Sequence record: NZ_CP027239.1
DNA length: 64,000 nucleotides
Direction: 5' to 3' (one strand)
Source of the DNA: a plasmid
Shown here: positions 1-64,000 of the stretch, in pieces
Layout: every line of letters begins with the position of its first letter
Position numbering within the stretch: position 1 is the first letter of the stretch
Program-made: the position numbers and the translations under genes
The notes under the pieces: model-generated
The model's database searches: none
What the model was told of the DNA's origin: nothing
The model's input: only the letters and a program-made list of their open reading frames with translations

Positions 1-105
1 GCTGAGATGACCCCGCTCGATGCCGCCGACGCCGGTGTCACGCTCGGCCCGTACTGCGGGCCGGTGGCCCTGGCCAACGGTTGCGTCGAGCCCGGCGGCC
101 AGTAG
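1..105 (+). CDS. 3' end of an unidentified gene (partial)
   Basis: Open frame from window start to TAG at 103-105; GC3-rich. Confidence 0.3.
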   Translation, partial: AEMTPLDAADAGVTLGPYCGPVALANGCVEPGGQ

Positions 106-183
106 CCCCACAGGCATGCCGCGGGAAGCGTCGACGCCCGTCGGCCTTCGGGCCCGGCCCCCGCTGCTGGCTACGATCTGACG

Positions 184-1254
184 ATGCACGCTGACGGCCA
201 CTTCACTCAGGTCAAAGTCCGCGCCGGAGACACTTCCGATGGTGCGGAGCGCCTGGTTTGGACCTCGGACATGCTCTCAGTCGAGGAGATGACCCCCACG
301 GTTCGTGACGACGGCGGGATGACGATCGTCGCTGGGGAGTTCCACGGCCACGCCGCCCAGGTTGGGACGTGGGTCGGGCCCGACGGGCTGCAGCTTGACG
401 AGGCAGATCCCGCCCCGCCCGAGTCAGCTGATTCCGGGCCCGTGCGTTACGTCGTGTGCCGAACCCTGCGTTACGGCAACGAGCACCAGGAGCTGGTGAA
501 CGTCGGCGCCGGGGCCGTCGAACTCTCCGACCACGAGGTGGAGCACTTGTGTCGGGCGCTGCTGTCCGATCTGTTGTGCGGTGCCGATGGGGATGCCGCG
601 GCGGCTGCCAGGTTCGCGGGCCAGGCGCCTACCTACCGCACGATCGTCTGCCGATTCCCTGCCGAGCACGAGGGGGTCCGTCACGGCACGTTCCTCTTGG
701 TGCTGACCGAGGGGCTGCGTCAGATCCGGGTGGTCGGCCAATGCCAGACCTACCGTCAGGCGCACACCTACGACGCATCTGCGCTGGTGGCTGCCGATGT
801 GGACGACATCTGGTTCACCGATGACAGCGAGATGATCGTCAGGCGGGTAGCGCTGAAACTGATGCGCGGCGTCCCGGCCCTCTACTCGATCTCGGTTCAG
901 CACGCCGGCTACCGGGGCGCCTACGAGGTCAACACCCGGCAGGAGGATCCCGACCTCGAGCTGACCGCCTCTGAGCGCTTCATCGCCCGCATGCTGGCTC
1001 GCCTGGTCGATAGACGGCGCGGCGCCGAAGCCGACCAGGCCTGGGCCAGTGCCGGACCCGTCGTGTGGCCGAACCTGACGCTGATGGTCGACGAAGCCAA
1101 CGCAGCGTGGCGCGAAGAAGAGGACCTGTGCTCTGAACTGGCCGAGCACGGCCTTCTCCAGGATCCTTACGCGTTCGACTCTCCCGACGACAGTTGGATC
1201 TTCCGCGAGGGACTGCGCTACAGCGACCTGATCCACTCCACTGTCCTGTGGTGA
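184..1254 (+). CDS. hypothetical protein (356 aa)
   Basis: High GC3; the overlapping minus-strand ORF 424..1236 is Arg-rich shadow; C-terminal 33 codons duplicated at 2825-2927. Confidence 0.55.
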   Translation: MHADGHFTQVKVRAGDTSDGAERLVWTSDMLSVEEMTPTVRDDGGMTIVAGEFHGHAAQVGTWVGPDGLQLDEADPAPPESADSGPVRYVVCRTLRYGNEHQELVNVGAGAVELSDHEVEHLCRALLSDLLCGADGDAAAAARFAGQAPTYRTIVCRFPAEHEGVRHGTFLLVLTEGLRQIRVVGQCQTYRQAHTYDASALVAADVDDIWFTDDSEMIVRRVALKLMRGVPALYSISVQHAGYRGAYEVNTRQEDPDLELTASERFIARMLARLVDRRRGAEADQAWASAGPVVWPNLTLMVDEANAAWREEEDLCSELAEHGLLQDPYAFDSPDDSWIFREGLRYSDLIHSTVLW

Positions 1255-1258
1255 GCGC
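1156..1258 (+). repeat. direct repeat copy 1 (~100 bp, ~97% identical to 2824-2927)
   Basis: Near-identical nt string ctccaggatccttacgcgttcgactctcccgacgac...ctgtggtgagcg at both sites. Confidence 0.85.
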
Positions 1259-1422
1259 CAACCCGGTTCGTCCTGCAGGGGCGCCTCTCGCGGGCGGCGG
1301 CGTCTGGGCCGCGGACCAGTAGCAAACGTCCGCAGGCCATTGCTGGCTGTGCGCGGCCAGGCGACTCTGAGGACACTGCGGTAAGCACGGAGCCGGGGCG
1401 TTACTGCCGACTTCGACAGCGT

Positions 1423-2595
1423 CTACTGCGGTGCGTCCAGCTCGGGCATGGCGGTCGCCCATCGGGCCAGATCATCGGCGGTGGCGGTCAATGCAGTCAG
1501 TTCGGCCCGCAGAACCTCGGCTACTCCGCTGGCGTTGGCTGTCAATGAAGTGAGGTGCTCGGCGGCGAGTTCATTTCCGGGCATGCCCCCGACCACCTGG
1601 GCTGCCAGATCATCGGCTTCCGTTGACCGCAGACGGTTGAGCTCGTCCAAGCGCTCACCGATGTCGCTAACAGCCATGTGCAACGCCACCAGGGACACGA
1701 CTCGCTCACGCAGCGAGGCCACGCCGGCGTCGTAGATGTTCTGACGCCCTTCCCACACGGCTACCGCCTCGTCGCCAAGCAGAGAGGGTCGTTCTCCATT
1801 GGATTGGCGCAGTCGCGCGAGGGATGAGACGAACTTGCCGACCTGGATAGCTTCTTCTCTGAGATTGATCTGGGCGCGTGGCCCGGCCAGGGTTTCTGAC
1901 CTCCAGGCAGGGGAGTTCTGCAGCGCCCCGGTTGCCTTAAAAGCAACGTCGAGCAGGAATTGTTCGTCGCTGGTGAGGTGTTCTGGCGCGCGCTGTGGGG
2001 ACGAGTCGAAGGTACCGCGGAGGCCTCTTCTGGCGCTGGCCCGCCAGTGAACGGCCAGCTTTAACGTGCTCGCGGCGACGATCAGCAGAACGACGGTGGT
2101 GATCATGGTGACGAGAACTGCGGTTGTCACCCCGGCAACCATGGCGATCGCGGTGAGTCCTGAGACGCTGATGCCGCCAGCAAGGAGCAGCGTGGGGAGT
2201 GGCTCCAAGGAGATTGAGGCTATCGGAGGCGAGGTGTAAAGCTCGGCGGGCCTTAGAGTGGGCTTCGCGGACTTCCGTGCCGGCGCGTACTCGTAGGGGA
2301 CGGGGTCGCTCGCGTGGTATCCGCGTTCTTGGAGGTCGAAGGCGACGGGCAATCCCTGTCGCACTGCTTCATCGAAGCGCTTCTTGTCGGCATTGTTGGC
2401 TGGCAGGTAGAGGTCGCCGACAGTGCGTCCCTTGGCCATCTCCACGACTACTTGCGGATCGTGGGAGGTGGTGAACATGGCGAGGTGCTTACGGGCTCTC
2501 GCTGTGAGGGACTCCCGGAGTTGGGCAGGCGCGGCGTGCTGGAGGGCTTTATCAGCAGCTGTGGAGGCGACGCTGTCTGGTTCCTGACGGGTCAT
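1423..2595 (-). CDS. membrane protein (multi-TM N-terminal, coiled-coil C-terminal); paralog of 35049..36101
   Basis: Hydrophobic helices (ISVSGLTAIAMVAGVTTAVLVTMITTVVLLIVAASTL); start refined to MTRQEP with RBS ggaagg; shares ...SLRERV...ALHMAV/ALQMVV...PGNELAAEHL with the 35049..36101 product. Confidence 0.6.
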   Translation of the reverse strand: MTRQEPDSVASTAADKALQHAAPAQLRESLTARARKHLAMFTTSHDPQVVVEMAKGRTVGDLYLPANNADKKRFDEAVRQGLPVAFDLQERGYHASDPVPYEYAPARKSAKPTLRPAELYTSPPIASISLEPLPTLLLAGGISVSGLTAIAMVAGVTTAVLVTMITTVVLLIVAASTLKLAVHWRASARRGLRGTFDSSPQRAPEHLTSDEQFLLDVAFKATGALQNSPAWRSETLAGPRAQINLREEAIQVGKFVSSLARLRQSNGERPSLLGDEAVAVWEGRQNIYDAGVASLRERVVSLVALHMAVSDIGERLDELNRLRSTEADDLAAQVVGGMPGNELAAEHLTSLTANASGVAEVLRAELTALTATADDLARWATAMPELDAPQ

Positions 2596-2823
2596 AGTGA
2601 ACCTTCCGGGAAAGTCGCCGAGGCATACCGCTCGGGCGTTTGTCTGGGCTGGTTGGAGAGGTAACCGTATCGGCGGTCCTTGCCGGCTGTGGTGCCGCGA
2701 AGAAAGCAATCAGGCCCGGCCGCTCAGCGATGCTGCACTCTGTCGGGTCGATTGCAGTGTTGAGCCATCAAGCCCACGCCATCCGGTCGTGGGGGTACGT
2801 CAAAGGAGTTACCCATGGAGCCG

Positions 2824-2927
2824 ATCTCCAGGATCCTTACGCGTTCGACTCTCCCGACGACAGCTGGATCTTCCGCGAGGGACTGCGCTACAGCGACCTG
2901 ATCCACTCGACTGTGCTGTGGTGAGCG
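2824..2927 (+). repeat. direct repeat copy 2; duplicated 3' fragment of gene 184..1254 (track ORF 2640..2924 is not a gene)
   Basis: Identical 33-codon tail ...DPYAFDSPDDSWIFREGLRYSDLIHSTVLW* without a matching gene body. Confidence 0.8.
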
Positions 2928-3011
2928 GCGGGCGAGATTTCACCTGGGACGGCACGACTGGCGAAGACAATGGATTCTCGGATTCTCGTCTACTGAGGAA
3001 GCCCTTCGCCC

Positions 3012-3443
3012 ATGAACGATCCCGTGATTTTGCTCGACATCGACGGCACCTGCTCGCCGATGTGCGCCTCGAATCTTCTTCCCGGGCGGTGGGAGCCCTG
3101 GGTGCGCGGCCAGTTCGGATGGAACAAAGGCTGGACGTCCGCGGCGATGGCCACCGCTCTACAGTCGCTGGCCCAGATTGCGGACGTACGGTGGTGCACC
3201 GGATGGGAGGCCGAGTCCGCGGCTTACGGCGCCGCCCTGGGCCTGGACTCACCGTGGATTCCCCTCGGCGCCGGCTGCTCAGAACGCATGTGGAAGCTGT
3301 CCGCAGTTGATGCAGCGCTGCCCGATCGCCCGGTGTGGTGGATCGACGACGAGCACGACGATTCCAGCACTCAGTGGGCGGAGACGCGGACGGCTCGTGG
3401 GGTCCCCACGACTGTAGTGGCGTGCGCCCGAACGTCGGTCTGA
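3012..3443 (+). CDS. hypothetical protein, possible small HAD-like hydrolase
   Basis: ILLDIDGT (HAD motif I DxDGT-like) and WWIDDEHDD; high GC3; overlapping minus ORF 2809..3567 is Arg/Pro-rich shadow. Confidence 0.4.
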
Positions 3444-3515
3444 CCTCGTACGACGTGCAGGCCGCCGCCCGCTGGGTTGGTGGGGTCGCGAGGCGGTGAG
3501 TGAGTGGCTTGCAGA

Positions 3516-3524
3516 CTGCTGCAC
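3516..3524 (+). promoter_or_regulatory. STGCTGCAC promoter-like motif copy (representative; full list of ~30 copies given in findings)
   Basis: Exact 9-mer; A-initial second block 17 nt downstream; gene start 69 bp downstream. Confidence 0.6.
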
Positions 3525-3584
3525 CGCGCCGGCTGCAGCGGAGAGTGAGTGCAGCCCGTTCACCCACCCCTCAGGAGGCTCACC

Positions 3585-3959
3585 ATGACCGCACACCGTG
3601 GAGTGCTCGTCGAACCCGACGGCACCGTCAGCATTGAGACCTTCGACTCCGTAGATCTGGAGGCGCTCAGGACAACGGTCGGCGCACGCTACGTCGATGT
3701 CGTCCGGGTCGCGAGCATGGGCGGTGCCGATGATCTGACTCTGGACGCCTGGGTGGATGACGAGGGGCTGTTCACCGCCGAGTTCAACCCGGTCGCCAGT
3801 TTCATGGTCGCCAGCCTGCTGGGGGCGACCTGCCAGCGCTTTCACGGCAAGATGCTGTTCGTGGCCGGAAACACGACCACCGGTGACAGCGTGGGCCTGC
3901 CGGCGGTCACCGAGAAGGCACTTGTCGACTTGGGGGAGTACCTGGCCAAGTCGCTGTGA
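3585..3959 (+). CDS. hypothetical protein, paralog family 1 (with 24534..24962 and 30276..30749)
   Basis: RBS aggagg; motif copy 69 bp upstream; shared core (VLVEPDGTV / LIAVDGTT / LVIAVDGTT ... LHGPVVL). Confidence 0.6.
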   Translation: MTAHRGVLVEPDGTVSIETFDSVDLEALRTTVGARYVDVVRVASMGGADDLTLDAWVDDEGLFTAEFNPVASFMVASLLGATCQRFHGKMLFVAGNTTTGDSVGLPAVTEKALVDLGEYLAKSL

Positions 3960-4158
3960 TCGCGCGGGCAGGGCCCGCTCGAGTGCAGACGGGGCGGGCT
4001 CTGCCCGCTGCCTGGGCACGCGGGCGCACTGTCCGTGATTAGCCCCAGGCCGGCGTCCTGCCGCTGGTCTCGGGCGTGCTGCACCGACACGGGCAGGGGA
4101 GAGGGTGGAGCCCGACCGGCCCGCCGCCCTTGGGCCATCTGAGACGAGGAGGAAGACC

Positions 4159-4419
4159 ATGACTGACGCCGCCCGCACGATCACCTTCGCCAGCGGAAAC
4201 CTGCCGGGAAACCCGCACAGCAGCAGCGCCCACGAGTTCGCCGAGTCGGCTGAGGTGCTGGCCCTCGTCCACGAGCAGCGCACCGCGAACCTCATCGCCC
4301 TGCTCAACACTCCTGATGTGCCCACCAGTGACCGCTCGGCCCTGCTGGACGCTGTCTACAAGAACCTGGGCATCGAGGTCACGAAGCCCGGCGATGGGGG
4401 AGCGGCTCTCAACCTGTGA
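4159..4419 (+). CDS. hypothetical protein (86 aa)
   Basis: RBS gaggagg; GTGCTGCAC motif ~75 bp upstream; hairpin terminator follows. Confidence 0.5.
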   Translation: MTDAARTITFASGNLPGNPHSSSAHEFAESAEVLALVHEQRTANLIALLNTPDVPTSDRSALLDAVYKNLGIEVTKPGDGGAALNL

Positions 4420-4429
4420 CCTGACACGG

Positions 4430-4460
4430 CCCCGCCCGACCAACGGGCGGGGCCGTCCCG
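4430..4460 (+). terminator. GC-rich hairpin (cggccccgccc-N7-gggcggggccg)
   Basis: 11-bp perfect stem right after stop of 4159..4419. Confidence 0.4.
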
Positions 4461-4572
4461 CATCCGACGCCAGCGGTGGAGATGGTCGGACAGAAAGCCC
4501 CCGAAAGCACGTAAGTTCTGGCTGCGGCCTGCACCTCGGGCGCAGTGGACCTCGGCGAAGGAGACAACGGCA

Positions 4573-4974
4573 GTGCGCGACGACGAATCCCGCTCGCTGG
4601 GGCGCGCCATCCGCGCGGCCAGGCTGGAGGCTGGGCTGACCCAGCTCAAACTGGCGGTCGCGGTAGGGGTCAGCGCCGGGCAGATCGGTGTGTGGGAGCG
4701 CGGTCGGGTCTCGCCTGCACGCGGCCGTGCCGCCTACGTGCCGGAGGTGTCCCGCGAGCAACTCGAGGCGATCGCGGCGGCGCTGGGCTGCGAGGTCGCG
4801 GCCATCGCTGATCGGGCGGCGCTGTCCGCCGCCACCCGGCTCATGCTCGGGTTGGAGCCGCTCGGCCCGGCCAGCACCGTCATCGCCGGGATCGAGTACG
4901 ACCTCTCCGAAGCCGAGACCGACCGGGTCGCTGCTTTCGTCGCGGGCCTCATCGCCGCCCGCGAACTGCACTGA
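4573..4974 (+). CDS. XRE-family helix-turn-helix transcriptional regulator
   Basis: LGRAIRAARLEAGLTQLKLAVAVGVSAGQIGVWERG is a classic XRE HTH; GTG start with RBS aagga. Confidence 0.6.
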   Translation: MRDDESRSLGRAIRAARLEAGLTQLKLAVAVGVSAGQIGVWERGRVSPARGRAAYVPEVSREQLEAIAAALGCEVAAIADRAALSAATRLMLGLEPLGPASTVIAGIEYDLSEAETDRVAAFVAGLIAARELH

Positions 4975-5065
4975 TCGTCCACTGCTGCACCTGTCGCGGG
5001 CGCCGAGACAGTGGTTGCAGACAGCGACGCGAACAGCGCGGAGCGCCCGAGGCGAGGAGCCCATC

Positions 5066-5449
5066 ATGGACCTGCAGACCATTCAGTTCGACACCCTCGA
5101 CGCCGACGCCCTGGACCGCCTCAAGCGGGCGGAGGACAACCTGCGTTTCGACGGGGACCACGATCCGCTGCTGAACCTGCGCGGCCTGATCACCGACCTC
5201 AACTCGGTCGGGGTCTGGCCGGGGCGGGACGTGCTCGCCACCCCCGAGGGCGGACTGGTCTCCGACGGACTGGACCTCAAGGTCAACATCACCGGGTTCA
5301 CCTACGTGTCGTGCTTCATCGACTCGATGGACGAACTGGTGGGCGACGAGGGCTGGACGTGGCGAAGCATCGCCCAGGCCGTCACGGACCGCCTCAATGA
5401 GGAGATCCAGGCTGCTCGCGAAGCGCTGATCGCCCCGGCCTACACCTGA
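5066..5449 (+). CDS. hypothetical protein (127 aa)
   Basis: Motif copy 76 bp upstream; RBS gaggag; terminator downstream. Confidence 0.5.
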   Translation: MDLQTIQFDTLDADALDRLKRAEDNLRFDGDHDPLLNLRGLITDLNSVGVWPGRDVLATPEGGLVSDGLDLKVNITGFTYVSCFIDSMDELVGDEGWTWRSIAQAVTDRLNEEIQAAREALIAPAYT

Positions 5450-5466
5450 CGGGCAGACCATAGGCC

Positions 5467-5496
5467 CCGCACCCGAACCGGGTGCGGGGCACTTCT
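5467..5496 (+). terminator. intrinsic terminator (ccccgcaccc-loop-gggtgcgggg followed by cttctttg)
   Basis: 10-bp stem plus T-rich tail after stop at 5449. Confidence 0.5.
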
Positions 5497-5639
5497 TTGC
5501 GCCACGGTCCCGCTGTCCGAGCTGCTGGCTGCCGCAGCACCCTTCGCAGAGGACGGGGCCTGGCGATCTCGCCTGCTGCACTTCCCGAAGCGCATCCGAT
5601 GCTGATCGGGACATGCACCCCTGGCGGAAGGACACCCCG

Positions 5640-6083
5640 ATGCGCTCACTGGACCTGGTCTTACACGCGATCACCGACGACGAACGGGCACGGCTCGACG
5701 ACACGGCCTCACAGCTGCGCGAACCCGACGACTGGAACGCCGGCACCCGTGGACTGTGGCGCTTCTCGTATGAGGGGTTCGACAGTCTGCGCCATTTCGT
5801 GAACGCCTTGGCCGATTGCGGGGGCCTGCAGTGGGCGCAGAGGGGCGGGTTCGACCTGCTGGCGACGTTCGAGTCGGGCGACGGCTCGAACGACATGGAC
5901 GACGGCCTCAACATCTCCGTCGCCTTGCACCTGGGCGACATCCAACGCTCGTTCTCGCCCCTGATCACCGTGTTCGTGGACGACGTGGCCGCGTTCCTGG
6001 GGGAGGAGCCCACCGTGGAGTCCGCCGCGACCGCGATTCGCGACGCGCTCAACGAGACCCTCGCGCATTTCGCGGCCGAGTAG
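5640..6083 (+). CDS. hypothetical protein, tandem paralog of 6136..6582
   Basis: Motif 59 bp upstream; RBS ggaagg; shares DGLNISVALHLGD/TEFINISVLLPTKN and AATAIRDAL/CAEAVARAL with next gene. Confidence 0.55.
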   Translation: MRSLDLVLHAITDDERARLDDTASQLREPDDWNAGTRGLWRFSYEGFDSLRHFVNALADCGGLQWAQRGGFDLLATFESGDGSNDMDDGLNISVALHLGDIQRSFSPLITVFVDDVAAFLGEEPTVESAATAIRDALNETLAHFAAE

Positions 6084-6135
6084 ACGTCCCGATCGCCGCG
6101 GCCAACTTCCAGCACTTCGACCGAAAGGCCCCACC

Positions 6136-6582
6136 ATGACTTCGCTGCTGATCAACTTCGACGACCTCGACCCCTCCGACCGTGCCGACCTGGAGGATCT
6201 GGCCACCTCGCTGGTCGAACCCGCCGACCACCGCTCTGAATGGGAGGGCCGCTGGTCCAAGTCGTTCCGCGCCTTGGACGCACTGCGCAGCCTGATCAAC
6301 GAGTTCGCCGCCCACGACGTGCTGCGGTGGGCCGACGGCACCCCGGCCGGGGCGACGGCCTCGTTCGACTCCGACGGTGAGCAGACCGACACCGAGTTCA
6401 TCAACATCTCCGTGCTGCTGCCGACCAAGAACACCACCGGCCGGTTCGGGGCGTTCGTGATGTTCCTGGTCTCCGACATCGACGACCTGCTGCCGGCGAG
6501 CGAGCGCACCGCGGCCACCTGCGCCGAGGCGGTGGCCCGGGCACTGGGCGACGCGGTCGCCGATGCGTGCACTGCTGCCTGA
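6136..6582 (+). CDS. hypothetical protein, tandem paralog of 5640..6083
   Basis: Same length (148 aa) and conserved blocks as upstream gene. Confidence 0.55.
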   Translation: MTSLLINFDDLDPSDRADLEDLATSLVEPADHRSEWEGRWSKSFRALDALRSLINEFAAHDVLRWADGTPAGATASFDSDGEQTDTEFINISVLLPTKNTTGRFGAFVMFLVSDIDDLLPASERTAATCAEAVARALGDAVADACTAA

Positions 6583-6589
6583 GTCGGCG

Positions 6590-6611
6590 GGCCCCTCCGG
6601 GGCCCGCACCG
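6590..6611 (+). terminator. hairpin gcgggcccc-tcc-ggggcccgc
   Basis: Perfect 9-bp stem immediately after stop 6582. Confidence 0.45.
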
Positions 6612-6692
6612 GGCGGGCGGCTGGCGCTGTCCGGCCAGGTCGAAGCACGGCCGGTCCCGCCGAAGGGAGGGGCAAGCGAGCGGTCGGCGGCA

Positions 6693-6701
6693 CTGCTGCA
6701 C
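6693..6701 (+). promoter_or_regulatory. STGCTGCAC promoter-like motif copy
   Basis: GCTGTCCGG 76 bp upstream, ACGCTG second block, ATG 60 bp downstream. Confidence 0.6.
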
Positions 6702-6760
6702 CCGCGGCAACGGCGGAGACGCTGACGGGGCAGTACCCACCCCGCTCGAGAGGAACCGCC

Positions 6761-7123
6761 ATGCACGATGACACCTCCACCCCTGATCCCCGCCCGCTCG
6801 CCGGTGCCGCCCTGGTCCTGCTCGGCGACGCCGTGCCACAGGAGACGGTCCGGCAGTGGTGGCAGGCCGCCCGCCACGTCTCCCGGCAGACGGTGGCCAG
6901 CGGCCAGCCCAGCCCCGCCCAGCAGGACGGGCAGGTGTGCATGACTGCGTTCCTGGGCGAGGTGCACCGACTGCTCGGGGAGGACGACGTGGCCCGCGAC
7001 GCGGCGATCAGCGCAGCGGCCTCGCAGGCCGACCTGATGGCCTTCCTTGCCACAAAGGAGCCGATCATGCGGGCCGCGATGCCCGACTACCTGCCGATCC
7101 TGCAGGGCTACCTGAACCCGTGA
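6761..7123 (+). CDS. hypothetical protein (120 aa)
   Basis: Motif 60 bp upstream; RBS gagagga. Confidence 0.5.
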   Translation: MHDDTSTPDPRPLAGAALVLLGDAVPQETVRQWWQAARHVSRQTVASGQPSPAQQDGQVCMTAFLGEVHRLLGEDDVARDAAISAAASQADLMAFLATKEPIMRAAMPDYLPILQGYLNP

Positions 7124-7310
7124 GCCTGGCACTGGGTGGGGCCACGGGCCTCGCCCAGCGCCTGCCGTCCCGGGCCCGCGCTGTCCGGGGGTCGGCAGGC
7201 CAGCCGCGACCTGCGGTGAGAGTCGCAGCCGTCGACGACTGCTGCACCTGGCGGACGAGAAGGGAGCGTCTTGGGCAGCGACGAACCCCGACAAGCCCAG
7301 GAGCAGACCG

Positions 7311-7820
7311 ATGGCACACACCACGTTCCCCGCGATCTTCCGCGACACAGCCCTGCTGACCCCCGCCCCCGCGCACGCTGACAGTGAGGTGATCGGCGTG
7401 GACCCGCAGACCGGCTACCACGTCCTGTGCGACGGGCACTTCGATCCGGACACCGTCCCCGCTGAGGTGCGGGCGGCTAAGGCCAGCGACTTCGCGGACT
7501 ACCTCAACCTGCTGGCCCGCCGACTGCGTGCCCGCATCCACGACACCCGGTCGGCCTCGTGGGAGGGCGACTGCGAGGTGCTGGCGGCCCGAAACCTGAT
7601 CGAGGAGTTCGCCGGCTACATCTACCGTCGCGACCTGCGCGAGGCCGAAGCCCTGCAGGCCGAGCTGATCACGCAGCGGGAGGACCGGCTGGCCGGCAGG
7701 CCCCTGCCGGAGTGGCGCAACAACGGGCCGGCCCGCCCGGCGATCCGTCGTGCCGCCGCCCTGGCGGGCATCTACCGGCGTCAGGCTGCCGCGCTGGCCC
7801 CGGCCACGGCCGCTGCCTGA
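7311..7820 (+). CDS. hypothetical protein (169 aa)
   Basis: Motif 64 bp upstream; RBS aggag. Confidence 0.5.
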   Translation: MAHTTFPAIFRDTALLTPAPAHADSEVIGVDPQTGYHVLCDGHFDPDTVPAEVRAAKASDFADYLNLLARRLRARIHDTRSASWEGDCEVLAARNLIEEFAGYIYRRDLREAEALQAELITQREDRLAGRPLPEWRNNGPARPAIRRAAALAGIYRRQAAALAPATAAA

Positions 7821-7856
7821 ACGCCCCCAGCGACGACCATTCGACGAGGAGAGACG

Positions 7857-8216
7857 ATGAAACCGATCGACGCCACGAACTGCTTGACTCTCGACGACCT
7901 GCGCCCCATGGCGCTGGAGGAGTCCGCCGACGACCCCGACCATCTGAGCGCCGTCATCCGGTACACGCCGGGGGAGTGGGACGCCACGATGGGCAGGCTC
8001 ATCGAGGCCACCATGCGTGACTTTCTGGAGGACGCCCCGATGCGTGTCACGGTGGAGTACCTGACACCCGACGAAGGGGACTGGATGCGCCTGACCGGCG
8101 AACTCGTCGCACTCACCGCAGGCGGCGACGCCGTGTTCCTCGGAGGTGACCGCGGCCAGAAGCCGACCCAACGCAAGACCGTCCCGCTTGAGGACATCTA
8201 CACCCTCGCGTTCTGA
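7857..8216 (+). CDS. hypothetical protein (119 aa)
   Basis: RBS gaggagag; tightly follows previous gene. Confidence 0.5.
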   Translation: MKPIDATNCLTLDDLRPMALEESADDPDHLSAVIRYTPGEWDATMGRLIEATMRDFLEDAPMRVTVEYLTPDEGDWMRLTGELVALTAGGDAVFLGGDRGQKPTQRKTVPLEDIYTLAF

Positions 8217-8626
8217 GGGGGCGCTGCTATCCGCTGGGCCGGGGCGGTCCGCACCGGTGGGGCACTGCTGGTTGGTGGTGCGCTTGAACGTAGCCTCCTG
8301 GCCCCTCCTCGCGAAGTGGAGTCGTGCGCTTGCCCGGGCAGGAAGTCCTACGTTCGCGTGAAGAACTAGACAGGTCGTCCACACCGCCGCGGGCTAACCA
8401 AGCCGCGCTGTCCGCAGTTCAGCTGGGACACGCGCCCTCCGCCCAATCGCGAGGCGATCATTGCTCCCGCAGGCGGCGCTACCCGCACGTCGTTGATTCC
8501 GAACCTTTCCCCGGCCTGCGCACGGCTGCTGTGGTTGCCGCCGGACTCGGTGAGGGTGCTGCACCGTCAAAGCTCAGGGGCACAGTGGGCTGATCGGAAA
8601 CACAGCCCGCGTCGAGGAGGCCCCTG

Positions 8627-9073
8627 ATGAGCACTCAGCACACCATGGAGGAGCGCATGAACGCACTGTTCGGCGAACCGGTCGACCTGCCCACCGTTGA
8701 CGAGCTCGTCGCTTCCGGAGACCTCGTCGATGCGACTGGCTCCTACGCTGCCGGCAACGCCAGCGACCCCGACCGGCAGGCTCGGCTGCTGTTCAGCGCA
8801 GCCGCCTGGGACGACCTCGCCGCCTGGGACGAGAGGAACGCCGCCTACCAGGATGTTTCGGGTCGAATCCACGACGTGGTGACCGCTAGCAGGTTCTGGC
8901 ACCCGCTGACCGGACGGTGCAACTCCCGCATGCTCGGCGAACGCACCGTGTTCTCCCTGACTCGGATCCCGAACACGCCCAGGGCGACGATCCCGCGACA
9001 CACCAACGCCACCATCTACCCCGCCATCGACAACGGGCGGCTCACGCTCACCTTTCGACTGGCCTACGAGTAG
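8627..9073 (+). CDS. hypothetical protein, paralog family 2 (with 10261..10707)
   Basis: GDLVDATGSYAAG...RLLFSAAAWDDLAAWDERNAAYQDVSGRI vs GDLVDATAIYAVS...RLLFTRQAWYDVAAWDEHNTAHQSVAGRI; motif 63 bp upstream; RBS gaggagg. Confidence 0.6.
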   Translation: MSTQHTMEERMNALFGEPVDLPTVDELVASGDLVDATGSYAAGNASDPDRQARLLFSAAAWDDLAAWDERNAAYQDVSGRIHDVVTASRFWHPLTGRCNSRMLGERTVFSLTRIPNTPRATIPRHTNATIYPAIDNGRLTLTFRLAYE

Positions 9074-9130
9074 CCCCGGGCCGCAGGCGATCGCCGCAGC
9101 CGACAAGCGGCGAGGCTATACCGGTCCTCG

Positions 9131-10033
9131 TTGTTCGACCCGCCAACTGTCGACTTTGTCAGCGCCAGGGCTGGCTACAGTTCGGCTATGGCACCGCGTC
9201 GCAGCTCCGAGGAGTCCCCACTGCAAAAGAACGGGGAGTGGCTGGCGCGACTCAATCGGTTGTCGCCCGCTGTCGATACCTGGCACAAGCGGTCCAAGAA
9301 CCCGCAGCCACCCGATCCGGGAAGCTCGCTCGCAGCCGACTCGATGGCGGGGCTCAACGTGGACAACCCAGTCTGGTACTCGATGTGCGTCTCTTCCGAG
9401 CATCTCCACTTCTCGCTCGAGGCAATGCGAGCAACCGGGACGTTGTATCCGACCGCCTACATCACGGTCGCCCGGACGGCGCTCGTCGCTGCCGTGAACG
9501 CTGTCTGGGTACTTGCGCCCCGGACCCGGCAGGAGCGTCGCGAGCGCGCGCTCACGCTTCGCGCCGAAGACCTTCGCTCCCAGATAACGGCCATTGGCAA
9601 CTTGCCAGCCGTTGACAGTGAATCCGAGGAGGTACAGCAGAAGCTCCTGGAGCAGCTGCGCGAGCGGCAATCTGGCCTGCAGGCGACCGCAGTCGCGCTG
9701 GGGATCGAGAGAGACGTGGAAAATCTCCGGCTGAATCAGACCGAAGCGATCAAATGGGTAGCTCGGAGCGTGCCCGATCTCGACGATGACCTTCTAGCTT
9801 CTGGGGTGCAGGCGATCTGGCGTTCAGGGAGCGCAGCCGCACACGCCCAGTACCACTACGGGGTGATGCGGGCCGCCAAGGATGAGACCGTGCCCGAACA
9901 GTCGGGAAGCTCAATCGTGAGGCTCAGCGGAGACCTCGACAAAGACATTGGCCCAGCCTTGGCCGCGGCAGCAATGGTTCTCAACGAGGCGTTTCGACTG
10001 TTCGACCTCCGGCGCGTTGCGCATCTGTCGTAG
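9131..10033 (+). CDS. hypothetical protein (300 aa) in locally lower-GC DNA; possible HEPN-like Rx6H motif (WRSGSAAAH)
   Basis: Long ORF with acceptable GC3 but lower GC than flanks; no upstream motif; sits between the two family-2 paralogs. Confidence 0.45.
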   Translation: MFDPPTVDFVSARAGYSSAMAPRRSSEESPLQKNGEWLARLNRLSPAVDTWHKRSKNPQPPDPGSSLAADSMAGLNVDNPVWYSMCVSSEHLHFSLEAMRATGTLYPTAYITVARTALVAAVNAVWVLAPRTRQERRERALTLRAEDLRSQITAIGNLPAVDSESEEVQQKLLEQLRERQSGLQATAVALGIERDVENLRLNQTEAIKWVARSVPDLDDDLLASGVQAIWRSGSAAAHAQYHYGVMRAAKDETVPEQSGSSIVRLSGDLDKDIGPALAAAAMVLNEAFRLFDLRRVAHLS

Positions 10034-10260
10034 CTGAGCGCTGCGCGCACGGTACGGGCGGCTGTCCGCCGCTCGCTGCGCAACATCTGCAGGGTCGACG
10101 ACATCGCCGATGGGGCGTCCGCCATCTTCGAGCCGGCGCTTCGCGGCTGTCCGCGCCGACTGCCCCACCACCTGCCGGTCCTTCCCTCGGCGCTGCTGCA
10201 CTCTGCGCGGCGGGAGGCAGGGTGATCGAACCCGATACCCCGTGACCGAGGAGCGAAGAG

Positions 10261-10707
10261 ATGACCCCACTGCTGTACCGCGATCACCGCGTCAACGTGA
10301 GCGACCTGGCAGCCGATGCCGCAGGGCTCGGCGACTTGGTGAACGCCGGAGACCTGGTCGATGCCACTGCCATCTACGCCGTCAGCGTGGGCGCAAACCC
10401 GCACGAGCTGCCGCGGCTGCTGTTCACCCGCCAGGCTTGGTACGACGTCGCCGCGTGGGATGAACACAACACCGCCCACCAGAGCGTCGCCGGCCGCATC
10501 TGCAAGGTCCTGGCCGCCGCCGAAGCCCTCGACACAGCAACCGGACACCCGACCCCAGTGCGGGCGGGGCAGCGTCGTCGAGTGTGGGTTGCGCGGATCC
10601 CCAACGCGCGGATGGCGTCGATGGCCGCTGCCACCAACGTCGACCTGGTCGAACTCCCCGACGGTCACCGAACCGCACTGCTGTTCTGCGCCACCTACGA
10701 GCCCTGA
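10261..10707 (+). CDS. hypothetical protein, paralog family 2
   Basis: See 8627..9073; motif 60 bp upstream; RBS gaggag. Confidence 0.6.
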   Translation: MTPLLYRDHRVNVSDLAADAAGLGDLVNAGDLVDATAIYAVSVGANPHELPRLLFTRQAWYDVAAWDEHNTAHQSVAGRICKVLAAAEALDTATGHPTPVRAGQRRRVWVARIPNARMASMAAATNVDLVELPDGHRTALLFCATYEP

Positions 10708-10778
10708 CCGCCAGGAACCCGGGCCCCGTCGCTGACAACGCGCAGCCCTGACCACCCCCGACCACATAGGAGGCCCCA

Positions 10779-11078
10779 ATGCCTCGGAAACTCACTACTG
10801 ACCAGCTGGAATGGCTCAGCGACAAGTGCGATGACCTCGACCTGAACCTGCGCACCGACTACGAAGGGCGCGGCCACTACGAATCCCCGGGCGTGGGCAT
10901 CGTCTGCCAGTCGCACGAGCTGGGCCTCGCGGCCCTGCTGATGGCGGCGACACTCAGCCAGGACAGCACCGGCATGGACTGGGATGACGTGCTCCACGAG
11001 CTCGACAATGCGCCCGCCCCGTCGATCGACTCGCTCGGGCTGTCTTCCATCGCCTACTGGCCCGGCCTCTCAGCCTGA
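10779..11078 (+). CDS. hypothetical protein (99 aa)
   Basis: RBS aggagg directly upstream. Confidence 0.5.
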   Translation: MPRKLTTDQLEWLSDKCDDLDLNLRTDYEGRGHYESPGVGIVCQSHELGLAALLMAATLSQDSTGMDWDDVLHELDNAPAPSIDSLGLSSIAYWPGLSA

Positions 11079-11209
11079 CCTCGACCGTCCCGGCCCAGAC
11101 GGGCCTGAAAGGAACCACCGATGACGAACTGGCTTGCCGCCATCGCTCACCTGCCCACCTGGAGCGGCTGGGGCACCCTCTTCCGCACCGCCCGCGACGG
11201 GGCAGCCTG

Positions 11210-11461
11210 GTGACCGCGATGCTCAGTCCCGCCCGCCATGCGAGGGCTGCCGACGTCGCAGCTGACCGTGCAGAGAACGCCGCCTACCGGAGCGACCAGG
11301 CCGAAGCCGACCGGCAGGCAGGTCTCGCCCGCCAGCACGCCGACCAGGCCGGGGCGCTGGCCGCCCGGCACCCCGGTTCGGCAGCCGACGTGGACGCCAC
11401 CGATGCCGACCGTGCCGCCGAGCGCGCCGAGCGGGAAGCCCGCAGCCTCACCGCTGGCTGA
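11210..11461 (+). CDS. hypothetical Ala/Arg-rich small protein
   Basis: ORF-track frame; preceded by a 30-codon mini-ORF with RBS gaaagg (11121..11213); low-complexity, weak. Confidence 0.3.
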   Translation: MTAMLSPARHARAADVAADRAENAAYRSDQAEADRQAGLARQHADQAGALAARHPGSAADVDATDADRAAERAEREARSLTAG

Positions 11462-11656
11462 ACGGCCCGACCGCGCCCACCCCGAACTCGAGGGGGTGCG
11501 CGCGGTGCCGCGGCGAACGCTCGCCCTGTCCGGCCCCAGCGCAGCACCGGCCAGCGGCAAGGCGGACCCGCACAGCCTCACCAGCGGCAGCTGCTGCACC
11601 CGCGAAACCGGGGGAGAGGCTCAGTGCATCCCGCAGACCCACCCCAGGAGGCCCCG

Positions 11657-12415
11657 ATGAGCGCCACAACACTGACTCAGCTGCTGACCCGCACAAAGGC
11701 CGGGCACGACTGTTACCTCGACGCTGCCCGCCTGGCCTCAGACGGTGACCTGGCCGCCGCCGCGGTGATGGCCCGCTACAGCGTGGACGCCTACGCCGAT
11801 GCCGCTGAGATCACAGCAGGCCTCGACGGCGGCAACATCGGCCGGCCCCGCATCTACGTCGCCTGTGCCGAGAAGTCCGCCGCCGTGGCCGCGATGATGG
11901 CTCAGCTGGCCACCCTCGCCGGTAGCGACTCCCTCAAGGACGCGGCCGTCTCGGCAGAGTTCGCGGCCCGCGCGGTGCGCCGCGCCCGCATCGCCGTGAA
12001 TCCGCGACTGGACGACAACGACCTCTCCGACGCCGGCCTCGCCGCAGCCAACGAGATCGCGGAAGCGTTCGCCGCGGTCAGCCAGTTGGCCGACGAGGCG
12101 GTAGCCCACGCAGATGACGCCGCACGGTATGCCGACGAGTGCGAGAACACGCAGGTGGCGCAGGACGCACAAGACGTGGCCTCGCAGGCGCGAGCCGCCG
12201 CGGTGAAGGCGGTGCGAGCGGCCGGGGTGGCGATGTCGTTGGCTCCCGGCGCCTACTCGACGGGGGCGACCGCAGCCCCCGACCGCGCCGACTTCGCCGT
12301 CACGGCGGCGACCGTTGCCGACCGTGCCGCCACCAAGGCAGAGCGGCACGCCGAGCAGAAGACGGCCAGTGAGGCTGTGACGTCCCTGCGCAGCCGCATC
12401 GCCGACCCCCGCTGA
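11657..12415 (+). CDS. hypothetical Ala-rich protein (252 aa)
   Basis: Motif 58 bp upstream; RBS aggagg. Confidence 0.5.
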   Translation: MSATTLTQLLTRTKAGHDCYLDAARLASDGDLAAAAVMARYSVDAYADAAEITAGLDGGNIGRPRIYVACAEKSAAVAAMMAQLATLAGSDSLKDAAVSAEFAARAVRRARIAVNPRLDDNDLSDAGLAAANEIAEAFAAVSQLADEAVAHADDAARYADECENTQVAQDAQDVASQARAAAVKAVRAAGVAMSLAPGAYSTGATAAPDRADFAVTAATVADRAATKAERHAEQKTASEAVTSLRSRIADPR

Positions 12416-12495
12416 CCCCTGCACTCCACGCGCACCGCAAGCGAGATCACCCGCCTGCGATGCACCTATGACTCGATCTGACGAAAGGCTCTGCC

Positions 12496-13080
12496 ATGTT
12501 CTCTCTCAAGGCATCGCCGATGGCCGATGCGATGCTCACCCGGGCATTGTGGAAGCCAGCGCCCGCAACCGACCTGGACGCCTACGCCGCGGTCCTCCAC
12601 ACCGTCGACGACGCCGCCGCATGGGAATGGAACGGCATCCCCGCGCACGTCGAACCGTTCTTCCAGTCGGGCGACGACACCCCCGATGCCCTGTTCGTCT
12701 CCGCCCGGTTCGGGGCGCTGGCCGCATCGCTGATGGTTGAGCTCGACACCGAACAGTTGGCCCGGGCTGACACCTGGGGTGGAGTACTCGAGATGGTCAC
12801 CGACGACCTCAACGATGCCCACGCGAGCCTGCTCAGGAGCTTCCCGCCAGCACCACCGCGGGCCGACGGGCTGGGGCAGCGACTGGTGAACCGCGACAGC
12901 ATCCGCGCCGAGATCGACGACAACCCGAACCTGACAGAGAGCCAGCGACTGAGGCTGATGGCAGCCCTTGACAGTGAGATCGACGACGCGATCGAGGCGT
13001 GCACCCGCAGTGTCGAAGATCAGCTGTACGCCGTGCACGACGAGTTGCAGGCACTGGTCGTCGCCGACCTGACCAGCTGA
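12496..13080 (+). CDS. hypothetical protein; C-terminus paralogous to 32612..32899
   Basis: Shares DNPNLT..QR..L and HDELQALVV blocks; hairpin terminator after stop. Confidence 0.55.
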   Translation: MFSLKASPMADAMLTRALWKPAPATDLDAYAAVLHTVDDAAAWEWNGIPAHVEPFFQSGDDTPDALFVSARFGALAASLMVELDTEQLARADTWGGVLEMVTDDLNDAHASLLRSFPPAPPRADGLGQRLVNRDSIRAEIDDNPNLTESQRLRLMAALDSEIDDAIEACTRSVEDQLYAVHDELQALVVADLTS

Positions 13081-13087
13081 CCACTCC

Positions 13088-13128
13088 CACCCCGCCGGTC
13101 GCCTTGGCCGCCGGGGTGGGTTCCGGCC
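13088..13128 (+). terminator. GC-rich hairpin (cccaccccg...cggggtggg)
   Basis: 9-bp outer stem with inner pairing, just after stop 13080. Confidence 0.35.
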
Positions 13129-13188
13129 TGCCAGGGGATAGGGCTGTCCGCCGCCGGTGGCGATCATGGGCGGCCTAATCTCCACGAC

Positions 13189-13758
13189 ATGACACTTCGC
13201 GGGGTGGTTGCCGTTCTCATGGTCTCGGCCATGGGCCTAGCCGGGTGCGGGGAAGACTGGTCGGCCGAACCTGAACCGCCCACCGAGGCAGAACTCGTCG
13301 TAGAACGTGCCCAACAGCGACAGCAGCAACTCGACGCCGAGCTCGAACGGTGGCGGGAACTCGACTTGGACGACCATATCGTCGCGCCGATGGGCGAACC
13401 GATCTCCGATCACGTCCTCACCACGTCGCTTGGCGAGCTCTACATCGACGGCTTCGGACTCTGCACCGATGTGACGATCACCAACAGCGGCACCCTGCCG
13501 AGGAAAGTGGGAGCGAGAGATTGGACCACCACCTACCCGAGCGGCTTCACCAGCCAAGGCCGCATTGTCAAAGGCGACGTCTCCGGCCGCAGCCATTGGT
13601 ATCGGCGAGGCTTGATCATCGTGCAACCCGGTGAAACCCGGACCATGCAGATCTGCCTTGGTGGCGCCGACGAACGCGAGGGCATCAAACCGGGCCTGTA
13701 CAAGATCAAGTTCACTCCAGCGCTGATGCAAACCCACGTCTGGCTAACCGTGATCTAA
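13189..13758 (+). CDS. secreted lipoprotein
   Basis: N-terminal signal peptide with lipobox LAGC (MTLRGVVAVLMVSAMGLAGCGEDW). Confidence 0.6.
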   Translation: MTLRGVVAVLMVSAMGLAGCGEDWSAEPEPPTEAELVVERAQQRQQQLDAELERWRELDLDDHIVAPMGEPISDHVLTTSLGELYIDGFGLCTDVTITNSGTLPRKVGARDWTTTYPSGFTSQGRIVKGDVSGRSHWYRRGLIIVQPGETRTMQICLGGADEREGIKPGLYKIKFTPALMQTHVWLTVI

Positions 13759-13955
13759 CTCTGGCGCTGCAGTTCGCCGGTTAGGTTCCGGCTTCTCAGG
13801 GGAGCTGTCCGCTGATTCGCCTGGTCTCGGCACTGATGGTGGCGTGATGGTCTGCTGCACCGGCGGGGTGGGATCACACGGCCCTGCTAACCCAAAAACT
13901 ACCTTTACAGATGTAGAGGCGGGCAGTTAGCCACCCACTCGATAGGAGCAAGACC

Positions 13956-14234
13956 ATGACTTTCATTGCACCCGCAGCCACCATCCTCGTCGGAATCCTC
14001 GGCCTGATTGGCGTCCTGGCCACCCTCCGCCAGCGCGCCCGCGCAGAAGCCACCGACCGGTTCTGGAAGCGCCTCATGTGGGCGCTGGACGCGGCCATGA
14101 GCGACGACCCCCGCACCCGCGAAGCCGGGGAACGAACCCTACTGGCCCTTCGCCGCCACCCGGAGGCCACCGCCCACGACCAGCACCTCATCCGTACCGC
14201 CCTCAACGGCAATCGCCGCCACCCGCTGACCTAG
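13956..14234 (+). CDS. small membrane protein (92 aa)
   Basis: N-terminal TM helix FIAPAATILVGILGLIGVLATL; motif ~96 bp upstream; RBS aggagcaag; terminator follows. Confidence 0.5.
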   Translation: MTFIAPAATILVGILGLIGVLATLRQRARAEATDRFWKRLMWALDAAMSDDPRTREAGERTLLALRRHPEATAHDQHLIRTALNGNRRHPLT

Positions 14235-14248
14235 AACCCCACACCTGC

Positions 14249-14275
14249 GCCCCGCCATCACGCGGGGCGCTTTCC
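14249..14275 (+). terminator. intrinsic terminator gcgccccgc-catcac-gcggggcgc followed by tttccgttct
   Basis: 9-bp stem plus T-rich tail after stop 14234. Confidence 0.55.
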
Positions 14276-14427
14276 GTTCTCGGCGCTGCGGGCTGTCCGC
14301 ACCGCCGGCGCCGCCGCGCACCTTCACTAATTCGCCTGAGCCCCGCCTCGGCCAGCGGGGCGTTCATCGTTCCCCCCGACCACGCGATCAGCACACGGGC
14401 CACGCGTGAGGTCCGCGACGCCAGACT

Positions 14428-14436
14428 CTGCTGCAC
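14428..14436 (+). promoter_or_regulatory. STGCTGCAC promoter-like motif copy
   Basis: Followed by tcgcggaccgccagggc-ACAGTG; near-identical extended version at 63366. Confidence 0.6.
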
Positions 14437-14571
14437 TCGCGGACCGCCAGGGCACAGTGAGCACACCCGGTTCGCCAACACGCGGCGACCGAAACAAGTC
14501 CCGGGCCCCCGTTGCTGACCACGCGCGGCGGGGGCCCGCACACACGACAGCAACACGAGAACGAGGTCACT

Positions 14572-14781
14572 ATGTCTTTCCGCAGCGAATGGTTCGACGC
14601 CGGCAGCACCCACGTCGGGCTTCTGACCGAAGGTGACGACCCCGACTGGTGCGACGAGCCGGTCACCGGTGAGGTCGCCGTCGTGTTCTCCGGCGACACC
14701 GGCGCCGTCATCGAGGGCAGCAAGGACGCCGTACGACGTCTGCTCACCGCCGCCCTGGACGGTCTCGACAGGCTCGGCTGA
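14572..14781 (+). CDS. hypothetical protein (69 aa)
   Basis: RBS gagaacgagg; motif at ~14430; track ORF 14512..14781 offers an alternative TTG start. Confidence 0.45.
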   Translation: MSFRSEWFDAGSTHVGLLTEGDDPDWCDEPVTGEVAVVFSGDTGAVIEGSKDAVRRLLTAALDGLDRLG

Positions 14782-14841
14782 TCCGATCCCCGTCGCTCTG
14801 GACGGTAGCCGTGAGGCCACCGCAGACGGTTCAAGGAAGGA

Positions 14842-15810
14842 ATGATCATGGAATCTGTTGACGCACTGATCAACTTGACCTCGAACTTCGCGCTGGCAGT
14901 GGCGGTGATTGCGGGGATCGCGGGCGGCTACAAGCTGGCTGTCGGGGAGCCCGGTACCGGAGTTCGGCTCGTCGCCATGTCGGTCGTACTCGGCGGGTTC
15001 CCGTTGATCTCGAAGGTCATCATGCCGTGGGCCGTCGAGCTGGGGTCTGCTGCTGAACCGTCCGCAGCTCCACCACAAGGTCCCGACTCTCAAGCGCCGA
15101 TCGACTCGCCGCAACCGCCCCCGCCGCCCCCGTCGGCAGATCCCTTCTCGGAGATTCCGCCGATCGCAGTCGGGGAGCCCGTCGAGCTGCCGGCATGGTT
15201 CTGGCCCGCCCTTGGTGGGAGCACGCTCGTGGTCGTGCTTGTGCCCCTCGTTGTGATGCTGGGCATCCGCGTGCTCGCAAAGCGCCGTCAGCAGCGCGAA
15301 CTGCGGAAAGAGATCGAACGGCTCTGGAGCCTGCACGATCGGAGCTTGCGCAAGCTCAAGCGGGCCTACACCGCGGCCGAGACCGATCCGTGGACCGCGT
15401 TCCGCCGACCGCTGCTGACTGATGTGACCGAGCCCCTGACCGCGCAGTTCCACGAGAAGTTCGCCCGAGCCCGAGAGCTGGATACCGAGTATCGACCCAC
15501 CAACAGGGAGCTGGTCGACCGTTTCGGTGACGCCGTTCGTGAAGCCACCGCCGCGTGGACGGCTGTCGACCAGCACGCCCGCGCTGTCGCCGTGCCCACC
15601 ACATCAGACGCTGAGCGACGCCGCCTGCGCCGGGCCGAAGACGCTCTGCGGTTGGCGCTGGACGAACGCGCCAGCCCCGCCGAGCGGGCCGTCGCTCTGG
15701 CCAGAGTCGAGCAACTCATCGCAGGACTGACGGCGATCCCCGACAAGGCGCGCGCGGCCGTCGTCGCCGAGTTGGAAACCACGACGCGGCTGGCGCTCAC
15801 CAGCGGATGA
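14842..15810 (+). CDS. membrane protein with Pro-rich linker and coiled-coil C-terminal domain
   Basis: Two N-terminal TM helices, PPPPPPS stretch, third TM (LVVVLVPLVVMLGI), charged coiled-coil tail; RBS ggaagg. Confidence 0.6.
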   Translation: MIMESVDALINLTSNFALAVAVIAGIAGGYKLAVGEPGTGVRLVAMSVVLGGFPLISKVIMPWAVELGSAAEPSAAPPQGPDSQAPIDSPQPPPPPPSADPFSEIPPIAVGEPVELPAWFWPALGGSTLVVVLVPLVVMLGIRVLAKRRQQRELRKEIERLWSLHDRSLRKLKRAYTAAETDPWTAFRRPLLTDVTEPLTAQFHEKFARARELDTEYRPTNRELVDRFGDAVREATAAWTAVDQHARAVAVPTTSDAERRRLRRAEDALRLALDERASPAERAVALARVEQLIAGLTAIPDKARAAVVAELETTTRLALTSG

Positions 15811-15868
15811 TCGCCGGAGCTTGGCACTAGGCTGACACAGTCGCAGGCAGGAAAAAAAGGGGATCTAC

Positions 15869-16045
15869 ATGCAACGTGCCATCGGATACGCGCTACTCGC
15901 GGTTGCGGTGGCGATGCTCAGCGTGGCCCTTCTGCGGTTACGCCGCGGCAACTACCAGCCTGCAGTGGGCCTCGCCGTGAGGCCGCTGATGTTCGCCGCC
16001 GCCGCGTGCAGCGCAGCCGGATCCGTGGTCTTGTTCACCTCCTAG
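15869..16045 (+). CDS. small membrane protein (58 aa, below ORF-track cutoff)
   Basis: ATG with RBS aaagggga; two hydrophobic helices (LLAVAVAMLSVALL, LMFAAAACSAAGSVVLF). Confidence 0.35.
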   Translation: MQRAIGYALLAVAVAMLSVALLRLRRGNYQPAVGLAVRPLMFAAAACSAAGSVVLFTS

Positions 16046-16111
16046 CCTGCGCACCTCCGGGGGCGCGGGCCAGAAGGTTCGCGTCGGAGTCGCCGGATAC
16101 CGTGCCTGCCC

Positions 16112-16396
16112 GTGGACGAGCTCGCCGAGAAAATTCGTGTCGCCTCTGAGCAGCTGGACCCGGCCCGGTTCCTGGAGCTGCTCAGGTGGCACCGCGTCGT
16201 GGCCGGCCTACCCGAGCTGGACTGGTCGCAGCCTGGTGTCTACAAGAGGGCTGTCGACGAGCTCACCCCCGAGCGAGCCGCAGAACTCCTGCGAGATGTA
16301 CGGCGCACGGCCCGAGATCCGCGCGGTCACCGGCACGGCGCCGACGGCAAACCCCAGTTCCGGCAGGGTCGAACCCTGCGTAACCGATTCAACTGA
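16112..16396 (+). CDS. hypothetical protein (94 aa)
   Basis: ORF-track frame with GTG start; GC3-rich. Confidence 0.4.
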   Translation: MDELAEKIRVASEQLDPARFLELLRWHRVVAGLPELDWSQPGVYKRAVDELTPERAAELLRDVRRTARDPRGHRHGADGKPQFRQGRTLRNRFN

Positions 16397-16474
16397 GCGT
16401 CCCGGTGCACGACACCGTGTCGGACTGTCCGAATAGTCTGAACCAGACCCAGGCGAACAACGGAGGACCCACCG

Positions 16475-16987
16475 ATGGCAACTACCGATGCTGGCGACGA
16501 CCTTCTGCGGCTGATCGGCGTGGGCAGCGGCTGGGACTTCGATCCGCCTCTGCCGGCCCTGTGGGCCCGACGGCTTCGCCGCGTAACCGGGACTCATCCG
16601 TCGGGCGCCCGCCTGGAGCTGGTGTGGACCCTCACCGGGGGCATCGCCGACGCGACCACGTGGGTGAGCGCCCGCGGCGCGGTCGTGGAGTTCGCGCCGA
16701 TCGTGCCGCCGGCCCGCGATGCCCTTTTGATTGCGCTGTTGACCACGCCAGATGACACGCAGCAGCAGGCCGACGAGACTGTCGCCACGCACATCGCCGA
16801 TTTCTGGTCGACCACCCCACGCAAGCTCAACGACCGCGTCCGGGCGTCGATGCTGGAGGGACAGCCCGAGCCCCAGCGCCAGCAGCTCATCGACCACATG
16901 GAGCTCGTTGACCGTCGCCTCCAGGCCTACCATCAGCGCAGCCAACAGCGGGCCCGGCGCCGCGGCTGGCATCCCCCGACACCCTGA
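16475..16987 (+). CDS. hypothetical protein (170 aa)
   Basis: RBS acggagga upstream of ATG. Confidence 0.5.
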   Translation: MATTDAGDDLLRLIGVGSGWDFDPPLPALWARRLRRVTGTHPSGARLELVWTLTGGIADATTWVSARGAVVEFAPIVPPARDALLIALLTTPDDTQQQADETVATHIADFWSTTPRKLNDRVRASMLEGQPEPQRQQLIDHMELVDRRLQAYHQRSQQRARRRGWHPPTP

Positions 16988-17170
16988 ATTGACGCGCGGG
17001 AGCCGTCGACCGGCCACGGCCTGTCCACGCCGTCACCGCGGGGCGCCCCAACGAAACCGGCGCCATCCGACCGGTGCATGGAGCTGCTGCACGCCCAGGC
17101 GGCGGCGGCACAGTGTGGGCATCTCACCTACCCAACCGGGGCGGGTGACCGGCCCGAAAAGGGGAGCCCG

Positions 17171-17437
17171 ATGAGCAACGCCGATCCCGTCATGGCCCAG
17201 CCCAGCCGCGCCACCTTCCACGTGGAAATGACCCGAGTGGTCGAAGTGACCATCGACATGCCGGACGGGCACACCCTGGACGACTGCTCCTCCCATCGGC
17301 TGTGGCGCTGGCCCGACAGCGTCCTGGAGGCGATCGAGGACGCTGTACGCGAGGAGCTCGCCGACGAGAGCGCTACCTCCCTCCTTGGCGGCATCTCCGA
17401 GATCAGCCACTCGGACGGCGACGCCGCCACCGGATGA
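17171..17437 (+). CDS. hypothetical acidic protein (88 aa)
   Basis: Motif 79 bp upstream; RBS aaaagggga. Confidence 0.5.
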   Translation: MSNADPVMAQPSRATFHVEMTRVVEVTIDMPDGHTLDDCSSHRLWRWPDSVLEAIEDAVREELADESATSLLGGISEISHSDGDAATG

Positions 17438-17472
17438 CGCCGCCACCCGCCTCTGCGATTCGAGGAGAACCC

Positions 17473-17772
17473 ATGACCCACACCTATCCCACCCCGACCC
17501 ACGCCGAGCTCACCTCCCACGGAATCACAGCCCGCATCGACGCCAACTACGACGCAGCCACCGCAGCAGACCCACTCGGCGCGTTCGCCAGTGTCACGGT
17601 GGCCGGCCACCCGGACGTGGCGGTTCACGTCCACTCCTCAACCACCGTCGACGGCGCAGTGACCGTCCTGGTCGACGCCCCCGAAGGCACGACAATCCGA
17701 TTCGACGTGAACGACGCCAGCGTTGCCGAGTCCGTCGTCGGGGAAGCATCCCGCCTGGTCGACGACGACTAA
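17473..17772 (+). CDS. hypothetical protein (99 aa)
   Basis: RBS gaggag; follows previous gene by 35 bp. Confidence 0.5.
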   Translation: MTHTYPTPTHAELTSHGITARIDANYDAATAADPLGAFASVTVAGHPDVAVHVHSSTTVDGAVTVLVDAPEGTTIRFDVNDASVAESVVGEASRLVDDD

Positions 17773-17799
17773 CGGTCATCCGCCGCCCCGGGTGCTCGA

Positions 17800-18225
17800 C
17801 TAGTCGGAGGTCGGCGACCTCCATCGCCGGAGAGTGTCCAGCGCTCGACGGTGCCCGGTGTCCCCGCCAGTAGGTTCGTGTTTGCGGAAACGGTCGACCG
17901 CCCCGACGAACCGTTCGAGCTCGGCGATCGCACGTCCGAGATCGCCCTGACTCTCGTACAGCTGCGCCAACGCCATCGCCGGTCCAGGAGCCACCGTGTA
18001 CCCGGCCAGCTGCGCCCCACGTTCAGTGGCGTCGCGCATCTCGCACAGCAGAGCCTCATACTCGCGCCACTTCTGTGCCCGCTCCAACCGCTCCACCTCA
18101 TCCCACCAGGACGTGAAGTGCCGACCCCGGACCGCCTCCGCGGCCTCAGCGGCATCCATCAGGTCGAAGTAGTCGTCGTCCTCCATGCGAACACCGTAGG
18201 ACGGTCGAGCACTCACCACGCCCAC
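17800..18225 (-). CDS. hypothetical helical protein (141 aa)
   Basis: Minus-strand ORF convergent with 17473..17772; GTG start with RBS gaggcgg; charged helical composition. Confidence 0.45.
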   Translation of the reverse strand: MGVVSARPSYGVRMEDDDYFDLMDAAEAAEAVRGRHFTSWWDEVERLERAQKWREYEALLCEMRDATERGAQLAGYTVAPGPAMALAQLYESQGDLGRAIAELERFVGAVDRFRKHEPTGGDTGHRRALDTLRRWRSPTSD

Positions 18226-18401
18226 TGTCGTAGACCGCCTCGTATCTCCCGGCCTGTCCGCAGCCCCCGCCCTGACTCTGCTTCCCCTCCCGGTTCGCTC
18301 GCATGGCCACCGTGCAGTAGCTGCTGCACCTCGCCGATGCCGGGAGATCGTCGGAAGGAGCCGCCCGATCGGGTGGCCCGACCACGACGAAGGGCACCGC
18401 G

Positions 18402-18821
18402 ATGACCACCACCCCCGACACCGACTTCCCAGCTGGCCTGCTGATCCAGGTCGTTCGCCCGGCCCCCTCGACGTACGGGGACCTGACCCTTGGGGGAGTG
18501 TCGGCCGAGGCGAAACAGCTCACCCTGATCGGCATCATCGACGCCGACGGCGACTACGAGCAGCTGCCCAAGCAGTCCCGCGTCTTCCCTGCCCGCCCCG
18601 ACGCGCCCGCCGTGGTGCTGGATCGCACCGCCGGTGGGTTCCCGATCCTGGTGCCCGCCAGCCACCACCCGGAGACGGGATGGGGCCGGGTTCGTACCCA
18701 CACCATGGCCGGCGGCAACTTCGGCGCCTCCTCCGACTCCCGGGTCGGCGACGCCCTGCTGGCGGTGAGCGGGTCACGCTTCTACGGGGCCGTGGCGATC
18801 CACGACCGCATCGAACGCTGA
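18402..18821 (+). CDS. hypothetical protein (139 aa)
   Basis: Motif 73 bp upstream; RBS gaagggca. Confidence 0.5.
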   Translation: MTTTPDTDFPAGLLIQVVRPAPSTYGDLTLGGVSAEAKQLTLIGIIDADGDYEQLPKQSRVFPARPDAPAVVLDRTAGGFPILVPASHHPETGWGRVRTHTMAGGNFGASSDSRVGDALLAVSGSRFYGAVAIHDRIER

Positions 18822-18999
18822 ACGCGGAGCTACTCTCGGCGCTGCGCGCCGATCGGAATCCCGCCACAACCCCGCCACTCCACGGGACCTACCCGCGGCA
18901 CCTACTCGCTGCACGGGCAGGCATACGGCCTTCACCGACCCCGCCGCGCCGGGTGGGCTGCCGACCCGGCGCGGTGGGTGAGTCATCGTCCCGGTCACC

Positions 19000-19170
19000 T
19001 CACCACGGGCCCACCTCGAGAAGTTTGACGACGCCCTGGCCGATGACCGCTGCGGCTGTCACCTCCGTGAGCCACGAGCCGAGCCGCCGAACCCACCAGC
19101 CGAGCCGCCGAATCCACCGGCCCGCCCCGCCGTCGTCGCCGCCGTAGCCGTTGCTTCCCTTGTTCCTCAT
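19000..19170 (-). CDS. small Gly/Arg/Trp-rich protein (56 aa)
   Basis: Minus-strand ATG (MRNKGSNGYGGDD...) in a locally lower-GC patch; weak. Confidence 0.25.
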   Translation of the reverse strand: MRNKGSNGYGGDDGGAGRWIRRLGWWVRRLGSWLTEVTAAAVIGQGVVKLLEVGPW

Positions 19171-19479
19171 CTCGACGTACCCCTTGGGGTTTGGGCCCTC
19201 GCCGGCTGCGTGGGCCTGTACCTCTTCACTGGGAAGCCGCAAGGTTCACAGCATCACCCCGCGATCCGACCGGGCCCTGAGCTCGCTGACAGTCACTACA
19301 TCTGGACCAGCTGACCCGGACCTGCCGCGCAAGGGGAGGGGCCGGCCACCCGCCGGGCTGTCCGAACCGGGGGCCAGGTCAGCGCATCGAACCTCCGCAG
19401 CCGATACCGCGGTACTGCTGCACCCCGAGGGAGCGGGCAGAAGGTGGAGGCGACAAACGACATCGCCCAGGAGGACGCC

Positions 19480-19821
19480 ATGACCACCATCGCTGACCGC
19501 GCCGCCGAGATCCTCGCAGGCTGGGACGCCGACGACGCCGCCGCCAAGGAGCGCCTCGAAGCCCACACCGCATGGGTCACCCACATGGTCGAGGTGGAGC
19601 GCATCCGTCCCGAAACCCTGCCCTGCATCCACGGCACCGCCTTCTGGCCAGACCGCGGTCAAGTCTGCACCTCCTGCGAGTCCGAGGCCGAGGCCATCGC
19701 CTACGACTACCGCACCCCCGAGGAGGTCGCCGCCGACCGCCAGCGGGCCGCCCTGGCTCAAGCGGAGCGGGAAGCAGCGCACGCCGCCGAACCCGGCTCG
19801 TGGACCGATCACCCGTTCTGA
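19480..19821 (+). CDS. hypothetical protein (113 aa) with C..H...C..C cluster
   Basis: Motif 57 bp upstream; RBS ggagga. Confidence 0.5.
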   Translation: MTTIADRAAEILAGWDADDAAAKERLEAHTAWVTHMVEVERIRPETLPCIHGTAFWPDRGQVCTSCESEAEAIAYDYRTPEEVAADRQRAALAQAEREAAHAAEPGSWTDHPF

Positions 19822-19851
19822 CCAGCCACACGCCCACACGAGGAGGACTCG

Positions 19852-21126
19852 ATGACCACGATGACACTGACCGACGATGACCGCGCCGACACCGCCGCCG
19901 AGTCCGGCCGCGAGTTCGACATCCCCGCCTGCGCTGTGTCGGAGGCGATCGGCCGAATCGACCGCGCGAACCGCCGCCTCGAGCGGGCCGGCATCGAGTC
20001 CCGGTTCGTCTACGAGCTCACCCCCTACGAGCACACCGCCACCCGCGACGGCATCACCCGCACCGAACGCCGCGTGGTGCTGACCATCAACTCGCCTGCC
20101 CTGTCGTTCGGCGGGTGGCGGTTCCAGGCGGCCCTGGACATCATCGACGGGCAAGCCATCGTCTCCGCCCCGCCCGGCGTCGACCTGTCGGACTGGGAGC
20201 GGCCAGACGCCCACCAGTGCGACCACTGCGGCCTCAACCGGACCCGCACCCACTCCTACGTGGTGCGCCACGAGGACACCGGCGAGCTGCGCCAGATCGG
20301 GCGTTCCTGCCTGCCCCTGTTCCTGGGAGTGCGCCCGGCCGGACTGTGGGCCTTGCAGTGGGACTACGACGACCTGGAGATGTTCACCGACCGCGACGCC
20401 CACGGCAACGCCCCAGTCGTGGTCACGTCCTACGACCCCCGCGAGCTGCTGGCCCTGACGACAGTGCTCAGTGAGCGTGGGCGCCGCTACGTCTCCCGCG
20501 CTGCGGCCGGTGATGGCCGCACCGCCACCGCCGACATCCTGTGGTCGATTCTGGATCCGTCGCCGTACGAGACCAGCCAGGTGCGGGCGTGGCGCGAGGA
20601 GATCACCGCCGCCGCGGCACTGGTGCCCGCCGGCGACATCGACGACATGATCGCCACCGCCACCACGATGGGCGACTCTGACTACGCCCAGAACCTGCGA
20701 GTATTGGCTGGCCAGGACCACATCCCGGCCCGCCACGTCGCACTGTGGGCATCCCTGGTCGGCGTCTACTTCCGCCGAGAACGAGACAAGGACCGCCGGG
20801 CCGCGCTGCCGGAGCTGACCGGCGGCTACCTGGCAGACAAGGGCGCAAAGATCGCCGACATCACCGGCATCGTCACCACGTTGACCAGCTGGGAATCGGA
20901 CTACGGCTACCCGCCCAAGACGGTCACCCTGCTCGTGGTGCACACCGACTGCGGTCACCTGCTCAAGTGGCAGGGGACGGTGCCCGACGAGGTCGACGGC
21001 CAGCGCCTGGAGTGCGGGCAGCGCGTGACCATCGCCCGGGCCACGGTCAAGGCCCACGAGCAGTGGAAGGGCACCCCGCAGACCCGCATCGTCCGAGCAA
21101 AGCTGACGCGTCCCGCCACCGAGTAG
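19852..21126 (+). CDS. hypothetical protein (424 aa) with zinc-ribbon-like HQCDHCG...C motif
   Basis: RBS gaggagg; GC3-rich; the larger minus-strand ORF 19246..21057 is a Gly/Ala/Arg shadow. Confidence 0.6.
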   Translation: MTTMTLTDDDRADTAAESGREFDIPACAVSEAIGRIDRANRRLERAGIESRFVYELTPYEHTATRDGITRTERRVVLTINSPALSFGGWRFQAALDIIDGQAIVSAPPGVDLSDWERPDAHQCDHCGLNRTRTHSYVVRHEDTGELRQIGRSCLPLFLGVRPAGLWALQWDYDDLEMFTDRDAHGNAPVVVTSYDPRELLALTTVLSERGRRYVSRAAAGDGRTATADILWSILDPSPYETSQVRAWREEITAAAALVPAGDIDDMIATATTMGDSDYAQNLRVLAGQDHIPARHVALWASLVGVYFRRERDKDRRAALPELTGGYLADKGAKIADITGIVTTLTSWESDYGYPPKTVTLLVVHTDCGHLLKWQGTVPDEVDGQRLECGQRVTIARATVKAHEQWKGTPQTRIVRAKLTRPATE

Positions 21127-21177
21127 GGGCGCCGCCGGTGGCCCTCACGAGCCGGTCAGGCGACGCCTCAGATGGCC

Positions 21178-21262
21178 TGCTCGTGGAGGCCGTGCCTACC
21201 TTCTCGTGGAGGCCGTGCCCGCCTTCTCGTGGAGGGGGTGGCCCCCTTCTCTTGGAGAAGTA
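21178..21262 (+). repeat. tandem ~22-bp repeats (cttctcgtggaggccgtgcc[c/t][a/g]c x ~3.5)
   Basis: Visible direct repetition in the intergenic space after 19852..21126. Confidence 0.7.
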
Positions 21263-21486
21263 GAGAGCCCTTTGGATCTCCGCTGAGGCGGGGCGCCCGC
21301 CGCGGGGCGCCGGCGCTGTCCGGGCCAGCCGGCAGAGCGTTGGCCGCCCGCCGCCACCCGCTGCCGCCCGGGGCGAGCCGCCGCCGGCGAGCGTGCGGCG
21401 CCGTGGCCCGCGCGAGTGCTGCTGCACCCGTCGACTCCGACGAGAGGCTGGCCACGTCACGCAGCCCACCCCGAAGGAGCCCCCTA

Positions 21487-21903
21487 ATGCGCAGCCACAG
21501 GCTCAGCCTCAACTACTTCACCGCGCCAGCGCCCGCTGGCGTCAGCGGTGACTTCTGGATCGACTACCTCGAGGACGTCCTGATCGACCTCAGCCGCGAC
21601 GACGTCGGAGACGCCATCGCCAACCACTCGGCGTACCCGCTGGAGGACTACGTCCCCGACGGCGGTAAGTCCGCGGTCCTGACATGGCTCAACGAGCAGG
21701 TGGCGGCGCTGCGCCACGGCAGCCGCCACGTCGAGATCCTCTACCCGCCCGGACTGACCATTGACGGCGAGCCCGCCGCGCTGGTGACGGCCAGCGACGA
21801 CGGCATCGACTGCGCCTCACAGCAGGCGACCGCGTTCGCGATGCTCGCGTGGCTGGTCAACGACCGCCAGGCCCAGGACCACCGCCGCGACTTCGCCGCC
21901 TAG
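21487..21903 (+). CDS. hypothetical protein (138 aa)
   Basis: Motif 60 bp upstream; RBS gaaggag. Confidence 0.5.
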   Translation: MRSHRLSLNYFTAPAPAGVSGDFWIDYLEDVLIDLSRDDVGDAIANHSAYPLEDYVPDGGKSAVLTWLNEQVAALRHGSRHVEILYPPGLTIDGEPAALVTASDDGIDCASQQATAFAMLAWLVNDRQAQDHRRDFAA

Positions 21904-21914
21904 CCCCTCCCAAC

Positions 21915-21946
21915 GGCCCCGGCCCCAGCACGCGGGGCCGGGGCCC
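21915..21946 (+). terminator. hairpin ggccccggcccc-N7-ggggccggggcc
   Basis: 12-bp perfect stem after stop 21903. Confidence 0.45.
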
Positions 21947-22146
21947 TCTCGCTGCCGCCCACCCGGCCGCTCTGTCCAAACGCCCGCAGGTCGCTCGTGG
22001 ACCTGCCGCAGCGGCATGACCGGCCCATACCTTTACTCCAGCTCATTGACAGGTGGGTTCTCTTCTCCGCCTCGCAGATCTGCTGCACCGGCGCGAGGCA
22101 CCGAGACGATATGGGCACACATCCAGCCAGCACAGAGGAGCAGGCC

Positions 22147-22284
22147 ATGAAGGCAACAGACACGGTCAGGCAGGGAGCAACCGCCCTGGCCCGCCACCTG
22201 GCGGCCGGAACGGGAGCGGGCCTGCGGCTGCTCGTGCTGGTGACCATCGACCACGCTCTCGACACCCCGCTGCCCCGCTACTGA
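22147..22284 (+). CDS. small hydrophobic protein (45 aa)
   Basis: Motif 58 bp upstream at the family-typical spacing; RBS agaggagcagg. Confidence 0.3.
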   Translation: MKATDTVRQGATALARHLAAGTGAGLRLLVLVTIDHALDTPLPRY

Positions 22285-22343
22285 CGACCGCCCGGCCGCG
22301 CGGCTCAACAAGACGTGGCCACAGTCCCGCGAAAGGACATCCC

Positions 22344-23072
22344 ATGAGCACTGAAACCACCCACTTTGACCGCGCCAAGATGACGGACCGTGTCGGCAAG
22401 CTGTTCGCCAAGGCTGCCTCCACCTCCAGCGAAGAGGAGGCGTCGGCGCTGCTGGAGAGGGCGTTCGCGCTGAGCGCCAAGTACGGCATCGACGAGGCGC
22501 TGGCCCGCTCGGGTGGCGACATCGACGCGGCGGAGATCGTCACCGTCACTATCGACGTCACCGGCCGTTACCAGCCCGACCAGATCGGCCTGGTCGCCTC
22601 GATAGCGAACGCGTTGCACTGCAAGGTGGTCACGGTCCAGGCTGGCCAGAACCGTAAGTGCATGGTGGTCGGTGCTCGCCGTCACACCGATCGCGTGACG
22701 ATGCTTGCGGGCTACCTCATTGGCATCATGCTCACGCGCGCCGCCAAGACGCGTCCCTCGCATCCGGGAGTGCCGACCGTGGCCCATCGCAAGAGCTTCA
22801 TGACGGGGTTCGCCTTCGCGGTCGGGTCCAGGTTGGCTGCGGCGGAGGACAACGCCGTGCACGACAGCGTCGACACCAAGGGTGCGGCACTGGTGCTGGC
22901 CAGCGATGCCGACCGTGCGGCGGCCGAACTTGACCGTCAGTTCCCCACCGCGGTGCCCGGTCGGCGCCGAAAGGTCGGCGTCTCGGGAATCGACGAAGGG
23001 CGCAGCGCCGCCAACGACCTCGACCTCGGCCAGGCCCGGTTCGCCGGCCACCGGCACGCCCTGACCGCCTGA
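22344..23072 (+). CDS. hypothetical protein (242 aa), DUF2786-like N-terminus (KLFAKAASTSSEEEASALLERAFALSAKYGIDE)
   Basis: RBS gaaaggacat; the N-terminal alpha-helical module recurs in actinobacterial plasmid/phage proteins (from memory, not searched). Confidence 0.55.
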   Translation: MSTETTHFDRAKMTDRVGKLFAKAASTSSEEEASALLERAFALSAKYGIDEALARSGGDIDAAEIVTVTIDVTGRYQPDQIGLVASIANALHCKVVTVQAGQNRKCMVVGARRHTDRVTMLAGYLIGIMLTRAAKTRPSHPGVPTVAHRKSFMTGFAFAVGSRLAAAEDNAVHDSVDTKGAALVLASDADRAAAELDRQFPTAVPGRRRKVGVSGIDEGRSAANDLDLGQARFAGHRHALTA

Positions 23073-23296
23073 CCGCCTGACCCCAGCGGCGGTCAACGGA
23101 CCAGCCCCCGGCGGATCCCCGCCGGGGGCTGCACTTTCGCCCGAGCTCGCTGGCCCCCCTGTCCGCTTCGCCCGCCGAACGCACACCGCCAGCAGGCCCT
23201 GACATGGCGTGTGATCTGCGCGTTTATGGCTGCTGCAGTTTCCGGACGGCGCGAAACGATGAGTCGGTCAGCGCATCCGGATGGAAGGGGAACAGC

Positions 23297-23557
23297 ATGG
23301 CAATTCCGAAGAGGCTCAAGACGGTATTCGCCCTAGCGCAGGACCACGGGTGGACCGTCACAGAGACCAAGGACGGGCACCCCGCCCTAGTTCCCCCGAA
23401 GGGGACGGTCGATCACCAAGGCAGGCCGGTGGCGCTCGTAGCGTTCGCGAAGACCCCCTCGGACCACCGCGCCGACAAGAACGCCATCGCGGCGCTGCGT
23501 CGGCTAGGGCTCGGCGTCCCGGCAAAGGGGCATACTAAGAAGAAGGCACAACGATGA
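23297..23557 (+). CDS. hypothetical basic protein (86 aa)
   Basis: CTGCTGCAG variant motif 59 bp upstream; RBS ggaagggga. Confidence 0.5.
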   Translation: MAIPKRLKTVFALAQDHGWTVTETKDGHPALVPPKGTVDHQGRPVALVAFAKTPSDHRADKNAIAALRRLGLGVPAKGHTKKKAQR

Positions 23558-23922
23558 TCTGGGAAGAGGTGACCGCAATGACGAACCGCCACTGGCAGGT
23601 GTTCGCCGATCTGGCGGCCCGCGACCACGCCGCGCACGCGCGGGTGCTCGAGGCGGTCCCGGGCGCGGCGCTGACGCACTTCGCGGACGGCAGTGCAGAA
23701 GCCACGATGATCATCGACGCACCCACCCAGCACGAAGCCACCCTGTTCGTGCGGCTGGCGCTGCTGGAGCTCGACTTGGAAGCCACCGGCCTGTCGGTAG
23801 AAGAGACCGGCCCAGACGACGTTGGTGAGCCGTTCGAGCCACTGGACTTGGCGGACCCGGCGATGGCCCGGGCGCAGGAGTGGGCGCACTCCCTGGCCCG
23901 ACCCATCCCGGCCCTGACCTGA
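23554..23922 (+). CDS. hypothetical acidic protein (122 aa)
   Basis: ATGA start/stop overlap with previous gene (translational coupling). Confidence 0.5.
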   Translation: MIWEEVTAMTNRHWQVFADLAARDHAAHARVLEAVPGAALTHFADGSAEATMIIDAPTQHEATLFVRLALLELDLEATGLSVEETGPDDVGEPFEPLDLADPAMARAQEWAHSLARPIPALT

Positions 23923-24126
23923 CACACCACTGACGTAGCCGCTGCTGCCCGCCTCGCTCATTCCGGGGCGGGCAGCGGCGATTTCGCACTCCCCTCGGGC
24001 GGCTGGCTGTCCGGCCACGCCCCCCGGCCGCGGCACCGCCGGCGTCTCGGCAGAGCTGTGCCGGCATGCCCGTCGGGTTAACTGTGCGGACCCCGCCGAC
24101 TGGCAGAGGCGCGACCGTGAAAAGAG

Positions 24127-24396
24127 GTGCTCGTGGACCCGTTGTTCGACCTGGACCTGGCCGTCGCCGGCCTACCGGACGATGGCGGACTGTTTCCCGC
24201 CGGAGCCGCAGCCCCGCACCTCGAGGAACCGGCCCTGGGGCGCCACGGACAACTGGTGTGGTTCTGGCATCCGGGCCACGGCGAGACCGTCGTAGGCACC
24301 TGGTTCGGCCCCGGTCCCCGCGCAGACGCCATCGCCGTCACCTACGGCGGCGACCTGCTGCTGATCGACACCACAACGTGGACGATCACCGTGTGA
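24127..24396 (+). CDS. hypothetical protein (89 aa)
   Basis: GTG start with RBS gaaaagagg. Confidence 0.45.
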   Translation: MLVDPLFDLDLAVAGLPDDGGLFPAGAAAPHLEEPALGRHGQLVWFWHPGHGETVVGTWFGPGPRADAIAVTYGGDLLLIDTTTWTITV

Positions 24397-24533
24397 CCCC
24401 AGCTGCCGTCGGACAGGCCCGGGAGCATGCTGCCGGCCGGGCCCGCGAGCTCGCTCAGGGGTACGGGTCACCACACTCCGCGCGACGGCCGAGAAGGTGG
24501 GATCCACACCCACCCCTGCTCGAAAGGCCCACC

Positions 24534-24962
24534 ATGACGATCGCCTCCCTGAACACCGTGACGGGGCTGCTCATCGCAGTCGACGGCACCACGAGCCGCC
24601 AACCCCTCCACCGCGTCGAAGGCACCGTCCTGGCCGGCCTGCAGGGCCTCGTGGGTGCCGAGGACGTCGAGTCGGTGCCACTGAGGGACTGCCCCAACAA
24701 GCCGGGTAGGACAGTCGACGCGTGGGCAGCGGCCGGAAGCGACCTGCAGCCCAACTGGGTAGCCACCGCGCTGGCAGCCCTGGTCAGTGACGATCACCGC
24801 CGCGTCCTGCACGGGCCGGTTGTACTGCTGACGACAGACCAGCGCACCGGGCGTTGTCACAGCCTGCCCTCCGAGCTGGTGGGTGGGATCGGAACCGCCG
24901 CGTCCCGCCTGGCGCAGGCCTCGACGATCGCAGGGAAGGTCGAGCATGCTCTGCGCGCCTGA
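24534..24962 (+). CDS. hypothetical protein, paralog family 1
   Basis: RBS gaaagg; LIAVDGTTSRQP...LHGPVVLLTTDQRTG shared with 3585..3959 and 30276..30749; the N-terminal extension of track ORF 24066..24962 is Arg/Pro junk. Confidence 0.6.
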   Translation: MTIASLNTVTGLLIAVDGTTSRQPLHRVEGTVLAGLQGLVGAEDVESVPLRDCPNKPGRTVDAWAAAGSDLQPNWVATALAALVSDDHRRVLHGPVVLLTTDQRTGRCHSLPSELVGGIGTAASRLAQASTIAGKVEHALRA

Positions 24963-25049
24963 CCCGCCCAGCTAGAAGCGGCTCCACGGCATGCCCACCC
25001 CTTAGGGTTTTGCTCATCGGAACAAAACTCTCAGGGGAGGCGACTGCGG

Positions 25050-27158
25050 GTGTGTATCGCAGAAGACCAGCCCGGCGGGCCCAAAAGGTGCCCAGCCGAC
25101 ACCGCCAAAGCGGTCGCTGACGCAGAAGCTCGAGTGCAAGCGATCCTCGCCCAGCGAGAGGAAATCGAAGCCAACCTCGCCCTGATCGAAGCGAAGTTCC
25201 TGTCCGGTGACCCTGCAGCGGTCGCCGCGGACCTGGATAGCGCCAAGACCGACCTCGACTTCGCCAAGACCGACCTCGAGGAAGCGAGCGAGCACCACGG
25301 CCTTCAAGAGAAGCTCGCCCAGGCACAGAAGACGCCAGCGCAGACCTACCTCGAATCCACCGAAGCAGACCTCGCCCAAGCCGAACTGGACGCCGACGAA
25401 GCCCGCAAGGCCTACCAGCGGGTACAGCGCAAGACCTCCGCCGCGAAGAAGAACCTCGCCGAAGGCGAGACGACCTCCCCCGAACTGGAAGAGCTCGAGC
25501 AGCAGAAGCTCGAAGCCAAACTCCACTGGGACACCTGCAAGGCAGATGTGAAGCTGCAGGAAAAGCGCGTCGCCGAAGCCGGCCAGTTCATCAAAGACGA
25601 GAACCTCGGCCGTGAATGGGCCGCATCCACAGACCTGCCAGAAGAAGAGCGGGATGCCTACCTGGCTGGGCTGTCCGACGAGGATCTCGAGGCGATCGGC
25701 CGGTACCAGGCCCACGGTCTCCGGGCCGAGATTGACGAAGCGCTGCCCGTTGGCGGGACTCCGACGATCGACGACCGTGAACGTGACACCAGCATCTACG
25801 GTCCTGGCACCATCACCTGGCACCACGGTGGCGCGGTCGAAGAGGTCGAAGGTCGAATCCTGGACGCCGACACCGCCATCTACCGCAAGGGCTACGGCGA
25901 CTTTTACATCCTGCTCAAAAACGGTGACGAGTACGAAACTGTCGGGCAGGCCGATTCCAAGGCCGCAGCAGTGGCCCAGGCGAACCAGATTCCGGTCCTG
26001 ACCCAGATGGAGCCGCTACCTGACGGTGCCACTGAGCTGCAACGCGAGGTGTGGCAAGCCAAGGCGGAACTGCGGGCAGGTGCAGCGGAGCAAGCCGCGG
26101 TGGTCTCATCGGCGAAGGCCCAAGCCGAGGCGCGGGCAAAGCTCGCCGACGTCGAGGGGGCAGCCCGGGACCGCGTGGTGGACCTCAGCGTGGTGGGCCC
26201 GGTCCAGGCTGAGGCCAGGGACGGCCGGCTGCGGCACGTCAAGCGCGAACGGGAGAAGGCCGCCGACGCCGCTGGAGCCAAGGCCCGCGAGGAGGCGCTG
26301 GCTGCTGGAGCGTCGGCGGCGGACGCGGACAAGGCGTACGAGACGGCCCGGCGGAAGTCGCTGGGCACCGTGACGCTGCGCGGCGGGGTGATCCCGCATT
26401 TCAACCACCGCATCCCCCCCGAGAGTCTGGGGCAAGACGGCTACAACGCCCTGGCGCGCAGTGGCATCCGCGCATGGGGCGTGGAAACGGCGAACGACTA
26501 CTCCGTGATCGGGAAACGACTCGGCAGCCCGCAGTCGTGGGGGTTCCACGGTGGGCCGCACAATCTGCAGACGTCGAATATCGACGAGCTGACCAACCGG
26601 GCCAGGCCCTTCCTGAACAACGAGCTCACCGCAGCGGAGCGCAAGTCCCTGACGGCCTACACGGGCGGGATCTACCAGAGCATCAACGCCGCGGTCACCG
26701 GGCGGGACAAGAACCCGGCGTCGAGCATCGCCACCCACGTCTCCCGAATTGAGTCAGCGTTCGGCAAGTTGGCGGCCTCCCAGAAGCACGCGGAGCCGAT
26801 GGTCGTCGTGCGTGGCACGGGCGTTCCGTCGGGTTGGAAGGGCACCACGAAGGAATTTCTGGACAAGACCTTCACCCCAGGCAGTCGCGTCGAGATTGGA
26901 AAAATTACCTCTACCAGCACCAAAACGTCGATCGCTTCCGGGTTCGGCAACGGTAAGGACCCGTACGTCATGGCGATCCGCTCACGCACCGGGCTGGCGG
27001 TCAAGAGCATCTCCAGTCACAGTCACGAAGATGAGGTGCTGATGACGATGGGCACCAAGATGCGCTGCGTCGACATCCAGGAGAAGGGGATGCACGGCCG
27101 CCCGACCGTCTACCTCGTGGAAGAGGACCTCGTCGCTGAGGCCGAAGATGGGCTGTGA
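25050..27158 (+). CDS. coiled-coil protein with C-terminal R-S-E class mono-ADP-ribosyltransferase domain
   Basis: GTG start with RBS aggggagg in an AT-rich promoter patch; C-terminus has LTAYTGGIYQSIN, VVVRGTG (Arg), ITSTSTKT (STS) and HEDEVLM (ExE) in canonical order; no signal peptide. Confidence 0.8.
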   Translation: MCIAEDQPGGPKRCPADTAKAVADAEARVQAILAQREEIEANLALIEAKFLSGDPAAVAADLDSAKTDLDFAKTDLEEASEHHGLQEKLAQAQKTPAQTYLESTEADLAQAELDADEARKAYQRVQRKTSAAKKNLAEGETTSPELEELEQQKLEAKLHWDTCKADVKLQEKRVAEAGQFIKDENLGREWAASTDLPEEERDAYLAGLSDEDLEAIGRYQAHGLRAEIDEALPVGGTPTIDDRERDTSIYGPGTITWHHGGAVEEVEGRILDADTAIYRKGYGDFYILLKNGDEYETVGQADSKAAAVAQANQIPVLTQMEPLPDGATELQREVWQAKAELRAGAAEQAAVVSSAKAQAEARAKLADVEGAARDRVVDLSVVGPVQAEARDGRLRHVKREREKAADAAGAKAREEALAAGASAADADKAYETARRKSLGTVTLRGGVIPHFNHRIPPESLGQDGYNALARSGIRAWGVETANDYSVIGKRLGSPQSWGFHGGPHNLQTSNIDELTNRARPFLNNELTAAERKSLTAYTGGIYQSINAAVTGRDKNPASSIATHVSRIESAFGKLAASQKHAEPMVVVRGTGVPSGWKGTTKEFLDKTFTPGSRVEIGKITSTSTKTSIASGFGNGKDPYVMAIRSRTGLAVKSISSHSHEDEVLMTMGTKMRCVDIQEKGMHGRPTVYLVEEDLVAEAEDGL

Positions 27159-27273
27159 TTGGGGCAGTTGATCGTCGGTGCTGCTGCACCGCGCAAGCCC
27201 CATGATTGACTCGATTCATACCAACGGACTGAGCCTTACACCGAGGAGGACTCACCACCGGAAAGGACACGAC

Positions 27274-27480
27274 ATGAAGGTCAGCAAGGAACAGATCCAG
27301 ATTCTGAACGAGCACATCGCAGAGAACCCGGACCAGGGGCCGCACGAGATCGCCCGCTACATCGCCCGCATCACTGACATGGGTGAAGACGACACTTTCG
27401 CCCTGGCCACCATCGTGAAGCACCTCAAGAACGGCGACCCGCTCCCGGCCGCGTACCTGGCCGAAGACCAGGGCGACTGA
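27274..27480 (+). CDS. small protein (68 aa) between ART and ARH genes
   Basis: RBS ggaaaggac; stop overlaps the ARH start (TGATG). Confidence 0.5.
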   Translation: MKVSKEQIQILNEHIAENPDQGPHEIARYIARITDMGEDDTFALATIVKHLKNGDPLPAAYLAEDQGD

Positions 27481-28583
27481 TGAGCCAGGCAGACAACACG
27501 GCCCGCTACGCCAACGCGCTGATCGGCGGAGCCGCCGGCGACGCCTGGGGCTACCAGGTCGAGTTCACCAAGTACCCGAAGATGCCCGCCTACCCCGTGA
27601 GCCCGCCGGCCGGCGACTGGATCATCTCCGATGACACCCAGATGCTGCTGGCGACCCACAACGCGCTGCACGATGTCGTGGACTTCGATGACATCGACGA
27701 GGTGGCCGAGGTGATCCTCGACCGGTACCTGGACTGGGCGGTAGACCCAGACAACAACCGAGCGCCCGGGACGACGTGCATGAGTGCGCTCTGGAACATC
27801 GAATCGGGCAAGCATTGGAACGCCGGCGGTGCCCGCTACTCGGCGGGCTGCGGCGCGGTCATGCGGCTGGCCCCGGCTGCGTTCGCCCCGCAGCAGTACC
27901 GGCGAGGTCTGGCCGTGCTGCAGGCCGTCGTCACCCACCGCCACCCCAAGGCCGCCCTGTCGGCGCTGCTGCTGTGCGATGCCTTCACCGTCGCCGGCCA
28001 GGCACCGCTCCTGGAGCACGCCCGAGCTGACCTGATGACGCTCGCGACCCGCCTGCCGGATGCGTGGGCAGACGACGACTACCTCCTGCGAGTCCTGGCC
28101 CTGCTGACCGACGACCCGCACGCCTACCTGTCTTCCGCACTTGGCCCCGAGCCCGGCCGTCGCGGGCCGTCGATGGAGCAGGCGTTCACCGCAGCGGCAG
28201 AACGTCTGGCCATCGAAACCCACTCCACCGGCTGGGCTGGTGACCCCTGCGCCGGAATCGGCGAAGGTTGGGACGCAGCAACCGCCACCGCACTGGGGAT
28301 GCTGGCCGCCGACCTGCACCGCAACGGCCGCCTCGGCCCGGTGGAGGCCATTGCCTGGGCGGCGACCAGCAACGGCGACTCCGACTCAATCGCCACCCTC
28401 GCCGGCGCCCTCATCGGAGCCGCCAGCAGCGACCCCGGATTCTGGGGCGACCACCAGCTGGGCCTATGCCTGGAGCCGCGCTACGCAGACGAAATCGACA
28501 ACGCCGCATCGCAGGGCCCCGCAAGCACCCTGGCCGGGGTATCAGCAGCCATGGATCGACCAGTGGGCCTGACAGGCGTCTAG
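27480..28583 (+). CDS. ADP-ribosyl-[protein] glycohydrolase (ARH/DraG family)
   Basis: Family motifs GGAAGDAWGY, SDDTQM, APGTTCMSA and C-terminal SNGDSDSIATLAGALIGA (Mg-binding Asp cluster). Confidence 0.85.
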   Translation: MSQADNTARYANALIGGAAGDAWGYQVEFTKYPKMPAYPVSPPAGDWIISDDTQMLLATHNALHDVVDFDDIDEVAEVILDRYLDWAVDPDNNRAPGTTCMSALWNIESGKHWNAGGARYSAGCGAVMRLAPAAFAPQQYRRGLAVLQAVVTHRHPKAALSALLLCDAFTVAGQAPLLEHARADLMTLATRLPDAWADDDYLLRVLALLTDDPHAYLSSALGPEPGRRGPSMEQAFTAAAERLAIETHSTGWAGDPCAGIGEGWDAATATALGMLAADLHRNGRLGPVEAIAWAATSNGDSDSIATLAGALIGAASSDPGFWGDHQLGLCLEPRYADEIDNAASQGPASTLAGVSAAMDRPVGLTGV

Positions 28584-28760
28584 AAGGCCGAGTGTTCCGC
28601 AGGCTTGAAGACGCCGCGCGGGTCAAGGAGTCGGTGCGGGTCTTCACCACGACGGGGCAGACCTTCGTTGGCCTCCCGTCGTTCCGGCACTCCTGCGCGC
28701 GGTCGGCTTTTCTCTGACGGCGGAGGAGATGACGTCCATGGCGGGACGATGCGTGACTGC

Positions 28761-29180
28761 CTACGCGGAGCCGTCCGTAATGATCGAGCTGAATAACGCG
28801 ACCTTCGTGAGCGGCAGCACCAGCGTCCACTCCTGCGCTTTGGAAGGCACGATGGCCAGGTACCCGACGCCTTGTTCCCAGGCGTCGACACCCATCAGGG
28901 TGTTGCCGCTAAGTCGCGCTGCAGCCGGGTGGTCAATGGCGCGAAGCTGGTCGGCGACGCCCTGATCGACGGTCACGTTCATGCGTTGGGCGGTTGCCGG
29001 GAGCAACGTGGGGAGGATGACGACATCGGAGTTAGGGGATAAGGACCCGACTCCGCTGAGTACCGACGCAAGGTCGTCGATCTTCCCGGGCAGGTCCGCC
29101 ACGTCGTCGGACAGTCGTCGCACGGCATCGGAGAGCTCAGACAATGCAGCTTCGCCGAGGCCTTCGTCATTCGGTTGCAT
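28761..29180 (-). CDS. hypothetical protein (139 aa)
   Basis: Start refined to MQPNDEG with strong RBS gggagggg; upstream part of the track ORF has low GC3 (non-coding). Confidence 0.5.
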   Translation of the reverse strand: MQPNDEGLGEAALSELSDAVRRLSDDVADLPGKIDDLASVLSGVGSLSPNSDVVILPTLLPATAQRMNVTVDQGVADQLRAIDHPAAARLSGNTLMGVDAWEQGVGYLAIVPSKAQEWTLVLPLTKVALFSSIITDGSA

Positions 29181-29341
29181 GGACAGTGCCCCTCCCGTTG
29201 ATTGCTCGTCGATTCTGGCACGCGAAATGGCCCACCGAGGGCGGTCGCCGCCGAACGGTGCGCCACGGTGGAGGAGCTGTTGCCAGGCCGCTCGTTCGAG
29301 ACGGTGCGCTACGACCTGCTCATTCACTAAGGAGATCAGTT

Positions 29342-30253
29342 TCAGGCGGCGTGATCCCCGGGCTCGCCCCATCGCACCCAGTCGCCGTCGTCCCAGTTGT
29401 AGCCGCGGTGCCAGGCCGCGTCGGAGACGATGTCGCGCACCTGCGGAGTGCAGGTGTCGGTGATGGCCTTGTCGGCGGTCAGCCACAGAGCGTCGGTGAC
29501 CCGCATGAGAGCTGTGGTCTCCGCCGGTGACAGCTGTTCGAGATCGACATGCTGGGCAAGTCGGTTGAGCACATCCGCGGTGGTGCAGATCGGGAACCGA
29601 TCGGCCTTGAGCCGGTACCAGACATCGGGCACCGCGTAGAGCTCATTGATGTCGGTCGAGCGGTCGGCGATGACCTGCAAGACCTTCATCGGGGAGGGGT
29701 GGAGCAGGTACTTGATGACCTGCGGTCTCACCGGCTCGTACTCGTCGGCCACGCCTTTGCGCTTCTTGAGGCCATTGCAGTCGTAGCCGCCCACTTCATC
29801 GAACTCGTCGGCGTTGATCCACCGCTTGTCGAGGATGTCCTGGTAGCGGCGCATGTGGGCGGCCTGCTCGGCAGTGACCTCGACAGCGTCACAGTCCAGC
29901 AGCTGCTGGACTGTGATGCCGTGGTTCCACTGCGGCGGTGTCTTACCGGGCTTGTGCTCGGTGCGGGCCAGCTCTGTCCGCTCTCCGGCAGGGGAGTAGT
30001 CGACTGCGGTGAAGTCGGCGCCGTTGCCTGACTCCTCGACGACCGGGGTGCGACCGCCGGGCCAGTCTGCCGGGTCGAGCTGCGGGAACAGGGCCAGGAC
30101 CAGGGCCTCGCGGAGGTGCTCACTGTGGTCGGTGGCCAACTGGGCGATCGCCTTGTTCAGCGGCGCCTCGAGGAAGCCGAAGCCGACGCCGGTGGAGCGG
30201 TCGATCCAGCGGGAACGGATGGGCTCGGTGTAGGGGGTGCGGGGCGTGTTCAT
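29342..30253 (-). CDS. hypothetical protein (303 aa)
   Basis: GC3-rich minus-strand ORF in an operon with 30276..30749. Confidence 0.55.
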   Translation of the reverse strand: MNTPRTPYTEPIRSRWIDRSTGVGFGFLEAPLNKAIAQLATDHSEHLREALVLALFPQLDPADWPGGRTPVVEESGNGADFTAVDYSPAGERTELARTEHKPGKTPPQWNHGITVQQLLDCDAVEVTAEQAAHMRRYQDILDKRWINADEFDEVGGYDCNGLKKRKGVADEYEPVRPQVIKYLLHPSPMKVLQVIADRSTDINELYAVPDVWYRLKADRFPICTTADVLNRLAQHVDLEQLSPAETTALMRVTDALWLTADKAITDTCTPQVRDIVSDAAWHRGYNWDDGDWVRWGEPGDHAA

Positions 30254-30275
30254 CGTGGGTTCTCCTTTGCGGTGG

Positions 30276-30749
30276 TCAGCTCTGGTCTTCGCCGCGGGCG
30301 TGGAAGGCGGTGATGGACTCGGTGATTCCGTCGACGATTTCGGGGATCGAGGTGATGACTCCGACCTCGTTCTGCAGTAACGTCAGCGCCTCGGCGCTCA
30401 GGGGCAGACTGTCGCCTGTCTCGGGATTCCCGGCCTGCAGAACCACTGGTCCGTGAAGGACCGCGTTGTCTGCGCCGAGTGCCTGGGCGAGCACTGTTGC
30501 CGCCATGTTCCGGGGCCGCTCGTAGGCGGACATGCGCCCGTACCAGAAGTCGAGTGCCATGCCGTTCAGCACGGCGGCAAGGCGCGGCCCGGGCCGTCGG
30601 TTGAGGGACGGGTTGACGGGCAGGACCTCGGCTCGTCGGGCGCCGATCAGAGGGTAAATGTCCTCCAGGTCGTGAATGTGCGGCTGAGTCTCGACAGGCC
30701 AGGTCGTGCCGTCGACGGCGATCACGAGTGCGGTGGCTTGGTTGCTCAT
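30276..30749 (-). CDS. hypothetical protein, paralog family 1 (reverse-strand copy)
   Basis: LVIAVDGTTWP...LHGPVVLQAGNPETG. Confidence 0.6.
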   Translation of the reverse strand: MSNQATALVIAVDGTTWPVETQPHIHDLEDIYPLIGARRAEVLPVNPSLNRRPGPRLAAVLNGMALDFWYGRMSAYERPRNMAATVLAQALGADNAVLHGPVVLQAGNPETGDSLPLSAEALTLLQNEVGVITSIPEIVDGITESITAFHARGEDQS

Positions 30750-30771
30750 GGTGGGTTCTCCGTTGTGGTTG

Positions 30772-31269
30772 TCAGTGGTTCTCGGAGTGGGTGCGCAGGA
30801 TGGCTACGCCTCCGGCGGGTTCGCTGGTCAGCGATTCCAGGTAGAGGGGGCCGTTGCCGTTGGGGGAGCGGACCTGGAGCCGGCCGCCGGGGAGGGCTTC
30901 GATGTGCCAGCCGCAGACCATTGCGGACTGGGTGTCATCGCTGGGGACCGCCTCCGGCTGGTAGTCCCACAGCTTGATGGGGTTGGCTGCGCCTCGGACC
31001 CAGGGGTTGGGAACTTCCTGTCCGATTAGGTCTGCCCGCTCGGGGGCTGCGCCGAGCTCGAAGACAACCTTCCCGCCGCTGTCGTCTGGGCGGCTGTGGC
31101 CGAGGACGCGCCACACGCCGACGATGGTGTTGTCGCGCACGGCTGCCAGATAGTCGCCGTAGCCGCGGATCGACTCCTCTGCGACCTTCCAGTACTTGCT
31201 CGCGGCCTCCATGAGCTGCTGTTCGGTGACGGCTCCCACGGCCGATCGGCTGACGTTTACAAGGATCAT
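30772..31269 (-). CDS. hypothetical protein (166 aa)
   Basis: Start refined to MILVNV with RBS gagaggga; first gene of a minus-strand operon. Confidence 0.55.
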   Translation of the reverse strand: MILVNVSRSAVGAVTEQQLMEAASKYWKVAEESIRGYGDYLAAVRDNTIVGVWRVLGHSRPDDSGGKVVFELGAAPERADLIGQEVPNPWVRGAANPIKLWDYQPEAVPSDDTQSAMVCGWHIEALPGGRLQVRSPNGNGPLYLESLTSEPAGGVAILRTHSENH

Positions 31270-31297
31270 GTCCGGTCCCTCTCTCGATGTTGTGACG

Positions 31298-31312
31298 CTA
31301 TCTAATTTAGAT
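31298..31312. promoter_or_regulatory. perfect palindrome TATCTAAtTTAGATA in AT-rich divergent promoter region
   Basis: 7-bp arms with a 1-nt centre, between divergent gene starts at 31269 (-) and 31445 (+). Confidence 0.5.
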
Positions 31313-31444
31313 ACGCACGGCCTTGTTGTCAATACGTCTTTGGAAGATGTTCCGAGGTTCTGAACCGAGACGCTGCTGCACCTGGGATTTGTGCCGGAAT
31401 CATCGCCGAAGACAACGACGTCTTCCTGGTGAAAGGAGCCCGTC

Positions 31445-32011
31445 ATGGGTTCGATCAGCTATCCCAAGTCCCCTGGCCGCACGACCGACCAGGAGCTGCG
31501 GGCCTACCTGGCCGAGAACCTGCCCGCCGGCCATAGTGTGGTCGCGCAGGCCACCCGGCCTGCACTTGATTATGAGTTCTCCCGCGAGTTGTTCGCAGCG
31601 GTCGAGGACGGCGATGGCAACGTCACCTGCCACGTCCTGCTGGGCGGCTCCCAGAACGGAGAGATGTACATCAAGGCCCTGCATGAGGACATGGGTCCGT
31701 GCGTGAACCCGGATCCACCCGCGCGCGTGCTCGCTGCACTGACGCCGACGGACTCCAAGTACGCCCTCGAGTTTCGTGCCGCCGCGGCCGATGCGTTGGA
31801 GCGCAAGAAGGTGGCGAAGGCCATGATCGGCCTGCACCTCCGGTTCGACGTCCCGTTCCCGTACCCGGGCGAGGACGCCGAGCGCACCGACTTTCGTGTG
31901 CAGTCGATGAGCAGGTTCACCCGCCCCGACGGCACCGGGCTTTACCGCGCACCCAAGGGCTGGTGGATGCGCACCTTTCGTGTCGTCCCTGCGGCTGATA
32001 CGGCGGCTTGA
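31445..32011 (+). CDS. hypothetical protein (188 aa); a truncated second copy lies at ~34795-34966
   Basis: Motif 64 bp upstream; RBS gaaaggag; C-terminal block PYPGEDAERTDFRVQSMSRFTRPDG...APKGWWMRTF. Confidence 0.55.
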   Translation: MGSISYPKSPGRTTDQELRAYLAENLPAGHSVVAQATRPALDYEFSRELFAAVEDGDGNVTCHVLLGGSQNGEMYIKALHEDMGPCVNPDPPARVLAALTPTDSKYALEFRAAAADALERKKVAKAMIGLHLRFDVPFPYPGEDAERTDFRVQSMSRFTRPDGTGLYRAPKGWWMRTFRVVPAADTAA

Positions 32012-32102
32012 GCCCCCGCGACGAGAGCCCCGCGTCATGGCTGGCGCGGGGCTCTCGTCGTATGCGGACTGTTGCTGTCCGGCAGTAGCAGTTCGGTCAG
32101 CC

Positions 32103-32444
32103 CTAATCGGCCTTATCGTTCGTGCGGCGCCGGTCTGCAGCGTCGACGAGGTATCCAGCCAGACGATTATTTTTGCCGTCACTGGCCGCGTAAGCGGTGA
32201 GCGCCTCAGCGAGGTTCTGCTCGGAGTCCTGAGCGTCAGAGAGTGCCTGGTTCAGTTGCTGGAGGTCATCGGCGATGTTCTCCCAGAATCTCGTGAAGTG
32301 CTCACGGCGAGCGTTCATCGCAAGCTCGTCGAGACCAATCTCCACTCGTTTGAAGGCGTCGAGGTCCGCAGTGGTCATGTCTCGCACTGCGCTCTCGCGG
32401 GTGAGGCGGGATCCATCAGGTGTAGTCACGGTTGCTCCGATCAT
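32103..32444 (-). CDS. hypothetical acidic protein
   Basis: Minus-strand ORF convergent with 31445..32011; start chosen at internal Met (MIGATV); weak RBS. Confidence 0.4.
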   Translation of the reverse strand: MIGATVTTPDGSRLTRESAVRDMTTADLDAFKRVEIGLDELAMNARREHFTRFWENIADDLQQLNQALSDAQDSEQNLAEALTAYAASDGKNNRLAGYLVDAADRRRTNDKAD

Positions 32445-32611
32445 CGTCACGTGCCTCAGTAGCACCAGTGGCCGTTGCGAACGCCACAAGTATGTACGTC
32501 AGGAGTGTCGAAGTGCCACAGTGCGGGCAGAGGCGGGTTTGGCCCCTGCTGCACTGTGCGCTCCGGGTGGGACAACTGGGGGGACCAGCCCCGAACGACA
32601 GGAGACCAGCC

Positions 32612-32899
32612 ATGACGAAACCGACCACTGCAGGGGCGCTCGACGTCTCTGACCAGCAGGAGCAGGACGCCCTCGACCAGACCGGCATCTTGCGCCGCCT
32701 GGTCACCATCGAAGCCATCCGCGCAGAAGCCGGCGACAACCCGAACCTGACACCCGCGCAGCGCAAGATGCTCCTGACAGCATCCGATGTGGCGATCCTC
32801 GAGGCAATCGACATCGAAGCCCTCGCCATTGAGGACCGCCTGTTCGCACTCCACGACGAGCTGCAGGCGCTCGTGGTCAACCAGATCGCGGCGGCATGA
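32612..32899 (+). CDS. hypothetical small protein (95 aa), paralogous to C-terminus of 12496..13080
   Basis: Motif 58 bp upstream; RBS caggagacc; ATGA overlap with next gene. Confidence 0.55.
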   Translation: MTKPTTAGALDVSDQQEQDALDQTGILRRLVTIEAIRAEAGDNPNLTPAQRKMLLTASDVAILEAIDIEALAIEDRLFALHDELQALVVNQIAAA

Positions 32900-33792
32900 C
32901 CATCTCGACACGGGAAGGCGAGCCCGTGACCATCACCCTGTCGGACCTGCAGATCACGCCCGCCGGCCCCTACGTCGACGCCGGCACCCCCGCCTCCCAC
33001 TGGGAGGCCAGCATGGACGACGACGCCTTCTACTGGGGCGCCCGCTACACCGAACCCCTGTTGTGGGCGGTCGGCGGGCACGAGGGCCCGTCGCTGGTCA
33101 ACGTCACCGGGGCGCCGGGGCTGGACCTGGTGCTCGACGTGACCGTGAACAACGACGGGTTCACCGGTGGGCCGATGCTGTGGCTCTCCCCGGTCCTGCG
33201 CCACGCCGGAACGCCGCTCCTGCGGCTCGGCTGCGAACCGGTGTTCATCGAGAACCTGCTCGGCGACTACCTCGACGAGCACGGCGACGTGATCGCCAGC
33301 CCCGACACCGTGCACGCCACCGAAGACGAGTTCCTGGCCGCGCTCGCGCCCCGCGTGTGCCAGCAGATCAACGCCCACCTGGCCACCCAGACCGCCGTGC
33401 AGATCACCGTGCCCGACGTGCCCGGCTGGCAGCGCGACCAGACCATCGTCACGATCACCGTGCCGTCGACGATGGGGGAGGACCACCGCCCTGCCGCGGC
33501 GGAGATCGCCGACCGCCTGGGCGAGCACTTCCAGCTGGACGTGGTGACGGGCCAGTCGACGGTGGTGGGGCAGGTCGAAGCGTTCGGGCTGGGACTGCGC
33601 GAGCTCGCCCCCGCCCTGGACTGGGACGGCATCCTGACGCGGCCCGACACCGACGGCGCGTTCCTCGACGCCACCGGCCCGGCCGACGCGCTCACCCCGG
33701 CGGCTCGCCGCTACCTGAGCGTGATGCGCCGCAGGGGCTGCGTCGGGGTTGAGACCACCGTCGACGGCGCCCACGTGTTGGGCCCCCGGTAG
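32896..33792 (+). CDS. hypothetical protein (298 aa), paralog of 36630..37517
   Basis: Collinear blocks (SLVNVTGAPGLDL / SLLNVTGAPGVYL; DVIASPDTVHATEDEFLAALAPRVCQ / EVIASPDATHSSNAAFLAELAPRVCE; DALTPAARRYL / DALTPAARSFL). Confidence 0.6.
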   Translation: MTISTREGEPVTITLSDLQITPAGPYVDAGTPASHWEASMDDDAFYWGARYTEPLLWAVGGHEGPSLVNVTGAPGLDLVLDVTVNNDGFTGGPMLWLSPVLRHAGTPLLRLGCEPVFIENLLGDYLDEHGDVIASPDTVHATEDEFLAALAPRVCQQINAHLATQTAVQITVPDVPGWQRDQTIVTITVPSTMGEDHRPAAAEIADRLGEHFQLDVVTGQSTVVGQVEAFGLGLRELAPALDWDGILTRPDTDGAFLDATGPADALTPAARRYLSVMRRRGCVGVETTVDGAHVLGPR

Positions 33793-33812
33793 CCACACGA
33801 CCCGGTATCAGC

Positions 33813-33842
33813 GCCCCGCCCCACCGCCGTGGGCGGGGCGCT
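33813..33842 (+). terminator. hairpin cgccccgccc-N9-gggcggggcg
   Basis: 10-bp perfect stem after stop 33792. Confidence 0.45.
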
Positions 33843-34030
33843 TGCCGCGGACCCGCGCCCCTGCAGCGGCTGTCCGCCACCCCGCAGCACCCCATCGCAC
33901 GCAGCGTCGGCTCGCCGGCGGCAGGGCCGGCCGCGCAGACTGCTGCACGCCCAGACACCGGCGGAAAGGTGAAGCCCATCGAGGAGCCACACCGCGCCCC
34001 TCACCCCGCCGGAACCACCAGGAGGACGCC

Positions 34031-34606
34031 ATGGGCCACACCACCACCGTCGAAGGACGCCTGACCATCCCCACCCGCGCCGTGAACGCGTGGGCCGCCA
34101 GCGCACACTCGGACGCGAGCACCGACGAGGCGCGGCGCGAGGAACTGCTCGCGGCCCTGGCCGAGCGGGTCAGCTGCGACGCGGCCGACCCCGTGCACAC
34201 GACCGTCAACGCCGACGGCGAGGTGACCGCGTACCTGGACGGAGACTGGTGCAGCTCCTACATCGAGGACACGCTCACGGTCCTGGCGGAGAACGGCGCC
34301 ACCGGCCGCGTCGTGTTCCCCGACGAGGGCTGGGGCTACGAGCTCGCCGCCAACAAGGTGCGTGAGATCGAGGCGGGCCAGATGTGGCCCGAAGACCAGA
34401 TGCTGGTCCTGCAGGTGAGCGCTCCCGGGCGGGACCGGCACCGCGCCGTCTACTCGACCGATCACGCCGTGTGCCGGGCGATCCACGCCCTGCACGCCGA
34501 GTGGTTCGGCCGGAACTCCACCCCGGCCGACCTCGACGCCGCTCTCGCGGCTCTCATCGCCGCTGGCGCCGAGGCCACCTGCGAAGCGCTCCCGTTCGCC
34601 GCCTGA
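34031..34606 (+). CDS. hypothetical protein (191 aa), paralog of 39247..39825
   Basis: Motif 83 bp upstream; RBS aggagg; TVEGRLTIPTRAVNAW / TIKGELTIPTTAITAW and FPDEGWGYEL / FPEEHWGYDL. Confidence 0.6.
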   Translation: MGHTTTVEGRLTIPTRAVNAWAASAHSDASTDEARREELLAALAERVSCDAADPVHTTVNADGEVTAYLDGDWCSSYIEDTLTVLAENGATGRVVFPDEGWGYELAANKVREIEAGQMWPEDQMLVLQVSAPGRDRHRAVYSTDHAVCRAIHALHAEWFGRNSTPADLDAALAALIAAGAEATCEALPFAA

Positions 34607-34794
34607 CCCTGCACCGCGTCGGCCCGCACCGTGGACAGGTGCGGGCCGACGCCCGTTGGGCCCCACGGCGCGACCCCTGCCAGCCCGCTGTCCGGCACTC
34701 GCCGTGGTCCCCTTCGGGACGACACCCGCCGCCGGGGCGCGGTCCACGCCCGGCGCCCACCACTGCCGATTCGGGCGTGCTGTACCCCAGTAGT

Positions 34795-34966
34795 CGCCGG
34801 GCAAGGTGGTCAGGTTCGCCCGACCGGTGGGCTACGGCGGCGAGCATGCCGACCGCACCACGTTCCGGGTGCAGACGATGAGCCGGTTTACTCTCCCCGA
34901 GGGGCCAACACGGTTCGTTGCCCCGAAGGGGTGGTGGATGCGGCCCTTCACCGTTATGGAGGACTG
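34795..34966 (+). pseudogene. truncated 3' fragment of a 31445..32011-like gene
   Basis: Translates to ...RFARPVGYGGEHADRTTFRVQTMSRFTLPEGPTRFVAPKGWWMRPFTVMED* matching the C-terminus of 31445..32011; no N-terminal portion present. Confidence 0.6.
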
Positions 34967-35048
34967 AAGGCGGGCCCCTGGATCGACGACGAGAGCCCCA
35001 CACAGGGATGGTGTGGGGCTCTCTTGCGGGACGGAAGGAGACGGCTGG

Positions 35049-36101
35049 TCACTCCCCGTGTCGGAGCGGACTCTCCGCCGCTTGAGTTGCCGCGGCCTGC
35101 CCATTGTTGGGAGCCGACGTCCGGCTGTCCGCGACCTCGATGGAGGACGACTGCAGGTTCAATAGCGCGAGCAGGTCGGCGGACTGAGTGTTGATCTCCG
35201 CCAGGTGCTCGACCGCCAGCTCATTGCCGGGAATGGTCGCGGCGATACGGTCCGCCAGTGCTGCCCTTTCGCCGGAGGGAGTGTCGAGCTGTCGCCCGAT
35301 CGCCTCCACGACCATCTGCAGCGCCACCTGCTGCTCTACCCGCTCACGCAGGGACGACAGGCCGGCTTGATAAACCGCGTAGTCGTCCCGCCACTTGGTC
35401 TGCGCCTCAGCATCGAGATGCACCGGGATGTCACCCAACGCTCGCCGCAGGTCCTGGAGAGCACCAGCCGCGCGAATGGTCTCAGAGGCCTCCGCTCGCA
35501 GGTCGACGCCCGATCTCCACTCGGCCATACTGGCGGACTTCCACATCCGGGACGTACTGCCAGCATGCAGGTCCCACAGCGCAGCAGCAGAGTGGCGGAC
35601 CAGACGCGATTCGTCGCCGCCTTCCAGATGGTCGCGGCGAGCGCGCGCATTGGGCCTGTCACCCGCCTGGGCGCGCGGCAGGACCCACACGTCCTCTCCA
35701 GGCTTCGGCCCGAAGGCTTCGGTGACGCCGATGGCGCAGCCCGCTACGAGAATCGTGATCGCGAGCGCAACCATGATCAGATTAAATTGCGTCTCCGCAA
35801 TCGCTCCCGTGTGCAGGAACATCTGCGCGGCGAGGCCTATGGGTATGGGGATGACGACAGCGAGCACCATGGACGCAATCGGCTTCTGCTTGATGGGTGG
35901 GCGCCCCAGCAGTGTTGAGCCAAACGGGCTCGCTGCCGGCCGCAACATCGCACCAGACCACTCGTCATACGACGAGTCCCTTGCGACGCGAGCAACCATG
36001 CTCCTGTCCGGCTCGCCCTCGAGCTTCTTCCTCGCCTGATTGATGAATGGCTCCAGCAACCTGCCCGAATCATCCGGCTTCGGGATCGACATTTCGCCCA
36101 T
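35049..36101 (-). CDS. membrane protein (paralog of 1423..2595)
   Basis: RBS gaggag; TM segments (IASMVLAVVIPIPIGLAAQMFL, LIMVALAITILVAGCAIGV); shared C-terminal helical blocks. Confidence 0.6.
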   Translation of the reverse strand: MGEMSIPKPDDSGRLLEPFINQARKKLEGEPDRSMVARVARDSSYDEWSGAMLRPAASPFGSTLLGRPPIKQKPIASMVLAVVIPIPIGLAAQMFLHTGAIAETQFNLIMVALAITILVAGCAIGVTEAFGPKPGEDVWVLPRAQAGDRPNARARRDHLEGGDESRLVRHSAAALWDLHAGSTSRMWKSASMAEWRSGVDLRAEASETIRAAGALQDLRRALGDIPVHLDAEAQTKWRDDYAVYQAGLSSLRERVEQQVALQMVVEAIGRQLDTPSGERAALADRIAATIPGNELAVEHLAEINTQSADLLALLNLQSSSIEVADSRTSAPNNGQAAATQAAESPLRHGE

Positions 36102-36270
36102 GGCATCTCCTCACGTTGCGGTCGGCGTGCCAGAAAGTGTCCCACCGACTCATGCCGACGAACCCCGCGCTAAGCAGTCGCCCCGCATGGTCTTCATCGC
36201 CGTCTACTGCAGTCCGAGAACACGGGTGAAGGGTGTGGGCATCGGATCTCGCCACCCCACAGGAGGAGCC

Positions 36271-36633
36271 ATGATGGCCACCAAGCAGTACGCCGGATAC
36301 GTCGACGACGCCGATCTCGACTCCAACCCTGACTTCGCCCGCACGCAGCTCGACAGCTACTCCAAGGTGGTCGCCATGCTCCGCCACTTTCCCCGCGCCG
36401 AGACCTACAGCAACACCGCCACCGCTGCCGACTGCGAGCAGATGGCCACGATGGTTACCGACCGCATCGGCGCAGGATGGGGCCGCACTAGCGGAATGGT
36501 CGTTGCCCGGCACCCGAAAGGCACGCTCCACCTGTTCGCCGGCGACATCGTGGGCGTCACCCCACAGTCGGTGCAGTTCTCCAACGGCACGGTCATCCCG
36601 TGCAGCCGCATCATCGCGGTGGGACTGCAGTGA
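36271..36633 (+). CDS. hypothetical protein (120 aa)
   Basis: RBS aggagg; stop overlaps GTG start of next gene. Confidence 0.55.
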   Translation: MMATKQYAGYVDDADLDSNPDFARTQLDSYSKVVAMLRHFPRAETYSNTATAADCEQMATMVTDRIGAGWGRTSGMVVARHPKGTLHLFAGDIVGVTPQSVQFSNGTVIPCSRIIAVGLQ

Positions 36634-37517
36634 TCGCCTCCGGCACGACCACCACGGTGGTTCAGCTTTCGGACCTGCGCGTCTACCCCGCAGGCAACTA
36701 CGCCGCCACCAACCGGCCCGCGCCACTGTGGGAAGCCAACTACACGGACGACCCCGCGAGATTGGGGCAGCAGTTTGTCGACCCGATTATCGAGGCCGTA
36801 GGGCCGCATTGCGGGCCGTCACTGCTGAACGTGACCGGAGCGCCCGGCGTCTATCTGGGGCTGGATGCCGCGATCACCAACGACGGCTACTCCGATGGTC
36901 CGCTGGTGTGGCTGATGCCGTGCCTGATCGTCGCGGGCCGGGAGGTGCTCCGGCTCGCACCGGAGCCGCTGGCGTTCAGCGACCTTTACCCCGAGCACCT
37001 GGGAGGGGATGGCGAGGTGATCGCCAGTCCGGACGCCACCCACTCGAGTAACGCCGCGTTTCTGGCCGAGCTCGCGCCGCGTGTGTGCGAGCGCCTCAAC
37101 CTCTACTTCGCCTCCCGCCACGAGACCGCTCTGACAGTGCCGGAGGTGGACGGGTGGGCGCGGGACTGCGCCTGGGTGCGCATCGAGACTGGCCTCTCCT
37201 TTGATAAACGGGGGCGCCCAGCTATCGCCGACACCGCTCGAGCCGCAGGTGAGGCGTTCGGGCTCGCGTCGGTAGGCCCGCGATCCACGCTGTACGAGCA
37301 GCTCGAATCACTCGCGGCCGGCGTGGTGGAGCTCGCTCCCCGCATGGAGGCGGACTTTGTGGGCCACGACGGATCGGGTGGCCCGTTCGTCGACTTTCAC
37401 GGCCCGGTCGATGCGTTGACTCCCGCCGCGCGGTCCTTCCTGGCCGAGCTGTCAGCCGATCGCCGGATGACGATCGAGGCCGTGGTCGACGGGGCGGAAA
37501 TACTGAGAGGGAACTGA
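36630..37517 (+). CDS. hypothetical protein (295 aa), paralog of 32896..33792
   Basis: GTGA start/stop overlap; see 32896..33792. Confidence 0.6.
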   Translation: MIASGTTTTVVQLSDLRVYPAGNYAATNRPAPLWEANYTDDPARLGQQFVDPIIEAVGPHCGPSLLNVTGAPGVYLGLDAAITNDGYSDGPLVWLMPCLIVAGREVLRLAPEPLAFSDLYPEHLGGDGEVIASPDATHSSNAAFLAELAPRVCERLNLYFASRHETALTVPEVDGWARDCAWVRIETGLSFDKRGRPAIADTARAAGEAFGLASVGPRSTLYEQLESLAAGVVELAPRMEADFVGHDGSGGPFVDFHGPVDALTPAARSFLAELSADRRMTIEAVVDGAEILRGN

Positions 37518-37593
37518 CCCGGATTGCACAGCGGACGGCGAGAGTCGTGACCTGCGCCGTTGTCGGCGCAGGTCACGAGGGGGACTGTACGGA

Positions 37594-37941
37594 TCAGGAG
37601 TAGCTGTCGAGGACTTCGCGGATCTGGGCGACGATTTCTCGGTCGGTGTTTTCGGCGTAGTCGATGAGTCGCTGATCTCCGCCTTCGGAGGGTTCGAGCA
37701 CGGCGGCAACGAGGTCGCCGATCGCGGTGCCACGCCGGTAGAGGCGGACCTCTTCGCTCGCCAGTAGTGGGAGGGGGGAGGGAAGGTGTCCGAGTCCGTA
37801 GCCGGCGAGTTCTTTGGAGATGTTGGTGACAACCGTTTCCCCGAGGCGGCTGACCCCGTAGGCGTCGCGCAGTTCGCGCATCTCGGTCACGTAGATGGTG
37901 TTGTCGTCGACGTGCTCGCCCAGGTAATCGAATCCGCTCAT
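37594..37941 (-). CDS. hypothetical acidic protein (115 aa)
   Basis: Minus-strand ORF with good GC3. Confidence 0.5.
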   Translation of the reverse strand: MSGFDYLGEHVDDNTIYVTEMRELRDAYGVSRLGETVVTNISKELAGYGLGHLPSPLPLLASEEVRLYRRGTAIGDLVAAVLEPSEGGDQRLIDYAENTDREIVAQIREVLDSYS

Positions 37942-37999
37942 GGCTGTCCTGTCTCTCGGGGGTCAACGCTGGACCCGTTAGTCGCAAGTTTACGGGAGC

Positions 38000-38235
38000 G
38001 GCTGTCACAAAACCACTGACAACGGTGGGGCTAACGTAGTGCGTCTGCGAGTTACGATGCATGTCGTAGGCTGGGTGGCAACACTGCAGGTTCGGCCCGG
38101 ACAAAAATAATGGGCGCCTCGCCCGGTTTTCGCTCGGTGACAGAAACGATGGATTGCGTCATCGCATTTCGAGTTTTTGCCGCCCCCCTCCGAACTGGCC
38201 GTTTCCGGGTGACAGAAACGGTGACAGAAACAAAT
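38000..38235. promoter_or_regulatory. repeat cluster upstream of recombinase gene: GTGACAGAAAC x3 direct plus one inverted copy (ggttttgtgacag)
   Basis: Visible repeats in a locally AT-richer stretch; candidate res/crossover or operator sites. Confidence 0.5.
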
Positions 38236-38311
38236 CTCAAATAACCTAGTTGTGTCATGCGTTTTGACCACACGTCGCTCTGTGGCGGACGAACAGGAAG
38301 GTAGGCATACC

Positions 38312-39106
38312 GTGGGTACCCAAAATCAGGCCAGAAGCGCCCAGAACCCCTCCGATTACGACCCCTTCGAGCTCGTTTTCGCGCCGCGCAGACCCCTGAT
38401 GAACCCCACCTTCGACCTGAACCAGGACTCGTGGACAGGCACGGTCTACGGCTACGCCCGGGTCTCGACCGCCGACCAGTCCCTCGATCATCAGATCGAC
38501 GCCCTCCGTCAGGCCGGCTGCGAGAAGATCTACACCGAGAAAATGAGCGGCACCCGCAACGATCGCGAGCAGCTCAAGAAGCTCTGCTACGAACTCGAGC
38601 CCGGCGATACCGTGATCGTCACCCGCCTGTCCAGAGTCAGCAGATCGAGTCGCGACACCATGAAGCTCATGGACGCCTTCGCGGAAGTGGGGGTCCGGTT
38701 CCGTGCCCTCTATGAGGCGATCGACACCGCCACCAGCACAGGCAAGCTGTTCCTGACGATCTTGTCGGGGCTCGCCGAAGCTGACCGAGAGACCATTGTG
38801 GCCTCGACCAACGCCGGGCTCGCCGCGGCCCGCGCGCGTGGAAAGAAGGGCGGTCGGCCGCCGGCCATCGACACCGAGAAAGCCAAGCGCATCCTCGACT
38901 ACATCGACCGGCTCAGCCTGGACATCGGGGAGACCGCCGACATCGTCAAGGTCAGCAAGCGCACCGTGCAGCGGTTCCTGGCGGAGAAGAAGGAATCCGA
39001 CGACGCCGGCAACGACGACTTCTACAACAAGTACGGACTGTCCAAGAAGGCGATGGCCAGCGACGTCCCCACCAGCCCCGACCCCATCGCCGAGCATGTT
39101 GCCTAA
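38312..39106 (+). CDS. small serine recombinase (resolvase/invertase family)
   Basis: YGYARVSTADQ catalytic motif, conserved R/D residues, C-terminal HTH (ETADIVKVSKRTVQRFL); start uncertain (GTG 38312 with RBS aggaagg, or ATG 38399). Confidence 0.8.
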   Translation: MGTQNQARSAQNPSDYDPFELVFAPRRPLMNPTFDLNQDSWTGTVYGYARVSTADQSLDHQIDALRQAGCEKIYTEKMSGTRNDREQLKKLCYELEPGDTVIVTRLSRVSRSSRDTMKLMDAFAEVGVRFRALYEAIDTATSTGKLFLTILSGLAEADRETIVASTNAGLAAARARGKKGGRPPAIDTEKAKRILDYIDRLSLDIGETADIVKVSKRTVQRFLAEKKESDDAGNDDFYNKYGLSKKAMASDVPTSPDPIAEHVA

Positions 39107-39246
39107 CTTCGCAGGTCAACACCGGTGAAGGTGGCCCGCGGCGCCTCGGCCCGCGGGCTACTGCGGTGGTGCTGCACCCACGGCCGCCGGGGAGAGGGTG
39201 GGTTCACGCCCGGGCAGAGCGCCCGGCCACCACTTCGGGAGGACCC

Positions 39247-39825
39247 ATGGGAAACAGCACCACCATCAAGGGCGAACTGACCATCCCCACCACCGCGATC
39301 ACCGCCTGGGCAGATGCCAACGACCTCGACCCAGCCACCGTCGACGTCAAGGCCGAGCTCTACTCAGCCCTCTTCGTGCGCTGCTCCGAGAACGTCGACC
39401 CGGAGGACGCCATCCACGAGATCAAGGCCACCGACGATGAGGTGACCGTCAACCTGTACGGCGACTGGGCCAGCGGGGTGTTCGACGATCTCCTTCGCGA
39501 GCTCGCCGGCCACGGGGTACGTGGCCGCATCACGTTCCCCGAAGAGCACTGGGGGTACGACCTCGAAAACAACGCCGTGACCTGCATCGAAGCCGAACTG
39601 ATGTGGCCCGACGAGGAGGCCACGCTCATCACCGTCGACGCCCCCAGCCTGGGAACCCACCAGGCGATCTACACCCACGATCGGCCCGGCCGCCGAGGCA
39701 TGGCCACGCTGCTGGAGCGGTGGCTAGGACAGAAGTCGACTGCCTGCGACCTCGACGAAGTGCTCGCCGAACTCGTCGCCGCCGGCGCCACCGTCACCCG
39801 CACCACGGTGCCGTTCAACCCCTGA
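39247..39825 (+). CDS. hypothetical protein (192 aa), paralog of 34031..34606
   Basis: Motif 70 bp upstream; RBS gggaggac. Confidence 0.6.
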   Translation: MGNSTTIKGELTIPTTAITAWADANDLDPATVDVKAELYSALFVRCSENVDPEDAIHEIKATDDEVTVNLYGDWASGVFDDLLRELAGHGVRGRITFPEEHWGYDLENNAVTCIEAELMWPDEEATLITVDAPSLGTHQAIYTHDRPGRRGMATLLERWLGQKSTACDLDEVLAELVAAGATVTRTTVPFNP

Positions 39826-39887
39826 CCCGACGGGCGGTGCAGGCCCCGCGCCCGCCAGCACGGACCGCAGCAGAAGGAACCACCACC

Positions 39888-40145
39888 ATGTCGAACAACA
39901 CCGGCCCCACCATCTCCAACTGGCCCGCTCAGGACCTGTGGCTCGGCCAGTTCATCTACCTGGACGGATCCAGCTGGGTGCACATCGCGCAGTCCCGCGC
40001 GGCCGCGTTCGAGGCGCTGGCAGCGAAAGAAGAGCTGGAGATCCCCGCGGGGCAGACCGCGCAGCAGGTTGTGGAGGAGATGCTCGGCGAGTCCGAGACA
40101 ACCTCCTACAACGTGACGCCGGTGGACTCCACGAGCTTTGCCTGA
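39888..40145 (+). CDS. hypothetical protein (85 aa)
   Basis: RBS gaaggaacc. Confidence 0.5.
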   Translation: MSNNTGPTISNWPAQDLWLGQFIYLDGSSWVHIAQSRAAAFEALAAKEELEIPAGQTAQQVVEEMLGESETTSYNVTPVDSTSFA

Positions 40146-40252
40146 CCGTCATCGCTGCAGGTGCCCCCAGGCTTTCCCCTGGGGCACTGGTACCTGCGTT
40201 GCTGACGGCTGCCGCCGACGGAGTGGACTGCAGAGGGCCGTTTTCGCGGCGG

Positions 40253-40906
40253 CTACTGGAAGAAGACCGGTTCGCCGAGCTCGTCGGCCCAGCCCTCGGG
40301 CAGCCTCCACTCGACGCGGTTCCCATTCACCGCGTAGCCGATGATGTCGGGACCGCCATTCTCGGTGCCGACAGGGACGCTCAAAGTGGTGGCTCCCTTC
40401 GCTTTCGAGTTGGGCGGCAGATTGAGGATCTGTTTCGACCCGTCGCATGAGAAGACCAGGTCGTCGTCGAGGCTATTTACCTCGATATTCTGGATCACTT
40501 CTCCCTCGTCGTTAGCGTAGTAGAAGTCCGAGGACCACAGCCACTCTGGATATTCGTATGTGCCCACCTCGACATCGGCCTCGAACTTGATTTGGCGAAT
40601 CTCGCCGGTGACCCCCTCCTCTGCGAAGTCGGGGATAGAGTCGTAGCTAACCGCTTTGCATCCGGTCGCGTCGAGACGCGAGTTGGAGATAGTAATCAGA
40701 GGGGTTCCAGTGTCGTCTGTGAGCGTGACCGGTTCACCGAGGGCGACCTCGACCGCACCGCGTTCGTTGGTTTCCTGCACCTGCTCAGCAGCGGTCTCAG
40801 CGGGGGATGCGGCAGGCTCAAAGCCACCGTCGTCGTCGTTGCTGCACCCCGCCAAGGTGAGCGCGGATATGGTGAACGCCACTGCGGGAAATAGGCTTCG
40901 TTTCAT
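40253..40906 (-). CDS. secreted lipoprotein
   Basis: MKRSLFPAVAFTISALTLAGCS signal peptide with lipobox; acidic mature domain. Confidence 0.6.
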   Translation of the reverse strand: MKRSLFPAVAFTISALTLAGCSNDDDGGFEPAASPAETAAEQVQETNERGAVEVALGEPVTLTDDTGTPLITISNSRLDATGCKAVSYDSIPDFAEEGVTGEIRQIKFEADVEVGTYEYPEWLWSSDFYYANDEGEVIQNIEVNSLDDDLVFSCDGSKQILNLPPNSKAKGATTLSVPVGTENGGPDIIGYAVNGNRVEWRLPEGWADELGEPVFFQ

Positions 40907-41082
40907 GCCGCTCAGAGTACGGTAGCGCTCTCACTTAGGTGCACAGTAGCGGCATTTGTCTCGGCTGGATTCAGCTACGCTCGTGTCAACCGTAAAGTGC
41001 GACTACGATTGCATTCGACCGGCCACCGACATGGAGCGCGGTTGATCCATTCCGGCGACCAGAGTCAGCATTAGGAGCGCAT

Positions 41083-41433
41083 ATGGCTGTCCGTTACGAA
41101 ACCATTTACGTCGACGATCTCGATGGCGCCGAAATAGAAGGCGGCCGGGCTGAAACGATCGAGTTCGCCTTCGACGGCAAGACCTACACAATCGACCTCG
41201 ACGAACAGAACGCCGCCGCGTTCCGTGAGGCCATTCAGCCGTACCTCTCGGCGGCCCGCCCGGCGGACAACGGCAAGAAGCGGGCAGCCAAGACCGCCCG
41301 CCGCTCGAGCTCCTCGACCACCAAGAGCGAGACGGGGAAGATCCGCGCGTGGGCCCGAGCCAACGGCTACACCGTGTCTGACCGCGGCCGGATTCCGGCC
41401 GACATCATGGAAGCGTACCGCGCCGCCAACTAG
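41083..41433 (+). CDS. lsr2: Lsr2-like nucleoid-associated protein (xenogeneic silencer)
   Basis: ~115 aa; N-terminal oligomerisation region; basic linker; C-terminal RGRIPADIMEAY AT-hook-like DNA-binding motif typical of Lsr2. Confidence 0.75.
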   Translation: MAVRYETIYVDDLDGAEIEGGRAETIEFAFDGKTYTIDLDEQNAAAFREAIQPYLSAARPADNGKKRAAKTARRSSSSTTKSETGKIRAWARANGYTVSDRGRIPADIMEAYRAAN

Positions 41434-41479
41434 GGCGTGTCTCCCATAGCTCGGCGGTGACTCGCGAGACCGTGGCCGT

Positions 41480-41899
41480 ATGGGACAGACGAAGTCACGG
41501 TTCCGCCAGTTCACCGACCAGCAGTGGGAGCGGATCGAGCCCCTGCTGCCCTCGAATGCAGGGCGGCAGGGGCATCCGTTTCGAGACAACCGCAAGATCG
41601 TCGAGGCGATCATCTACCGCTACCGAGCAGGGATCCCGTGGCGGGATCTGCCCCGCGACGAATACGGGGCGTGGCAGACGGTGTGGAAGCGCCACGCCCG
41701 CTACGCACGGGACGGGACCTGGGATCGTATCTTGCACGTGATCCTGGCCGATGCCGATGCGGCCGGAAAGATCGACTGGAACGTTTCGGTTGATGCGACG
41801 ATCTGCCGTGCTCATCAGCACGGCACGAACACCACCCGCCCTGATCAGGACACAGGGGGCCAGGTCGAATCACAAGAACCGATCCTTCCGGGACTGTGA
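41480..41899 (+). CDS. IS5-family transposase orfA (N-terminal DNA-binding part)
   Basis: QQWERIEPLLP...GRQGHPFRDNRKIVEAIIYRYRAGIPWRDLP matches the N-terminal region of IS5/IS427/IS1031 transposases. Confidence 0.75.
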   Translation: MGQTKSRFRQFTDQQWERIEPLLPSNAGRQGHPFRDNRKIVEAIIYRYRAGIPWRDLPRDEYGAWQTVWKRHARYARDGTWDRILHVILADADAAGKIDWNVSVDATICRAHQHGTNTTRPDQDTGGQVESQEPILPGL

Positions 41900-42336
41900 A
41901 CCCGCAGGTCGCGAATGTGGTCACCGGCGGGCAGCGCAATGATGGTGCGATGCTCGCTGAAGTACTGGCCGACATCCATGTACCGCGCCTTGGCCGTGGC
42001 CGGCCTCGCACCCGCCCGGACGCGGTGATCGCAGACAAGGCGTACTCGTCCGGCACGATCCGCCGCCAGCTCCGCAGTCGCGGTATCGCCGCCGTGATCC
42101 CAGAGAAGAGTGACACCATTGACGCCCGCGCCCGGCGGGGAAGACGCGGCGGCCGGCCGCCGAAACTCGACGTTGACCTCTACAGAGGGCGAAACGTCGT
42201 TGAGCGCTCCTTCGCTCTGGCCAAGCAGTGGCGCGCCCTGGCCACCCGCTACGACAAACTCGCGATCACCTACCGCGCCGCCGTCACCCTCTGCGCCATC
42301 CTGACCTGGCTACGCCATTTAGGAGAGACGCCCTAG
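41896..42336 (+). CDS. IS5-family transposase orfB (DDE catalytic part; expressed by programmed frameshift from orfA)
   Basis: VIADKAYSS...RGIAAVIP...RNVVERSFALAKQWRALATRYDK = DDE_Tnp_1 C-terminal signature. Confidence 0.7.
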   Translation: MNPQVANVVTGGQRNDGAMLAEVLADIHVPRLGRGRPRTRPDAVIADKAYSSGTIRRQLRSRGIAAVIPEKSDTIDARARRGRRGGRPPKLDVDLYRGRNVVERSFALAKQWRALATRYDKLAITYRAAVTLCAILTWLRHLGETP

Positions 42337-42938
42337 CTTCTCGCCAGGGCGCGGACCCACTGTGAGGTCTGTGACGGATGCGTCAGATGGACAACGTGTA
42401 GCCCGGGAAACCGGCCCTCCAACGTCGGTATCACTGGCTTGAGCTTCTTCCGCGTGTGCCAGCCCCATCGCAGAATGTGGTCCTCGTCGATGAGGGTTTT
42501 CCATAGCGGCGGCTCGTAGTTCCCGTTCCAAAGTTGCTCGCGCTGCAAGCGTCGGCGGACCGTCCGACGGATGAGGCGGGCCATCTGGATCCTTGTCGGG
42601 TAGTCCAGCCACAGGATGGTGTCAGCTCGGGAGACGATAAGGGGCCGCGCTTCGCGGTACTGCAATTCAACAACCCAGCAAGGTGTCGAGATCAAGTCCT
42701 CTACGTCTTCGAGAAAAGTCTCTCGCCGGGTCCAGTTTGGGCCGTGGTAGAGACTGTCCAACTCGACGCGCTCGCAACGCAGGACTTCTGCCAGCTCATC
42801 GCACAAGGTCGTCTTTCCCGAGCCAGAGACTCCAGCTACCGCGATGCGCTTAGGCCCCCAGGTGATCCTGTCATCAGCGTTGAGCACTGTCCTATTATCC
42901 GCACTTCGCATAGAAGCAGGACCCGGGCTCCCCCACAC
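42333..42938 (-). CDS. P-loop NTPase / small nucleotide-kinase-like protein
   Basis: Walker A GVSGSGKTT near N-terminus, ~190 aa, adenylate-kinase-like size; bracketed by IS inverted-repeat copies. Confidence 0.55.
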   Translation of the reverse strand: MWGSPGPASMRSADNRTVLNADDRITWGPKRIAVAGVSGSGKTTLCDELAEVLRCERVELDSLYHGPNWTRRETFLEDVEDLISTPCWVVELQYREARPLIVSRADTILWLDYPTRIQMARLIRRTVRRRLQREQLWNGNYEPPLWKTLIDEDHILRWGWHTRKKLKPVIPTLEGRFPGLHVVHLTHPSQTSQWVRALARS

Positions 42939-42974
42939 CCACTTACTCGCCCCATCCAGTGGGTCACCGATTAG

Positions 42975-42996
42975 CTATAGGAGACACGCCCTAGCC
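42975..42996 (-). repeat. third copy of the IS terminal inverted repeat (21/22 match to left IR, opposite orientation)
   Basis: ctataggagacacgccctag = reverse complement of ctagggcgtgtctcccatag. Confidence 0.75.
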
Positions 42997-43172
42997 GCCG
43001 AGGCACCGCCAGGGCCCGGCTCCGAAGAACGTTTTCGGGGCCGGGCCCTTTCGCGTCCACGGCGCACGAGCCGGGCGGGTGGCTGTCGGCAGCGAACTGC
43101 TGCACCTAGATGGGGCGGCAGCACAGTAAGGGCATGCCAGTCGCACCGCACACCAGCACGGAGGAGCACGCC

Positions 43173-43490
43173 ATGGACACCATCACCGACACCCGCACCT
43201 TCACCTTCGAGGGCACACCCATCAACCCCGAGCACCCCGACTTCGGTGGCGCCCCGGCGTTCACCTCCGCCACCGGCCTGGACGAGGTTCGCTCTCGCAT
43301 CGACACCGTCTTCGAGGGCAAGGCGCTGCCGTGGCGCCAGGTACTCTCCCTGGCTGGCACCTACGGAGTGGTGTACCTGCCCGACGACGTGCGCGGCACT
43401 CTCGCCGGGATCGCCGACCGTCTCGCTGTCGGTGCAGGCGTCGCGGTGCACGACGCTGACGAGGTCGTGACCATGACCCGTACCGCCTGA
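43173..43490 (+). CDS. hypothetical protein (105 aa)
   Basis: Motif 68 bp upstream; RBS ggaggagcac. Confidence 0.5.
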   Translation: MDTITDTRTFTFEGTPINPEHPDFGGAPAFTSATGLDEVRSRIDTVFEGKALPWRQVLSLAGTYGVVYLPDDVRGTLAGIADRLAVGAGVAVHDADEVVTMTRTA

Positions 43491-43558
43491 ACTGCGCCTA
43501 TCCGCAGAGAGGCCCGCAGCGCAGAACGTGCCGCGGGCTTCGTCATCGCGGGATGGCC

Positions 43559-43879
43559 CTAGTCGTGGCGGGCCCCCATGAGGTGCAGGATCTGGTGCAC
43601 GGTGTCGTCGGCGAGGCTGTAGCGCTGGCCGCGACCGTCGTGGGGGTCTTTGTCCGCGCGTACCCACCCCTGGTCGCGGAGGACTCGTAGGGCCTGGGAG
43701 GCGGCGTTGCGGGTGATGCCGGCGGCGCTTGCGAGCTCGGTGACGGTGGCGACTCCCGGGCCCGCGTCGTGCATGTGCGCCAGCAGGGCCAGTCGGGTGG
43801 GGTGGCCGAGAAGATCGAACCGGTCCGCCCACTCAGGCAGGTCGAGCTCCTGGCGGGTGTGAACGTGGGCGTGAGTCAT
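43559..43879 (-). CDS. ArsR/SmtB-family transcriptional regulator (probable metal sensor)
   Basis: HTH LGHPTRLALLAHMHD...ATVTELASAAGITRNAASQALRVLRDQGWV; RBS gaaggag; divergent from the ABC-transporter operon. Confidence 0.7.
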   Translation of the reverse strand: MTHAHVHTRQELDLPEWADRFDLLGHPTRLALLAHMHDAGPGVATVTELASAAGITRNAASQALRVLRDQGWVRADKDPHDGRGQRYSLADDTVHQILHLMGARHD

Positions 43880-44030
43880 GGTGGGGCTCCTTCGCGGGTG
43901 CTGGCCCCAATGCTCACACGGGCCCGTATCGGTGCGGCGTCTGCCGACACGACCTACCGATACGCTCCCGGATAGGTGTCGAAACGGACACCTACATCGG
44001 AAACGAACGCCCATATAGGAGCACCCCGCG

Positions 44031-45641
44031 ATGCGGACACCCATCTCTATTGCCTGCGCAGCACTCGCCCTGCCGCTGGTCCTGTCCGGATGCACCGCCC
44101 CGGCCGGCACCGCGCCCGCTACCGACCAGCTCGTCCTGGCCACGGCCGACGACCTGGGGGAGTTCAACCCGGTTGCCGGCTACTCCTCCAACGGGGTGTC
44201 CCCGCTGTACGAGGGACTGTTGCGCCCGGCCGCGGCCGATGACACGAAGCTGCCTGCGCTGGAGCCGGCGCTCGCCGCCGAAGCGCCGCAGGTCAGCGAG
44301 GATGCCCGGACGTGGACGGCGCGGCTGCGCGAGGGGGTGCGGTTCCACGACGGCACTGACCTGGACGCCGGTGACGTGGCCGCCACCTATCGGGCGGTCC
44401 TGGACCCTGCCTCGGCATCGCCGATCGCAGACGACTACCGGCTCATCGCCCGCATCGACACCCCCGATGCGCTGACCGTGCGGTTCCACCTGGATGCCCC
44501 GAACCGCGAGTTCGCCTCTCGCCTCCTGCTGGGCATCGCGCCGAGCGAGCGCCTGGCTGGCGGCCCGGCCGCCGACTCGAGCTTGAACACTGATCCGGCC
44601 GGCACCGGCCCGTTCCAGCTCGAGCAGCTCTCGCCGACCGAGGCGGTCCTGGTCGCCAACCCTGGCTACCGGGACGGCGCCCCTGAGTTGGACCGGGTCG
44701 TGCTGCGCTCAGTTCCCGACGACAACGCCCGCGCCCAGCAGCTGCTGGCGGGGCAGGTCGACGGTGCCGCGCTGCCACCGCGCCTGGCCGACAGCGTCGA
44801 TGGCCGCGACGGGGTGACTGTGCAGTCGGTCAACTCCGCCGACTGGCGCGGGGTATCGCTGCCGGTCAATCACCCGTTTACCGGGGAGGCGGTGGCCCGG
44901 CGGGCCCTGAACATGGCCGTGGACCGAGAGGCACTGGTCGAGCAGGTGCTGTCCGGCCACGGCCAGGCGGCCACCACCCCGATCACCAGCGCCTACCCGG
45001 AGTACCACCAGGTCGCCTTCGGGCCCATGGATCCGGCCACCCGGGTCTTCGAGGCCTCCGCGCTCCTGCGGGGCGCCGGCTGGGAGCTCGACGACGAGTC
45101 CATGGTGCGGATCCGGGACGGGCAGCGCGCCGAGCTGACGGTCGCTTACCCGGTCAACGACAGCCTGCGCCGCGAGCTGGCGTCGGCGTTCGCTGACCAG
45201 GTCCGGGCCATCGGTGTCGACGTCACCCTGTGGGGCGCCTCCTGGGACGAGATCGAGGCCCGCGCCGACGAGGTCGCGATCATGCTCGGCGGGGGAGACA
45301 ACCCGTACACCGTCGACACCCAGGCCCGCCGCGCTCTGCACTCACGCACGCCCGCGTCGGGGCCGTTCGACAACCCGGGCGGATGGAGCAACCCCGGCAT
45401 CGACCAGGCTCTGGATGCCCTGACTGACCCGGCCAATACTCGCAGCCCCCGGGACCTGTACGCCCAGGTGCAGGACGAGTACCGCACCGACCCGGGCTAC
45501 GTCGTCCTGGCCACCCTGCGCCACACCTACGCCACCCGCGACACCGGCTACTCCGGGCCCGCTCCGATCCTCGAGCCGCACGCCCACGGCGTCACCTGGG
45601 GCCCGTGGTGGTCCCTGGGCCAGTGGACGGCGAACCGGTGA
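44031..45641 (+). CDS. ABC transporter substrate-binding lipoprotein, family 5 (Nik/Dpp/Opp-type)
   Basis: Lipoprotein signal (LVLSGCTAP); size and family-5 SBP blocks (...FHDGTDLDAGDVAATY...). Confidence 0.85.
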   Translation: MRTPISIACAALALPLVLSGCTAPAGTAPATDQLVLATADDLGEFNPVAGYSSNGVSPLYEGLLRPAAADDTKLPALEPALAAEAPQVSEDARTWTARLREGVRFHDGTDLDAGDVAATYRAVLDPASASPIADDYRLIARIDTPDALTVRFHLDAPNREFASRLLLGIAPSERLAGGPAADSSLNTDPAGTGPFQLEQLSPTEAVLVANPGYRDGAPELDRVVLRSVPDDNARAQQLLAGQVDGAALPPRLADSVDGRDGVTVQSVNSADWRGVSLPVNHPFTGEAVARRALNMAVDREALVEQVLSGHGQAATTPITSAYPEYHQVAFGPMDPATRVFEASALLRGAGWELDDESMVRIRDGQRAELTVAYPVNDSLRRELASAFADQVRAIGVDVTLWGASWDEIEARADEVAIMLGGGDNPYTVDTQARRALHSRTPASGPFDNPGGWSNPGIDQALDALTDPANTRSPRDLYAQVQDEYRTDPGYVVLATLRHTYATRDTGYSGPAPILEPHAHGVTWGPWWSLGQWTANR

Positions 45642-46633
45642 TCCGCCGGCTGGGGGAGCGGCGCCGCGATCTGCTGACGTTGACCGCGCGGCGGGCCGCG
45701 ATCGCGCCGCTGATCATGGGCATGGTGACCGCGGCGGCGTTCGCCCTGGCCGCGGTGTCGCCGCTGGACCCACTGGCCGCCTACCTGGGCGACAGCTACC
45801 AGTTCGCCGGAGCGGAGACCCGCGACGCGGCCGCGAAGGCGCTGGGCGCGGACGCCTCGTGGTGGCAGGCATGGTGGCACTGGCTTGTCGGGACGGCCAG
45901 CGGGGATGCAGGCTTCTCGCACACCTACCGGCAGCCGGTGGTCACGGTGCTGGCCGAGCGACTGCCGTGGACGCTGCTGCTGTCCGCGGCCGGGCTCGGG
46001 GCGGCGTTGCTGCTCGCGGTGGCCGGCGGGCTGGTCGCTGCGCTGCGGCCGGGTGGGGTCGTGGACCGGGCGGTGGCCAGGCTGGCGGTGTTGGCCTCGA
46101 CGGTGCCGACGTTCGTGATGGCGTTGGTGGTGGTGGCGGTGTTCGCGGTGACCTGGCAGGTGGTGCCGGTGTCGGGGGCGTGGGCGCCCGGTGCGGCGCC
46201 GACGGTGGTTTCGACCGCGACGCACCTGGTGCTGCCGGCGCTGGTTCTGGCCGTCTCGCAGCTGCCGTGGATGCTGCTGACCACCCGGCAAGCAGTGTTG
46301 AAGGCTGTGGAGTCCGCGCCGGTGTGCCACGCCCGCGCCCGCGGCTTGAGCCGATGGCGAGTGCTGGTCGGGCATATCGGCCCGGTGTCGTGGACCCCGT
46401 TGATCGCGCTGGTCGGCGCCCGACTGCCGGAGGTGATCGTGGGCGCCCTGGTCGTGGAGGAGGTATTCGCCTGGCCCGGCCTGGCAGAGGCCACCGTCGA
46501 CGCCGCCCTGGGCGCCGACCTGCCGCTACTCGCGGCGGTCACCGCCCTGTCCGCCGCGGCAATCATCGCAGGCACCTGGCTCGCCGACTGCGCCCTGATG
46601 CTGGCTGACCCGAGAGTGAGGGTCCATGCCTAA
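45638..46633 (+). CDS. ABC transporter permease (NikB/DppB-type)
   Basis: GTGA overlap with SBP stop; multiple TM helices; typical permease cytoplasmic loop. Confidence 0.8.
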   Translation: MIRRLGERRRDLLTLTARRAAIAPLIMGMVTAAAFALAAVSPLDPLAAYLGDSYQFAGAETRDAAAKALGADASWWQAWWHWLVGTASGDAGFSHTYRQPVVTVLAERLPWTLLLSAAGLGAALLLAVAGGLVAALRPGGVVDRAVARLAVLASTVPTFVMALVVVAVFAVTWQVVPVSGAWAPGAAPTVVSTATHLVLPALVLAVSQLPWMLLTTRQAVLKAVESAPVCHARARGLSRWRVLVGHIGPVSWTPLIALVGARLPEVIVGALVVEEVFAWPGLAEATVDAALGADLPLLAAVTALSAAAIIAGTWLADCALMLADPRVRVHA

Positions 46634-46739
46634 CCGCGACCTTCGGGCTGCTGCACCTCAGTCGGCCGGCGTGACCGTGGGACCACTGACCACCGCGGCG
46701 GGCACGCCACGTCAGGCCGCCCACCGAAAGGAACACTCG

Positions 46740-47018
46740 ATGACGCTCACAGAGCAGCTGGACCAGATCGACGCGCAGATCGCAGGATTCACGGACTTCG
46801 GCGGCGACGCGACTCGCGCCCTGAACGCGGTAGGGGCGCCCCAGCTGGTGGCCGCGATCCGGGCCGTGGCGACCACCATCGGCCCCCACTATGACGCCGA
46901 GGTGCGGCGCAACGCCAAGTTCGGACGCACCGGCAGTGACTGCGTGTGCGAGACGTGCCGAGCGATACGCGGCATGGTCGACGCCCTCAGCTCCGGGGAG
47001 CACCATGCGCAGCTCTGA
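46740..47018 (+). CDS. hypothetical protein (92 aa)
   Basis: Motif 84 bp upstream; RBS gaaaggaaca. Confidence 0.45.
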   Translation: MTLTEQLDQIDAQIAGFTDFGGDATRALNAVGAPQLVAAIRAVATTIGPHYDAEVRRNAKFGRTGSDCVCETCRAIRGMVDALSSGEHHAQL

Positions 47019-47052
47019 CGATCTTGACCCAGCGACGCAGGGAGAACCGACG

Positions 47053-47451
47053 ATGAACAGCGAAGAAGTCGACGTGGCCGCTGACGCCATGTGGGCAGCC
47101 ATCGACGACACGGGCATCCGCGGGCGCCTCTACCGAGAGGACTGCCTGTACCTCGCGCAGGTACTGGCAAAATCCGGGCTGCTGGCGCGCCACGTCGACG
47201 ACGACCAGGCCCCAGTTTCCGACGGCGAGTGGGTGCGCATCCCCGCAGATCAGGTGCACGAGGAGTGGATGGCGGCAGTCGGCTGGCGCAACGGGATCGG
47301 CCAGACCGAGCAGAACCAGGGCTACGGAGACACCCGGGAAGCGGCCCTGGCTGACGCCCGTAGCCAGCCGCGGCTGCTGGGACTCGGAGACGAGGACGAG
47401 GTCGCCCACAAGGCACTGCGCCGCCTTGCCAGCTCGTGGGAGGAGGCGTGA
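47053..47451 (+). CDS. hypothetical acidic protein (132 aa)
   Basis: RBS agggagaacc. Confidence 0.5.
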   Translation: MNSEEVDVAADAMWAAIDDTGIRGRLYREDCLYLAQVLAKSGLLARHVDDDQAPVSDGEWVRIPADQVHEEWMAAVGWRNGIGQTEQNQGYGDTREAALADARSQPRLLGLGDEDEVAHKALRRLASSWEEA

Positions 47452-48059
47452 GCAACGCCTTCTTCACCGCCGACCTGCACCTCGGGCACCGGCTCGTCTC
47501 CGACCTGCGGGGTTTCGACACTGTCGAAGACCACGACTGTGCCGTCATGGACAACCTCGCCGCCACACTTGGCACCAGCGACACCCTGTGGCTGCTCGGG
47601 GACATCTCCGCAGGGGGCGGCGGCGGTCAACGTCACGCCCTCGCGCTGATCGAGGAGGTGCTCGTCAGTCGCGGCCGTACCGTGCACCTGATCCCCGGCA
47701 ATCACGACGGTGTGCATCCGCTTCACCGCAACGCACTCAAGTGGGATGGCCCCTACCGGCAGGTATTCGCCTCGGTGCAGCCGTTCGCGCGGCGCCGCAT
47801 CGCCGGCCGCAACGTATGGCTGTCACATTTCCCGTGGCGGGGCGGAGGGGACCACACCGACATCGACCGCTACGAGACGGTGCGCCTGAACGACGACGGC
47901 ACGTCGTGGCTCCTTCACGGACACACCCACAGCCTCGAAGCCATCGACTACGAACGCCGCCAGATCCATGTCGGTCTCGACGCCTGGGACCTGCGCCCCG
48001 TACCGCTGGAGGAGATCGCGGCCCTGGTCAACGCCACCGAAGTGGCAGTGCCCAGGTGA
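47448..48059 (+). CDS. metallophosphoesterase (calcineurin-like / PPP-type)
   Basis: DLHLGH, LLGDIS, GNHD and HGHTH metal-ligand blocks in calcineurin-like order; GTGA overlap with previous stop; RBS gggaggagg. Confidence 0.7.
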   Translation: MSNAFFTADLHLGHRLVSDLRGFDTVEDHDCAVMDNLAATLGTSDTLWLLGDISAGGGGGQRHALALIEEVLVSRGRTVHLIPGNHDGVHPLHRNALKWDGPYRQVFASVQPFARRRIAGRNVWLSHFPWRGGGDHTDIDRYETVRLNDDGTSWLLHGHTHSLEAIDYERRQIHVGLDAWDLRPVPLEEIAALVNATEVAVPR

Positions 48060-48175
48060 GCCCGCGACCGCGACCTGCCGGCCCGTCACCGCCGACGCGC
48101 GCCAATGCCTCCACCGCCGAGCCCGCACCCAACCCGAAGAAAGGATCGCCGGGCACCGCCCGACGGAACACCGCT

Positions 48176-48961
48176 ATGCAACGCACTCACCGCAAGATCC
48201 TCGCGTCGGCAACCATCGCCGCTGCCCTCACGCTGACCGCGTGCTCCTCGGAGGAATCGGGCGCCCCAGCCGACGGCCCAAACCACGGCGGCAGCCCTGC
48301 GCACGGCGGGGACACCGAACAGACACCGACGTTCGACTACTCCATGCCGCAGCTGGGCCCGGTCACCGTCCACGAGATGCGCTTCGAGATCCCGCAGGTC
48401 GCGCTCGACAACGAGCCCGACTACGAAGAGGGAAAAATGTTCAGCTCGATCTCGATCAAGCCGATGCAGATCGACGCCCCGGGTGTGTGCGGCATCGAGA
48501 TGAACCGAGAGCTGCACAACGATCCCGTGGAACGGCTGACGCAGCGGCTCTTGGCGGACAACCGCCGCTTGCCCACGCTGCGCACAGGCTGGGGCGATGA
48601 CGACAAGCTCCCCACTCCGGAGGAGGCCCGTGAGTTCGCCGTAGACGTCGTCGCCGGGCAGAAGCGCAAGCCGGAAAGCGCCCTGGACCTCGCCAACCCT
48701 GAGCCGGGCCGGTACGTGTCGGACGACTTCACCAGCATCAAGGCCGTTGGCTCTTGTGCCTCGTCGGTCGATTCCGATGACGCGCTGGTCACCGTGGCCT
48801 ACCGAATGGTCGGGCAGAGGCCAGCCGTCGATTCTGGCGATCCGTACGACACCTTCGCCGAGGCCGAGGTCGGGATCTTCACCAACGGCGACATCTTCGT
48901 CACCGGCGCCGAGATTGAGGGCTGGGAGCAGGACATCAACGGGGACTGGATCCCCGACTGA
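48176..48961 (+). CDS. secreted lipoprotein (261 aa)
   Basis: MQRTHRKILASATIAAALTLTACSSEE signal peptide/lipobox. Confidence 0.6.
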   Translation: MQRTHRKILASATIAAALTLTACSSEESGAPADGPNHGGSPAHGGDTEQTPTFDYSMPQLGPVTVHEMRFEIPQVALDNEPDYEEGKMFSSISIKPMQIDAPGVCGIEMNRELHNDPVERLTQRLLADNRRLPTLRTGWGDDDKLPTPEEAREFAVDVVAGQKRKPESALDLANPEPGRYVSDDFTSIKAVGSCASSVDSDDALVTVAYRMVGQRPAVDSGDPYDTFAEAEVGIFTNGDIFVTGAEIEGWEQDINGDWIPD

Positions 48962-49006
48962 TCCAGCCGAGCCCGAGCATTTCGCCCACACGAGCAGGAG
49001 CCAGCC

Positions 49007-50581
49007 ATGACCCCACCGACCGTTCAGGTCCGCGTGGCCTTCGCCCTCACCGCACTGTCCGCGCTCGCGGGCTACGCCGTGCTGTGGCCTGCGCTGGCTC
49101 CTGCCGGCTGGGCCGGCTCGGACTACCTGCGGGCCCGCTCCGGGCCGTCGTGGCCGCACCTGATGGGCACTGACCACCTGGGTTACGACGTGTCGGTGCG
49201 GGTCGCTGAGGCCCTGCAGGTGTCGTTGGCGGTCGCGGTGGCCACCGCGGTGGGCGCCGCCGTGATCGGGCTGCTGGTGGGGGCCACAGCCGCCGCCTGC
49301 GGGGGGCGGGTCGACGCCGCCCTGATGCGGGCCACCGATGCTGTGGCCGCGGTGCCGCACCTGCTGGCGACCATCGTCGTCGTTGCCATGTTCCGCGGCT
49401 CGCTGACCGCCATCGTCATCGCGCTGACGCTGACCCACTGGACGACCCTGGCCCGCGTCGTCCGCGCGGAAACCCAGACGGTGATGGCCTCTGGCTACAT
49501 CGCCGCCTCCCGGACCGCCGGCGCTTCCCGCGCCCAGCTTGTGCGCCACCACATCGTCCCGGCCGTCGCCCCGCAGGCGGGGATCGCGATCGTGATGATG
49601 GTGCCGCACGCCATCTGGCACGAGTCCACGCTGTCGTTCCTGGGCATCGGGCTGGCCCCGGAGCAGGCCAGCCTGGGCACGCTCATCGACTCCGCCAGCG
49701 CCGGACTGCTCGAGGGCCAGTGGTGGGCGCTCGCCGCGCCCTCAGCGGTGCTAGTGGCCGCTACGGCGGCGTTGGCGGCGCTGCGCCCCGCCGGCACCCG
49801 CCTCGCCCGCCGTCGGCTCGGCGACCGGGCCCTGCCAGCCAGTCGCAGAGCAGGGGAGGGGCTGCAGGTGCGGGACCTGACCGTGGACATCCACACCGCG
49901 GCCGGGCCGGTGCGCGCCCTCGACGGGGCGACGCTGCGCGTCGCCTCGGGCAAGATCGTCGCCGTGACCGGTCCGTCCGGCGCCGGTAAGTCCACCCTGG
50001 CGCACGCCCTGGCCGGGCTCCTGCCGGCCGCCGCCACCCTGACCGGGCACATGGACTCCGGCCCGGTCGGATACATGCCGCAGAACCCCGCCTCGGCGTT
50101 CACCCCGACCCGGCATCTGCGCAGCCAACTCGCCGAGATCATCGACGCCCACAGCGCACCGACCACCGTCGACCAGCTCTGTCACCAGGCGGGTCTACCG
50201 CCGCACCTGATCGACCGGTTCCCGCATGAGCTGTCCGGAGGGCAACTGCAGCGGGCCGCGTTCGCCGCCGCCCTGGCCAGCGGGCCCCGCGTGCTGATCG
50301 TCGACGAACCCACCTCCGGCCTAAACCCCGAGCGGGCCGCCGACGTGATGCACCTTCTGCGGGCAGTGGCCGACAGCCAGGCGATGGCAGTCCTGCTGAT
50401 CACTCACGACCTGACCGCGCTGGCGGCAACCGGGGTGGCGGACCGCGTCGTTGAGCTCCACGACGGTCGACTCTCCGATGAGTCGGCCGCGGGGCCACGC
50501 GCGGCGTGCCCAGACGATGAAGGCTGCCCCGCCCCTGCCGCGGCCGTCGCCGAGCCGATGGCGGCGGTGGTGCGAGCGTGA
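49007..50581 (+). CDS. ABC transporter permease-ATPase fusion (NikC/DppC-type TMD + ABC ATPase)
   Basis: N-terminal TM domain; C-terminal Walker A GPSGAGKST, signature LSGGQLQRAA, Walker B LIVDEPTSGL. Confidence 0.8.
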   Translation: MTPPTVQVRVAFALTALSALAGYAVLWPALAPAGWAGSDYLRARSGPSWPHLMGTDHLGYDVSVRVAEALQVSLAVAVATAVGAAVIGLLVGATAAACGGRVDAALMRATDAVAAVPHLLATIVVVAMFRGSLTAIVIALTLTHWTTLARVVRAETQTVMASGYIAASRTAGASRAQLVRHHIVPAVAPQAGIAIVMMVPHAIWHESTLSFLGIGLAPEQASLGTLIDSASAGLLEGQWWALAAPSAVLVAATAALAALRPAGTRLARRRLGDRALPASRRAGEGLQVRDLTVDIHTAAGPVRALDGATLRVASGKIVAVTGPSGAGKSTLAHALAGLLPAAATLTGHMDSGPVGYMPQNPASAFTPTRHLRSQLAEIIDAHSAPTTVDQLCHQAGLPPHLIDRFPHELSGGQLQRAAFAAALASGPRVLIVDEPTSGLNPERAADVMHLLRAVADSQAMAVLLITHDLTALAATGVADRVVELHDGRLSDESAAGPRAACPDDEGCPAPAAAVAEPMAAVVRA

Positions 50582-51249
50582 GCCTGCGCTGCGAGAACGT
50601 CACCTACCGGCACCCCGGCGCCGACCAGCCCGTGCTGGCCGGGCTGAGCCTGGAGGTCCAGCCCGGGCGCATTGTGGCCGTGACCGGCCCGTCAGGGGTC
50701 GGCAAGACCACGTTGGGTCGCCTGATGGCCGGCCTGCTGACGCCGGATTCGGGAACGATCACCTGCGACGGCCGGCCGGTCGGTGCCCGGCGTGGCCGGC
50801 TGCCGCGGTGGACTGCGCTGCTGGCCCAGGATCCGCTGTCCGCCGCCGACCCCCGCCACAACCTCGGACGGATGATCTCCCTGCCGGCACGCCTAGCCGG
50901 GAAGAGCATCGACGTGAAGGCAGCCGCGGCGGAGGTGGGTTTAGGCCCCGAGCTGCTGGATCGGCTACCGGGACAGGTGTCAGGCGGGCAACTGCAGCGG
51001 GCGTGCCTGGCCCGGGCCCTGGCCCAGCGGCCCAACTATCTGATCGCCGACGAACCCACCGCGCATCTCGATACCGACAGCACGGCCACGATCGCTGCGG
51101 TGTTGCGCCGCCGCGCCGCCCGCGGGCTCGGCGTCCTTCTCATCACCCACGAGCTTGAGCTGGTCCGCGACATCGCGGACGTCACGACGCACCTGCTCCC
51201 GACGTCGACGGAGACGATGAACCCACTTTCGGACCGTCCCAGCCGATAA
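50578..51249 (+). CDS. ABC transporter ATP-binding protein (second ATPase)
   Basis: GPSGVGKTT, VSGGQLQRAC, LIADEPTAHLD; GTGA overlap with upstream gene. Confidence 0.85.
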   Translation: MSLRCENVTYRHPGADQPVLAGLSLEVQPGRIVAVTGPSGVGKTTLGRLMAGLLTPDSGTITCDGRPVGARRGRLPRWTALLAQDPLSAADPRHNLGRMISLPARLAGKSIDVKAAAAEVGLGPELLDRLPGQVSGGQLQRACLARALAQRPNYLIADEPTAHLDTDSTATIAAVLRRRAARGLGVLLITHELELVRDIADVTTHLLPTSTETMNPLSDRPSR

Positions 51250-51287
51250 CATCTGCGCAGGCAACAACCACCGGGCAGGAGAAGGCG

Positions 51288-51431
51288 ATGGCGGTGAACT
51301 GGAAAGCCTTGCAGGCAGAACTAGACGCGGACGCCTCGCAGATCCTCGCCGACTGCGCTGTCCGCGCCGACGCCCTCTGCGCCGAGGTGTACGGCGACCT
51401 CTACCACTCGCCCCAGGGGCAGGCCAGCTAA
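51288..51431 (+). CDS. small protein (47 aa, below track cutoff)
   Basis: ATG with RBS ggagaagg immediately after transporter operon. Confidence 0.3.
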   Translation: MAVNWKALQAELDADASQILADCAVRADALCAEVYGDLYHSPQGQAS

Positions 51432-51485
51432 CCAGCCCGTAGCCAGCGGGCGCTAGAGCAGGCGTTGCGAGCATCCAACCCCTGG

Positions 51486-54308
51486 TTAGTCCGCCGTCAA
51501 CTCCTGATACCGCTGGAACAGCACCTCAAGACGCTGCCGCTCCGTCGTGAGCTTGCGGGAAGCACCGAGCGCGACATCAACCTCGCGGTCCAGTCTGTCG
51601 TGCGCTTTCACGAGCTGCGGGTCCATCGCCAACGGGTTGTAGGCATCGGCCAAACTTCGCTCCGGGTGCAGCTCTCGGGCCGCCAGAACGCCCTTTCCGG
51701 CAGCGATGATCTTCGCTCTCTGTTTATCGCTGAGGGCTGGGACCGGGAAGGTGTTCCACGTCAAAGTGTTCGCGAATCGGACTCGCGATTCCAGGCGGCC
51801 ACCGATGGTTTTCTGCCAGGTGATGAACATCGACGAGGACAGCAGAGCAAACTGCAGGCCGTCGAGGTCTTCGACGGTGAAGGTCAGATCGCTGGCGATA
51901 GTCGCAGCGGGAATTGCCGCAGCGAGATAGTAGGGACGAGTCTCACTGGACACTTTGGGCAGGCACAGATGTGGAACGTCGCGGTGGGATCGTTGGCCGA
52001 ACAGATGAGGGGTTGCGGCCATCGCGCGGGTGGACGCGGCCTTGCTCTTCGCGCGGAAAGCCGCGACCGCTTCGAGCCTGCTCTTAAGGAACGGACTGCG
52101 TCCGATGTCTGCGGGGTCTAAGTCCACGAGCCACAGGCACCATCGGGGGAGGCCGTGAAGTAGCTCGCGCGAGCCGATGAACGGGCGAACGTACTGCGCG
52201 GCTACCGGGTCGGCCATCACCTGGTCGTAATCGTCGACCTCGACGATTAGGTTGCCGTCGTCGCGAGCCATGTTGCCGAACACCGCAGGCACGATCTCTG
52301 GAGAAAGTGGTTGGGAGCGCTTGGCGACGAGCACGTTGGGCGCGTCGACGAGATAGGCGTTGATTCCCACGGTGACAGGTAGGGGCTCCGCGGGACCGCT
52401 GGGGGATGAGTAGCCGAACAGGCGTGGCTTAGTGGCGTCGTCTCGGGTGAAACCGACGATCACGCAGTGCACGGCCGCCTTGCCGGGGGCCTGGGAATCC
52501 CAGGCAAAGGTGCGGTGTGCGAATCCGATGCGCCAGCCGGCGGCGAAGATCGGGCCGAACAGCCGGGGAACTTGGTCGCCTTGTGTGATGGAGTTGGTGG
52601 TGACGTAGGCAAACGCCCCGGGCCGGTCGGCGAGTAAGTTGAGCGATTTGGCGTGCCACGCGGTGACGTAGTCCAGGCGACTGATGTCGTTGGTGCCCCA
52701 TGCAGTTCGTAGCTGGTCGGCCTGCTCTGTCGTGCGGGTGGCGTGTCCGAGGAAGGGCGGATTGCCGAAGATGAAGGTCTGACCGGCCGGCTTGGGCAGG
52801 GCTGCGTTCCAGTCCAACTCGAGCGCGTCGCCGTGGACGATGTGAGCCGTGATTCGGATGGGCAGCCGGTCGGGGGCCTGTCCGATTGCTTCAGCGAGAC
52901 GGCGGTTGGCTTGGTGATCGACGAGGAACATCGCGGTTTCGGCGATCTTCGCTGGCCACCAGTTGATCTCGAAAGCGTAGAACCGGTCGATCGTCAGCTT
53001 CTGCTCGAGCGTGGCGTCTAGCGACATGCCGGTCTCGCCGAGCCGGCGTCGGCGCTCGACGATGAGATCGGTCTCGATGTCGCGCAGCTTGTCGTAGGCG
53101 AGCGAGATGAAGTTCCCGCTGCCAGCCGCGGGATCGACGTAGAGGTTGGCCGCGAGCTCGTCCTGCAGTGCGGCGAGCTGCGCCGGGGTGGTGGACTTGT
53201 TGGCGATCAACCGGTCCGCTCGTGACCGGTAGTCATCGAGAAACAGGGGGCCGATGGTCTTGAGGATGTTCTCTTCGCTCGTATAGTGCTCGCCGGCGGT
53301 GCGGCGGGCCTCTCTGGACTTCACGAGCTGGAACATGGCACCGAAGATGGCCGGCGAGATTCGGGTCCACCGGAATCGGCATGCAGCCAGCAGGGCGTCG
53401 CGCATCGCTGGGGTGAAGAAGCTGGCCGGCAGGGTTTCGGCGAACAGTGCACCGTTTACGTACGGGAACCGTGCCAGCAGGTCCGGCAGGTCTCGCCGCC
53501 CGCGGCCGGGTGGGGTGTTGAGGACCTGGAACAAGGTCACCAGCTGGCCGCCCAAAGTATCCGGCCCCGTGGTCTCCTCCACCCACCGGTAGAACAGATC
53601 GGCTTCCCACAGCCCGGCATCGTCCCCGTAGAGCAAGAACAGGATGCGCGTGAGGAAGATCGACGCCTGCTGAATCTCGGCGTCCTCTTCGTCCGGGTCG
53701 GTGGGCGCTTCGTTGGAGACGTCTTCGTCGGCGTCGTCGCCGACCATTGCTGTGTAGAGATCGGCCATCAATTGGGCCGCGTGAATGGAGGCGTGCTCCT
53801 CTTCGCGGCGGGTGATGGTTTCGTGGCCCGCCAGGAACAGCAGGGCGTCCAGGTGGGCCGCAATGTGTGCGACGTCTATCTCGACGCTGGTCCGCTCATC
53901 TCCCAAGCGGTCGACCCGGAGTCGGGCAAAGTCGGTGACCAGCACGTACTTGGGAAACTCGTGCTGACCGATGCTTCCGCCGGACAGGTAGTCGAGGGCT
54001 TGTCGGTGTGCTTTGTCCAGGTCAGCGCCCAGGCTCTTGGCCTCACCGATGAACACTCCAGACTGGAACACGTCGATGTACCCGCTGCGGCCAGTGCTAG
54101 CCCGCACCGCGTCTCGCTCAAACAGATCCAGGCGGGCCGCGTTGATGCCGAAGCAGCCGAGCAAGTCAGACCAGAAGGAGTGCGCGAACGATTTCTCCGT
54201 GTGCGGGGTGTTGTCCTCCCGCCACGTTCGGACGGTAGTGGCCCAGTGGTTGGCGAAGTCGACCAGTCGACGTTTGATCTCGCCCCGGTCCACACCCGTA
54301 GTTGCCAT
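51486..54308 (-). CDS. type IIL/IIG restriction-modification enzyme, MmeI family (fused PD-ExK nuclease + gamma-class N6-adenine MTase + target-recognition domain)
   Basis: 940 aa; N-terminal D...GEAK (PD-ExK-like GYIDVFQSGVFIGEAKS); MTase motif I VDPAAGSGNF and motif IV NPPF; size and architecture match MmeI (~920 aa). Confidence 0.8.
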   Translation of the reverse strand: MATTGVDRGEIKRRLVDFANHWATTVRTWREDNTPHTEKSFAHSFWSDLLGCFGINAARLDLFERDAVRASTGRSGYIDVFQSGVFIGEAKSLGADLDKAHRQALDYLSGGSIGQHEFPKYVLVTDFARLRVDRLGDERTSVEIDVAHIAAHLDALLFLAGHETITRREEEHASIHAAQLMADLYTAMVGDDADEDVSNEAPTDPDEEDAEIQQASIFLTRILFLLYGDDAGLWEADLFYRWVEETTGPDTLGGQLVTLFQVLNTPPGRGRRDLPDLLARFPYVNGALFAETLPASFFTPAMRDALLAACRFRWTRISPAIFGAMFQLVKSREARRTAGEHYTSEENILKTIGPLFLDDYRSRADRLIANKSTTPAQLAALQDELAANLYVDPAAGSGNFISLAYDKLRDIETDLIVERRRRLGETGMSLDATLEQKLTIDRFYAFEINWWPAKIAETAMFLVDHQANRRLAEAIGQAPDRLPIRITAHIVHGDALELDWNAALPKPAGQTFIFGNPPFLGHATRTTEQADQLRTAWGTNDISRLDYVTAWHAKSLNLLADRPGAFAYVTTNSITQGDQVPRLFGPIFAAGWRIGFAHRTFAWDSQAPGKAAVHCVIVGFTRDDATKPRLFGYSSPSGPAEPLPVTVGINAYLVDAPNVLVAKRSQPLSPEIVPAVFGNMARDDGNLIVEVDDYDQVMADPVAAQYVRPFIGSRELLHGLPRWCLWLVDLDPADIGRSPFLKSRLEAVAAFRAKSKAASTRAMAATPHLFGQRSHRDVPHLCLPKVSSETRPYYLAAAIPAATIASDLTFTVEDLDGLQFALLSSSMFITWQKTIGGRLESRVRFANTLTWNTFPVPALSDKQRAKIIAAGKGVLAARELHPERSLADAYNPLAMDPQLVKAHDRLDREVDVALGASRKLTTERQRLEVLFQRYQELTAD

Positions 54309-54503
54309 CGACGATCTCCTTGCCGGTCACCTGGTTCCCGCCGATCCTGCCAGTGGGTCGCGCTGTCCAAGCAGGCGGGAGGTCTCGTCTCATTGGGCCT
54401 CTGAGAACCAGGCGCCCGCATCGGGGCGGGTAGTGCTGCACCGGCACGGAGGGGCTGGACACTAGGGGCCATCAACCCGCCCCTCCAGTGAATGGAGCCC
54501 CCG

Positions 54504-55121
54504 ATGAGCCTCCCGCATCTCCCCGGTAACCGATACGTCCTCAATCTGCGCACTTTCCCCGAGGGGGATCTGCAGGTGAACTTCACCTGGCACGACGACG
54601 CGTGCCGGTTCCTGATGGACCAGGCCTTCCTGTACGCCGGGCGCGTGACCTCGTTCCACGCATGTCTGGCTGAGCACACCGATGCCGATTGGCGCCGCAT
54701 CCTGCACGAAGTGCACTGGAAGGCCGACGCCGACGAGCACGGATTGCAGGCGTTCGTGGACGACACGATCCGCGCAGACCTCGCCAGGCAACTGCTGAAC
54801 GGGCTCGACCACGGTCTGATCCGGGCCGGTGTGGCCTCGAAGGTGGTGTACGCCGAGTGGCAATGGGTGGCCACCTGCGACGGCTGCCACCTCGACGACC
54901 TGCCCGCGCTCGTCCGCCTGGCCGACGGTGGCAACCTCACTGACTTCTACGACCTGCTGGATTCCAGCCTCTACGACGTCGCTGATCGCTACTTCGTGCA
55001 GAACCTGTTCGGGCTCTCCACCGACCAGCCGTTGGCAGTTCGCCGTGAACGCAACGGGGCCATCACCACCAGCGCGGACCCCGACTTCGCTTGCGAGCCG
55101 ATACTCAAGGCCACCGCATGA
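54504..55121 (+). CDS. hypothetical protein (205 aa)
   Basis: Motif 63 bp upstream; RBS ggagccc. Confidence 0.5.
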   Translation: MSLPHLPGNRYVLNLRTFPEGDLQVNFTWHDDACRFLMDQAFLYAGRVTSFHACLAEHTDADWRRILHEVHWKADADEHGLQAFVDDTIRADLARQLLNGLDHGLIRAGVASKVVYAEWQWVATCDGCHLDDLPALVRLADGGNLTDFYDLLDSSLYDVADRYFVQNLFGLSTDQPLAVRRERNGAITTSADPDFACEPILKATA

Positions 55122-55387
55122 GCCGCCAGCCAGCCACCGTCTCGTCGCTGGTCGCCGACTACGCCCTCTACGGGGTGACCGCCGGGATGGTCCGCGCTCT
55201 CGCAGCGAACATCGCCGTCACCCACGCCGCCCACGTTGACGGTGACCATGACCCGCTCCCGGCTGCCGTCGCGGCGGAGCTGGTCGTCGAACTCAATGCC
55301 CTGGCCTCGGACTTCCAGGCGCAAATTCCTGCGCGGCAGGACGCCTACGCCGCGAACATCCGCCAGTACGGGCACCTGTTCACCTAA
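55118..55387 (+). CDS. hypothetical protein (89 aa)
   Basis: ATGA overlap with previous gene. Confidence 0.45.
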   Translation: MSRQPATVSSLVADYALYGVTAGMVRALAANIAVTHAAHVDGDHDPLPAAVAAELVVELNALASDFQAQIPARQDAYAANIRQYGHLFT

Positions 55388-55424
55388 CCGCCACGAGAAC
55401 CCCGCCAGGACGGAGAACCGCCCC

Positions 55425-55628
55425 GTGTTCGACACCCACATATGGCTGATGGACGCCGAGGATGACGTCCGCGCGGCGATCTCCGAAAAGTTCAAGATCA
55501 TCCCGGACGACGAGTACGACGTACCTGCGATCACCCGCGAGGTGTTCGACGACGTCGACGGCGTCCTGTCGCCGAACGCCCTCGCGGAGCACTTCTGGAT
55601 CGTCGCCCGCAAGCACCGCTACACCTGA
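55425..55628 (+). CDS. hypothetical acidic protein (67 aa)
   Basis: GTG start with RBS aggacggag. Confidence 0.45.
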   Translation: MFDTHIWLMDAEDDVRAAISEKFKIIPDDEYDVPAITREVFDDVDGVLSPNALAEHFWIVARKHRYT

Positions 55629-55819
55629 CAAGGAGCCGTCCCGACCGGGTTGCGGCGCCGGGGAAGTCCGTCGGGTGGCTGTCCGGCCCACGCGGGCGGC
55701 AAGCCGCTGCCAGCGAAGAGTCCCGCCCGCCGCGCGGGCCCGGGGCGCTGCTGCACCGAGCAACCAGGCGGGCACGCTCGCACTCGTCCACCCCGCCTCC
55801 ACGAGCAAGGGAGCAACCG

Positions 55820-56224
55820 ATGAGCCGCACCGTTCGCCGCAGGTTCGCCTACACCGCGCGCGTTCGCACCAAAGTCGGGGGCGCTGGGCACGCGGCCTGG
55901 TCGGCGCGTGTGAGGTTCGAGCGCCGAGAGTGGGGCTCGAGCGTGCGGGAGGTGCAGCGCACCAAGTCGATCGTCGAGTCGTTCGACGAGCTGATCGACC
56001 CCAGCCACCCCGACATGCCCCCCGGCTTCGACCTGGAGACCCCCGAGATCCGCAGCTACATCGAACGGGCCCGCGCGGCCCGCGCCGTGGCCGATGCCGT
56101 CGCCGAGCAGCTGGCGCCCATCCAGGCGCAGTGGAAGGCGCAGACCGCCAGCACCAGCGATTATCCGCTCGACGGCTGGACCCCGGCAGCGTCCCCGCCG
56201 GCCACAACCGACCCCACCGCATGA
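55820..56224 (+). CDS. hypothetical protein (134 aa)
   Basis: Motif 64 bp upstream; RBS aagggagcaacc. Confidence 0.5.
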   Translation: MSRTVRRRFAYTARVRTKVGGAGHAAWSARVRFERREWGSSVREVQRTKSIVESFDELIDPSHPDMPPGFDLETPEIRSYIERARAARAVADAVAEQLAPIQAQWKAQTASTSDYPLDGWTPAASPPATTDPTA

Positions 56225-56333
56225 CCGGAGGTGCCCGGCGATCGTGCCGCCCACTGCGCAGGCCTCCGTGCTGCACCCCGGACCGCCGCGAGAACACTGA
56301 TCACCACACCGCCACCAGACCGAGGAGCACCCG

Positions 56334-56765
56334 ATGAGCGCCACCCGAACCATCACCGCCGCCGAACTCCGCCCGGGCGACACGTTCGTCAAGGACGATC
56401 AGCGGTTGACCGTCACCGACCAGGTCGCCCCGTCTGACACCTGGGCCGGTTTCACCCGCGTCGGCCTCGACTACGGAGTGCTCTACATCCTCTCCGACGC
56501 GCAGGTCACCGTCGTCGCCAGCACCGACGACGCGTGGGCGGACGTGACAGTCGGCCCCAACGGTTCAGTCGCCGACGAGACCAACGCCCACCACTTCACC
56601 ACCGCCGCCGGGACCCCGATCGCCACCAAGCTGCAGCTGGCCGTTCCCGCCGACCTGACCGCCGAGGACGAGATCGCCGAGTGGGTCGGCCACATCAGCC
56701 AGCGCATCATCACCGCCGGCGGGCCCGGCACCACCTTGACCGTGCACGTCGGAGACGGGCAGTGA
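56334..56765 (+). CDS. hypothetical protein (143 aa)
   Basis: Motif 58 bp upstream; RBS gaggagcacc. Confidence 0.5.
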   Translation: MSATRTITAAELRPGDTFVKDDQRLTVTDQVAPSDTWAGFTRVGLDYGVLYILSDAQVTVVASTDDAWADVTVGPNGSVADETNAHHFTTAAGTPIATKLQLAVPADLTAEDEIAEWVGHISQRIITAGGPGTTLTVHVGDGQ

Positions 56766-57151
56766 CCGCCGCAGACCGGCGCCGGGCGCCGTTCGCCGCG
56801 GTGCGGCCCTGCAAGCACTGCCCGTTTCGCAGCGACATCACCCCGTACCTGAGGCCGGAGCGAGCCCGCGAGATCGCCGATTCTCTCGACCGTGGTGAGG
56901 ACTTTCCCTGCCACCAGACGGTCACGTACGGCGAAGAAGACGGCCTCGAGACCGCTGATACGGGCAATGCCGCCCGCTGCGCCGGCGCCTTGATCATCTG
57001 CGAGAAGACCGACCGTCCCACGCAGGCCATGCGGATCGGTGAACGGCTGGGCCTGTACGACAGGAACGCCCTCGATATGGCCGCCCCGGTCTACGACACC
57101 CTCGCCGACTGGGTGACCGCCCACCAGGCCGCCCGCCACGGTCGGCACTGA
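56762..57151 (+). CDS. hypothetical Cys-containing protein (CKHCPF...C..C)
   Basis: GTGA overlap with previous gene; possible metal-binding cluster. Confidence 0.5.
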   Translation: MTAADRRRAPFAAVRPCKHCPFRSDITPYLRPERAREIADSLDRGEDFPCHQTVTYGEEDGLETADTGNAARCAGALIICEKTDRPTQAMRIGERLGLYDRNALDMAAPVYDTLADWVTAHQAARHGRH

Positions 57152-57361
57152 CTCGACCCGCGCTCGCGCCCCCACCAGCACGGGAAGATCCTGGCTGGGT
57201 GCACGGTGGCCTCGGCCCGACGGCGGCCTTGTCTTCCGGTCGGGCTGTCCGGCACGGCATTAGGCAGCCCCCGGGTCACAGCGCCGCACGCTGCTGCAGT
57301 CCCCAACAGGCGCGGGAAGGTGAGGGCATCAACCCACCCCGACCCGCTGAGGGAGCACACC

Positions 57362-57751
57362 ATGGCACTCGAGCCGCTGACCCCGACTGACCGAATCGTC
57401 AACGTCTACCTGAACGTCGCTCGCGACAGCCTGGGGCGACCCGCCGCACTGTTCGACGGGTACAAGGCCGGCGACCCCCTGCGCCACTGCTTCCGGCTCC
57501 CCCTCGTCGGCGCGGAGCTGCGCCTGTCGCCCACTGCGCTCGCGGAGAAGGTGTACCACCTGCTCAACGTCGGTGATGACCCCATGCTCGGTACGCCCGA
57601 CGAGCGGGCGGTGGCTTACCGACTCGCCAACTACCGATCCCTGAGCGTGGGCGACGTTCTCGAGATCGACGGCGAGCATCTGGCCGTGGCTTCCATGGGG
57701 TTCGTCTCCGTCGACGCCCCGGCGCGGGAGGCGATCTCGACGCCGTGGTGA
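57362..57751 (+). CDS. hypothetical protein (129 aa)
   Basis: CTGCTGCAG variant motif 63 bp upstream; RBS gagggagcac. Confidence 0.5.
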   Translation: MALEPLTPTDRIVNVYLNVARDSLGRPAALFDGYKAGDPLRHCFRLPLVGAELRLSPTALAEKVYHLLNVGDDPMLGTPDERAVAYRLANYRSLSVGDVLEIDGEHLAVASMGFVSVDAPAREAISTPW

Positions 57752-58101
57752 CCCAGGTGTGCGGGGCGATCATGGACTGGAAACCGGCCCTGACCCCAGT
57801 CCAGGCACGGCCCGGCAGATAGCAGGGCGCCCGCGAGCCAGGGACGGGCCACCCTGTGGCTGCGCTGTCCACGCTCCACCTCCGAGTCGCCGCCGCACGG
57901 TGGGGGAGGTTCGGGCCAGTTCGACGCGATCCCGTGGTTCGGCCCCGTCCGTTCCAAGGTCCGGCCCGGGTTGACGCCCGCGCGACACGCCGAGGAACCG
58001 CGCGGACCAGCGAAATTGGAAATGCGAAATACTAAATCCCCGGGTCGGGCTCTCCCGCTGCGTAGCGTCACTCTCGCACGCTGCCAGAGGAGGAGTGAGC
58101 G

Positions 58102-58404
58102 ATGGACACCCAGCACACCACCGGTGCTCGAGGAACCACCTCGAAGCGAAGGGTCGGCCGTCCGAGCAAGGGCGTCTACAAGCCGTACAGCATCAAGGCG
58201 CGGATCGACATCGCCAACGAGCTGGAGGCACTGGCCGGCAACGGGATCACTCGTACCGACCTCTTCGAGGCGGCAGCTGCGATGGCCCTCCGTGACAAGG
58301 AGGCGCTACTGGCTGAGGTCGAGGCGCAGCGCGAGATTGCGGCGCGGCACCGGCTGGAGATCGGCCTACCTCCGACGAAGGGGGACCGGAATGTAGCCGC
58401 CTGA
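58102..58404 (+). CDS. small DNA-binding protein (AT-hook GRPSKG + helical/RHH-like)
   Basis: RBS gaggagg; upstream AT-rich region with GCGAAAT x2; positioned immediately before the rep gene. Confidence 0.55.
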   Translation: MDTQHTTGARGTTSKRRVGRPSKGVYKPYSIKARIDIANELEALAGNGITRTDLFEAAAAMALRDKEALLAEVEAQREIAARHRLEIGLPPTKGDRNVAA

Positions 58405-58410
58405 ACGCGC

Positions 58411-58740
58411 CTATTCGACGCCGGTCAGCGCACTGGCCCGACCACCAATCGGGCCGCTCCCAGCTGATCGAACCGAAGTCGAAGCACCGCGGCCACCGCG
58501 TTGTTCACCACACAACGTGCGACCCTGCAGGCGAGACGAAGGAAACGGCGACCACCTAGAACTTCCCACTGCAGGCCACCAACCTGCAGAAAAAGAAGAA
58601 CCCGCCCCTGACGGGGACGGGAACTTCAGAAACCAGAAGCGGAAGATTCTCTCGGTTACCAGCCGATCCCGGTTACCAGCCGGGTTCCTCCGAACGCCAT
58701 CCAGATCGCTCGTTGCCGACCAAAGCAATGAGGTCCTTTT
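58411..58740. promoter_or_regulatory. candidate replication origin / iteron region
   Basis: Locally reduced GC; direct repeat GGTTACCAGCCG x2; CTGCAGG x3; aaaaagaag A-tract; lies at the 5' end of or upstream of the prim-pol gene. Confidence 0.4.
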
Positions 58741-60700
58741 GTCGTACGACGACGACTATACAGCGCTGCCCCCTACCCATCTACCGGACGACACGCCGAG
58801 CAATGCTGGGCTGACCTGGGAAATACTCCGCGATAGCTGGAGCCCTCGGACCCACATCCGGGTCGACCGCGACGGTGACAACGCCGTCTACGTCGACGTG
58901 CCCGCCGGCCGAACCCGCCCGGCGAAGCCGCACGCGCTGTACCTCGCCGACGAACAGCAGCGATTCCGCCTGCTCGGCTTCGACTTCGACGCCCACCGGG
59001 ACGGACTGTTTCCGCAGGTAGATGCCGCAGCCTTGCAGGCAGTCCTCACCGCCGCCCACATCCCGCACCTGGCGTGCGTCTCCGGGCCCGGCGGCGGCGT
59101 CCACGTGTGGGTGCGCCTGTCCGCCCCCACGCCTGCCTCCGCGGTCCGTCGCCTCGCCCGCCAGCTGGACGCCGTCTACCCGTCGTTCGACCCCACCCCG
59201 CTGCTCAACGCCGCCACCGGCTGTCTTCGAGCTCCTGGGTCTCCGCACCGCCGAGGCGGCCACTCCGCCCCACAGGGCAATCCCCGGATCCTGCCCGTGG
59301 CTTTCCCCGATGTCGTGCGAGCCCTGGCTGGTCTGCGCCCCGCTGCGGGCACCTCGGCCGGCAGCCCGCGGGCCGAGCGGCGCCAGCCGATCGACACCAC
59401 CGCCTGGGGCACCCCGCATCTTCGCGGGATCCGGCGGCCGTTGCCGGCGCAGTTCCGCGCTCTCGCCCGCAAACCCGTCGCCCTGGCCGCCGATGCCTCT
59501 GCCATCGGCTGGTCCCTGCTGTTGGCCTGCGCGCACGCCCGTTTCACCCAGGAGGACGTCCACCACGCCGCCTTCGTCGAGCAGTGGCCTGGCCTGGAGT
59601 ACCTGCGCACCGTCCGTCAGGCCGACCATCGCTCTCCCCGGCCCAGGAAGGAGCAGTTTCTCGAGCAGCAGTGGCATCGCGCCGTCGACAGCGCAGCTGC
59701 GATCCCTGCACCACCAGAGGATGCCGGCAGCGCCAAGTGGCAGGCCTCCGCTGAGCGTGTCGCCGCGTTCCAGCAGGAGTGCGACCGCACGCCCAACCGG
59801 TGGCACGGGTGCACCGGCGTCGTCGACAGGCTCCTGCTCGACGCCCTGTGCTGGCACATCGCTCGAGCGGCGACCACAACGGTGCACCTGTCCGAGAGGG
59901 CGTGGGCGCTGACCGCAGGCCTCGACAGATCCACCGTCAACCGTCGCATCAAGACCTTGCTCGCCGAGGGCTGGATCGTGCGCGTCAAGGACGCCGCCGG
60001 ACCGTGGGCGGCGCAGTGGGCGTTAAGAGAAGGGGGCGGGAAATCAGGTAGTGGCCCAAATTCGGTAGAGGTGATCGACTCTCTCGCCGAGAAACTGCGA
60101 TCCGCTCGTCACGACGTCTGGTGCGCCCCCGGCTGGGGCCAGACCGCGTGGGCGGTGTGGCGGGCCATCAGCGATGGCGTCCGCGGGCTCCGCCAGATCC
60201 GCGCCGCGACAGGACTGGGCGTGAGCACCATCGCCAGCAAACTCGCGGCCCTGCGCGGTGCCGGCCTCATCGACCGAACAGGGCGACGCGCCTATAGCGG
60301 CCGCAGTCGTCTGGCCACGGCCGCCGAGCACCTCGGAATCCGTGGCGCCCACGCGGACAAGGAACGCCTATACGCACTGCATAGCGCCACATTCGTGTGG
60401 TGGCTCACCGACCGTCTCCGCGACCAGCTGTCCGGCCCCAGCGACGCCCTGGCCGAGTGGGGCATGTTCCCCGACGACCACGTTGCCGCCAGTACCGACC
60501 CCCGGGACGTTGCGATGGTCTACGGGGCAGTCTCCGCGGGCACACCGCCGCAGGTCACCGCCTGGTCAGCCGCGATGGTTTTGCAGGAACTCCACCGCCA
60601 CCGAGACCCCCGCTACTGGCGCGAGCTCGTCGCCGACGCCCGCACCGCGCTGCCCGCGGCGGAGATGTACGGGCCGGCGGTCCTACATCTGGCTGCCTAG
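58517..60700 (+). CDS. replication protein with bifunctional primase-polymerase (AEP/prim-pol) N-terminal domain
   Basis: AEP motifs LGFDFDAH (DxD), VSGPGGGVHVWVRL (sGxGxH), LRAPGSPHRRGG (R-PGS-H); C-terminal wHTH-like region; true start probably downstream of 58517 (5' part overlaps iteron-like DNA). Confidence 0.7.
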   Translation: MRPCRRDEGNGDHLELPTAGHQPAEKEEPAPDGDGNFRNQKRKILSVTSRSRLPAGFLRTPSRSLVADQSNEVLLSYDDDYTALPPTHLPDDTPSNAGLTWEILRDSWSPRTHIRVDRDGDNAVYVDVPAGRTRPAKPHALYLADEQQRFRLLGFDFDAHRDGLFPQVDAAALQAVLTAAHIPHLACVSGPGGGVHVWVRLSAPTPASAVRRLARQLDAVYPSFDPTPLLNAATGCLRAPGSPHRRGGHSAPQGNPRILPVAFPDVVRALAGLRPAAGTSAGSPRAERRQPIDTTAWGTPHLRGIRRPLPAQFRALARKPVALAADASAIGWSLLLACAHARFTQEDVHHAAFVEQWPGLEYLRTVRQADHRSPRPRKEQFLEQQWHRAVDSAAAIPAPPEDAGSAKWQASAERVAAFQQECDRTPNRWHGCTGVVDRLLLDALCWHIARAATTTVHLSERAWALTAGLDRSTVNRRIKTLLAEGWIVRVKDAAGPWAAQWALREGGGKSGSGPNSVEVIDSLAEKLRSARHDVWCAPGWGQTAWAVWRAISDGVRGLRQIRAATGLGVSTIASKLAALRGAGLIDRTGRRAYSGRSRLATAAEHLGIRGAHADKERLYALHSATFVWWLTDRLRDQLSGPSDALAEWGMFPDDHVAASTDPRDVAMVYGAVSAGTPPQVTAWSAAMVLQELHRHRDPRYWRELVADARTALPAAEMYGPAVLHLAA

Positions 60701-60726
60701 CGGCCTCCTGCCCGCTCTCGCGCACG

Positions 60727-60765
60727 CGTTTGCACGTAGGTACAATGGACGTGCAAGCAAGGAGG
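60727..60765 (+). promoter_or_regulatory. promoter with palindromic operator TTGCACGT-N11-ACGTGCAA containing TACAAT
   Basis: Perfect 8-bp inverted repeat flanking a -10-like hexamer, 10 bp before the RBS of the antitoxin gene. Confidence 0.55.
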
Positions 60766-60770
60766 TTCCG

Positions 60771-61610
60771 ATGTCTGAACCAGCGAAGGCTCCCAGTTCC
60801 GCACGCGTCGTAAGCAGGCCTCGCGGTAGACGCCGTGAGAACCCCGAGGGAGCGGCCATCTCGATCGACGATGCCGCCAAGCGGAACTTGAAGCTGCATC
60901 TCGTCGCCGCCTCGGGTGAGACGATCACGGCTTCGGGAAGCTCAGACCTGCTGACGGTGTCGGCCCGCACCTTCAAGCGAAAGGCCCCCACCACAGCACC
61001 CAAGGCCGGGCCACGCGACCAAGTGGCGCAGGCCGTTCTGGACCTCCTGGCCGACGTCGGGATCCCTGCCGAGGAGGGGCCCCGCCTGATTGATCACGTC
61101 CGAGACCTGCTCCGCTCGACCACTTCGTCGCAGTCCACCCCCGTCAGCCAGGCCGACGTGAACTACCTACGTCAGCACGCAGGTCTGGACGACCCGTCGG
61201 TCATCGACGACTGGAACCCCCAGTCCGAAGACCAGCTACGGGCAGAAGTCGCCGTGGCTAACGCCACGACGTTCATGATGGGCACCCTCAGCCGAGAGGA
61301 AGCCGCACAGCTGCTCAACAGGGACGAATCCGTGGTGTCGAGGCGAGTCAGCAACGGGCAACTCCTCGCGGTCTACAGAGATGGGCGCCCGCGCTTCCCG
61401 CGGTGGCAATTCCACAACGGGCAGGCCCTGCCCGGACTGCCCGCGGTGATCGACGCGCTGTCGACGCTGGGCATGGACACCGTGGCCGTAAGTAGCTTCA
61501 TGGTCCGCCCCAACGACGAGCTAGACGGACTACCGCCCGTCGACTACCTCGTCGGCGGAGGCGACCCAGAGGCTGTAGTGGCTCTTCTCGAGAGCATGGC
61601 GCGCAGTTGA
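60771..61610 (+). CDS. Xre/ParS/MbcA-type antitoxin (HTH + C-terminal RES-toxin-binding domain)
   Basis: RBS aaggagg; HTH LSREEAAQLLNRDESVVSRRVSNGQLLAV; C-terminal block FMVRPNDELDGLPPVDYLVGGGDPEAVVALLES (DUF2384-like). Confidence 0.7.
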   Translation: MSEPAKAPSSARVVSRPRGRRRENPEGAAISIDDAAKRNLKLHLVAASGETITASGSSDLLTVSARTFKRKAPTTAPKAGPRDQVAQAVLDLLADVGIPAEEGPRLIDHVRDLLRSTTSSQSTPVSQADVNYLRQHAGLDDPSVIDDWNPQSEDQLRAEVAVANATTFMMGTLSREEAAQLLNRDESVVSRRVSNGQLLAVYRDGRPRFPRWQFHNGQALPGLPAVIDALSTLGMDTVAVSSFMVRPNDELDGLPPVDYLVGGGDPEAVVALLESMARS

Positions 61611-62251
61611 GCGGTCGGCCCAAGGCTCCGAGGACCCCACGAAGGCCCTTGGAGTGGGATGACACTGACATCGTCACGGTCAATCCCGGTACTGCGCTGT
61701 GGCGGATTCACAGGACTCGCGGTCCGTTCCCGAGCGCCTGGAGCGACTACCGCTTCTACGGGCCACTGCCGGGGATGCGGTGGGACCCCCACCCTGCGCC
61801 GACCGCAGCCCACACCGACTGCGCCGTCCTCTACACCGCCTACGACCTGCCCACCTGCATCGCGGAGGTCTCTCATCCCGCCGGCCTAGTCGACACCGTG
61901 ACGGCTAGCCCGTTCGCGACGTCCTGGTCCCCGACCAGGCCCCTGCGCCTACTCGATCTCACACGGCAGTGGCCGCTTCGGATGGACGCCACGCACGCCC
62001 TGATGTTCGCTCCCCGATCGACGTGCAGGAACTGGGCGCACGAGATCTGGAAGACCGCGCGCAGCGAGGGCAAGCAACTGGACGGACTCGAGGTGCAGTC
62101 GACGGTGACGGGCTCCAACATGGCCGTGCTGTTCTCTGACAGTCAAAACGCCCTTCCCGCCGCCCCGGCATTCACCTCCCCCCTCTCCGGGCCGATGGTC
62201 TTCACCATCGCGGCGAACCTCGCCGCCAGAGTGCAGTGGCCCATCATCTGA
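61607..62251 (+). CDS. RES-domain toxin (ParT/MbcT-like NAD+-consuming toxin)
   Basis: Start overlaps antitoxin stop; RES-family blocks LWRIHRTRGPF, GMRWDP (Arg), AVLYTAYDLPTCIAEVSHP (Glu), downstream conserved Ser. Confidence 0.7.
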   Translation: MSGRPKAPRTPRRPLEWDDTDIVTVNPGTALWRIHRTRGPFPSAWSDYRFYGPLPGMRWDPHPAPTAAHTDCAVLYTAYDLPTCIAEVSHPAGLVDTVTASPFATSWSPTRPLRLLDLTRQWPLRMDATHALMFAPRSTCRNWAHEIWKTARSEGKQLDGLEVQSTVTGSNMAVLFSDSQNALPAAPAFTSPLSGPMVFTIAANLAARVQWPII

Positions 62252-62291
62252 GTCGCCGTCGTCGTCCTCGCGGGCCGGATGACCTCTCAGG

Positions 62292-62564
62292 ATGAGCCGC
62301 CGACGCTACAGACGAGACACCCCCGTCGCGCCGCCCCTTTTTCCGTGGGCCCGACTAACGTCGCGGGCCATGAGCGCCGTGGAAGACCGCCCCAACTACT
62401 GCCCGAACGGACATCCCTTCGGGCCGGACAAAGTCCTGGTCGGGTGGCGCCCTCCGCCGGTGGGCCAGGTCGGACGCGGTTCCCGCACCTACGAGTGCCT
62501 GCAGTGCGGGGCCATCATGGACTGGAAACCCACCCTGACGCCCGCCAGCGGCCCCCACAGGTAG
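62292..62564 (+). CDS. hypothetical zinc-ribbon protein (C..H...C..C)
   Basis: YCPNGH...ECLQCG pattern; start uncertain (62292 or ~62370). Confidence 0.35.
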   Translation: MSRRRYRRDTPVAPPLFPWARLTSRAMSAVEDRPNYCPNGHPFGPDKVLVGWRPPPVGQVGRGSRTYECLQCGAIMDWKPTLTPASGPHR

Positions 62565-62750
62565 CGGTCGGGGGCGACTGCGACGCTGTCCGCACCACAT
62601 CCCGCCGAGCTCTCACCCGCCACCGGCCCGCATGCTGCTGCACCTTCCGGCCCTGCGCCGATAGTTGAGCCGTCCCACCGCCTCGGCCGGGAGCGGCTCC
62701 ACGAAGCCGCCCTGAGGACGAGCGGAACGCCCGACCGAAGGGAGCCCTCG

Positions 62751-63221
62751 ATGCTTCTGCGCGACATGCTCGACAAGTACGCCAACCTGCAGCGCCAACG
62801 CCAGCAGGAATCTGACGCCATCGAATCCGGCGAGCACGGCAGTTACGAGCTGTACGACGAGCTCGAAGACAACATCGCCGAGCTGTTCATCGACAACGCG
62901 CCCGCGCTGACTGCGCTGCTCGCCCGGCTCGACGCGCTGACCGCCGCGGTCACCGCCTACGACACGGCCACCGAGGCTGGAGACAACGACGACAGCCACG
63001 ACGAGGCGATCCGGGTGGCCGCCCGCGAGGTGATGGAGCAGGCGCGCGGCGCGGGCGGTGAGCACAGCGGGCCTGACTACGCCGATCTGCGCCAGGCGCA
63101 CACGGCAGCGTTGCGGGCCGTCGACGGCGACAGCAACGACGACGAGATCGCCGCCTGGCGTGAGACCGCGGAACTGGCGACGGCGTACCTGCCCGGCTAC
63201 CAGGACCCGACCATCGACTGA
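62751..63221 (+). CDS. hypothetical acidic protein (156 aa)
   Basis: Motif ~108 bp upstream; RBS gaagggagcc; hairpin follows stop. Confidence 0.5.
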   Translation: MLLRDMLDKYANLQRQRQQESDAIESGEHGSYELYDELEDNIAELFIDNAPALTALLARLDALTAAVTAYDTATEAGDNDDSHDEAIRVAAREVMEQARGAGGEHSGPDYADLRQAHTAALRAVDGDSNDDEIAAWRETAELATAYLPGYQDPTID

Positions 63222-63232
63222 CCACCACCACC

Positions 63233-63262
63233 TGACCCCGGTCCGAGCAACGGGCGGGGTCA
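63233..63262 (+). terminator. hairpin tgaccccgg-N12-ccggggtca (approx.)
   Basis: 8-9-bp stem after stop 63221. Confidence 0.35.
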
Positions 63263-63365
63263 GCTGGTCTCCGCTGAACGGCAGCGCCGCTGTCCGGCCC
63301 GGATCGCGCGCCTTCATCCGGCCGACGCCCGGCACCCACCCACGACGAACGGGTTCGACGGCGCG

Positions 63366-63374
63366 GTGCTGCAC
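63366..63374 (+). promoter_or_regulatory. STGCTGCAC promoter-like motif copy
   Basis: gtgctgcactcgcggaccgc shares a 17-nt extension with the copy at 14428. Confidence 0.6.
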
Positions 63375-63482
63375 TCGCGGACCGCGGCGGAACCATCGAC
63401 AGCAACCGGGCCCGGAGCGACCTCCCTTGGCGCATCCGGCGTCACCGCAGCCAGGGCCCGGCGCAGGATGGAGGCTTAGACA

Positions 63483-64000
63483 TGGGTCAGTACCACGTCA
63501 TCGCGAACCTCGATAAGCGCCTGGGGTACAGCCCCAGATCGACCGGCGACTTCCTCAAGCTCACCGAGTTCGGGCACGCAGGCGGAGCCATGTGCGCCCT
63601 GGTCGCCCTGCTCGATGGGGATTGGCACGGCGAGCGGGTGGCCATCGTCGGCGACTACGCAGAAACCGGCGACCTGACCGCCGAGGCGACACTGCGCGCC
63701 GGTCTCGATCCGGCGCATCTGTACGCGGCCATCAATCACCCCGCGTGGCTGCGTGAAACGCATGGCATCAGCAGCGACTGGCGCAACGTCGGCTGGCTGG
63801 CACGCAAAGTCGTCGCTGGCAGTGGGCTTGGCCGCTTCGACCGCCAGGAGTGGACGGTGCGCGACTACGACGGCACCGTCAGAACTAGCCACGGCTACCG
63901 GTGGGAGCTGACCCCGCAGCCTGACAGCAGGCAGCGCGTGGTGGTCAACCTCGACCGGGCCGAGAAGATCGACCCGGCCGCGTTCGGTGACGACCGCAGC
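63483..64000 (+). CDS. hypothetical protein (5' part; runs off the window)
   Basis: ATG with RBS gatggagg; motif ~109 bp upstream; open to window end. Confidence 0.5.

Follow-up and report, generated by a model that had tools for sequence, protein, structure and literature searches.

A putative passenger-carrying IS5-family derivative at the stop codon of an lsr2-family gene on a Dietzia plasmid

Insertion sequences (ISs) of the IS427 group are about 830-865 bp long and have 13-21-bp inverted repeats (IRs), 2-bp direct repeats and two overlapping open reading frames (PMC3281130). IS derivatives that carry passenger genes are termed transporter IS (tIS; definition as cited in PMC9330008), and mobile insertion cassettes (MICs) are non-autonomous elements with no transposase gene inside (PMC3281130). 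We analysed a 64,000-nt stretch of plasmid record NZ_CP027239.1 (hereafter the window), the host of which is a Dietzia bacterium. Positions 41433-42991 of the window (1559 bp, GGGCG...CGCCC) comprise an IS, a kinase-like gene and a solo outer IS end, and very probably represent a passenger-carrying IS5-family derivative that was inserted whole into the CTAG at the stop codon of an lsr2-family gene, with duplication of TA. Such elements are an already known kind and reflect the ordinary capture and movement of genes by ISs.

The IS proper (41433-42333, plus strand, 901 bp) is the only part of the unit that is spanned by canonical copies of the element and by all plasmid matches. Its left IR (IRL), which occupies 41430-41461 on the plus strand when the flanking CTA is counted and starts with CTAGGGCGTGTCTCC at 41430-41444, matches the left end of the canonical copies L014-L018. 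The inner right IR (IRR; 42322-42336, minus strand), placed at about 42320-42335 in an earlier note on this DNA, agrees with IRL at 14 of 15 positions and is the right-hand terminus seen in canonical copies. With up to one mismatch the 15-mer occurs three times in the 64-kb window, always at this element (0.01 in shuffles). The canonical copies have perfect 17-bp IRs (CTAGGGCGTGTCTCCCA) and stop at the inner IR, their final 3 nt being the transposase stop; likewise, the TAG stop of the second transposase frame in the window lies in the CTAG of the inner right end. In PLSDB, 270 plasmid records match, and every one of them covers only 41427-42337; many IS copies are present on these plasmids, none of them with the kinase gene or the outer IR beside it. 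The transposase is encoded by orfA (41480-41899, plus strand, 139 aa), its N-terminal part with DUF4096 (Pfam E 8e-28) and the first catalytic-D region, and by orfB (41896-42336, plus strand, 146 aa), which holds the C-terminal part with DDE_Tnp_1 (Pfam E 2e-16) and the remaining catalytic part. An intact relative, P0123, scored 272.6 bits (cut-off 110) against the NCBIfam model NF033580 'IS5 family transposase', and P0121, which is 97% identical, is named IS5 family transposase. The DDE type of the transposase and the terminal IRs at both ends of its gene mark the element as a member of the IS5 family, as had been called from the sequence earlier, and its size, IRs and 2-bp duplication are traits by which we provisionally place it as IS427-like.

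Judged by alignment, the 901-bp IS arose from an element of 975 bp, intact in L044 (1725-2699), by an internal deletion. The size of the deletion, 74 nt, was set by global alignment with the related copy L044, and its junction falls at 41910-41911 (plus strand) both in this alignment and in the protein alignment with 309-aa relatives, where 24-25 invariant residues are missing from the window transposase. The deletion removed the invariant residues GHGIGRSRGGLTTKIHSAVDGRGRPL and shifted the phase of orfA and orfB from +1 to -1. The -1 frame that the earlier note gave for orfB is thus true for the window, but as a deletion artefact: intact relatives need a +1 shift (a gene of 931 nt encodes 309 aa), and an identical offset is present in L044. 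Since 24 invariant residues are deleted, the resident transposase is probably dead, and its two-ORF layout with an apparent -1 frameshift should be annotated as a probable deletion pseudogene and is not the native frameshift arrangement of the family.

Downstream of the IS proper, a P-loop NTPase gene (42333-42938, minus strand) lies between the inner and the outer right-hand IRs, and the outer IR (IRL'; 42963-42994, minus strand, 32 nt) is a solo left-end-type terminus that is inverted relative to IRL and forms the right boundary of the unit. IRL' matches IRL at 21 of 22 positions over 42973-42994, 2 nt from the 42975-42996 given by the earlier note, which had otherwise described this third IR copy, the Walker-A gene between the IRs and the CTAG at every IR (41430, 42333 and 42991) correctly. 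Over the full 42963-42994 the two ends pair at 28 of 32 positions (88%), and the boundary of IRL' is exact in five flanks (window, L044, L010, L011/L013 and L002).

The same arrangement was found at 100% identity over 4444 nt in an isolate assembly (L019, NCBI GCA_025147785.1) and also on an ENA metagenome contig (L001), and is therefore no assembly artefact. In L044 the unit stands between unrelated flanks; 1565 aligned nt (window 41430-42994) contain 6 mismatches (99.6% identity), the kinase ORF is identical (606/606), the extra 74 nt are present and one terminal base is different (AGGCG instead of GGGCG). L010/L012 have the same outer boundaries, again with unrelated flanks, a kinase gene of 98.3% identity and an IS part of 82-88%; the IS half of L010 is a mosaic of another lineage, so recombination between IS copies has likewise shaped such units. 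At least two other unrelated contexts thus contain this block between identical outer boundaries, so the block appears to move as a unit. The unit does not always remain stable or intact, since the kinase module is also present without the full IS, with only 21 nt of IRR retained in L011/L013 and no IRR in L002.

The gene at the left boundary (41083-41433, plus strand) encodes a 116-aa protein of the lsr2 family with the Pfam domains Lsr2 and Lsr2_DNA-bd (E 4e-20 and 2e-18); the scores for PF11774 (N-terminal dimerisation, 71.8 bits) and PF23359 (C-terminal DNA-binding, 66.2 bits) are both above the cut-off. Its TAG stop (41431-41433) lies within the CTAG at 41430-41433, in agreement with the insertion point proposed earlier. 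The uninterrupted lsr2 site, which the earlier note had recommended looking for in relatives, was found at five loci (L026, i.e. D. cinnamea GCA_025152065.1, and L027, L028, L032 and L033), where the junction reads ...GCCGCCAACTAG|CCGCCGAGGCACCGCCAGGGCCCGG or, compared with the filled site of the window, ...GCCGCCAACTAG|CCGCCGAGG. The empty site accompanies an Lsr2 orthologue of 97% identity in D. cinnamea and was recovered only through such a variant (P0242); in the look-up with the exact Lsr2 protein all contigs either break in the IS or carry it. At the empty site the left flank of the window is fused straight to 42995 onward, the lsr2 stop reads ...AACTAG, and the whole unit, that is IS, kinase gene and IRL', is absent. 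Relative to it, the window contains a single inserted block of 1561 nt (41434-42994) at the CTAG. The lsr2 loci of D. maris type (L034-L039) have other downstream sequence and were uninformative on the insertion site. With the empty site and three unrelated contexts, the window included, transposition of the unit as one is by far the best explanation of the locus.

Set against the empty site, the filled site shows a target duplication of TA, with copies at 41431-41432 (within the CTAG) and 42992-42993, in keeping with the short duplications of the IS427 group (2 bp, occasionally 4 bp). At the lsr2 site alone a duplication of CTAG would be compatible as well; TA is the sole repeat that is consistent across L041, L045, L010 and L044. 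Taken alone, a 2-bp TA duplication has little statistical weight. Duplication of TA within CTAR was seen at six insertions, in line with the CTAG preference suggested in the earlier note, and the landing on a stop codon can be attributed to this CTAR/TA targeting in a CTAG-poor genome, with nothing special to lsr2. The lsr2 stop TAG has been rebuilt from the duplicated TA and the first G of the element. In L029/L030 a canonical IS of another lineage sits in the same CTAG in opposite orientation, and the site thus looks like an insertion hot spot that was struck independently. In D. cinnamea the lsr2-stop site is polymorphic with three states (empty, present unit, other IS in opposite orientation), which might make it useful for telling strains apart.

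A strong GC-rich hairpin followed by TTT (42996-43064, plus strand; inverted-repeat search, RNAfold -51.8 kcal/mol) adjoins lsr2 directly in L026-L028 and is probably the lsr2 terminator. It starts 2 nt past the lsr2 stop at the empty site and has been moved 1561 nt away in the window, which bears out the displaced lsr2 3' region anticipated by the earlier note. Two terminator-like matches from the sequence scan are at the chance level. The insertion leaves the Lsr2 protein unaltered, and 1.56 kb now lie between this accessory lsr2 gene and its probable hairpin terminator.

The product of the kinase-like gene is described as 'AAA family ATPase / adenylate kinase family enzyme', and the real start is likely GTG at 42887 (184 aa) or ATG at 42911. 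Pfam AAA_18/AAA_33 matches were below cut-off, the AF2 model (pLDDT 89) has AK6/hCINAP, gluconokinase and shikimate kinase as best PDB folds, and the modelled structure points to a small-molecule/NMP kinase fold, not an AAA+ ATPase. PDB sequence and fold searches gave only generic NMP/sugar-kinase likeness and no substrate assignment. A role as defence or toxin gene was rejected, with PADLOC giving only P-loop-level noise, as was 'DNA topology modulation protein', for which the NCBIfam models score far under their cut-offs. The exact-protein look-up of the 201-aa ORF returned no match, that of the downstream 118-aa protein the same locus only, and the sigma-70 promoter scan of 40900-43300 no promoter-like site. 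Homologues are widespread as stand-alone genes in Actinobacteria (2441 homologues). In D. cinnamea L006 a kinase homologue and an lsr2 paralogue lie a few genes apart; the functional link between lsr2 and the kinase that this might suggest was dismissed, since in the window the insertion itself creates the adjacency. For annotation, the kinase-like gene should be counted as part of the mobile element, outside the lsr2 neighbourhood, and, since canonical IS copies end at the inner IR, it can be regarded as a captured passenger.

Related loci suggest how the capture might have proceeded. In L047 a related kinase gene occurs without any IS, and its native 3' end, ...AAGAAGCTAG (...AAGCTAG), is followed by non-IS DNA; in L046 a decayed IRR remnant follows the kinase gene. 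In the window the stop codons of transposase and kinase share one CTAG, and the TA at 42334-42335 marks the CTAG stop of the kinase gene as the site of an old IS insertion. Two stages of the proposed history are thus shown, a native actinobacterial kinase-like gene ending in CTAG, as in L047, and the insertion of an IS at that CTAG with its right end against the gene, which L046 displays as a decayed remnant. A second left end, IRL' (about 32-38 nt), may then have arrived about 55 nt upstream of the kinase gene, probably as the stump of another IS copy. Transposase would finally synapse IRL with IRL' instead of IRL with IRR, which is possible because both are mutually inverted and near-identical over the terminal 15-32 nt recognised by the transposase, and this pairing would carry IS and kinase gene together into CTAR sites, as recurrence and empty site indicate for the movement of the unit. 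With 24 invariant residues gone, further movement would need transposase in trans from an intact relative. Furthermore, the kinase gene lies behind IRL', where orfA normally sits, and may thus be transcribed from an IS left-end promoter.

The earlier note had offered two readings, a passenger-carrying IS of about 1.57 kb that mobilises the kinase-like gene, and a complete IS beside a solo IR relic. The former is supported by the empty site, L044 (99.6%) and L010/L012; the relic is probably right as history but wrong for what the unit now is. An IS that merely settled beside a pre-existing kinase gene with an upstream IR relic, the larger block never having moved as such, would agree with canonical copies that terminate at the inner IR, with kinase gene and IRL' present without a full IS in L002 and L011/L013, and with a hot spot at the lsr2 stop that received a separate hit in opposite orientation in L029/L030. 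However, at the empty site not only the IS but also the kinase gene and IRL' are missing, and the identical three-part block in L044 and L010/L012 would mean that one two-step assembly had been repeated in all of three or more places. By these comparisons such a history is already largely refuted, and we regard it as highly improbable. The earlier note had also counted against a larger element the case that other copies end at the inner IR and the outer IR never co-occurs with them; other copies do end there, but the outer IR repeatedly accompanies the IS.

Homologous recombination or gene conversion might instead have brought the block to lsr2, for example by exchange with an IS copy resident at the hot-spot CTAG. 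A same-family IS does occupy this CTAG in other D. cinnamea samples (L029/L030), and the L010 unit is a clearly recombinant mosaic (kinase 98%, orfA part only 82%), yet the kinase side offers only the approximately 32 nt of IS homology in IRL', the junctions coincide precisely with the IR tips, each bordered by TA, and the IS in L029/L030 is of another lineage and in opposite orientation, so that we consider this route very unlikely. The P-loop protein could further be a transposon accessory, a helper or regulatory NTPase like IstB or TnsC, given that its gene is packed tightly on the transposase gene with a shared CTAG at the stops and travels with the element in no fewer than three contexts. 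This is scarcely credible in view of hundreds of related IS copies without the kinase, stand-alone homologues throughout Actinobacteria, the small-molecule/NMP kinase fold, a junction that amounts to a common IS insertion at the CTAG native to the gene, and a sister composite with a quite different passenger. Transposition of a passenger-carrying IS hence remains our preferred reading.

This sister composite has the same architecture, measures 2502 nt and occurs twice, in L041 and L045, at 99.1% identity in different contexts; its passenger encodes a DprE1-like (FAD) oxidase and is likewise bounded by a 30-nt IRL'. The same 30-nt variant, TAGGGCGTGTCTCCTATAGCTAAGCGGTGA, thus stands on two unrelated passengers, each with a different IS lineage and orientation. 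A metagenome scan with the IRL' 21-mer found one locus only, L045, and two of five genome-scan matches (L042 and L043) were discarded, having no similarity past 19-20 nt, about the number expected by chance for 596 Gb. That IRL' is a portable 'capture end', and not two independent IS stumps, is a speculative and rather doubtful idea. If it were true, this IS group might systematically build mobile single-gene cassettes in Mycobacteriales, from a full IS at the CTAG stop of a gene and a solo end upstream, and the captured gene would also be placed under an IS left-end promoter. The present case leaves existing knowledge of IS biology unchanged; its value lies in natural examples of every step by which a small IS captures a gene, from the native CTAG gene (L047) and the IS at the stop (L046, decayed remnant) to the composite (window, L044, L010), the empty target (L026 and others), the transposase-dead copy (window) and stranded passengers (L002, L011).

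Compared with described systems, the element shares with the IS427 group (e.g. IS1248 and ISPa/ISPpa of Paracoccus; PMC3281130) a DDE transposase with DUF4096 and DDE_Tnp_1, a size of about 0.9-1 kb, IRs of about 15-17 bp and a 2-bp TA duplication. In that group the complete DDE motif arises only by frameshift fusion of two overlapping ORFs; the two ORFs of the present element would also need fusion, and no slippery motif was identified. The canonical element is, at 975 bp, somewhat longer than the 830-865 bp of that group (PMC3281130), orfB of intact relatives is in +1 and not -1 phase, and the window copy has a 74-nt deletion. The unit is no MIC, as it contains a transposase gene, though damaged. 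The kinase-only form in L011/L013 resembles a MIC in that a non-transposase gene is bracketed by IS-end sequences, but these are direct and not inverted repeats, which suggests a deletion product and not a functional MIC. Compound transposons with one decayed IS arm, such as mcr-1/ISApl1 Tn6330 derivatives, share a gene bracketed by IS ends with one arm a stump, and IS-less variants that strand the gene (here L002 and L011/L013). None of the loci compared here has two complete copies of the IS, the second arm being a 32-38-nt end; in contrast to a decayed arm, the terminal repeat on this stump is of full length and nearly perfect, which would keep the unit mobilisable. Transposable modules (TMos) and ISEcp1-type transposition units (PMC3281130, PMC9330008) similarly move one IS and adjacent DNA by an end other than its own second IR, but TMos use weakly similar surrogate ends at variable positions, whereas the alternative end here is a genuine IR copy (21/22; 28/32) at a fixed position. 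The unit fits the tIS, within the definition as cited in PMC9330008: transposase and a non-transposition gene lie within one pair of inverted terminal repeats, the passenger (42333-42938) between IRL and IRL' is missing from canonical copies, and the unit occurs at several sites, with movement as a unit supported by the comparative evidence of an empty site and three unrelated contexts. Different from a tIS so defined, the element keeps its original inner IRR between transposase and passenger, and therefore has three ends and would in principle be movable with or without the passenger.

All features named in the earlier note were located in the window, with coordinates that held for everything except the two right-hand repeats, which had been placed 1-2 nt off. 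The lsr2-family gene (41083-41433, plus strand) encodes 116 aa with both Lsr2 Pfam domains above threshold, and its TAG stop (41431-41433) forms part of the CTAG (41430-41433) with which the left inverted repeat CTAGGGCGTGTCTCC starts. Then follow orfA (41480-41899, Pfam DUF4096) and orfB (41896-42336, DDE_Tnp_1) of the insertion sequence (IS), the inner right repeat (42322-42336, 14/15 to the left repeat), the kinase-like Walker-A gene on the minus strand (42333-42938) and a third, outer repeat copy (42980-42994, 15/15, inverted relative to the left repeat), for which the match over longer spans is 21/22 at 42973-42994 and 28/32 at 42963-42994. With at most one mismatch, the 15-mer repeat occurs three times in the 64-kb window, always in this block, versus 0.01 in shuffled sequence; neither the IS nor the kinase gene has a further copy within the 64 kb. 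The same arrangement is present with 100% identity over 4444 nt in an NCBI isolate assembly (GCA_025147785.1, L019) and also in an ENA metagenome contig (L001), and is therefore not an assembly artefact. The closest protein matches of the window come from Dietzia, near D. cinnamea and Dietzia sp. oral taxon 368.

The uninterrupted lsr2 site, which the earlier note had proposed to seek in relatives, does exist. A D. cinnamea Lsr2 variant (P0242, 97% identical) led to loci that share with the window the genes upstream (resolvase, 192-aa, 85-aa and 217-aa lipoprotein-like ORFs) and downstream (118-aa ORF, MarR-type regulator, SBP_bac_5 transporter), with nothing in between. In five of them (L026, L027, L028, L032 and L033) the site reads ...GCCGCCAACTAG|CCGCCGAGGCACCGCCAGGGCCCGG..., i.e. 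the left flank of the window joined to position 42995 onward, so that the 1561 extra nt in the window are accounted for by an element of 1559 bp (41433-42991) and the duplication of TA. Scanning one genome per species with a 19-mer specific to the outer repeat revealed the same unit between unrelated flanks in a MAG labelled Rhodococcus sp. (L044), with six differences in 1565 aligned nt and an identical kinase ORF (606/606). A third context, directly 3′ of the TAG stop of an XRE-type gene, was found in another MAG and a Logan contig (L010/L012). Here identity to the window is 98.3% in the kinase part, 88% in the orfB part and 82% in the orfA part, and the left repeat stems from another lineage, which makes this copy a recombinant mosaic. 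In L010 the composite is directly bordered on its left by a second, unrelated IS5-family element (2015-2960), whose transposase is a single 279-aa ORF (DUF4096 and DDE_Tnp_1).

The earlier note had left two readings, a passenger-carrying IS of about 1.57 kb that mobilises the kinase-like gene, or a complete IS beside a solo repeat left by a second copy. The inner repeat is indeed the canonical right end, as follows from relatives with an intact transposase (Dietzia and Rhodococcus; 309 aa, 82% identical), whose elements (L014-L018) run from CTAGGGCGTGTCTCCCATAGCT to GGGAGACACGCCCTAG, the final three bases being the transposase stop, and from PLSDB, where 270 plasmid records match the window query, all of them confined to 41427-42337. 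Contigs of 980-982 nt in two assemblies consist of exactly the canonical element and nothing more. The ordinary IS is thus 975 bp long (GGGCG...CGCCC) and without the kinase gene. The outer copy (IRL′, 42963-42994) is of the left-end type. Over about 38 nt it agrees with canonical left ends, beyond which the sequences diverge, and about 55 nt separate it from the longest kinase ORF downstream. In L040 a related IS has the 'T' variant as its regular inverted repeat, so IRL′ would most likely be a remnant left by a second IS copy. Mobilisation of the whole unit is by far the simplest account of three contexts with identical outer junctions together with an empty site, and these observations support the passenger-carrying reading.

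The intact transposase scored 272.6 bits against the NCBIfam model NF033580 'IS5 family transposase' (cut-off 110). Putative membership of the IS427 group, in the definition of PMC3281130, fits the size, the inverted repeats of about 17 bp, the 2-bp duplication and the presence of two overlapping ORFs. In our protein alignment (A1) the stretch GHGIGRSRGGLTTKIHSAVDGRGRPL is missing from the window transposase and from its twin P0121 (285 aa, 97% identical), while it is invariant in all eight intact relatives compared. Nucleotide alignment with L044 placed a 74-nt deletion between 41910 and 41911; L044 keeps the 74 nt and thus has intact transposase reading frames. The lost residues are invariant and lie between the first two catalytic aspartates, so the resident transposase has probably lost its activity. 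The layout with orfB in the -1 frame is present as previously described, but it does not reflect a programmed -1 frameshift site, since it is the removal of 74 nt (2 modulo 3) that produces this phase. In intact elements orfB is in phase +1 relative to orfA, as shown by the ORF offsets in L044 and by the length of the transposase genes (3001-3931 in L014-L018, 1722-2652 in L044), which comprise 931 nt for 309 codons and a stop. To fuse the two frames, a +1 (or -2) shift is therefore required, not the commonly cited -1 shift. No slippery motif was identified. The positions at which PGAP joins the frames vary among the relatives in the protein alignment.

Further loci give an indication of how the composite arose. 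A 77%-identical kinase gene without IS (L047) ends in ...AAGAAGCTAG, followed by unrelated DNA, and a gene end of this type is the native target of the IS now abutting the kinase gene. Downstream of an 86%-identical kinase gene (L046, 820-1060) we found a decayed IS right-end stump, with the kinase stop mutated from TAG to TAC and the ORF extended to 218 aa, so the junction between IS and kinase gene is old. About 45 nt past this stump, and before an alpha/beta-hydrolase gene, follows another, separate left end, in which the start of orfA has suffered an internal deletion. Two forms, one with IRL′, kinase gene and just 21 nt from the right end of the IS (L011, 1323-2300, and L013), the other with IRL′ and a kinase gene ending in ...AGTTAG followed by host DNA (L002/L003), are most readily explained by loss of the IS, which left the passenger stranded. 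The former adjoins parA, preceded by an AT-richer stretch full of parS-like GCTAGC/TTGCTAGC repeats, which suggests that this module lies on a plasmid.

A sister composite was detected in Rhodococcus sp. HNM0563 (L041, 71-2561) and a JGI metagenome (L045, 107-2608), which have 2502 nt in common at 99.1% identity and differ in the flanks on both sides. It consists of an IS of the same family, a 467-aa FAD-linked oxidase (Pfam FAD_binding_4 and ALO, DprE1-like by motif) and the same 30-nt IRL′ variant; the IS is reversed, so that the outer ends are the right repeat and IRL′. The oxidase gene is an additional dprE1-like copy that is mobile, and its reading frame continues into the left end of the IS by a few codons. 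The arrangement of a single IS placed 3′ of a gene and a solo end upstream thus recurs in this IS group.

As for target choice, six insertions of the group occurred at C-TA-G or C-TA-A with duplication of TA, in line with the CTAG preference proposed earlier. CTAG is strongly depleted in the window (68% G+C), with 35 sites where base composition would give 188 and a Markov estimate 83; about one third of the sites overlap the stop of a long open frame. Because an in-frame TAG is impossible inside a gene, an IS seeking CTAG will often land on stops, and four cases fit such targeting: the lsr2 stop, the kinase stop, the XRE-gene stop in L010 and the 3′ end of the second passenger. The lsr2 CTAG itself is a polymorphic insertion hot spot with three known states (empty, window-type unit, inverted IS), as in other D. 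cinnamea samples (L029, 1169-1430; L030, 1239-1268) the site equivalent to window 41430 holds a canonical IS from a different lineage in opposite orientation, its right end beside lsr2. The Lsr2 protein and its TAG stop are unaltered by the insertion. A possible effect on the 3′ region of lsr2 had been suggested before, and the empty-site comparison indicates that this region is displaced: in the empty site the stop is immediately followed by a GC-rich hairpin with a TTT tail (42996-43064, -51.8 kcal/mol), which most likely serves as the lsr2 terminator and is now 1.56 kb downstream. The window gene is probably an accessory paralogue rather than the core nucleoid gene. Its product has only about 50-56% identity to the Dietzia proteins (109-112 aa) annotated as nucleoid-structuring Lsr2. 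Within window 37083-41433 it lies downstream of a serine-resolvase gene (38252-39106) and small hypothetical genes; the block, lsr2 included, is conserved between D. cinnamea and D. maris, and the downstream neighbours vary.

The passenger belongs to a large actinobacterial family (2441 matches) whose members carry no more specific name than 'AAA family ATPase / adenylate kinase family enzyme'. Pfam and NCBIfam gave only sub-threshold P-loop kinase matches, the best being 'DNA topology modulation protein' (58 bits, cut-off 215), and PADLOC returned nothing meaningful for it. Its AlphaFold model, a confident one (pLDDT 89.4), matched NMP/sugar-kinase folds at TM 0.5-0.6, namely AK6/hCINAP, gluconokinase, shikimate kinase and polynucleotide kinase. 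There is no evidence for a role of the passenger as a transposition helper. An 81%-identical homologue of 225 aa with a C-terminal extension is encoded directly upstream of a clpP-clpP pair in D. cinnamea (L004-L009), in variable surroundings that look mobile (Mu-type transposase with AAA_22, resolvase, KfrA-like, YoeB/YefM, lsr2 paralogue); no IS ends were found beside it in these loci.

Nothing in the biology of the unit would surprise a specialist. The series of natural stages available for comparison is unusually complete, and the same solo end accompanies a second passenger. The unit works like a transporter IS (PMC9330008), although it differs from the classical tIS in keeping an internal right end, and it also resembles a compound transposon with the second arm shrunk to a terminal repeat. 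In contrast to TMo/ISEcp1-type units, which use a weak surrogate end (PMC3281130), a genuine copy of the inverted repeat is used here.

Follow-up and report, generated by a model that had tools for sequence, protein, structure and literature searches.

Organization of the locus

The window, a stretch of 64,000 nucleotides of a plasmid (sequence record NZ_CP027239.1), contains at 57982-60700 a putative heptad-repeat promoter, a gene for a 100-aa basic protein, a 334-nt spacer and the gene for a large primase-like protein, here called rep (Table 1). The bounds of this cassette were set by nucleotide conservation, which in a comparison of seven loci begins abruptly at 57982 (homology to locus L003 begins at 57981 in BLASTN) and stops at the rep stop codon, the boundaries being sharp on both sides. 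In close relatives, the gene for the small basic protein and a spacer of ~300-335 nt are always found 5′ of rep.

Table 1. Features of the cassette and the basis on which they were assigned
Feature	Position	Strand	Basis or remark
Conserved promoter/operator region	57982..58101	+	Conservation; promoter and operator roles putative
100-aa basic protein, probable RHH Cop/omega-like regulator	58102..58404	+	Conserved position, AF2 secondary structure
Structured 5′ leader of rep	58485..58738	+	Alignment of 9 loci, RNAalifold
Long-range helices	58510-58514/58710-58714 and 58544-58547/58694-58697	+	
Hairpin A, CTGCAGG-CCACCAA-CCTGCAG	58569-58589	+	Alignment and covariation
Intrinsic terminator (predicted)	58588..58621	-	CCCGTCCCC-GTCA-GGGGCGGG, then TTCTTCTTTTTCT; terminator scan
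Predicted ctRNA, ~155 nt	58590..58748	-	Deduced from terminator and -10-like element
A-rich linker	58590-58600	+	
Hairpin B	58601-58621	+ (coordinates)	Arms are those of the minus-strand terminator stem
Repeat C1	58650-58666		
Repeat C2	58667-58684		
rep	58739..60700	+	653 aa from TTG; homologue lengths, motif conservation, AF2 model, Foldseek
-10-like hexamer TATAGT	58755..58760	-	Within rep codons 6-8 (GAC TAT ACA)
Second CGACACGCCGAG copy	58789..58800	+	rep codons 17-21, disordered N-terminus
AEP (primase-polymerase) domain of Rep	~58814-59386	+	Motifs and model
wHTH1 of Rep	~59834-60025	+	
wHTH2 of Rep	~60137-60331	+	
Synonymous-constraint island, candidate embedded cis element	60026..60070	+	Linker after wHTH1; TTA AGA GAA GGG GGC GGG AAA TCA GGT AGT GGC CCA AAT

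The Rep protein

It had been suspected from the sequence that the true start of rep lies downstream of the annotated 5′ end, at an in-frame TTG near 58737; the downstream start is upheld, with the TTG at 58739. Before 58830, the frame offers no start codon other than this TTG and the GTG at 58517. Close Rep homologues are 652-656 aa long, the TTG is replaced by ATG in two relatives, and an SD sequence (GAGG, 58730-58733) is kept before it in the alignment of nine loci. Moreover, GC3 is 0.59 upstream of the TTG versus 0.83 downstream, and residues 1-96 are disordered in the model. The predicted start of rep is TTG 58739, giving a product of 653 aa, and the annotated 5′ 222 nt are predicted to be non-coding.

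The three AEP motifs read earlier in the ORF at 58517..60700 (727 aa from GTG), namely LGFDFDAH, VSGPGGGVHVWVRL and LRAPGSPHRRGG, are indeed present in order, with the DxD of motif I, the sxH of motif II and a third acidic residue (motif III), followed by R238-PG-H244. Residues D156, D158, S189, G190, H196, D225, R238 and H244 are invariant in 27 Rep homologues, down to 28% identity, and the catalytic candidates in the 653-aa protein are D82, D84, H122 and D151 (D156, D158, H196 and D225 in the 727-aa numbering). In Pfam, residues 140-217 match PF22548 (AEP-TOTE) with 27.5 bits against a gathering threshold of 27 (E = 2.8e-6), a marginal match that covers only profile positions 77-150 of 230 of a model for a 'conflict system' AEP, and there is a weak match to LigD_Prim-Pol. 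At E ≤ 1, no Pfam match was obtained to PF09250 (Prim-Pol), a check that had been proposed at the outset, or to the ColE2/pAL5000 Replicase (PF03090) and PriCT models, and no Rep model was matched in NCBIfam. The AF2 model has a pLDDT of 78.6 overall and of ~85-95 in the AEP domain. Among its 24 top Foldseek matches in the PDB, 22 are AEP/Prim-Pol proteins (LigD-Pol, CAPP, S-2L PrimPol, Prim-PolC and HP0184; probability 1.0, TM(target) up to 0.57, E ~1e-3) and the other two are RPC62, a multi-wHTH protein; RepB′ (3h25) ranks 31st. The wHTH domains of Rep match NmtR, Crp and SlyA, and the C-terminal part is a helical domain; Rep contains no helicase. The motifs, the borderline Pfam match and the AF2 and Foldseek results bear out the proposal of an AEP fold with C-terminal wHTH domains, and from sequence and model the rep product would be a primase-like protein of an uncharacterised family with an intact DxD/H/D catalytic set.

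The small upstream protein and its promoter region

The 100-aa protein is encoded 5′ of rep in every close locus, with 62-84% identity. Its GRPSKG sequence, read as an AT-hook by the sequence-only reading, is real. An AT-hook has R-G-R-P as its core, with basic residues on either side; as a possible AT-hook, KRRVGRPSKG has the GRP core, with a V for the first R. This stretch forms the N-terminal arm of the protein, in which V18, G19, R20, K23 and G24 are conserved. AF2 predicts strands at residues 20-27 and helices at 31-46 and 51-87 (pLDDT 69), that is, a beta-alpha-alpha core with a long C-terminal helix. Direct searches of Pfam, the PDB and Foldseek gave no match. The positional counterpart in the Dietzia clade has sub-threshold Pfam matches to RHH_5, NikA-like, FitA and CopG (E = 7e-4 to 0.1), and the two proteins align in hhalign with E = 0.009 at low probability. 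The small protein is plausibly an RHH-like conserved partner of Rep, the RHH assignment being probable on the basis of secondary structure and the weak profile alignment. Both proteins of the cassette end in Ala-Ala (VAA in the small protein, LAA in Rep), which suggests rapid proteolysis.

The GCGAAAT repeats reported upstream of the small gene are four contiguous 7-bp heptads, GCGAAAT TGGAAAT GCGAAAT ACTAAAT, at 58010-58037, and their 7-nt AAT periodicity is retained in all seven loci compared. A -10-like TAGCGT (58063-58068) and an SD sequence GAGGAG (58090-58095) precede the 100-aa gene. The region, whose repeats had been read as a promoter, may act as promoter and operator. The box CGACACGCCGAG has only two exact copies in the 64 kb, one at 57983-57994 and one within rep (Table 1). 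In all seven close loci with sequence reaching that far, the 8-mer GACACGCC precedes the rep start by 720-756 nt, and in eight of nine loci it is found 51 nt downstream of that start.

A structured leader and a predicted countertranscript

The spacer lies in a stretch of lower GC content (56-58% over 58500-58800 versus ~70% around it), as had been noted, and contains the reported A-tract AAAAAGAAGAA at 58590-58600 and two copies of GGTTACCAGCCG, in the form TC[T/C]CGGTTACCAGCCG, spaced by 17 nt (58650 and 58667); no other exact copy of the 13-mer is present in the 64 kb. CTGCAGG, counted three times previously, has only two copies (58525 and 58569), the third site being CCTGCAGA (58583). There are three CTGCAG sites within 65 nt, and CCTGCAG is already 2.7-fold over-represented across the window.

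The conserved part of the spacer is predicted to form a plus-strand RNA structure. The RNAalifold consensus has 57 pairs, of which nine show double changes, versus 3.5±1.4 in shuffles, and the plus-strand fold of the leader has z = -4.2. In hairpin A, A-U, G-U and G-C alternate among loci in a pattern that pairs on the plus strand only, so the CTGCAGG pair is, by covariation, a predicted plus-strand RNA hairpin. Nucleotide conservation peaks at 58571-58600 (0.96), the highest value in the cassette.

On the minus strand, the A-tract and the GC hairpin are by sequence a canonical intrinsic terminator that is common to distant family members. This predicted terminator is invariant in nine loci, and the variant stem present in the window and in L092 has U·G on the minus strand versus C·A on the plus strand. 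In a sample of 80 distant loci, minus-strand terminators occur 5′ of rep in 37 and plus-strand ones in seven, and the G·U pairs in those hairpins favour the minus strand by 40:5 (P = 1.5e-5 after composition correction), P-values that are optimistic because the loci are phylogenetically related. On the minus strand, the hairpin is followed by T-rich tails (3.9 T in 9 nt), versus 1.9 in 10 on the plus strand. The equivalent hairpin of the Dietzia clade shows compensatory changes from C-G to A-T to T-A, and minus-strand U·G pairs. Since terminators and G·U bias both lie on the minus strand, countertranscript copy control is indicated. The predicted ctRNA would cover, in antisense, the start codon of rep, its SD sequence, C2, C1 and hairpin B. 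Its putative -10 element, TATAGT, lies in a sequence, GTATAGTCG, that is invariant in nine loci, and is built from rare codons (TAT is used for 7 of 100 Tyr codons and ACA for 16 of 327 Thr codons). Over 58739-58783, synonymous-codon identity reaches 0.90, versus a rep mean of 0.53. A scan with the sigma-70 consensus found no antisense promoter, and the -35 for TATAGT is weak. The single-sequence fold of the predicted ctRNA is unremarkable (z = -0.7), and Rfam gave no family match for it.

It could also be that there is no antisense RNA. The GC hairpin would then terminate or attenuate the small gene's plus-strand transcript without a U-tract, or would just be one part of the leader fold, and control of rep would fall solely to the RHH protein and the leader structure. 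In Actinobacteria, U-tails are often missing from terminators, hairpin B and the flanking GAAG/CUUC pairs join the plus-strand RNAalifold structure, and the evidence for an antisense promoter is one hexamer. Nevertheless, the T-rich tails are on the minus strand and not on the plus strand, the G·U preference extends across many clades, and the rare-codon TATAGT is invariant, so we regard this explanation as quite unlikely.

The core of the spacer is invariant across plasmids whose Rep proteins are 61-83% identical, which is unusual for antisense control, as this usually diverges into incompatibility groups. Such invariance fits a protein- or primase-recognition site, that is, an origin, at least as well.

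Location of the origin

The origin is probably within the cassette, since conservation drops away sharply on either side of it. The spacer core, the heptad region and the synonymous-constraint island in rep are the candidates. An iteron-like origin at 58.4-58.75 kb had been put forward, and we took an iteron origin to have an AT-rich DUE and, beside it, at least three helically phased direct repeats of ~17-22 bp whose conservation goes with that of Rep. The spacer has two repeats only, the first of which is not conserved, and Tandem Repeats Finder detected no array in it; there is also no inflection of GC skew at 58.4-58.75 kb, a check suggested together with the claim. The region looks more like a transcribed, structured rep leader that carries the terminator of a predicted antisense RNA.

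An origin in the spacer (58411-58740) could nevertheless be envisaged, with the GGTTACCAGCCG repeats as Rep-bound iterons, the A-tract as unwinding element and the GC hairpin perhaps as an ssi-like primase recognition site. The conservation peak, the GC dip and the A-rich tract are real, the invariance described above is in keeping with a site that a conserved enzyme recognises, most loci retain a relaxed DnaA-box-like TTGTTCACC at 58499-58507, and RSF1010 RepB′ recognises a hairpin with a single-stranded tail; such an origin would be compatible with the region being transcribed as well. However, the two repeat copies are out of helical phase, the first is unrecognisable in two loci (L004 and L007), the cassette has no conserved 9-mer that is repeated, and among repeated 8-mers the one noteworthy conserved case, GACACGCC, lies outside the spacer. 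The A-tract is accounted for as the U-tail of the predicted terminator, and the wobble patterns show that hairpin A acts as plus-strand RNA and hairpin B as minus-strand RNA, a strand preference for which binding sites in duplex DNA would have no need. With the skew result, this makes an origin in the spacer somewhat unlikely.

Another possibility is an origin embedded in rep itself, where it would occupy codons of the interdomain linker (~60026-60070). Origins inside genes have analogues in lambda, where ori is inside gene O, and in linear Streptomyces plasmids, in which 'phage-like' origins are found within rep1. Synonymous-codon identity in this island is 0.89 (mean 0.53, sd 0.11), the second strongest value in rep; the codon alignment shows its rare-codon run kept nucleotide for nucleotide, and the Dietzia clade, at 45% identity, has a similar run. 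The island is AT-richer and purine-skewed (local GC 0.61, GC skew +0.31), and on direct reading contains two 17-nt-spaced AAATYMGGTAGWGG-like repeats. Against this, conservation also extends to the encoded Gly-rich motif GGGxxGSG, rare codons clustered in a linker can serve to pause translation, and the element is short (~45 nt). We consider this location improbable.

Plasmid distribution and role in replication

Homologues of Rep are encoded on 254 actinobacterial plasmids in PLSDB and form at least 578 clusters at 50% identity. The carriers include Clavibacter pCM2, R. equi pRErm46 and many Rhodococcus catabolic plasmids. The homologues are labelled 'hypothetical' or 'HTH domain', one NCBI homologue being named 'TOTE conflict system'. 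The paper describing pRErm46 lists no Rep, and the homologue on this plasmid is annotated as hypothetical; our literature search found no experimental report on any family member. MOB-suite assigned no replicon to pCM2 or to a 26.6-kb Dietzia plasmid, on which the rep homologue is the only Rep candidate. The usual neighbour is parA, which in many loci lies within a few kb of the rep homologue. The family thus shows what may be expected of initiators, namely presence on plasmids, linkage to a partition gene and the position of sole Rep candidate on a small plasmid, the window itself being without parA: a scan of ~57 ORFs found no parA, relaxase or integrase. The view of the window as an autonomously replicating element or ICE agrees with its plasmid-like character. 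On the other hand, the replication role of prim-pol proteins, presented in the sequence-only reading as established, was overstated; a review of AICEs states that it is not known whether AICE Prim-pol proteins act in replication.

One could also ask whether the AEP protein is not the vegetative initiator but a TOTE-like conflict or defence effector, or a conjugative-transfer primase, with replication depending on another, unseen Rep. The best Pfam model is that of the 'TOTE conflict system AEP domain', one homologue is so named by NCBI, and part of the window's replicon is unseen. Transfer primases do exist on plasmids. However, the neighbours of rep here and in ten related loci are the RHH-like gene, parA, a TA pair and ORFans; TOTE partners are absent, PADLOC was negative, giving only weak wHTH and PrimPol matches, and the constant linkage is to parA and the RHH gene, not to transfer genes. 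The situation on the 26.6-kb plasmid and the predicted tight multi-level control, typical of initiators, also argue against a non-initiator role, which appears very improbable.

Comparison with known systems

One close parallel is ColE2-P9, whose Rep is an AEP primase that binds its own origin and makes the primer. Like Rep here, it is a plasmid-encoded member of the AEP superfamily without helicase, its origin binding residing in a C-terminal DNA-binding part. Rep of the window differs in having no Pfam Replicase/PriCT match (E ≤ 1), and in its tandem wHTH domains, upstream RHH-like gene and actinobacterial host; the ColE2 origin, moreover, is just downstream of rep, whereas here conservation ends at the stop codon. 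Translation of ColE2 Rep is controlled by an antisense RNA (RNA I) directed against the 5′ leader. Plasmids of the pAL5000 family (Mycobacterium, Rhodococcus) replicate by a theta-type mechanism with a ColE2-like primase-type RepA and a DNA-binding partner. There, a separate RepB downstream of RepA binds DNA, whereas in the window AEP and wHTH domains make up one protein and the small protein is encoded upstream; no sequence similarity of Rep to this family was detectable in Pfam. RSF1010 RepB′ shares the AEP fold and recognises a hairpin next to a single-stranded tract (ssiA/ssiB), which could parallel hairpin B and the A-rich linker, but it needs the iteron-binding RepC and the RepA helicase, has no wHTH fusion, and is a much weaker structural match to Rep than LigD or CAPP. 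The AICE Prim-Pols and pRN1 ORF904 (PF09250) are likewise AEP-superfamily proteins of actinobacterial or archaeal mobile elements; unlike Rep, ORF904 carries an SF3 helicase, and Rep does not match PF09250. TOTE systems are defined by a TPR-OB(CSD) protein, a TATA-binding-protein (TBP) homologue and an effector. The TOTE AEP provides the best Pfam model for Rep, whereas the context here, in which those partners are missing, is one of plasmid maintenance.

As for control, the four heptads of the promoter region recall the arrays of 7-bp heptads to which RHH proteins of the omega type bind. The order of small repressor, leader with countertranscript and rep, with dual control by protein and antisense RNA, is the same in pMV158 (CopG/RNA II), R1 (CopB/CopA) and inc18 plasmids (CopR or omega/RNA III). 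These circuits serve unrelated replicons and initiators (rolling-circle, IncFII RepA and inc18 RepR), and the likeness would be a functional analogy drawn from anatomy.

Proposed mechanism and significance

We interpret 57982-60700 (~2.7 kb) as a self-contained plasmid replication-and-copy-control cassette, with a probability of about 0.6, working as follows. The wHTH domains of Rep would contact plasmid DNA and the AEP domain would lay the primer that starts plasmid replication, leaving the remainder to host helicase and polymerases, as for ColE2 Rep. The supply of Rep would be limited at several levels: the small RHH-like protein would repress the operon promoter at the heptad repeats, and the antisense RNA, starting at TATAGT within the first rep codons and ending at the terminator (58621-58588), would pair with the leader, the SD sequence and the weak TTG start and so block Rep translation. 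More tentatively, and at somewhat less than even odds, the cassette may represent a large, experimentally unrecognised family of actinobacterial replicons in which a helicase-less AEP protein with two wHTH domains is the sole plasmid-encoded initiator and is kept in check by a conserved countertranscript, by C-terminal Ala-Ala degrons and by an omega-like RHH protein that binds the heptads, and in which the origin is inside transcribed sequence (the leader core or the initiator's linker codons).

Gene starts would need correction, the 74-codon 5′ extension being leader and not protein, and AEP-TOTE Pfam matches should not be taken as defence genes. If correct, the interpretation would name a replicon type missed by current tools and supply a working model for it, and would allow replicon typing and incompatibility prediction for plasmids of Rhodococcus, Dietzia, Clavibacter, Arthrobacter and Streptomyces. 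The compact 2.7-kb cassette could seed shuttle vectors, and it would provide an antisense-RNA circuit of high-GC Gram-positive plasmids that is defined and amenable to testing.

Limits of the rep cassette

Nucleotide conservation, profiled over seven loci, climbs sharply at 57982 and drops away at the rep stop codon, and BLASTN homology between the window and the related locus L003 covers exactly 57981-60680. At the left end of the cassette delimited in this way, the GAAAT repeats pointed out in the sequence-only reading are present and form an array of heptads, accompanied by a 12-mer box and a -10-like motif. By analogy, the heptad array resembles operators of the omega type. Exact copies of the box occur at only two places in the 64 kb, 57983-57994 and, inside rep, 58789-58800; relative to the rep start, its 8-mer core lies 720-756 nt upstream in 7/7 close loci with enough sequence and 51 nt downstream in 8/9 loci. 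Between the two copies lie the regulator gene, the leader and the start of rep, and the left one sits exactly at the edge of cassette homology. In the Dietzia clade, whose Rep proteins are ~45% identical to that of the window, the reverse complement GGCGTGTC is found ~60 nt into the long rep ORF, where it overlaps an alternative GTG start.

Features of the rep cassette and their coordinates in the window
Feature	Position	Remarks
Box CGACACGCCGAG	57983	left cassette end; conserved
Four contiguous 7-bp heptads ending AAT	58010-58037	conserved
-10-like TAGCGT		left cassette end; conserved
Small gene, 100 aa	58102..58404	plus strand
Hairpin A	58569-58589	spacer/leader
Hairpin B	58601-58621	part of minus-strand terminator 58588..58621
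rep, annotated ORF	58517..60700	727 aa, GTG start

The 100-aa ORF noticed earlier is also present. Its product has only 10 close homologues among 5.8 billion proteins, all found with this Rep clade, and is 62-84% identical between loci, with a conserved KRxVGRPxKG arm and C-terminal VAA. It has no match in Pfam, in a PDB profile search or in Foldseek. The predicted model consists of short strands followed by helices (31-46 and 51-87), and the Dietzia-clade gene that occupies this position, which gives several sub-threshold RHH matches, aligns weakly with it; because of this model and this counterpart, we treat the small protein as a probable RHH regulator. Its C-terminus reads DVAA (58396-58404) in 7/7 loci, and that of Rep reads LAA (60692-60700), Ala-Ala ending almost all of 27 Rep homologues though their C-termini are otherwise unalignable. 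The Ala-Ala ends common to both proteins look like an ssrA-like ClpXP degron.

The Rep protein and its start codon

The three AEP motifs reported in the large ORF (LGFDFDAH, VSGPGGGVHVWVRL and LRAPGSPHRRGG) stand in the order claimed. In Pfam, residues 140-217 of the 727-aa form score 27.5 bits with PF22548 (AEP-TOTE), whose cutoff is 27, a second, weak AEP-type match is to LigD Prim-Pol, and winged-helix matches cluster in two groups, 444-493 and 549-603. An alignment of 27 homologues, reaching down to 28% identity, shows no variation at D156, D158, S189, G190, G194, H196, W198, D225, N231, G235, R238 or H244. This is the AEP DxD / sxH / acidic pattern, with an R-PG-H motif after it. The AlphaFold model has a pLDDT of 78.6 overall and above 85 over most of residues 100-720. 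AEP/Prim-Pol proteins make up 22 of its 24 top Foldseek PDB matches (LigD polymerase domain, CRISPR-associated Prim-Pol, cyanophage S-2L PrimPol, Prim-PolC and HP0184); the two remaining matches are both to RPC62, a multi-wHTH protein, and RepB' ranks 31st. Both wHTH regions match NmtR, Crp, ArsR and SlyA proteins in a PDB sequence profile search, and Rep has no helicase domain. The Pfam models PF09250 (Prim-Pol), ColE2/pAL5000 Replicase and PriCT do not match Rep, nor did an NCBIfam search give any match to Rep or Cop models. The integrative-element precedent invoked earlier, the AICE 'Prim-pol', falls in a separate Pfam family, and a replicative role for it is itself unproven.

We take TTG 58739 as the true rep start, with a predicted 653-aa product, because several features agree. 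Nearly all homologues at 61-98% identity are 652-656 aa long, corresponding to 727 minus 74; the column holding this codon is TTG or ATG across nine related loci, with a conserved GAGG before it; no in-frame start other than GTG 58517 and TTG 58739 exists before 58830; GC3 rises from 0.59 over 58517-58738 to 0.83 downstream; and the model leaves residues 1-96 of the 727-aa form disordered.

The spacer as a probable RNA element

The spacer between the small gene and rep had been read as iterons forming an origin. Its composition is as described, with 56-58% GC across 58500-58800 and an A-rich run at 58590-58600, and the repeats stand in part. TC[T/C]CGGTTACCAGCCG does occur at 58650 and 58667, 17 nt apart (C1 and C2), and the window has no other exact copy of the 13-mer; CTGCAG is found three times in 65 nt (58525, 58570 and 58584), but only two of these extend to CTGCAGG. 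In the spacer, Tandem Repeats Finder detects no array, and there are no conserved repeated 9-mers of iteron type in the cassette. Copy 2 of the putative iterons is nearly invariant, copy 1 is unrecognisable in two loci, and the conserved part of the spacer is restricted to 58485-58738.

Four results argue for an RNA function over iterons. Firstly, the variants of hairpin A (CTGCAGG-CCACCAA-CCTGCAG) are A-U, G-U and G-C, which pair on the plus strand only, and RNAalifold finds long-range leader helices with compensatory changes, both sides having changed in 9/57 pairs versus 3.5±1.4 in shuffles (a count reached in 0/500). Single-sequence folding of 58500-58745 (z = -4.2 plus, -3.2 minus) does not tell the strands apart, and Rfam gives no match over 57800-58900 at E<=10. 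Secondly, a terminator scan identifies the A-tract and GC hairpin as a minus-strand intrinsic terminator of canonical form; one stem pair in the window and in the related locus L092 reads U·G if taken from the minus strand and C·A if taken from the plus. Thirdly, the feature extends across the family: in a comparison of 80 loci whose Rep proteins are 29-65% identical, a terminator-like hairpin with a T-tail lies within 450 nt upstream of rep on the minus strand in 37/80 and on the plus strand in 7/80, as against 3 and 0 inside rep, respectively. In a strand-symmetric search, the G·U pairs in the 57 distinct hairpins number 40 on the minus strand versus 5 on the plus (P = 1.5e-5, with an expected minus-strand share from composition of 0.59 and loci treated as unrelated), and the Dietzia-clade hairpin has undergone C-G to A-T to T-A compensation. 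Fourthly, GTATAGTCG (minus strand, 58752-58760, with a TATAGT hexamer at 58755-58760) is invariant despite imposing the rare codons TAT and ACA, synonymous-codon identity being 0.90 over the first 15 rep codons versus a gene mean of 0.53. A sigma-70 consensus scan found a promoter on neither strand. Taken together, the four results suggest a countertranscript of ~155 nt that would overlap the C1/C2 hairpins as well as the SD and start codon of rep.

The leader of the 45%-identical Dietzia/Demequina clade (L008-L019, e.g. L008 5740-5960) is nearly invariant over ~200 nt, with a 13-bp hairpin showing compensatory changes and a second hairpin carrying TTACCG in its loop. These loci have an in-frame 21-codon extension, from a GTG with a strong SD to a GTG aligned with the TTG of the window.

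Candidate origins

The evidence favours an RNA element, and the reading of the spacer as the origin is probably wrong, or incomplete at best. GC skew, window-wide and at 100-nt resolution, has no inflection at 58.5 kb and tracks gene orientation, and the conservation profile of seven loci reveals no conserved sequence downstream of rep. We regard three places inside the cassette as candidates. One is the invariant core 58557-58630, whose sequence invariance goes beyond what a terminator needs, and another is the heptad and box region, 57982-58040. The third would be an island of synonymous constraint made of rare codons at 60026-60070, where synonymous-codon identity among 9 loci is 0.89 versus a mean of 0.53; it is echoed in the Dietzia clade. 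Within the island, GGGGGCGGGAAA repeats the sequence of the 3' arm of hairpin B in the leader, and AAAT..GGTAG.GG occurs twice at a distance of 17 nt.

Distribution and neighbourhood of Rep relatives

A profile search of 1.84 billion representatives returned 578 cluster representatives at E<=1e-30, nearly all of 600-730 aa, and by tblastn 254 PLSDB plasmids carry Rep homologues (Rhodococcus 72, Clavibacter 27, Arthrobacter 27, Streptomyces 23, Curtobacterium 21, Dietzia 9, and others). All of the latter are less than 60% identical to the window Rep, the best being from Dietzia (45-47%). Species-representative genomes hold 80 Rep loci, on contigs mostly of 20-100 kb, the closest relative being that of Lolliginicoccus levis (Hoyosellaceae) at 63-65%. 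A metagenome scan with the invariant 26-mer found only two near-identical contigs. Collinearity with 54418-64000, at 98-99% identity, is seen in two metagenome contigs.

In line with a role in replication, on a 26.6-kb Dietzia plasmid the homologue is the only plausible Rep and follows a parA-like gene, and on pCM2 it lies between a 72-aa gene and parA; MOB-suite assigns neither plasmid a replicon type. The homologue on pRErm46 is annotated as hypothetical, and the listing in the pRErm46 paper includes no Rep protein. The literature on Dietzia, pCM2 and pRErm46 and the AEP/MGE surveys yielded no experimentally mapped replicon of the family. Six close metagenomic loci have a divergent parA and an 81-83-aa gene upstream of the small gene, and the 81-aa partner in one of them, L004, gives sub-threshold RHH matches. 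The pair is immediately upstream in L004-L007, L089 and L092, and unrelated ORFans occupy that place in the window. No parA homologue was found anywhere in the window, nor a parA-like ORF by inspection of 2 kb past its end in the near-identical contig L088.

The TOTE conflict systems are defined by TPR, OB and TBP partners, which are absent here, and PADLOC was negative. The window Rep is related neither to the 'replication protein' of pCM1 nor to the 733-aa protein beside it.

The remainder of the window

The window, which is plasmid-like, encodes an MmeI-type R-M system, an ADP-ribosyltransferase/glycohydrolase pair, DUF2786, DUF3846, a resolvase, an IS5-family transposase, a peptide ABC transporter and many ORFans, and no housekeeping genes, relaxase or integrase were found in it. 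Its ends do not overlap in a self-BLAST, so it is not a closed circle.

Directly 3' of rep lies a type II toxin-antitoxin pair (60771-62251), in which a 279-aa protein with weak Xre/MbcA/ParS-C and HTH matches overlaps a RES-domain toxin (Pfam RES, E = 4.5e-13) by 4 nt. The palindrome TTGCACGT-N11-ACGTGCAA (60730-60756) upstream is a likely operator. The Dietzia plasmid with a Rep homologue also has a RES gene. The ADP-ribosyltransferase (703 aa) and ADP-ribosylglycohydrolase, with a small gene between them, occupy 25050-28583, 30 kb from rep; in the 83%-identical locus L003 (4866-8408) this trio and DUF2786/DUF7168 adjoin rep. The R-M enzyme (51486-54308, minus strand) is a complete MmeI-type (type IIL) enzyme with 5/5 MmeI Pfam domains, and its gene is 73% identical at the DNA level to that of a 'DNA methyltransferase' on Micrococcus sp. 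V7 plasmid pLMV7, which also encodes a Rep homologue. A 103-bp direct repeat (97% identical, 1155-1257 and 2825-2927) flanks a minus-strand 428-aa ORF (1423-2709) without Pfam match, and may represent an insertion junction that was duplicated. A tRNA-Met (CAT) gene at 4806-4881 sits amid ORFans and overlaps an ORF predicted on the plus strand; no integrase turned up near it. The IS5-family transposase (41480-42336) is split into two overlapping frames, DUF4096 then DDE_Tnp_1, which suggests programmed frameshifting or a pseudogene.

Relation to known replication modules

The closest system by function is the Rep of ColE2, an AEP primase that binds its own origin and primes replication, and which is under antisense control. 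Plasmids pMV158, R1 and the inc18 plasmids use circuits of a Cop protein and a ctRNA, and the gene order of the cassette resembles these. By its sequence, Rep is placed outside the ColE2, pMV158, R1 and inc18 families. All that is said here of cassette function is drawn from sequence, and on that footing 57982-60700 is a rep/cop module of a plasmid and as such unremarkable in kind, but its Rep belongs to a widespread and so far uncharacterised family.
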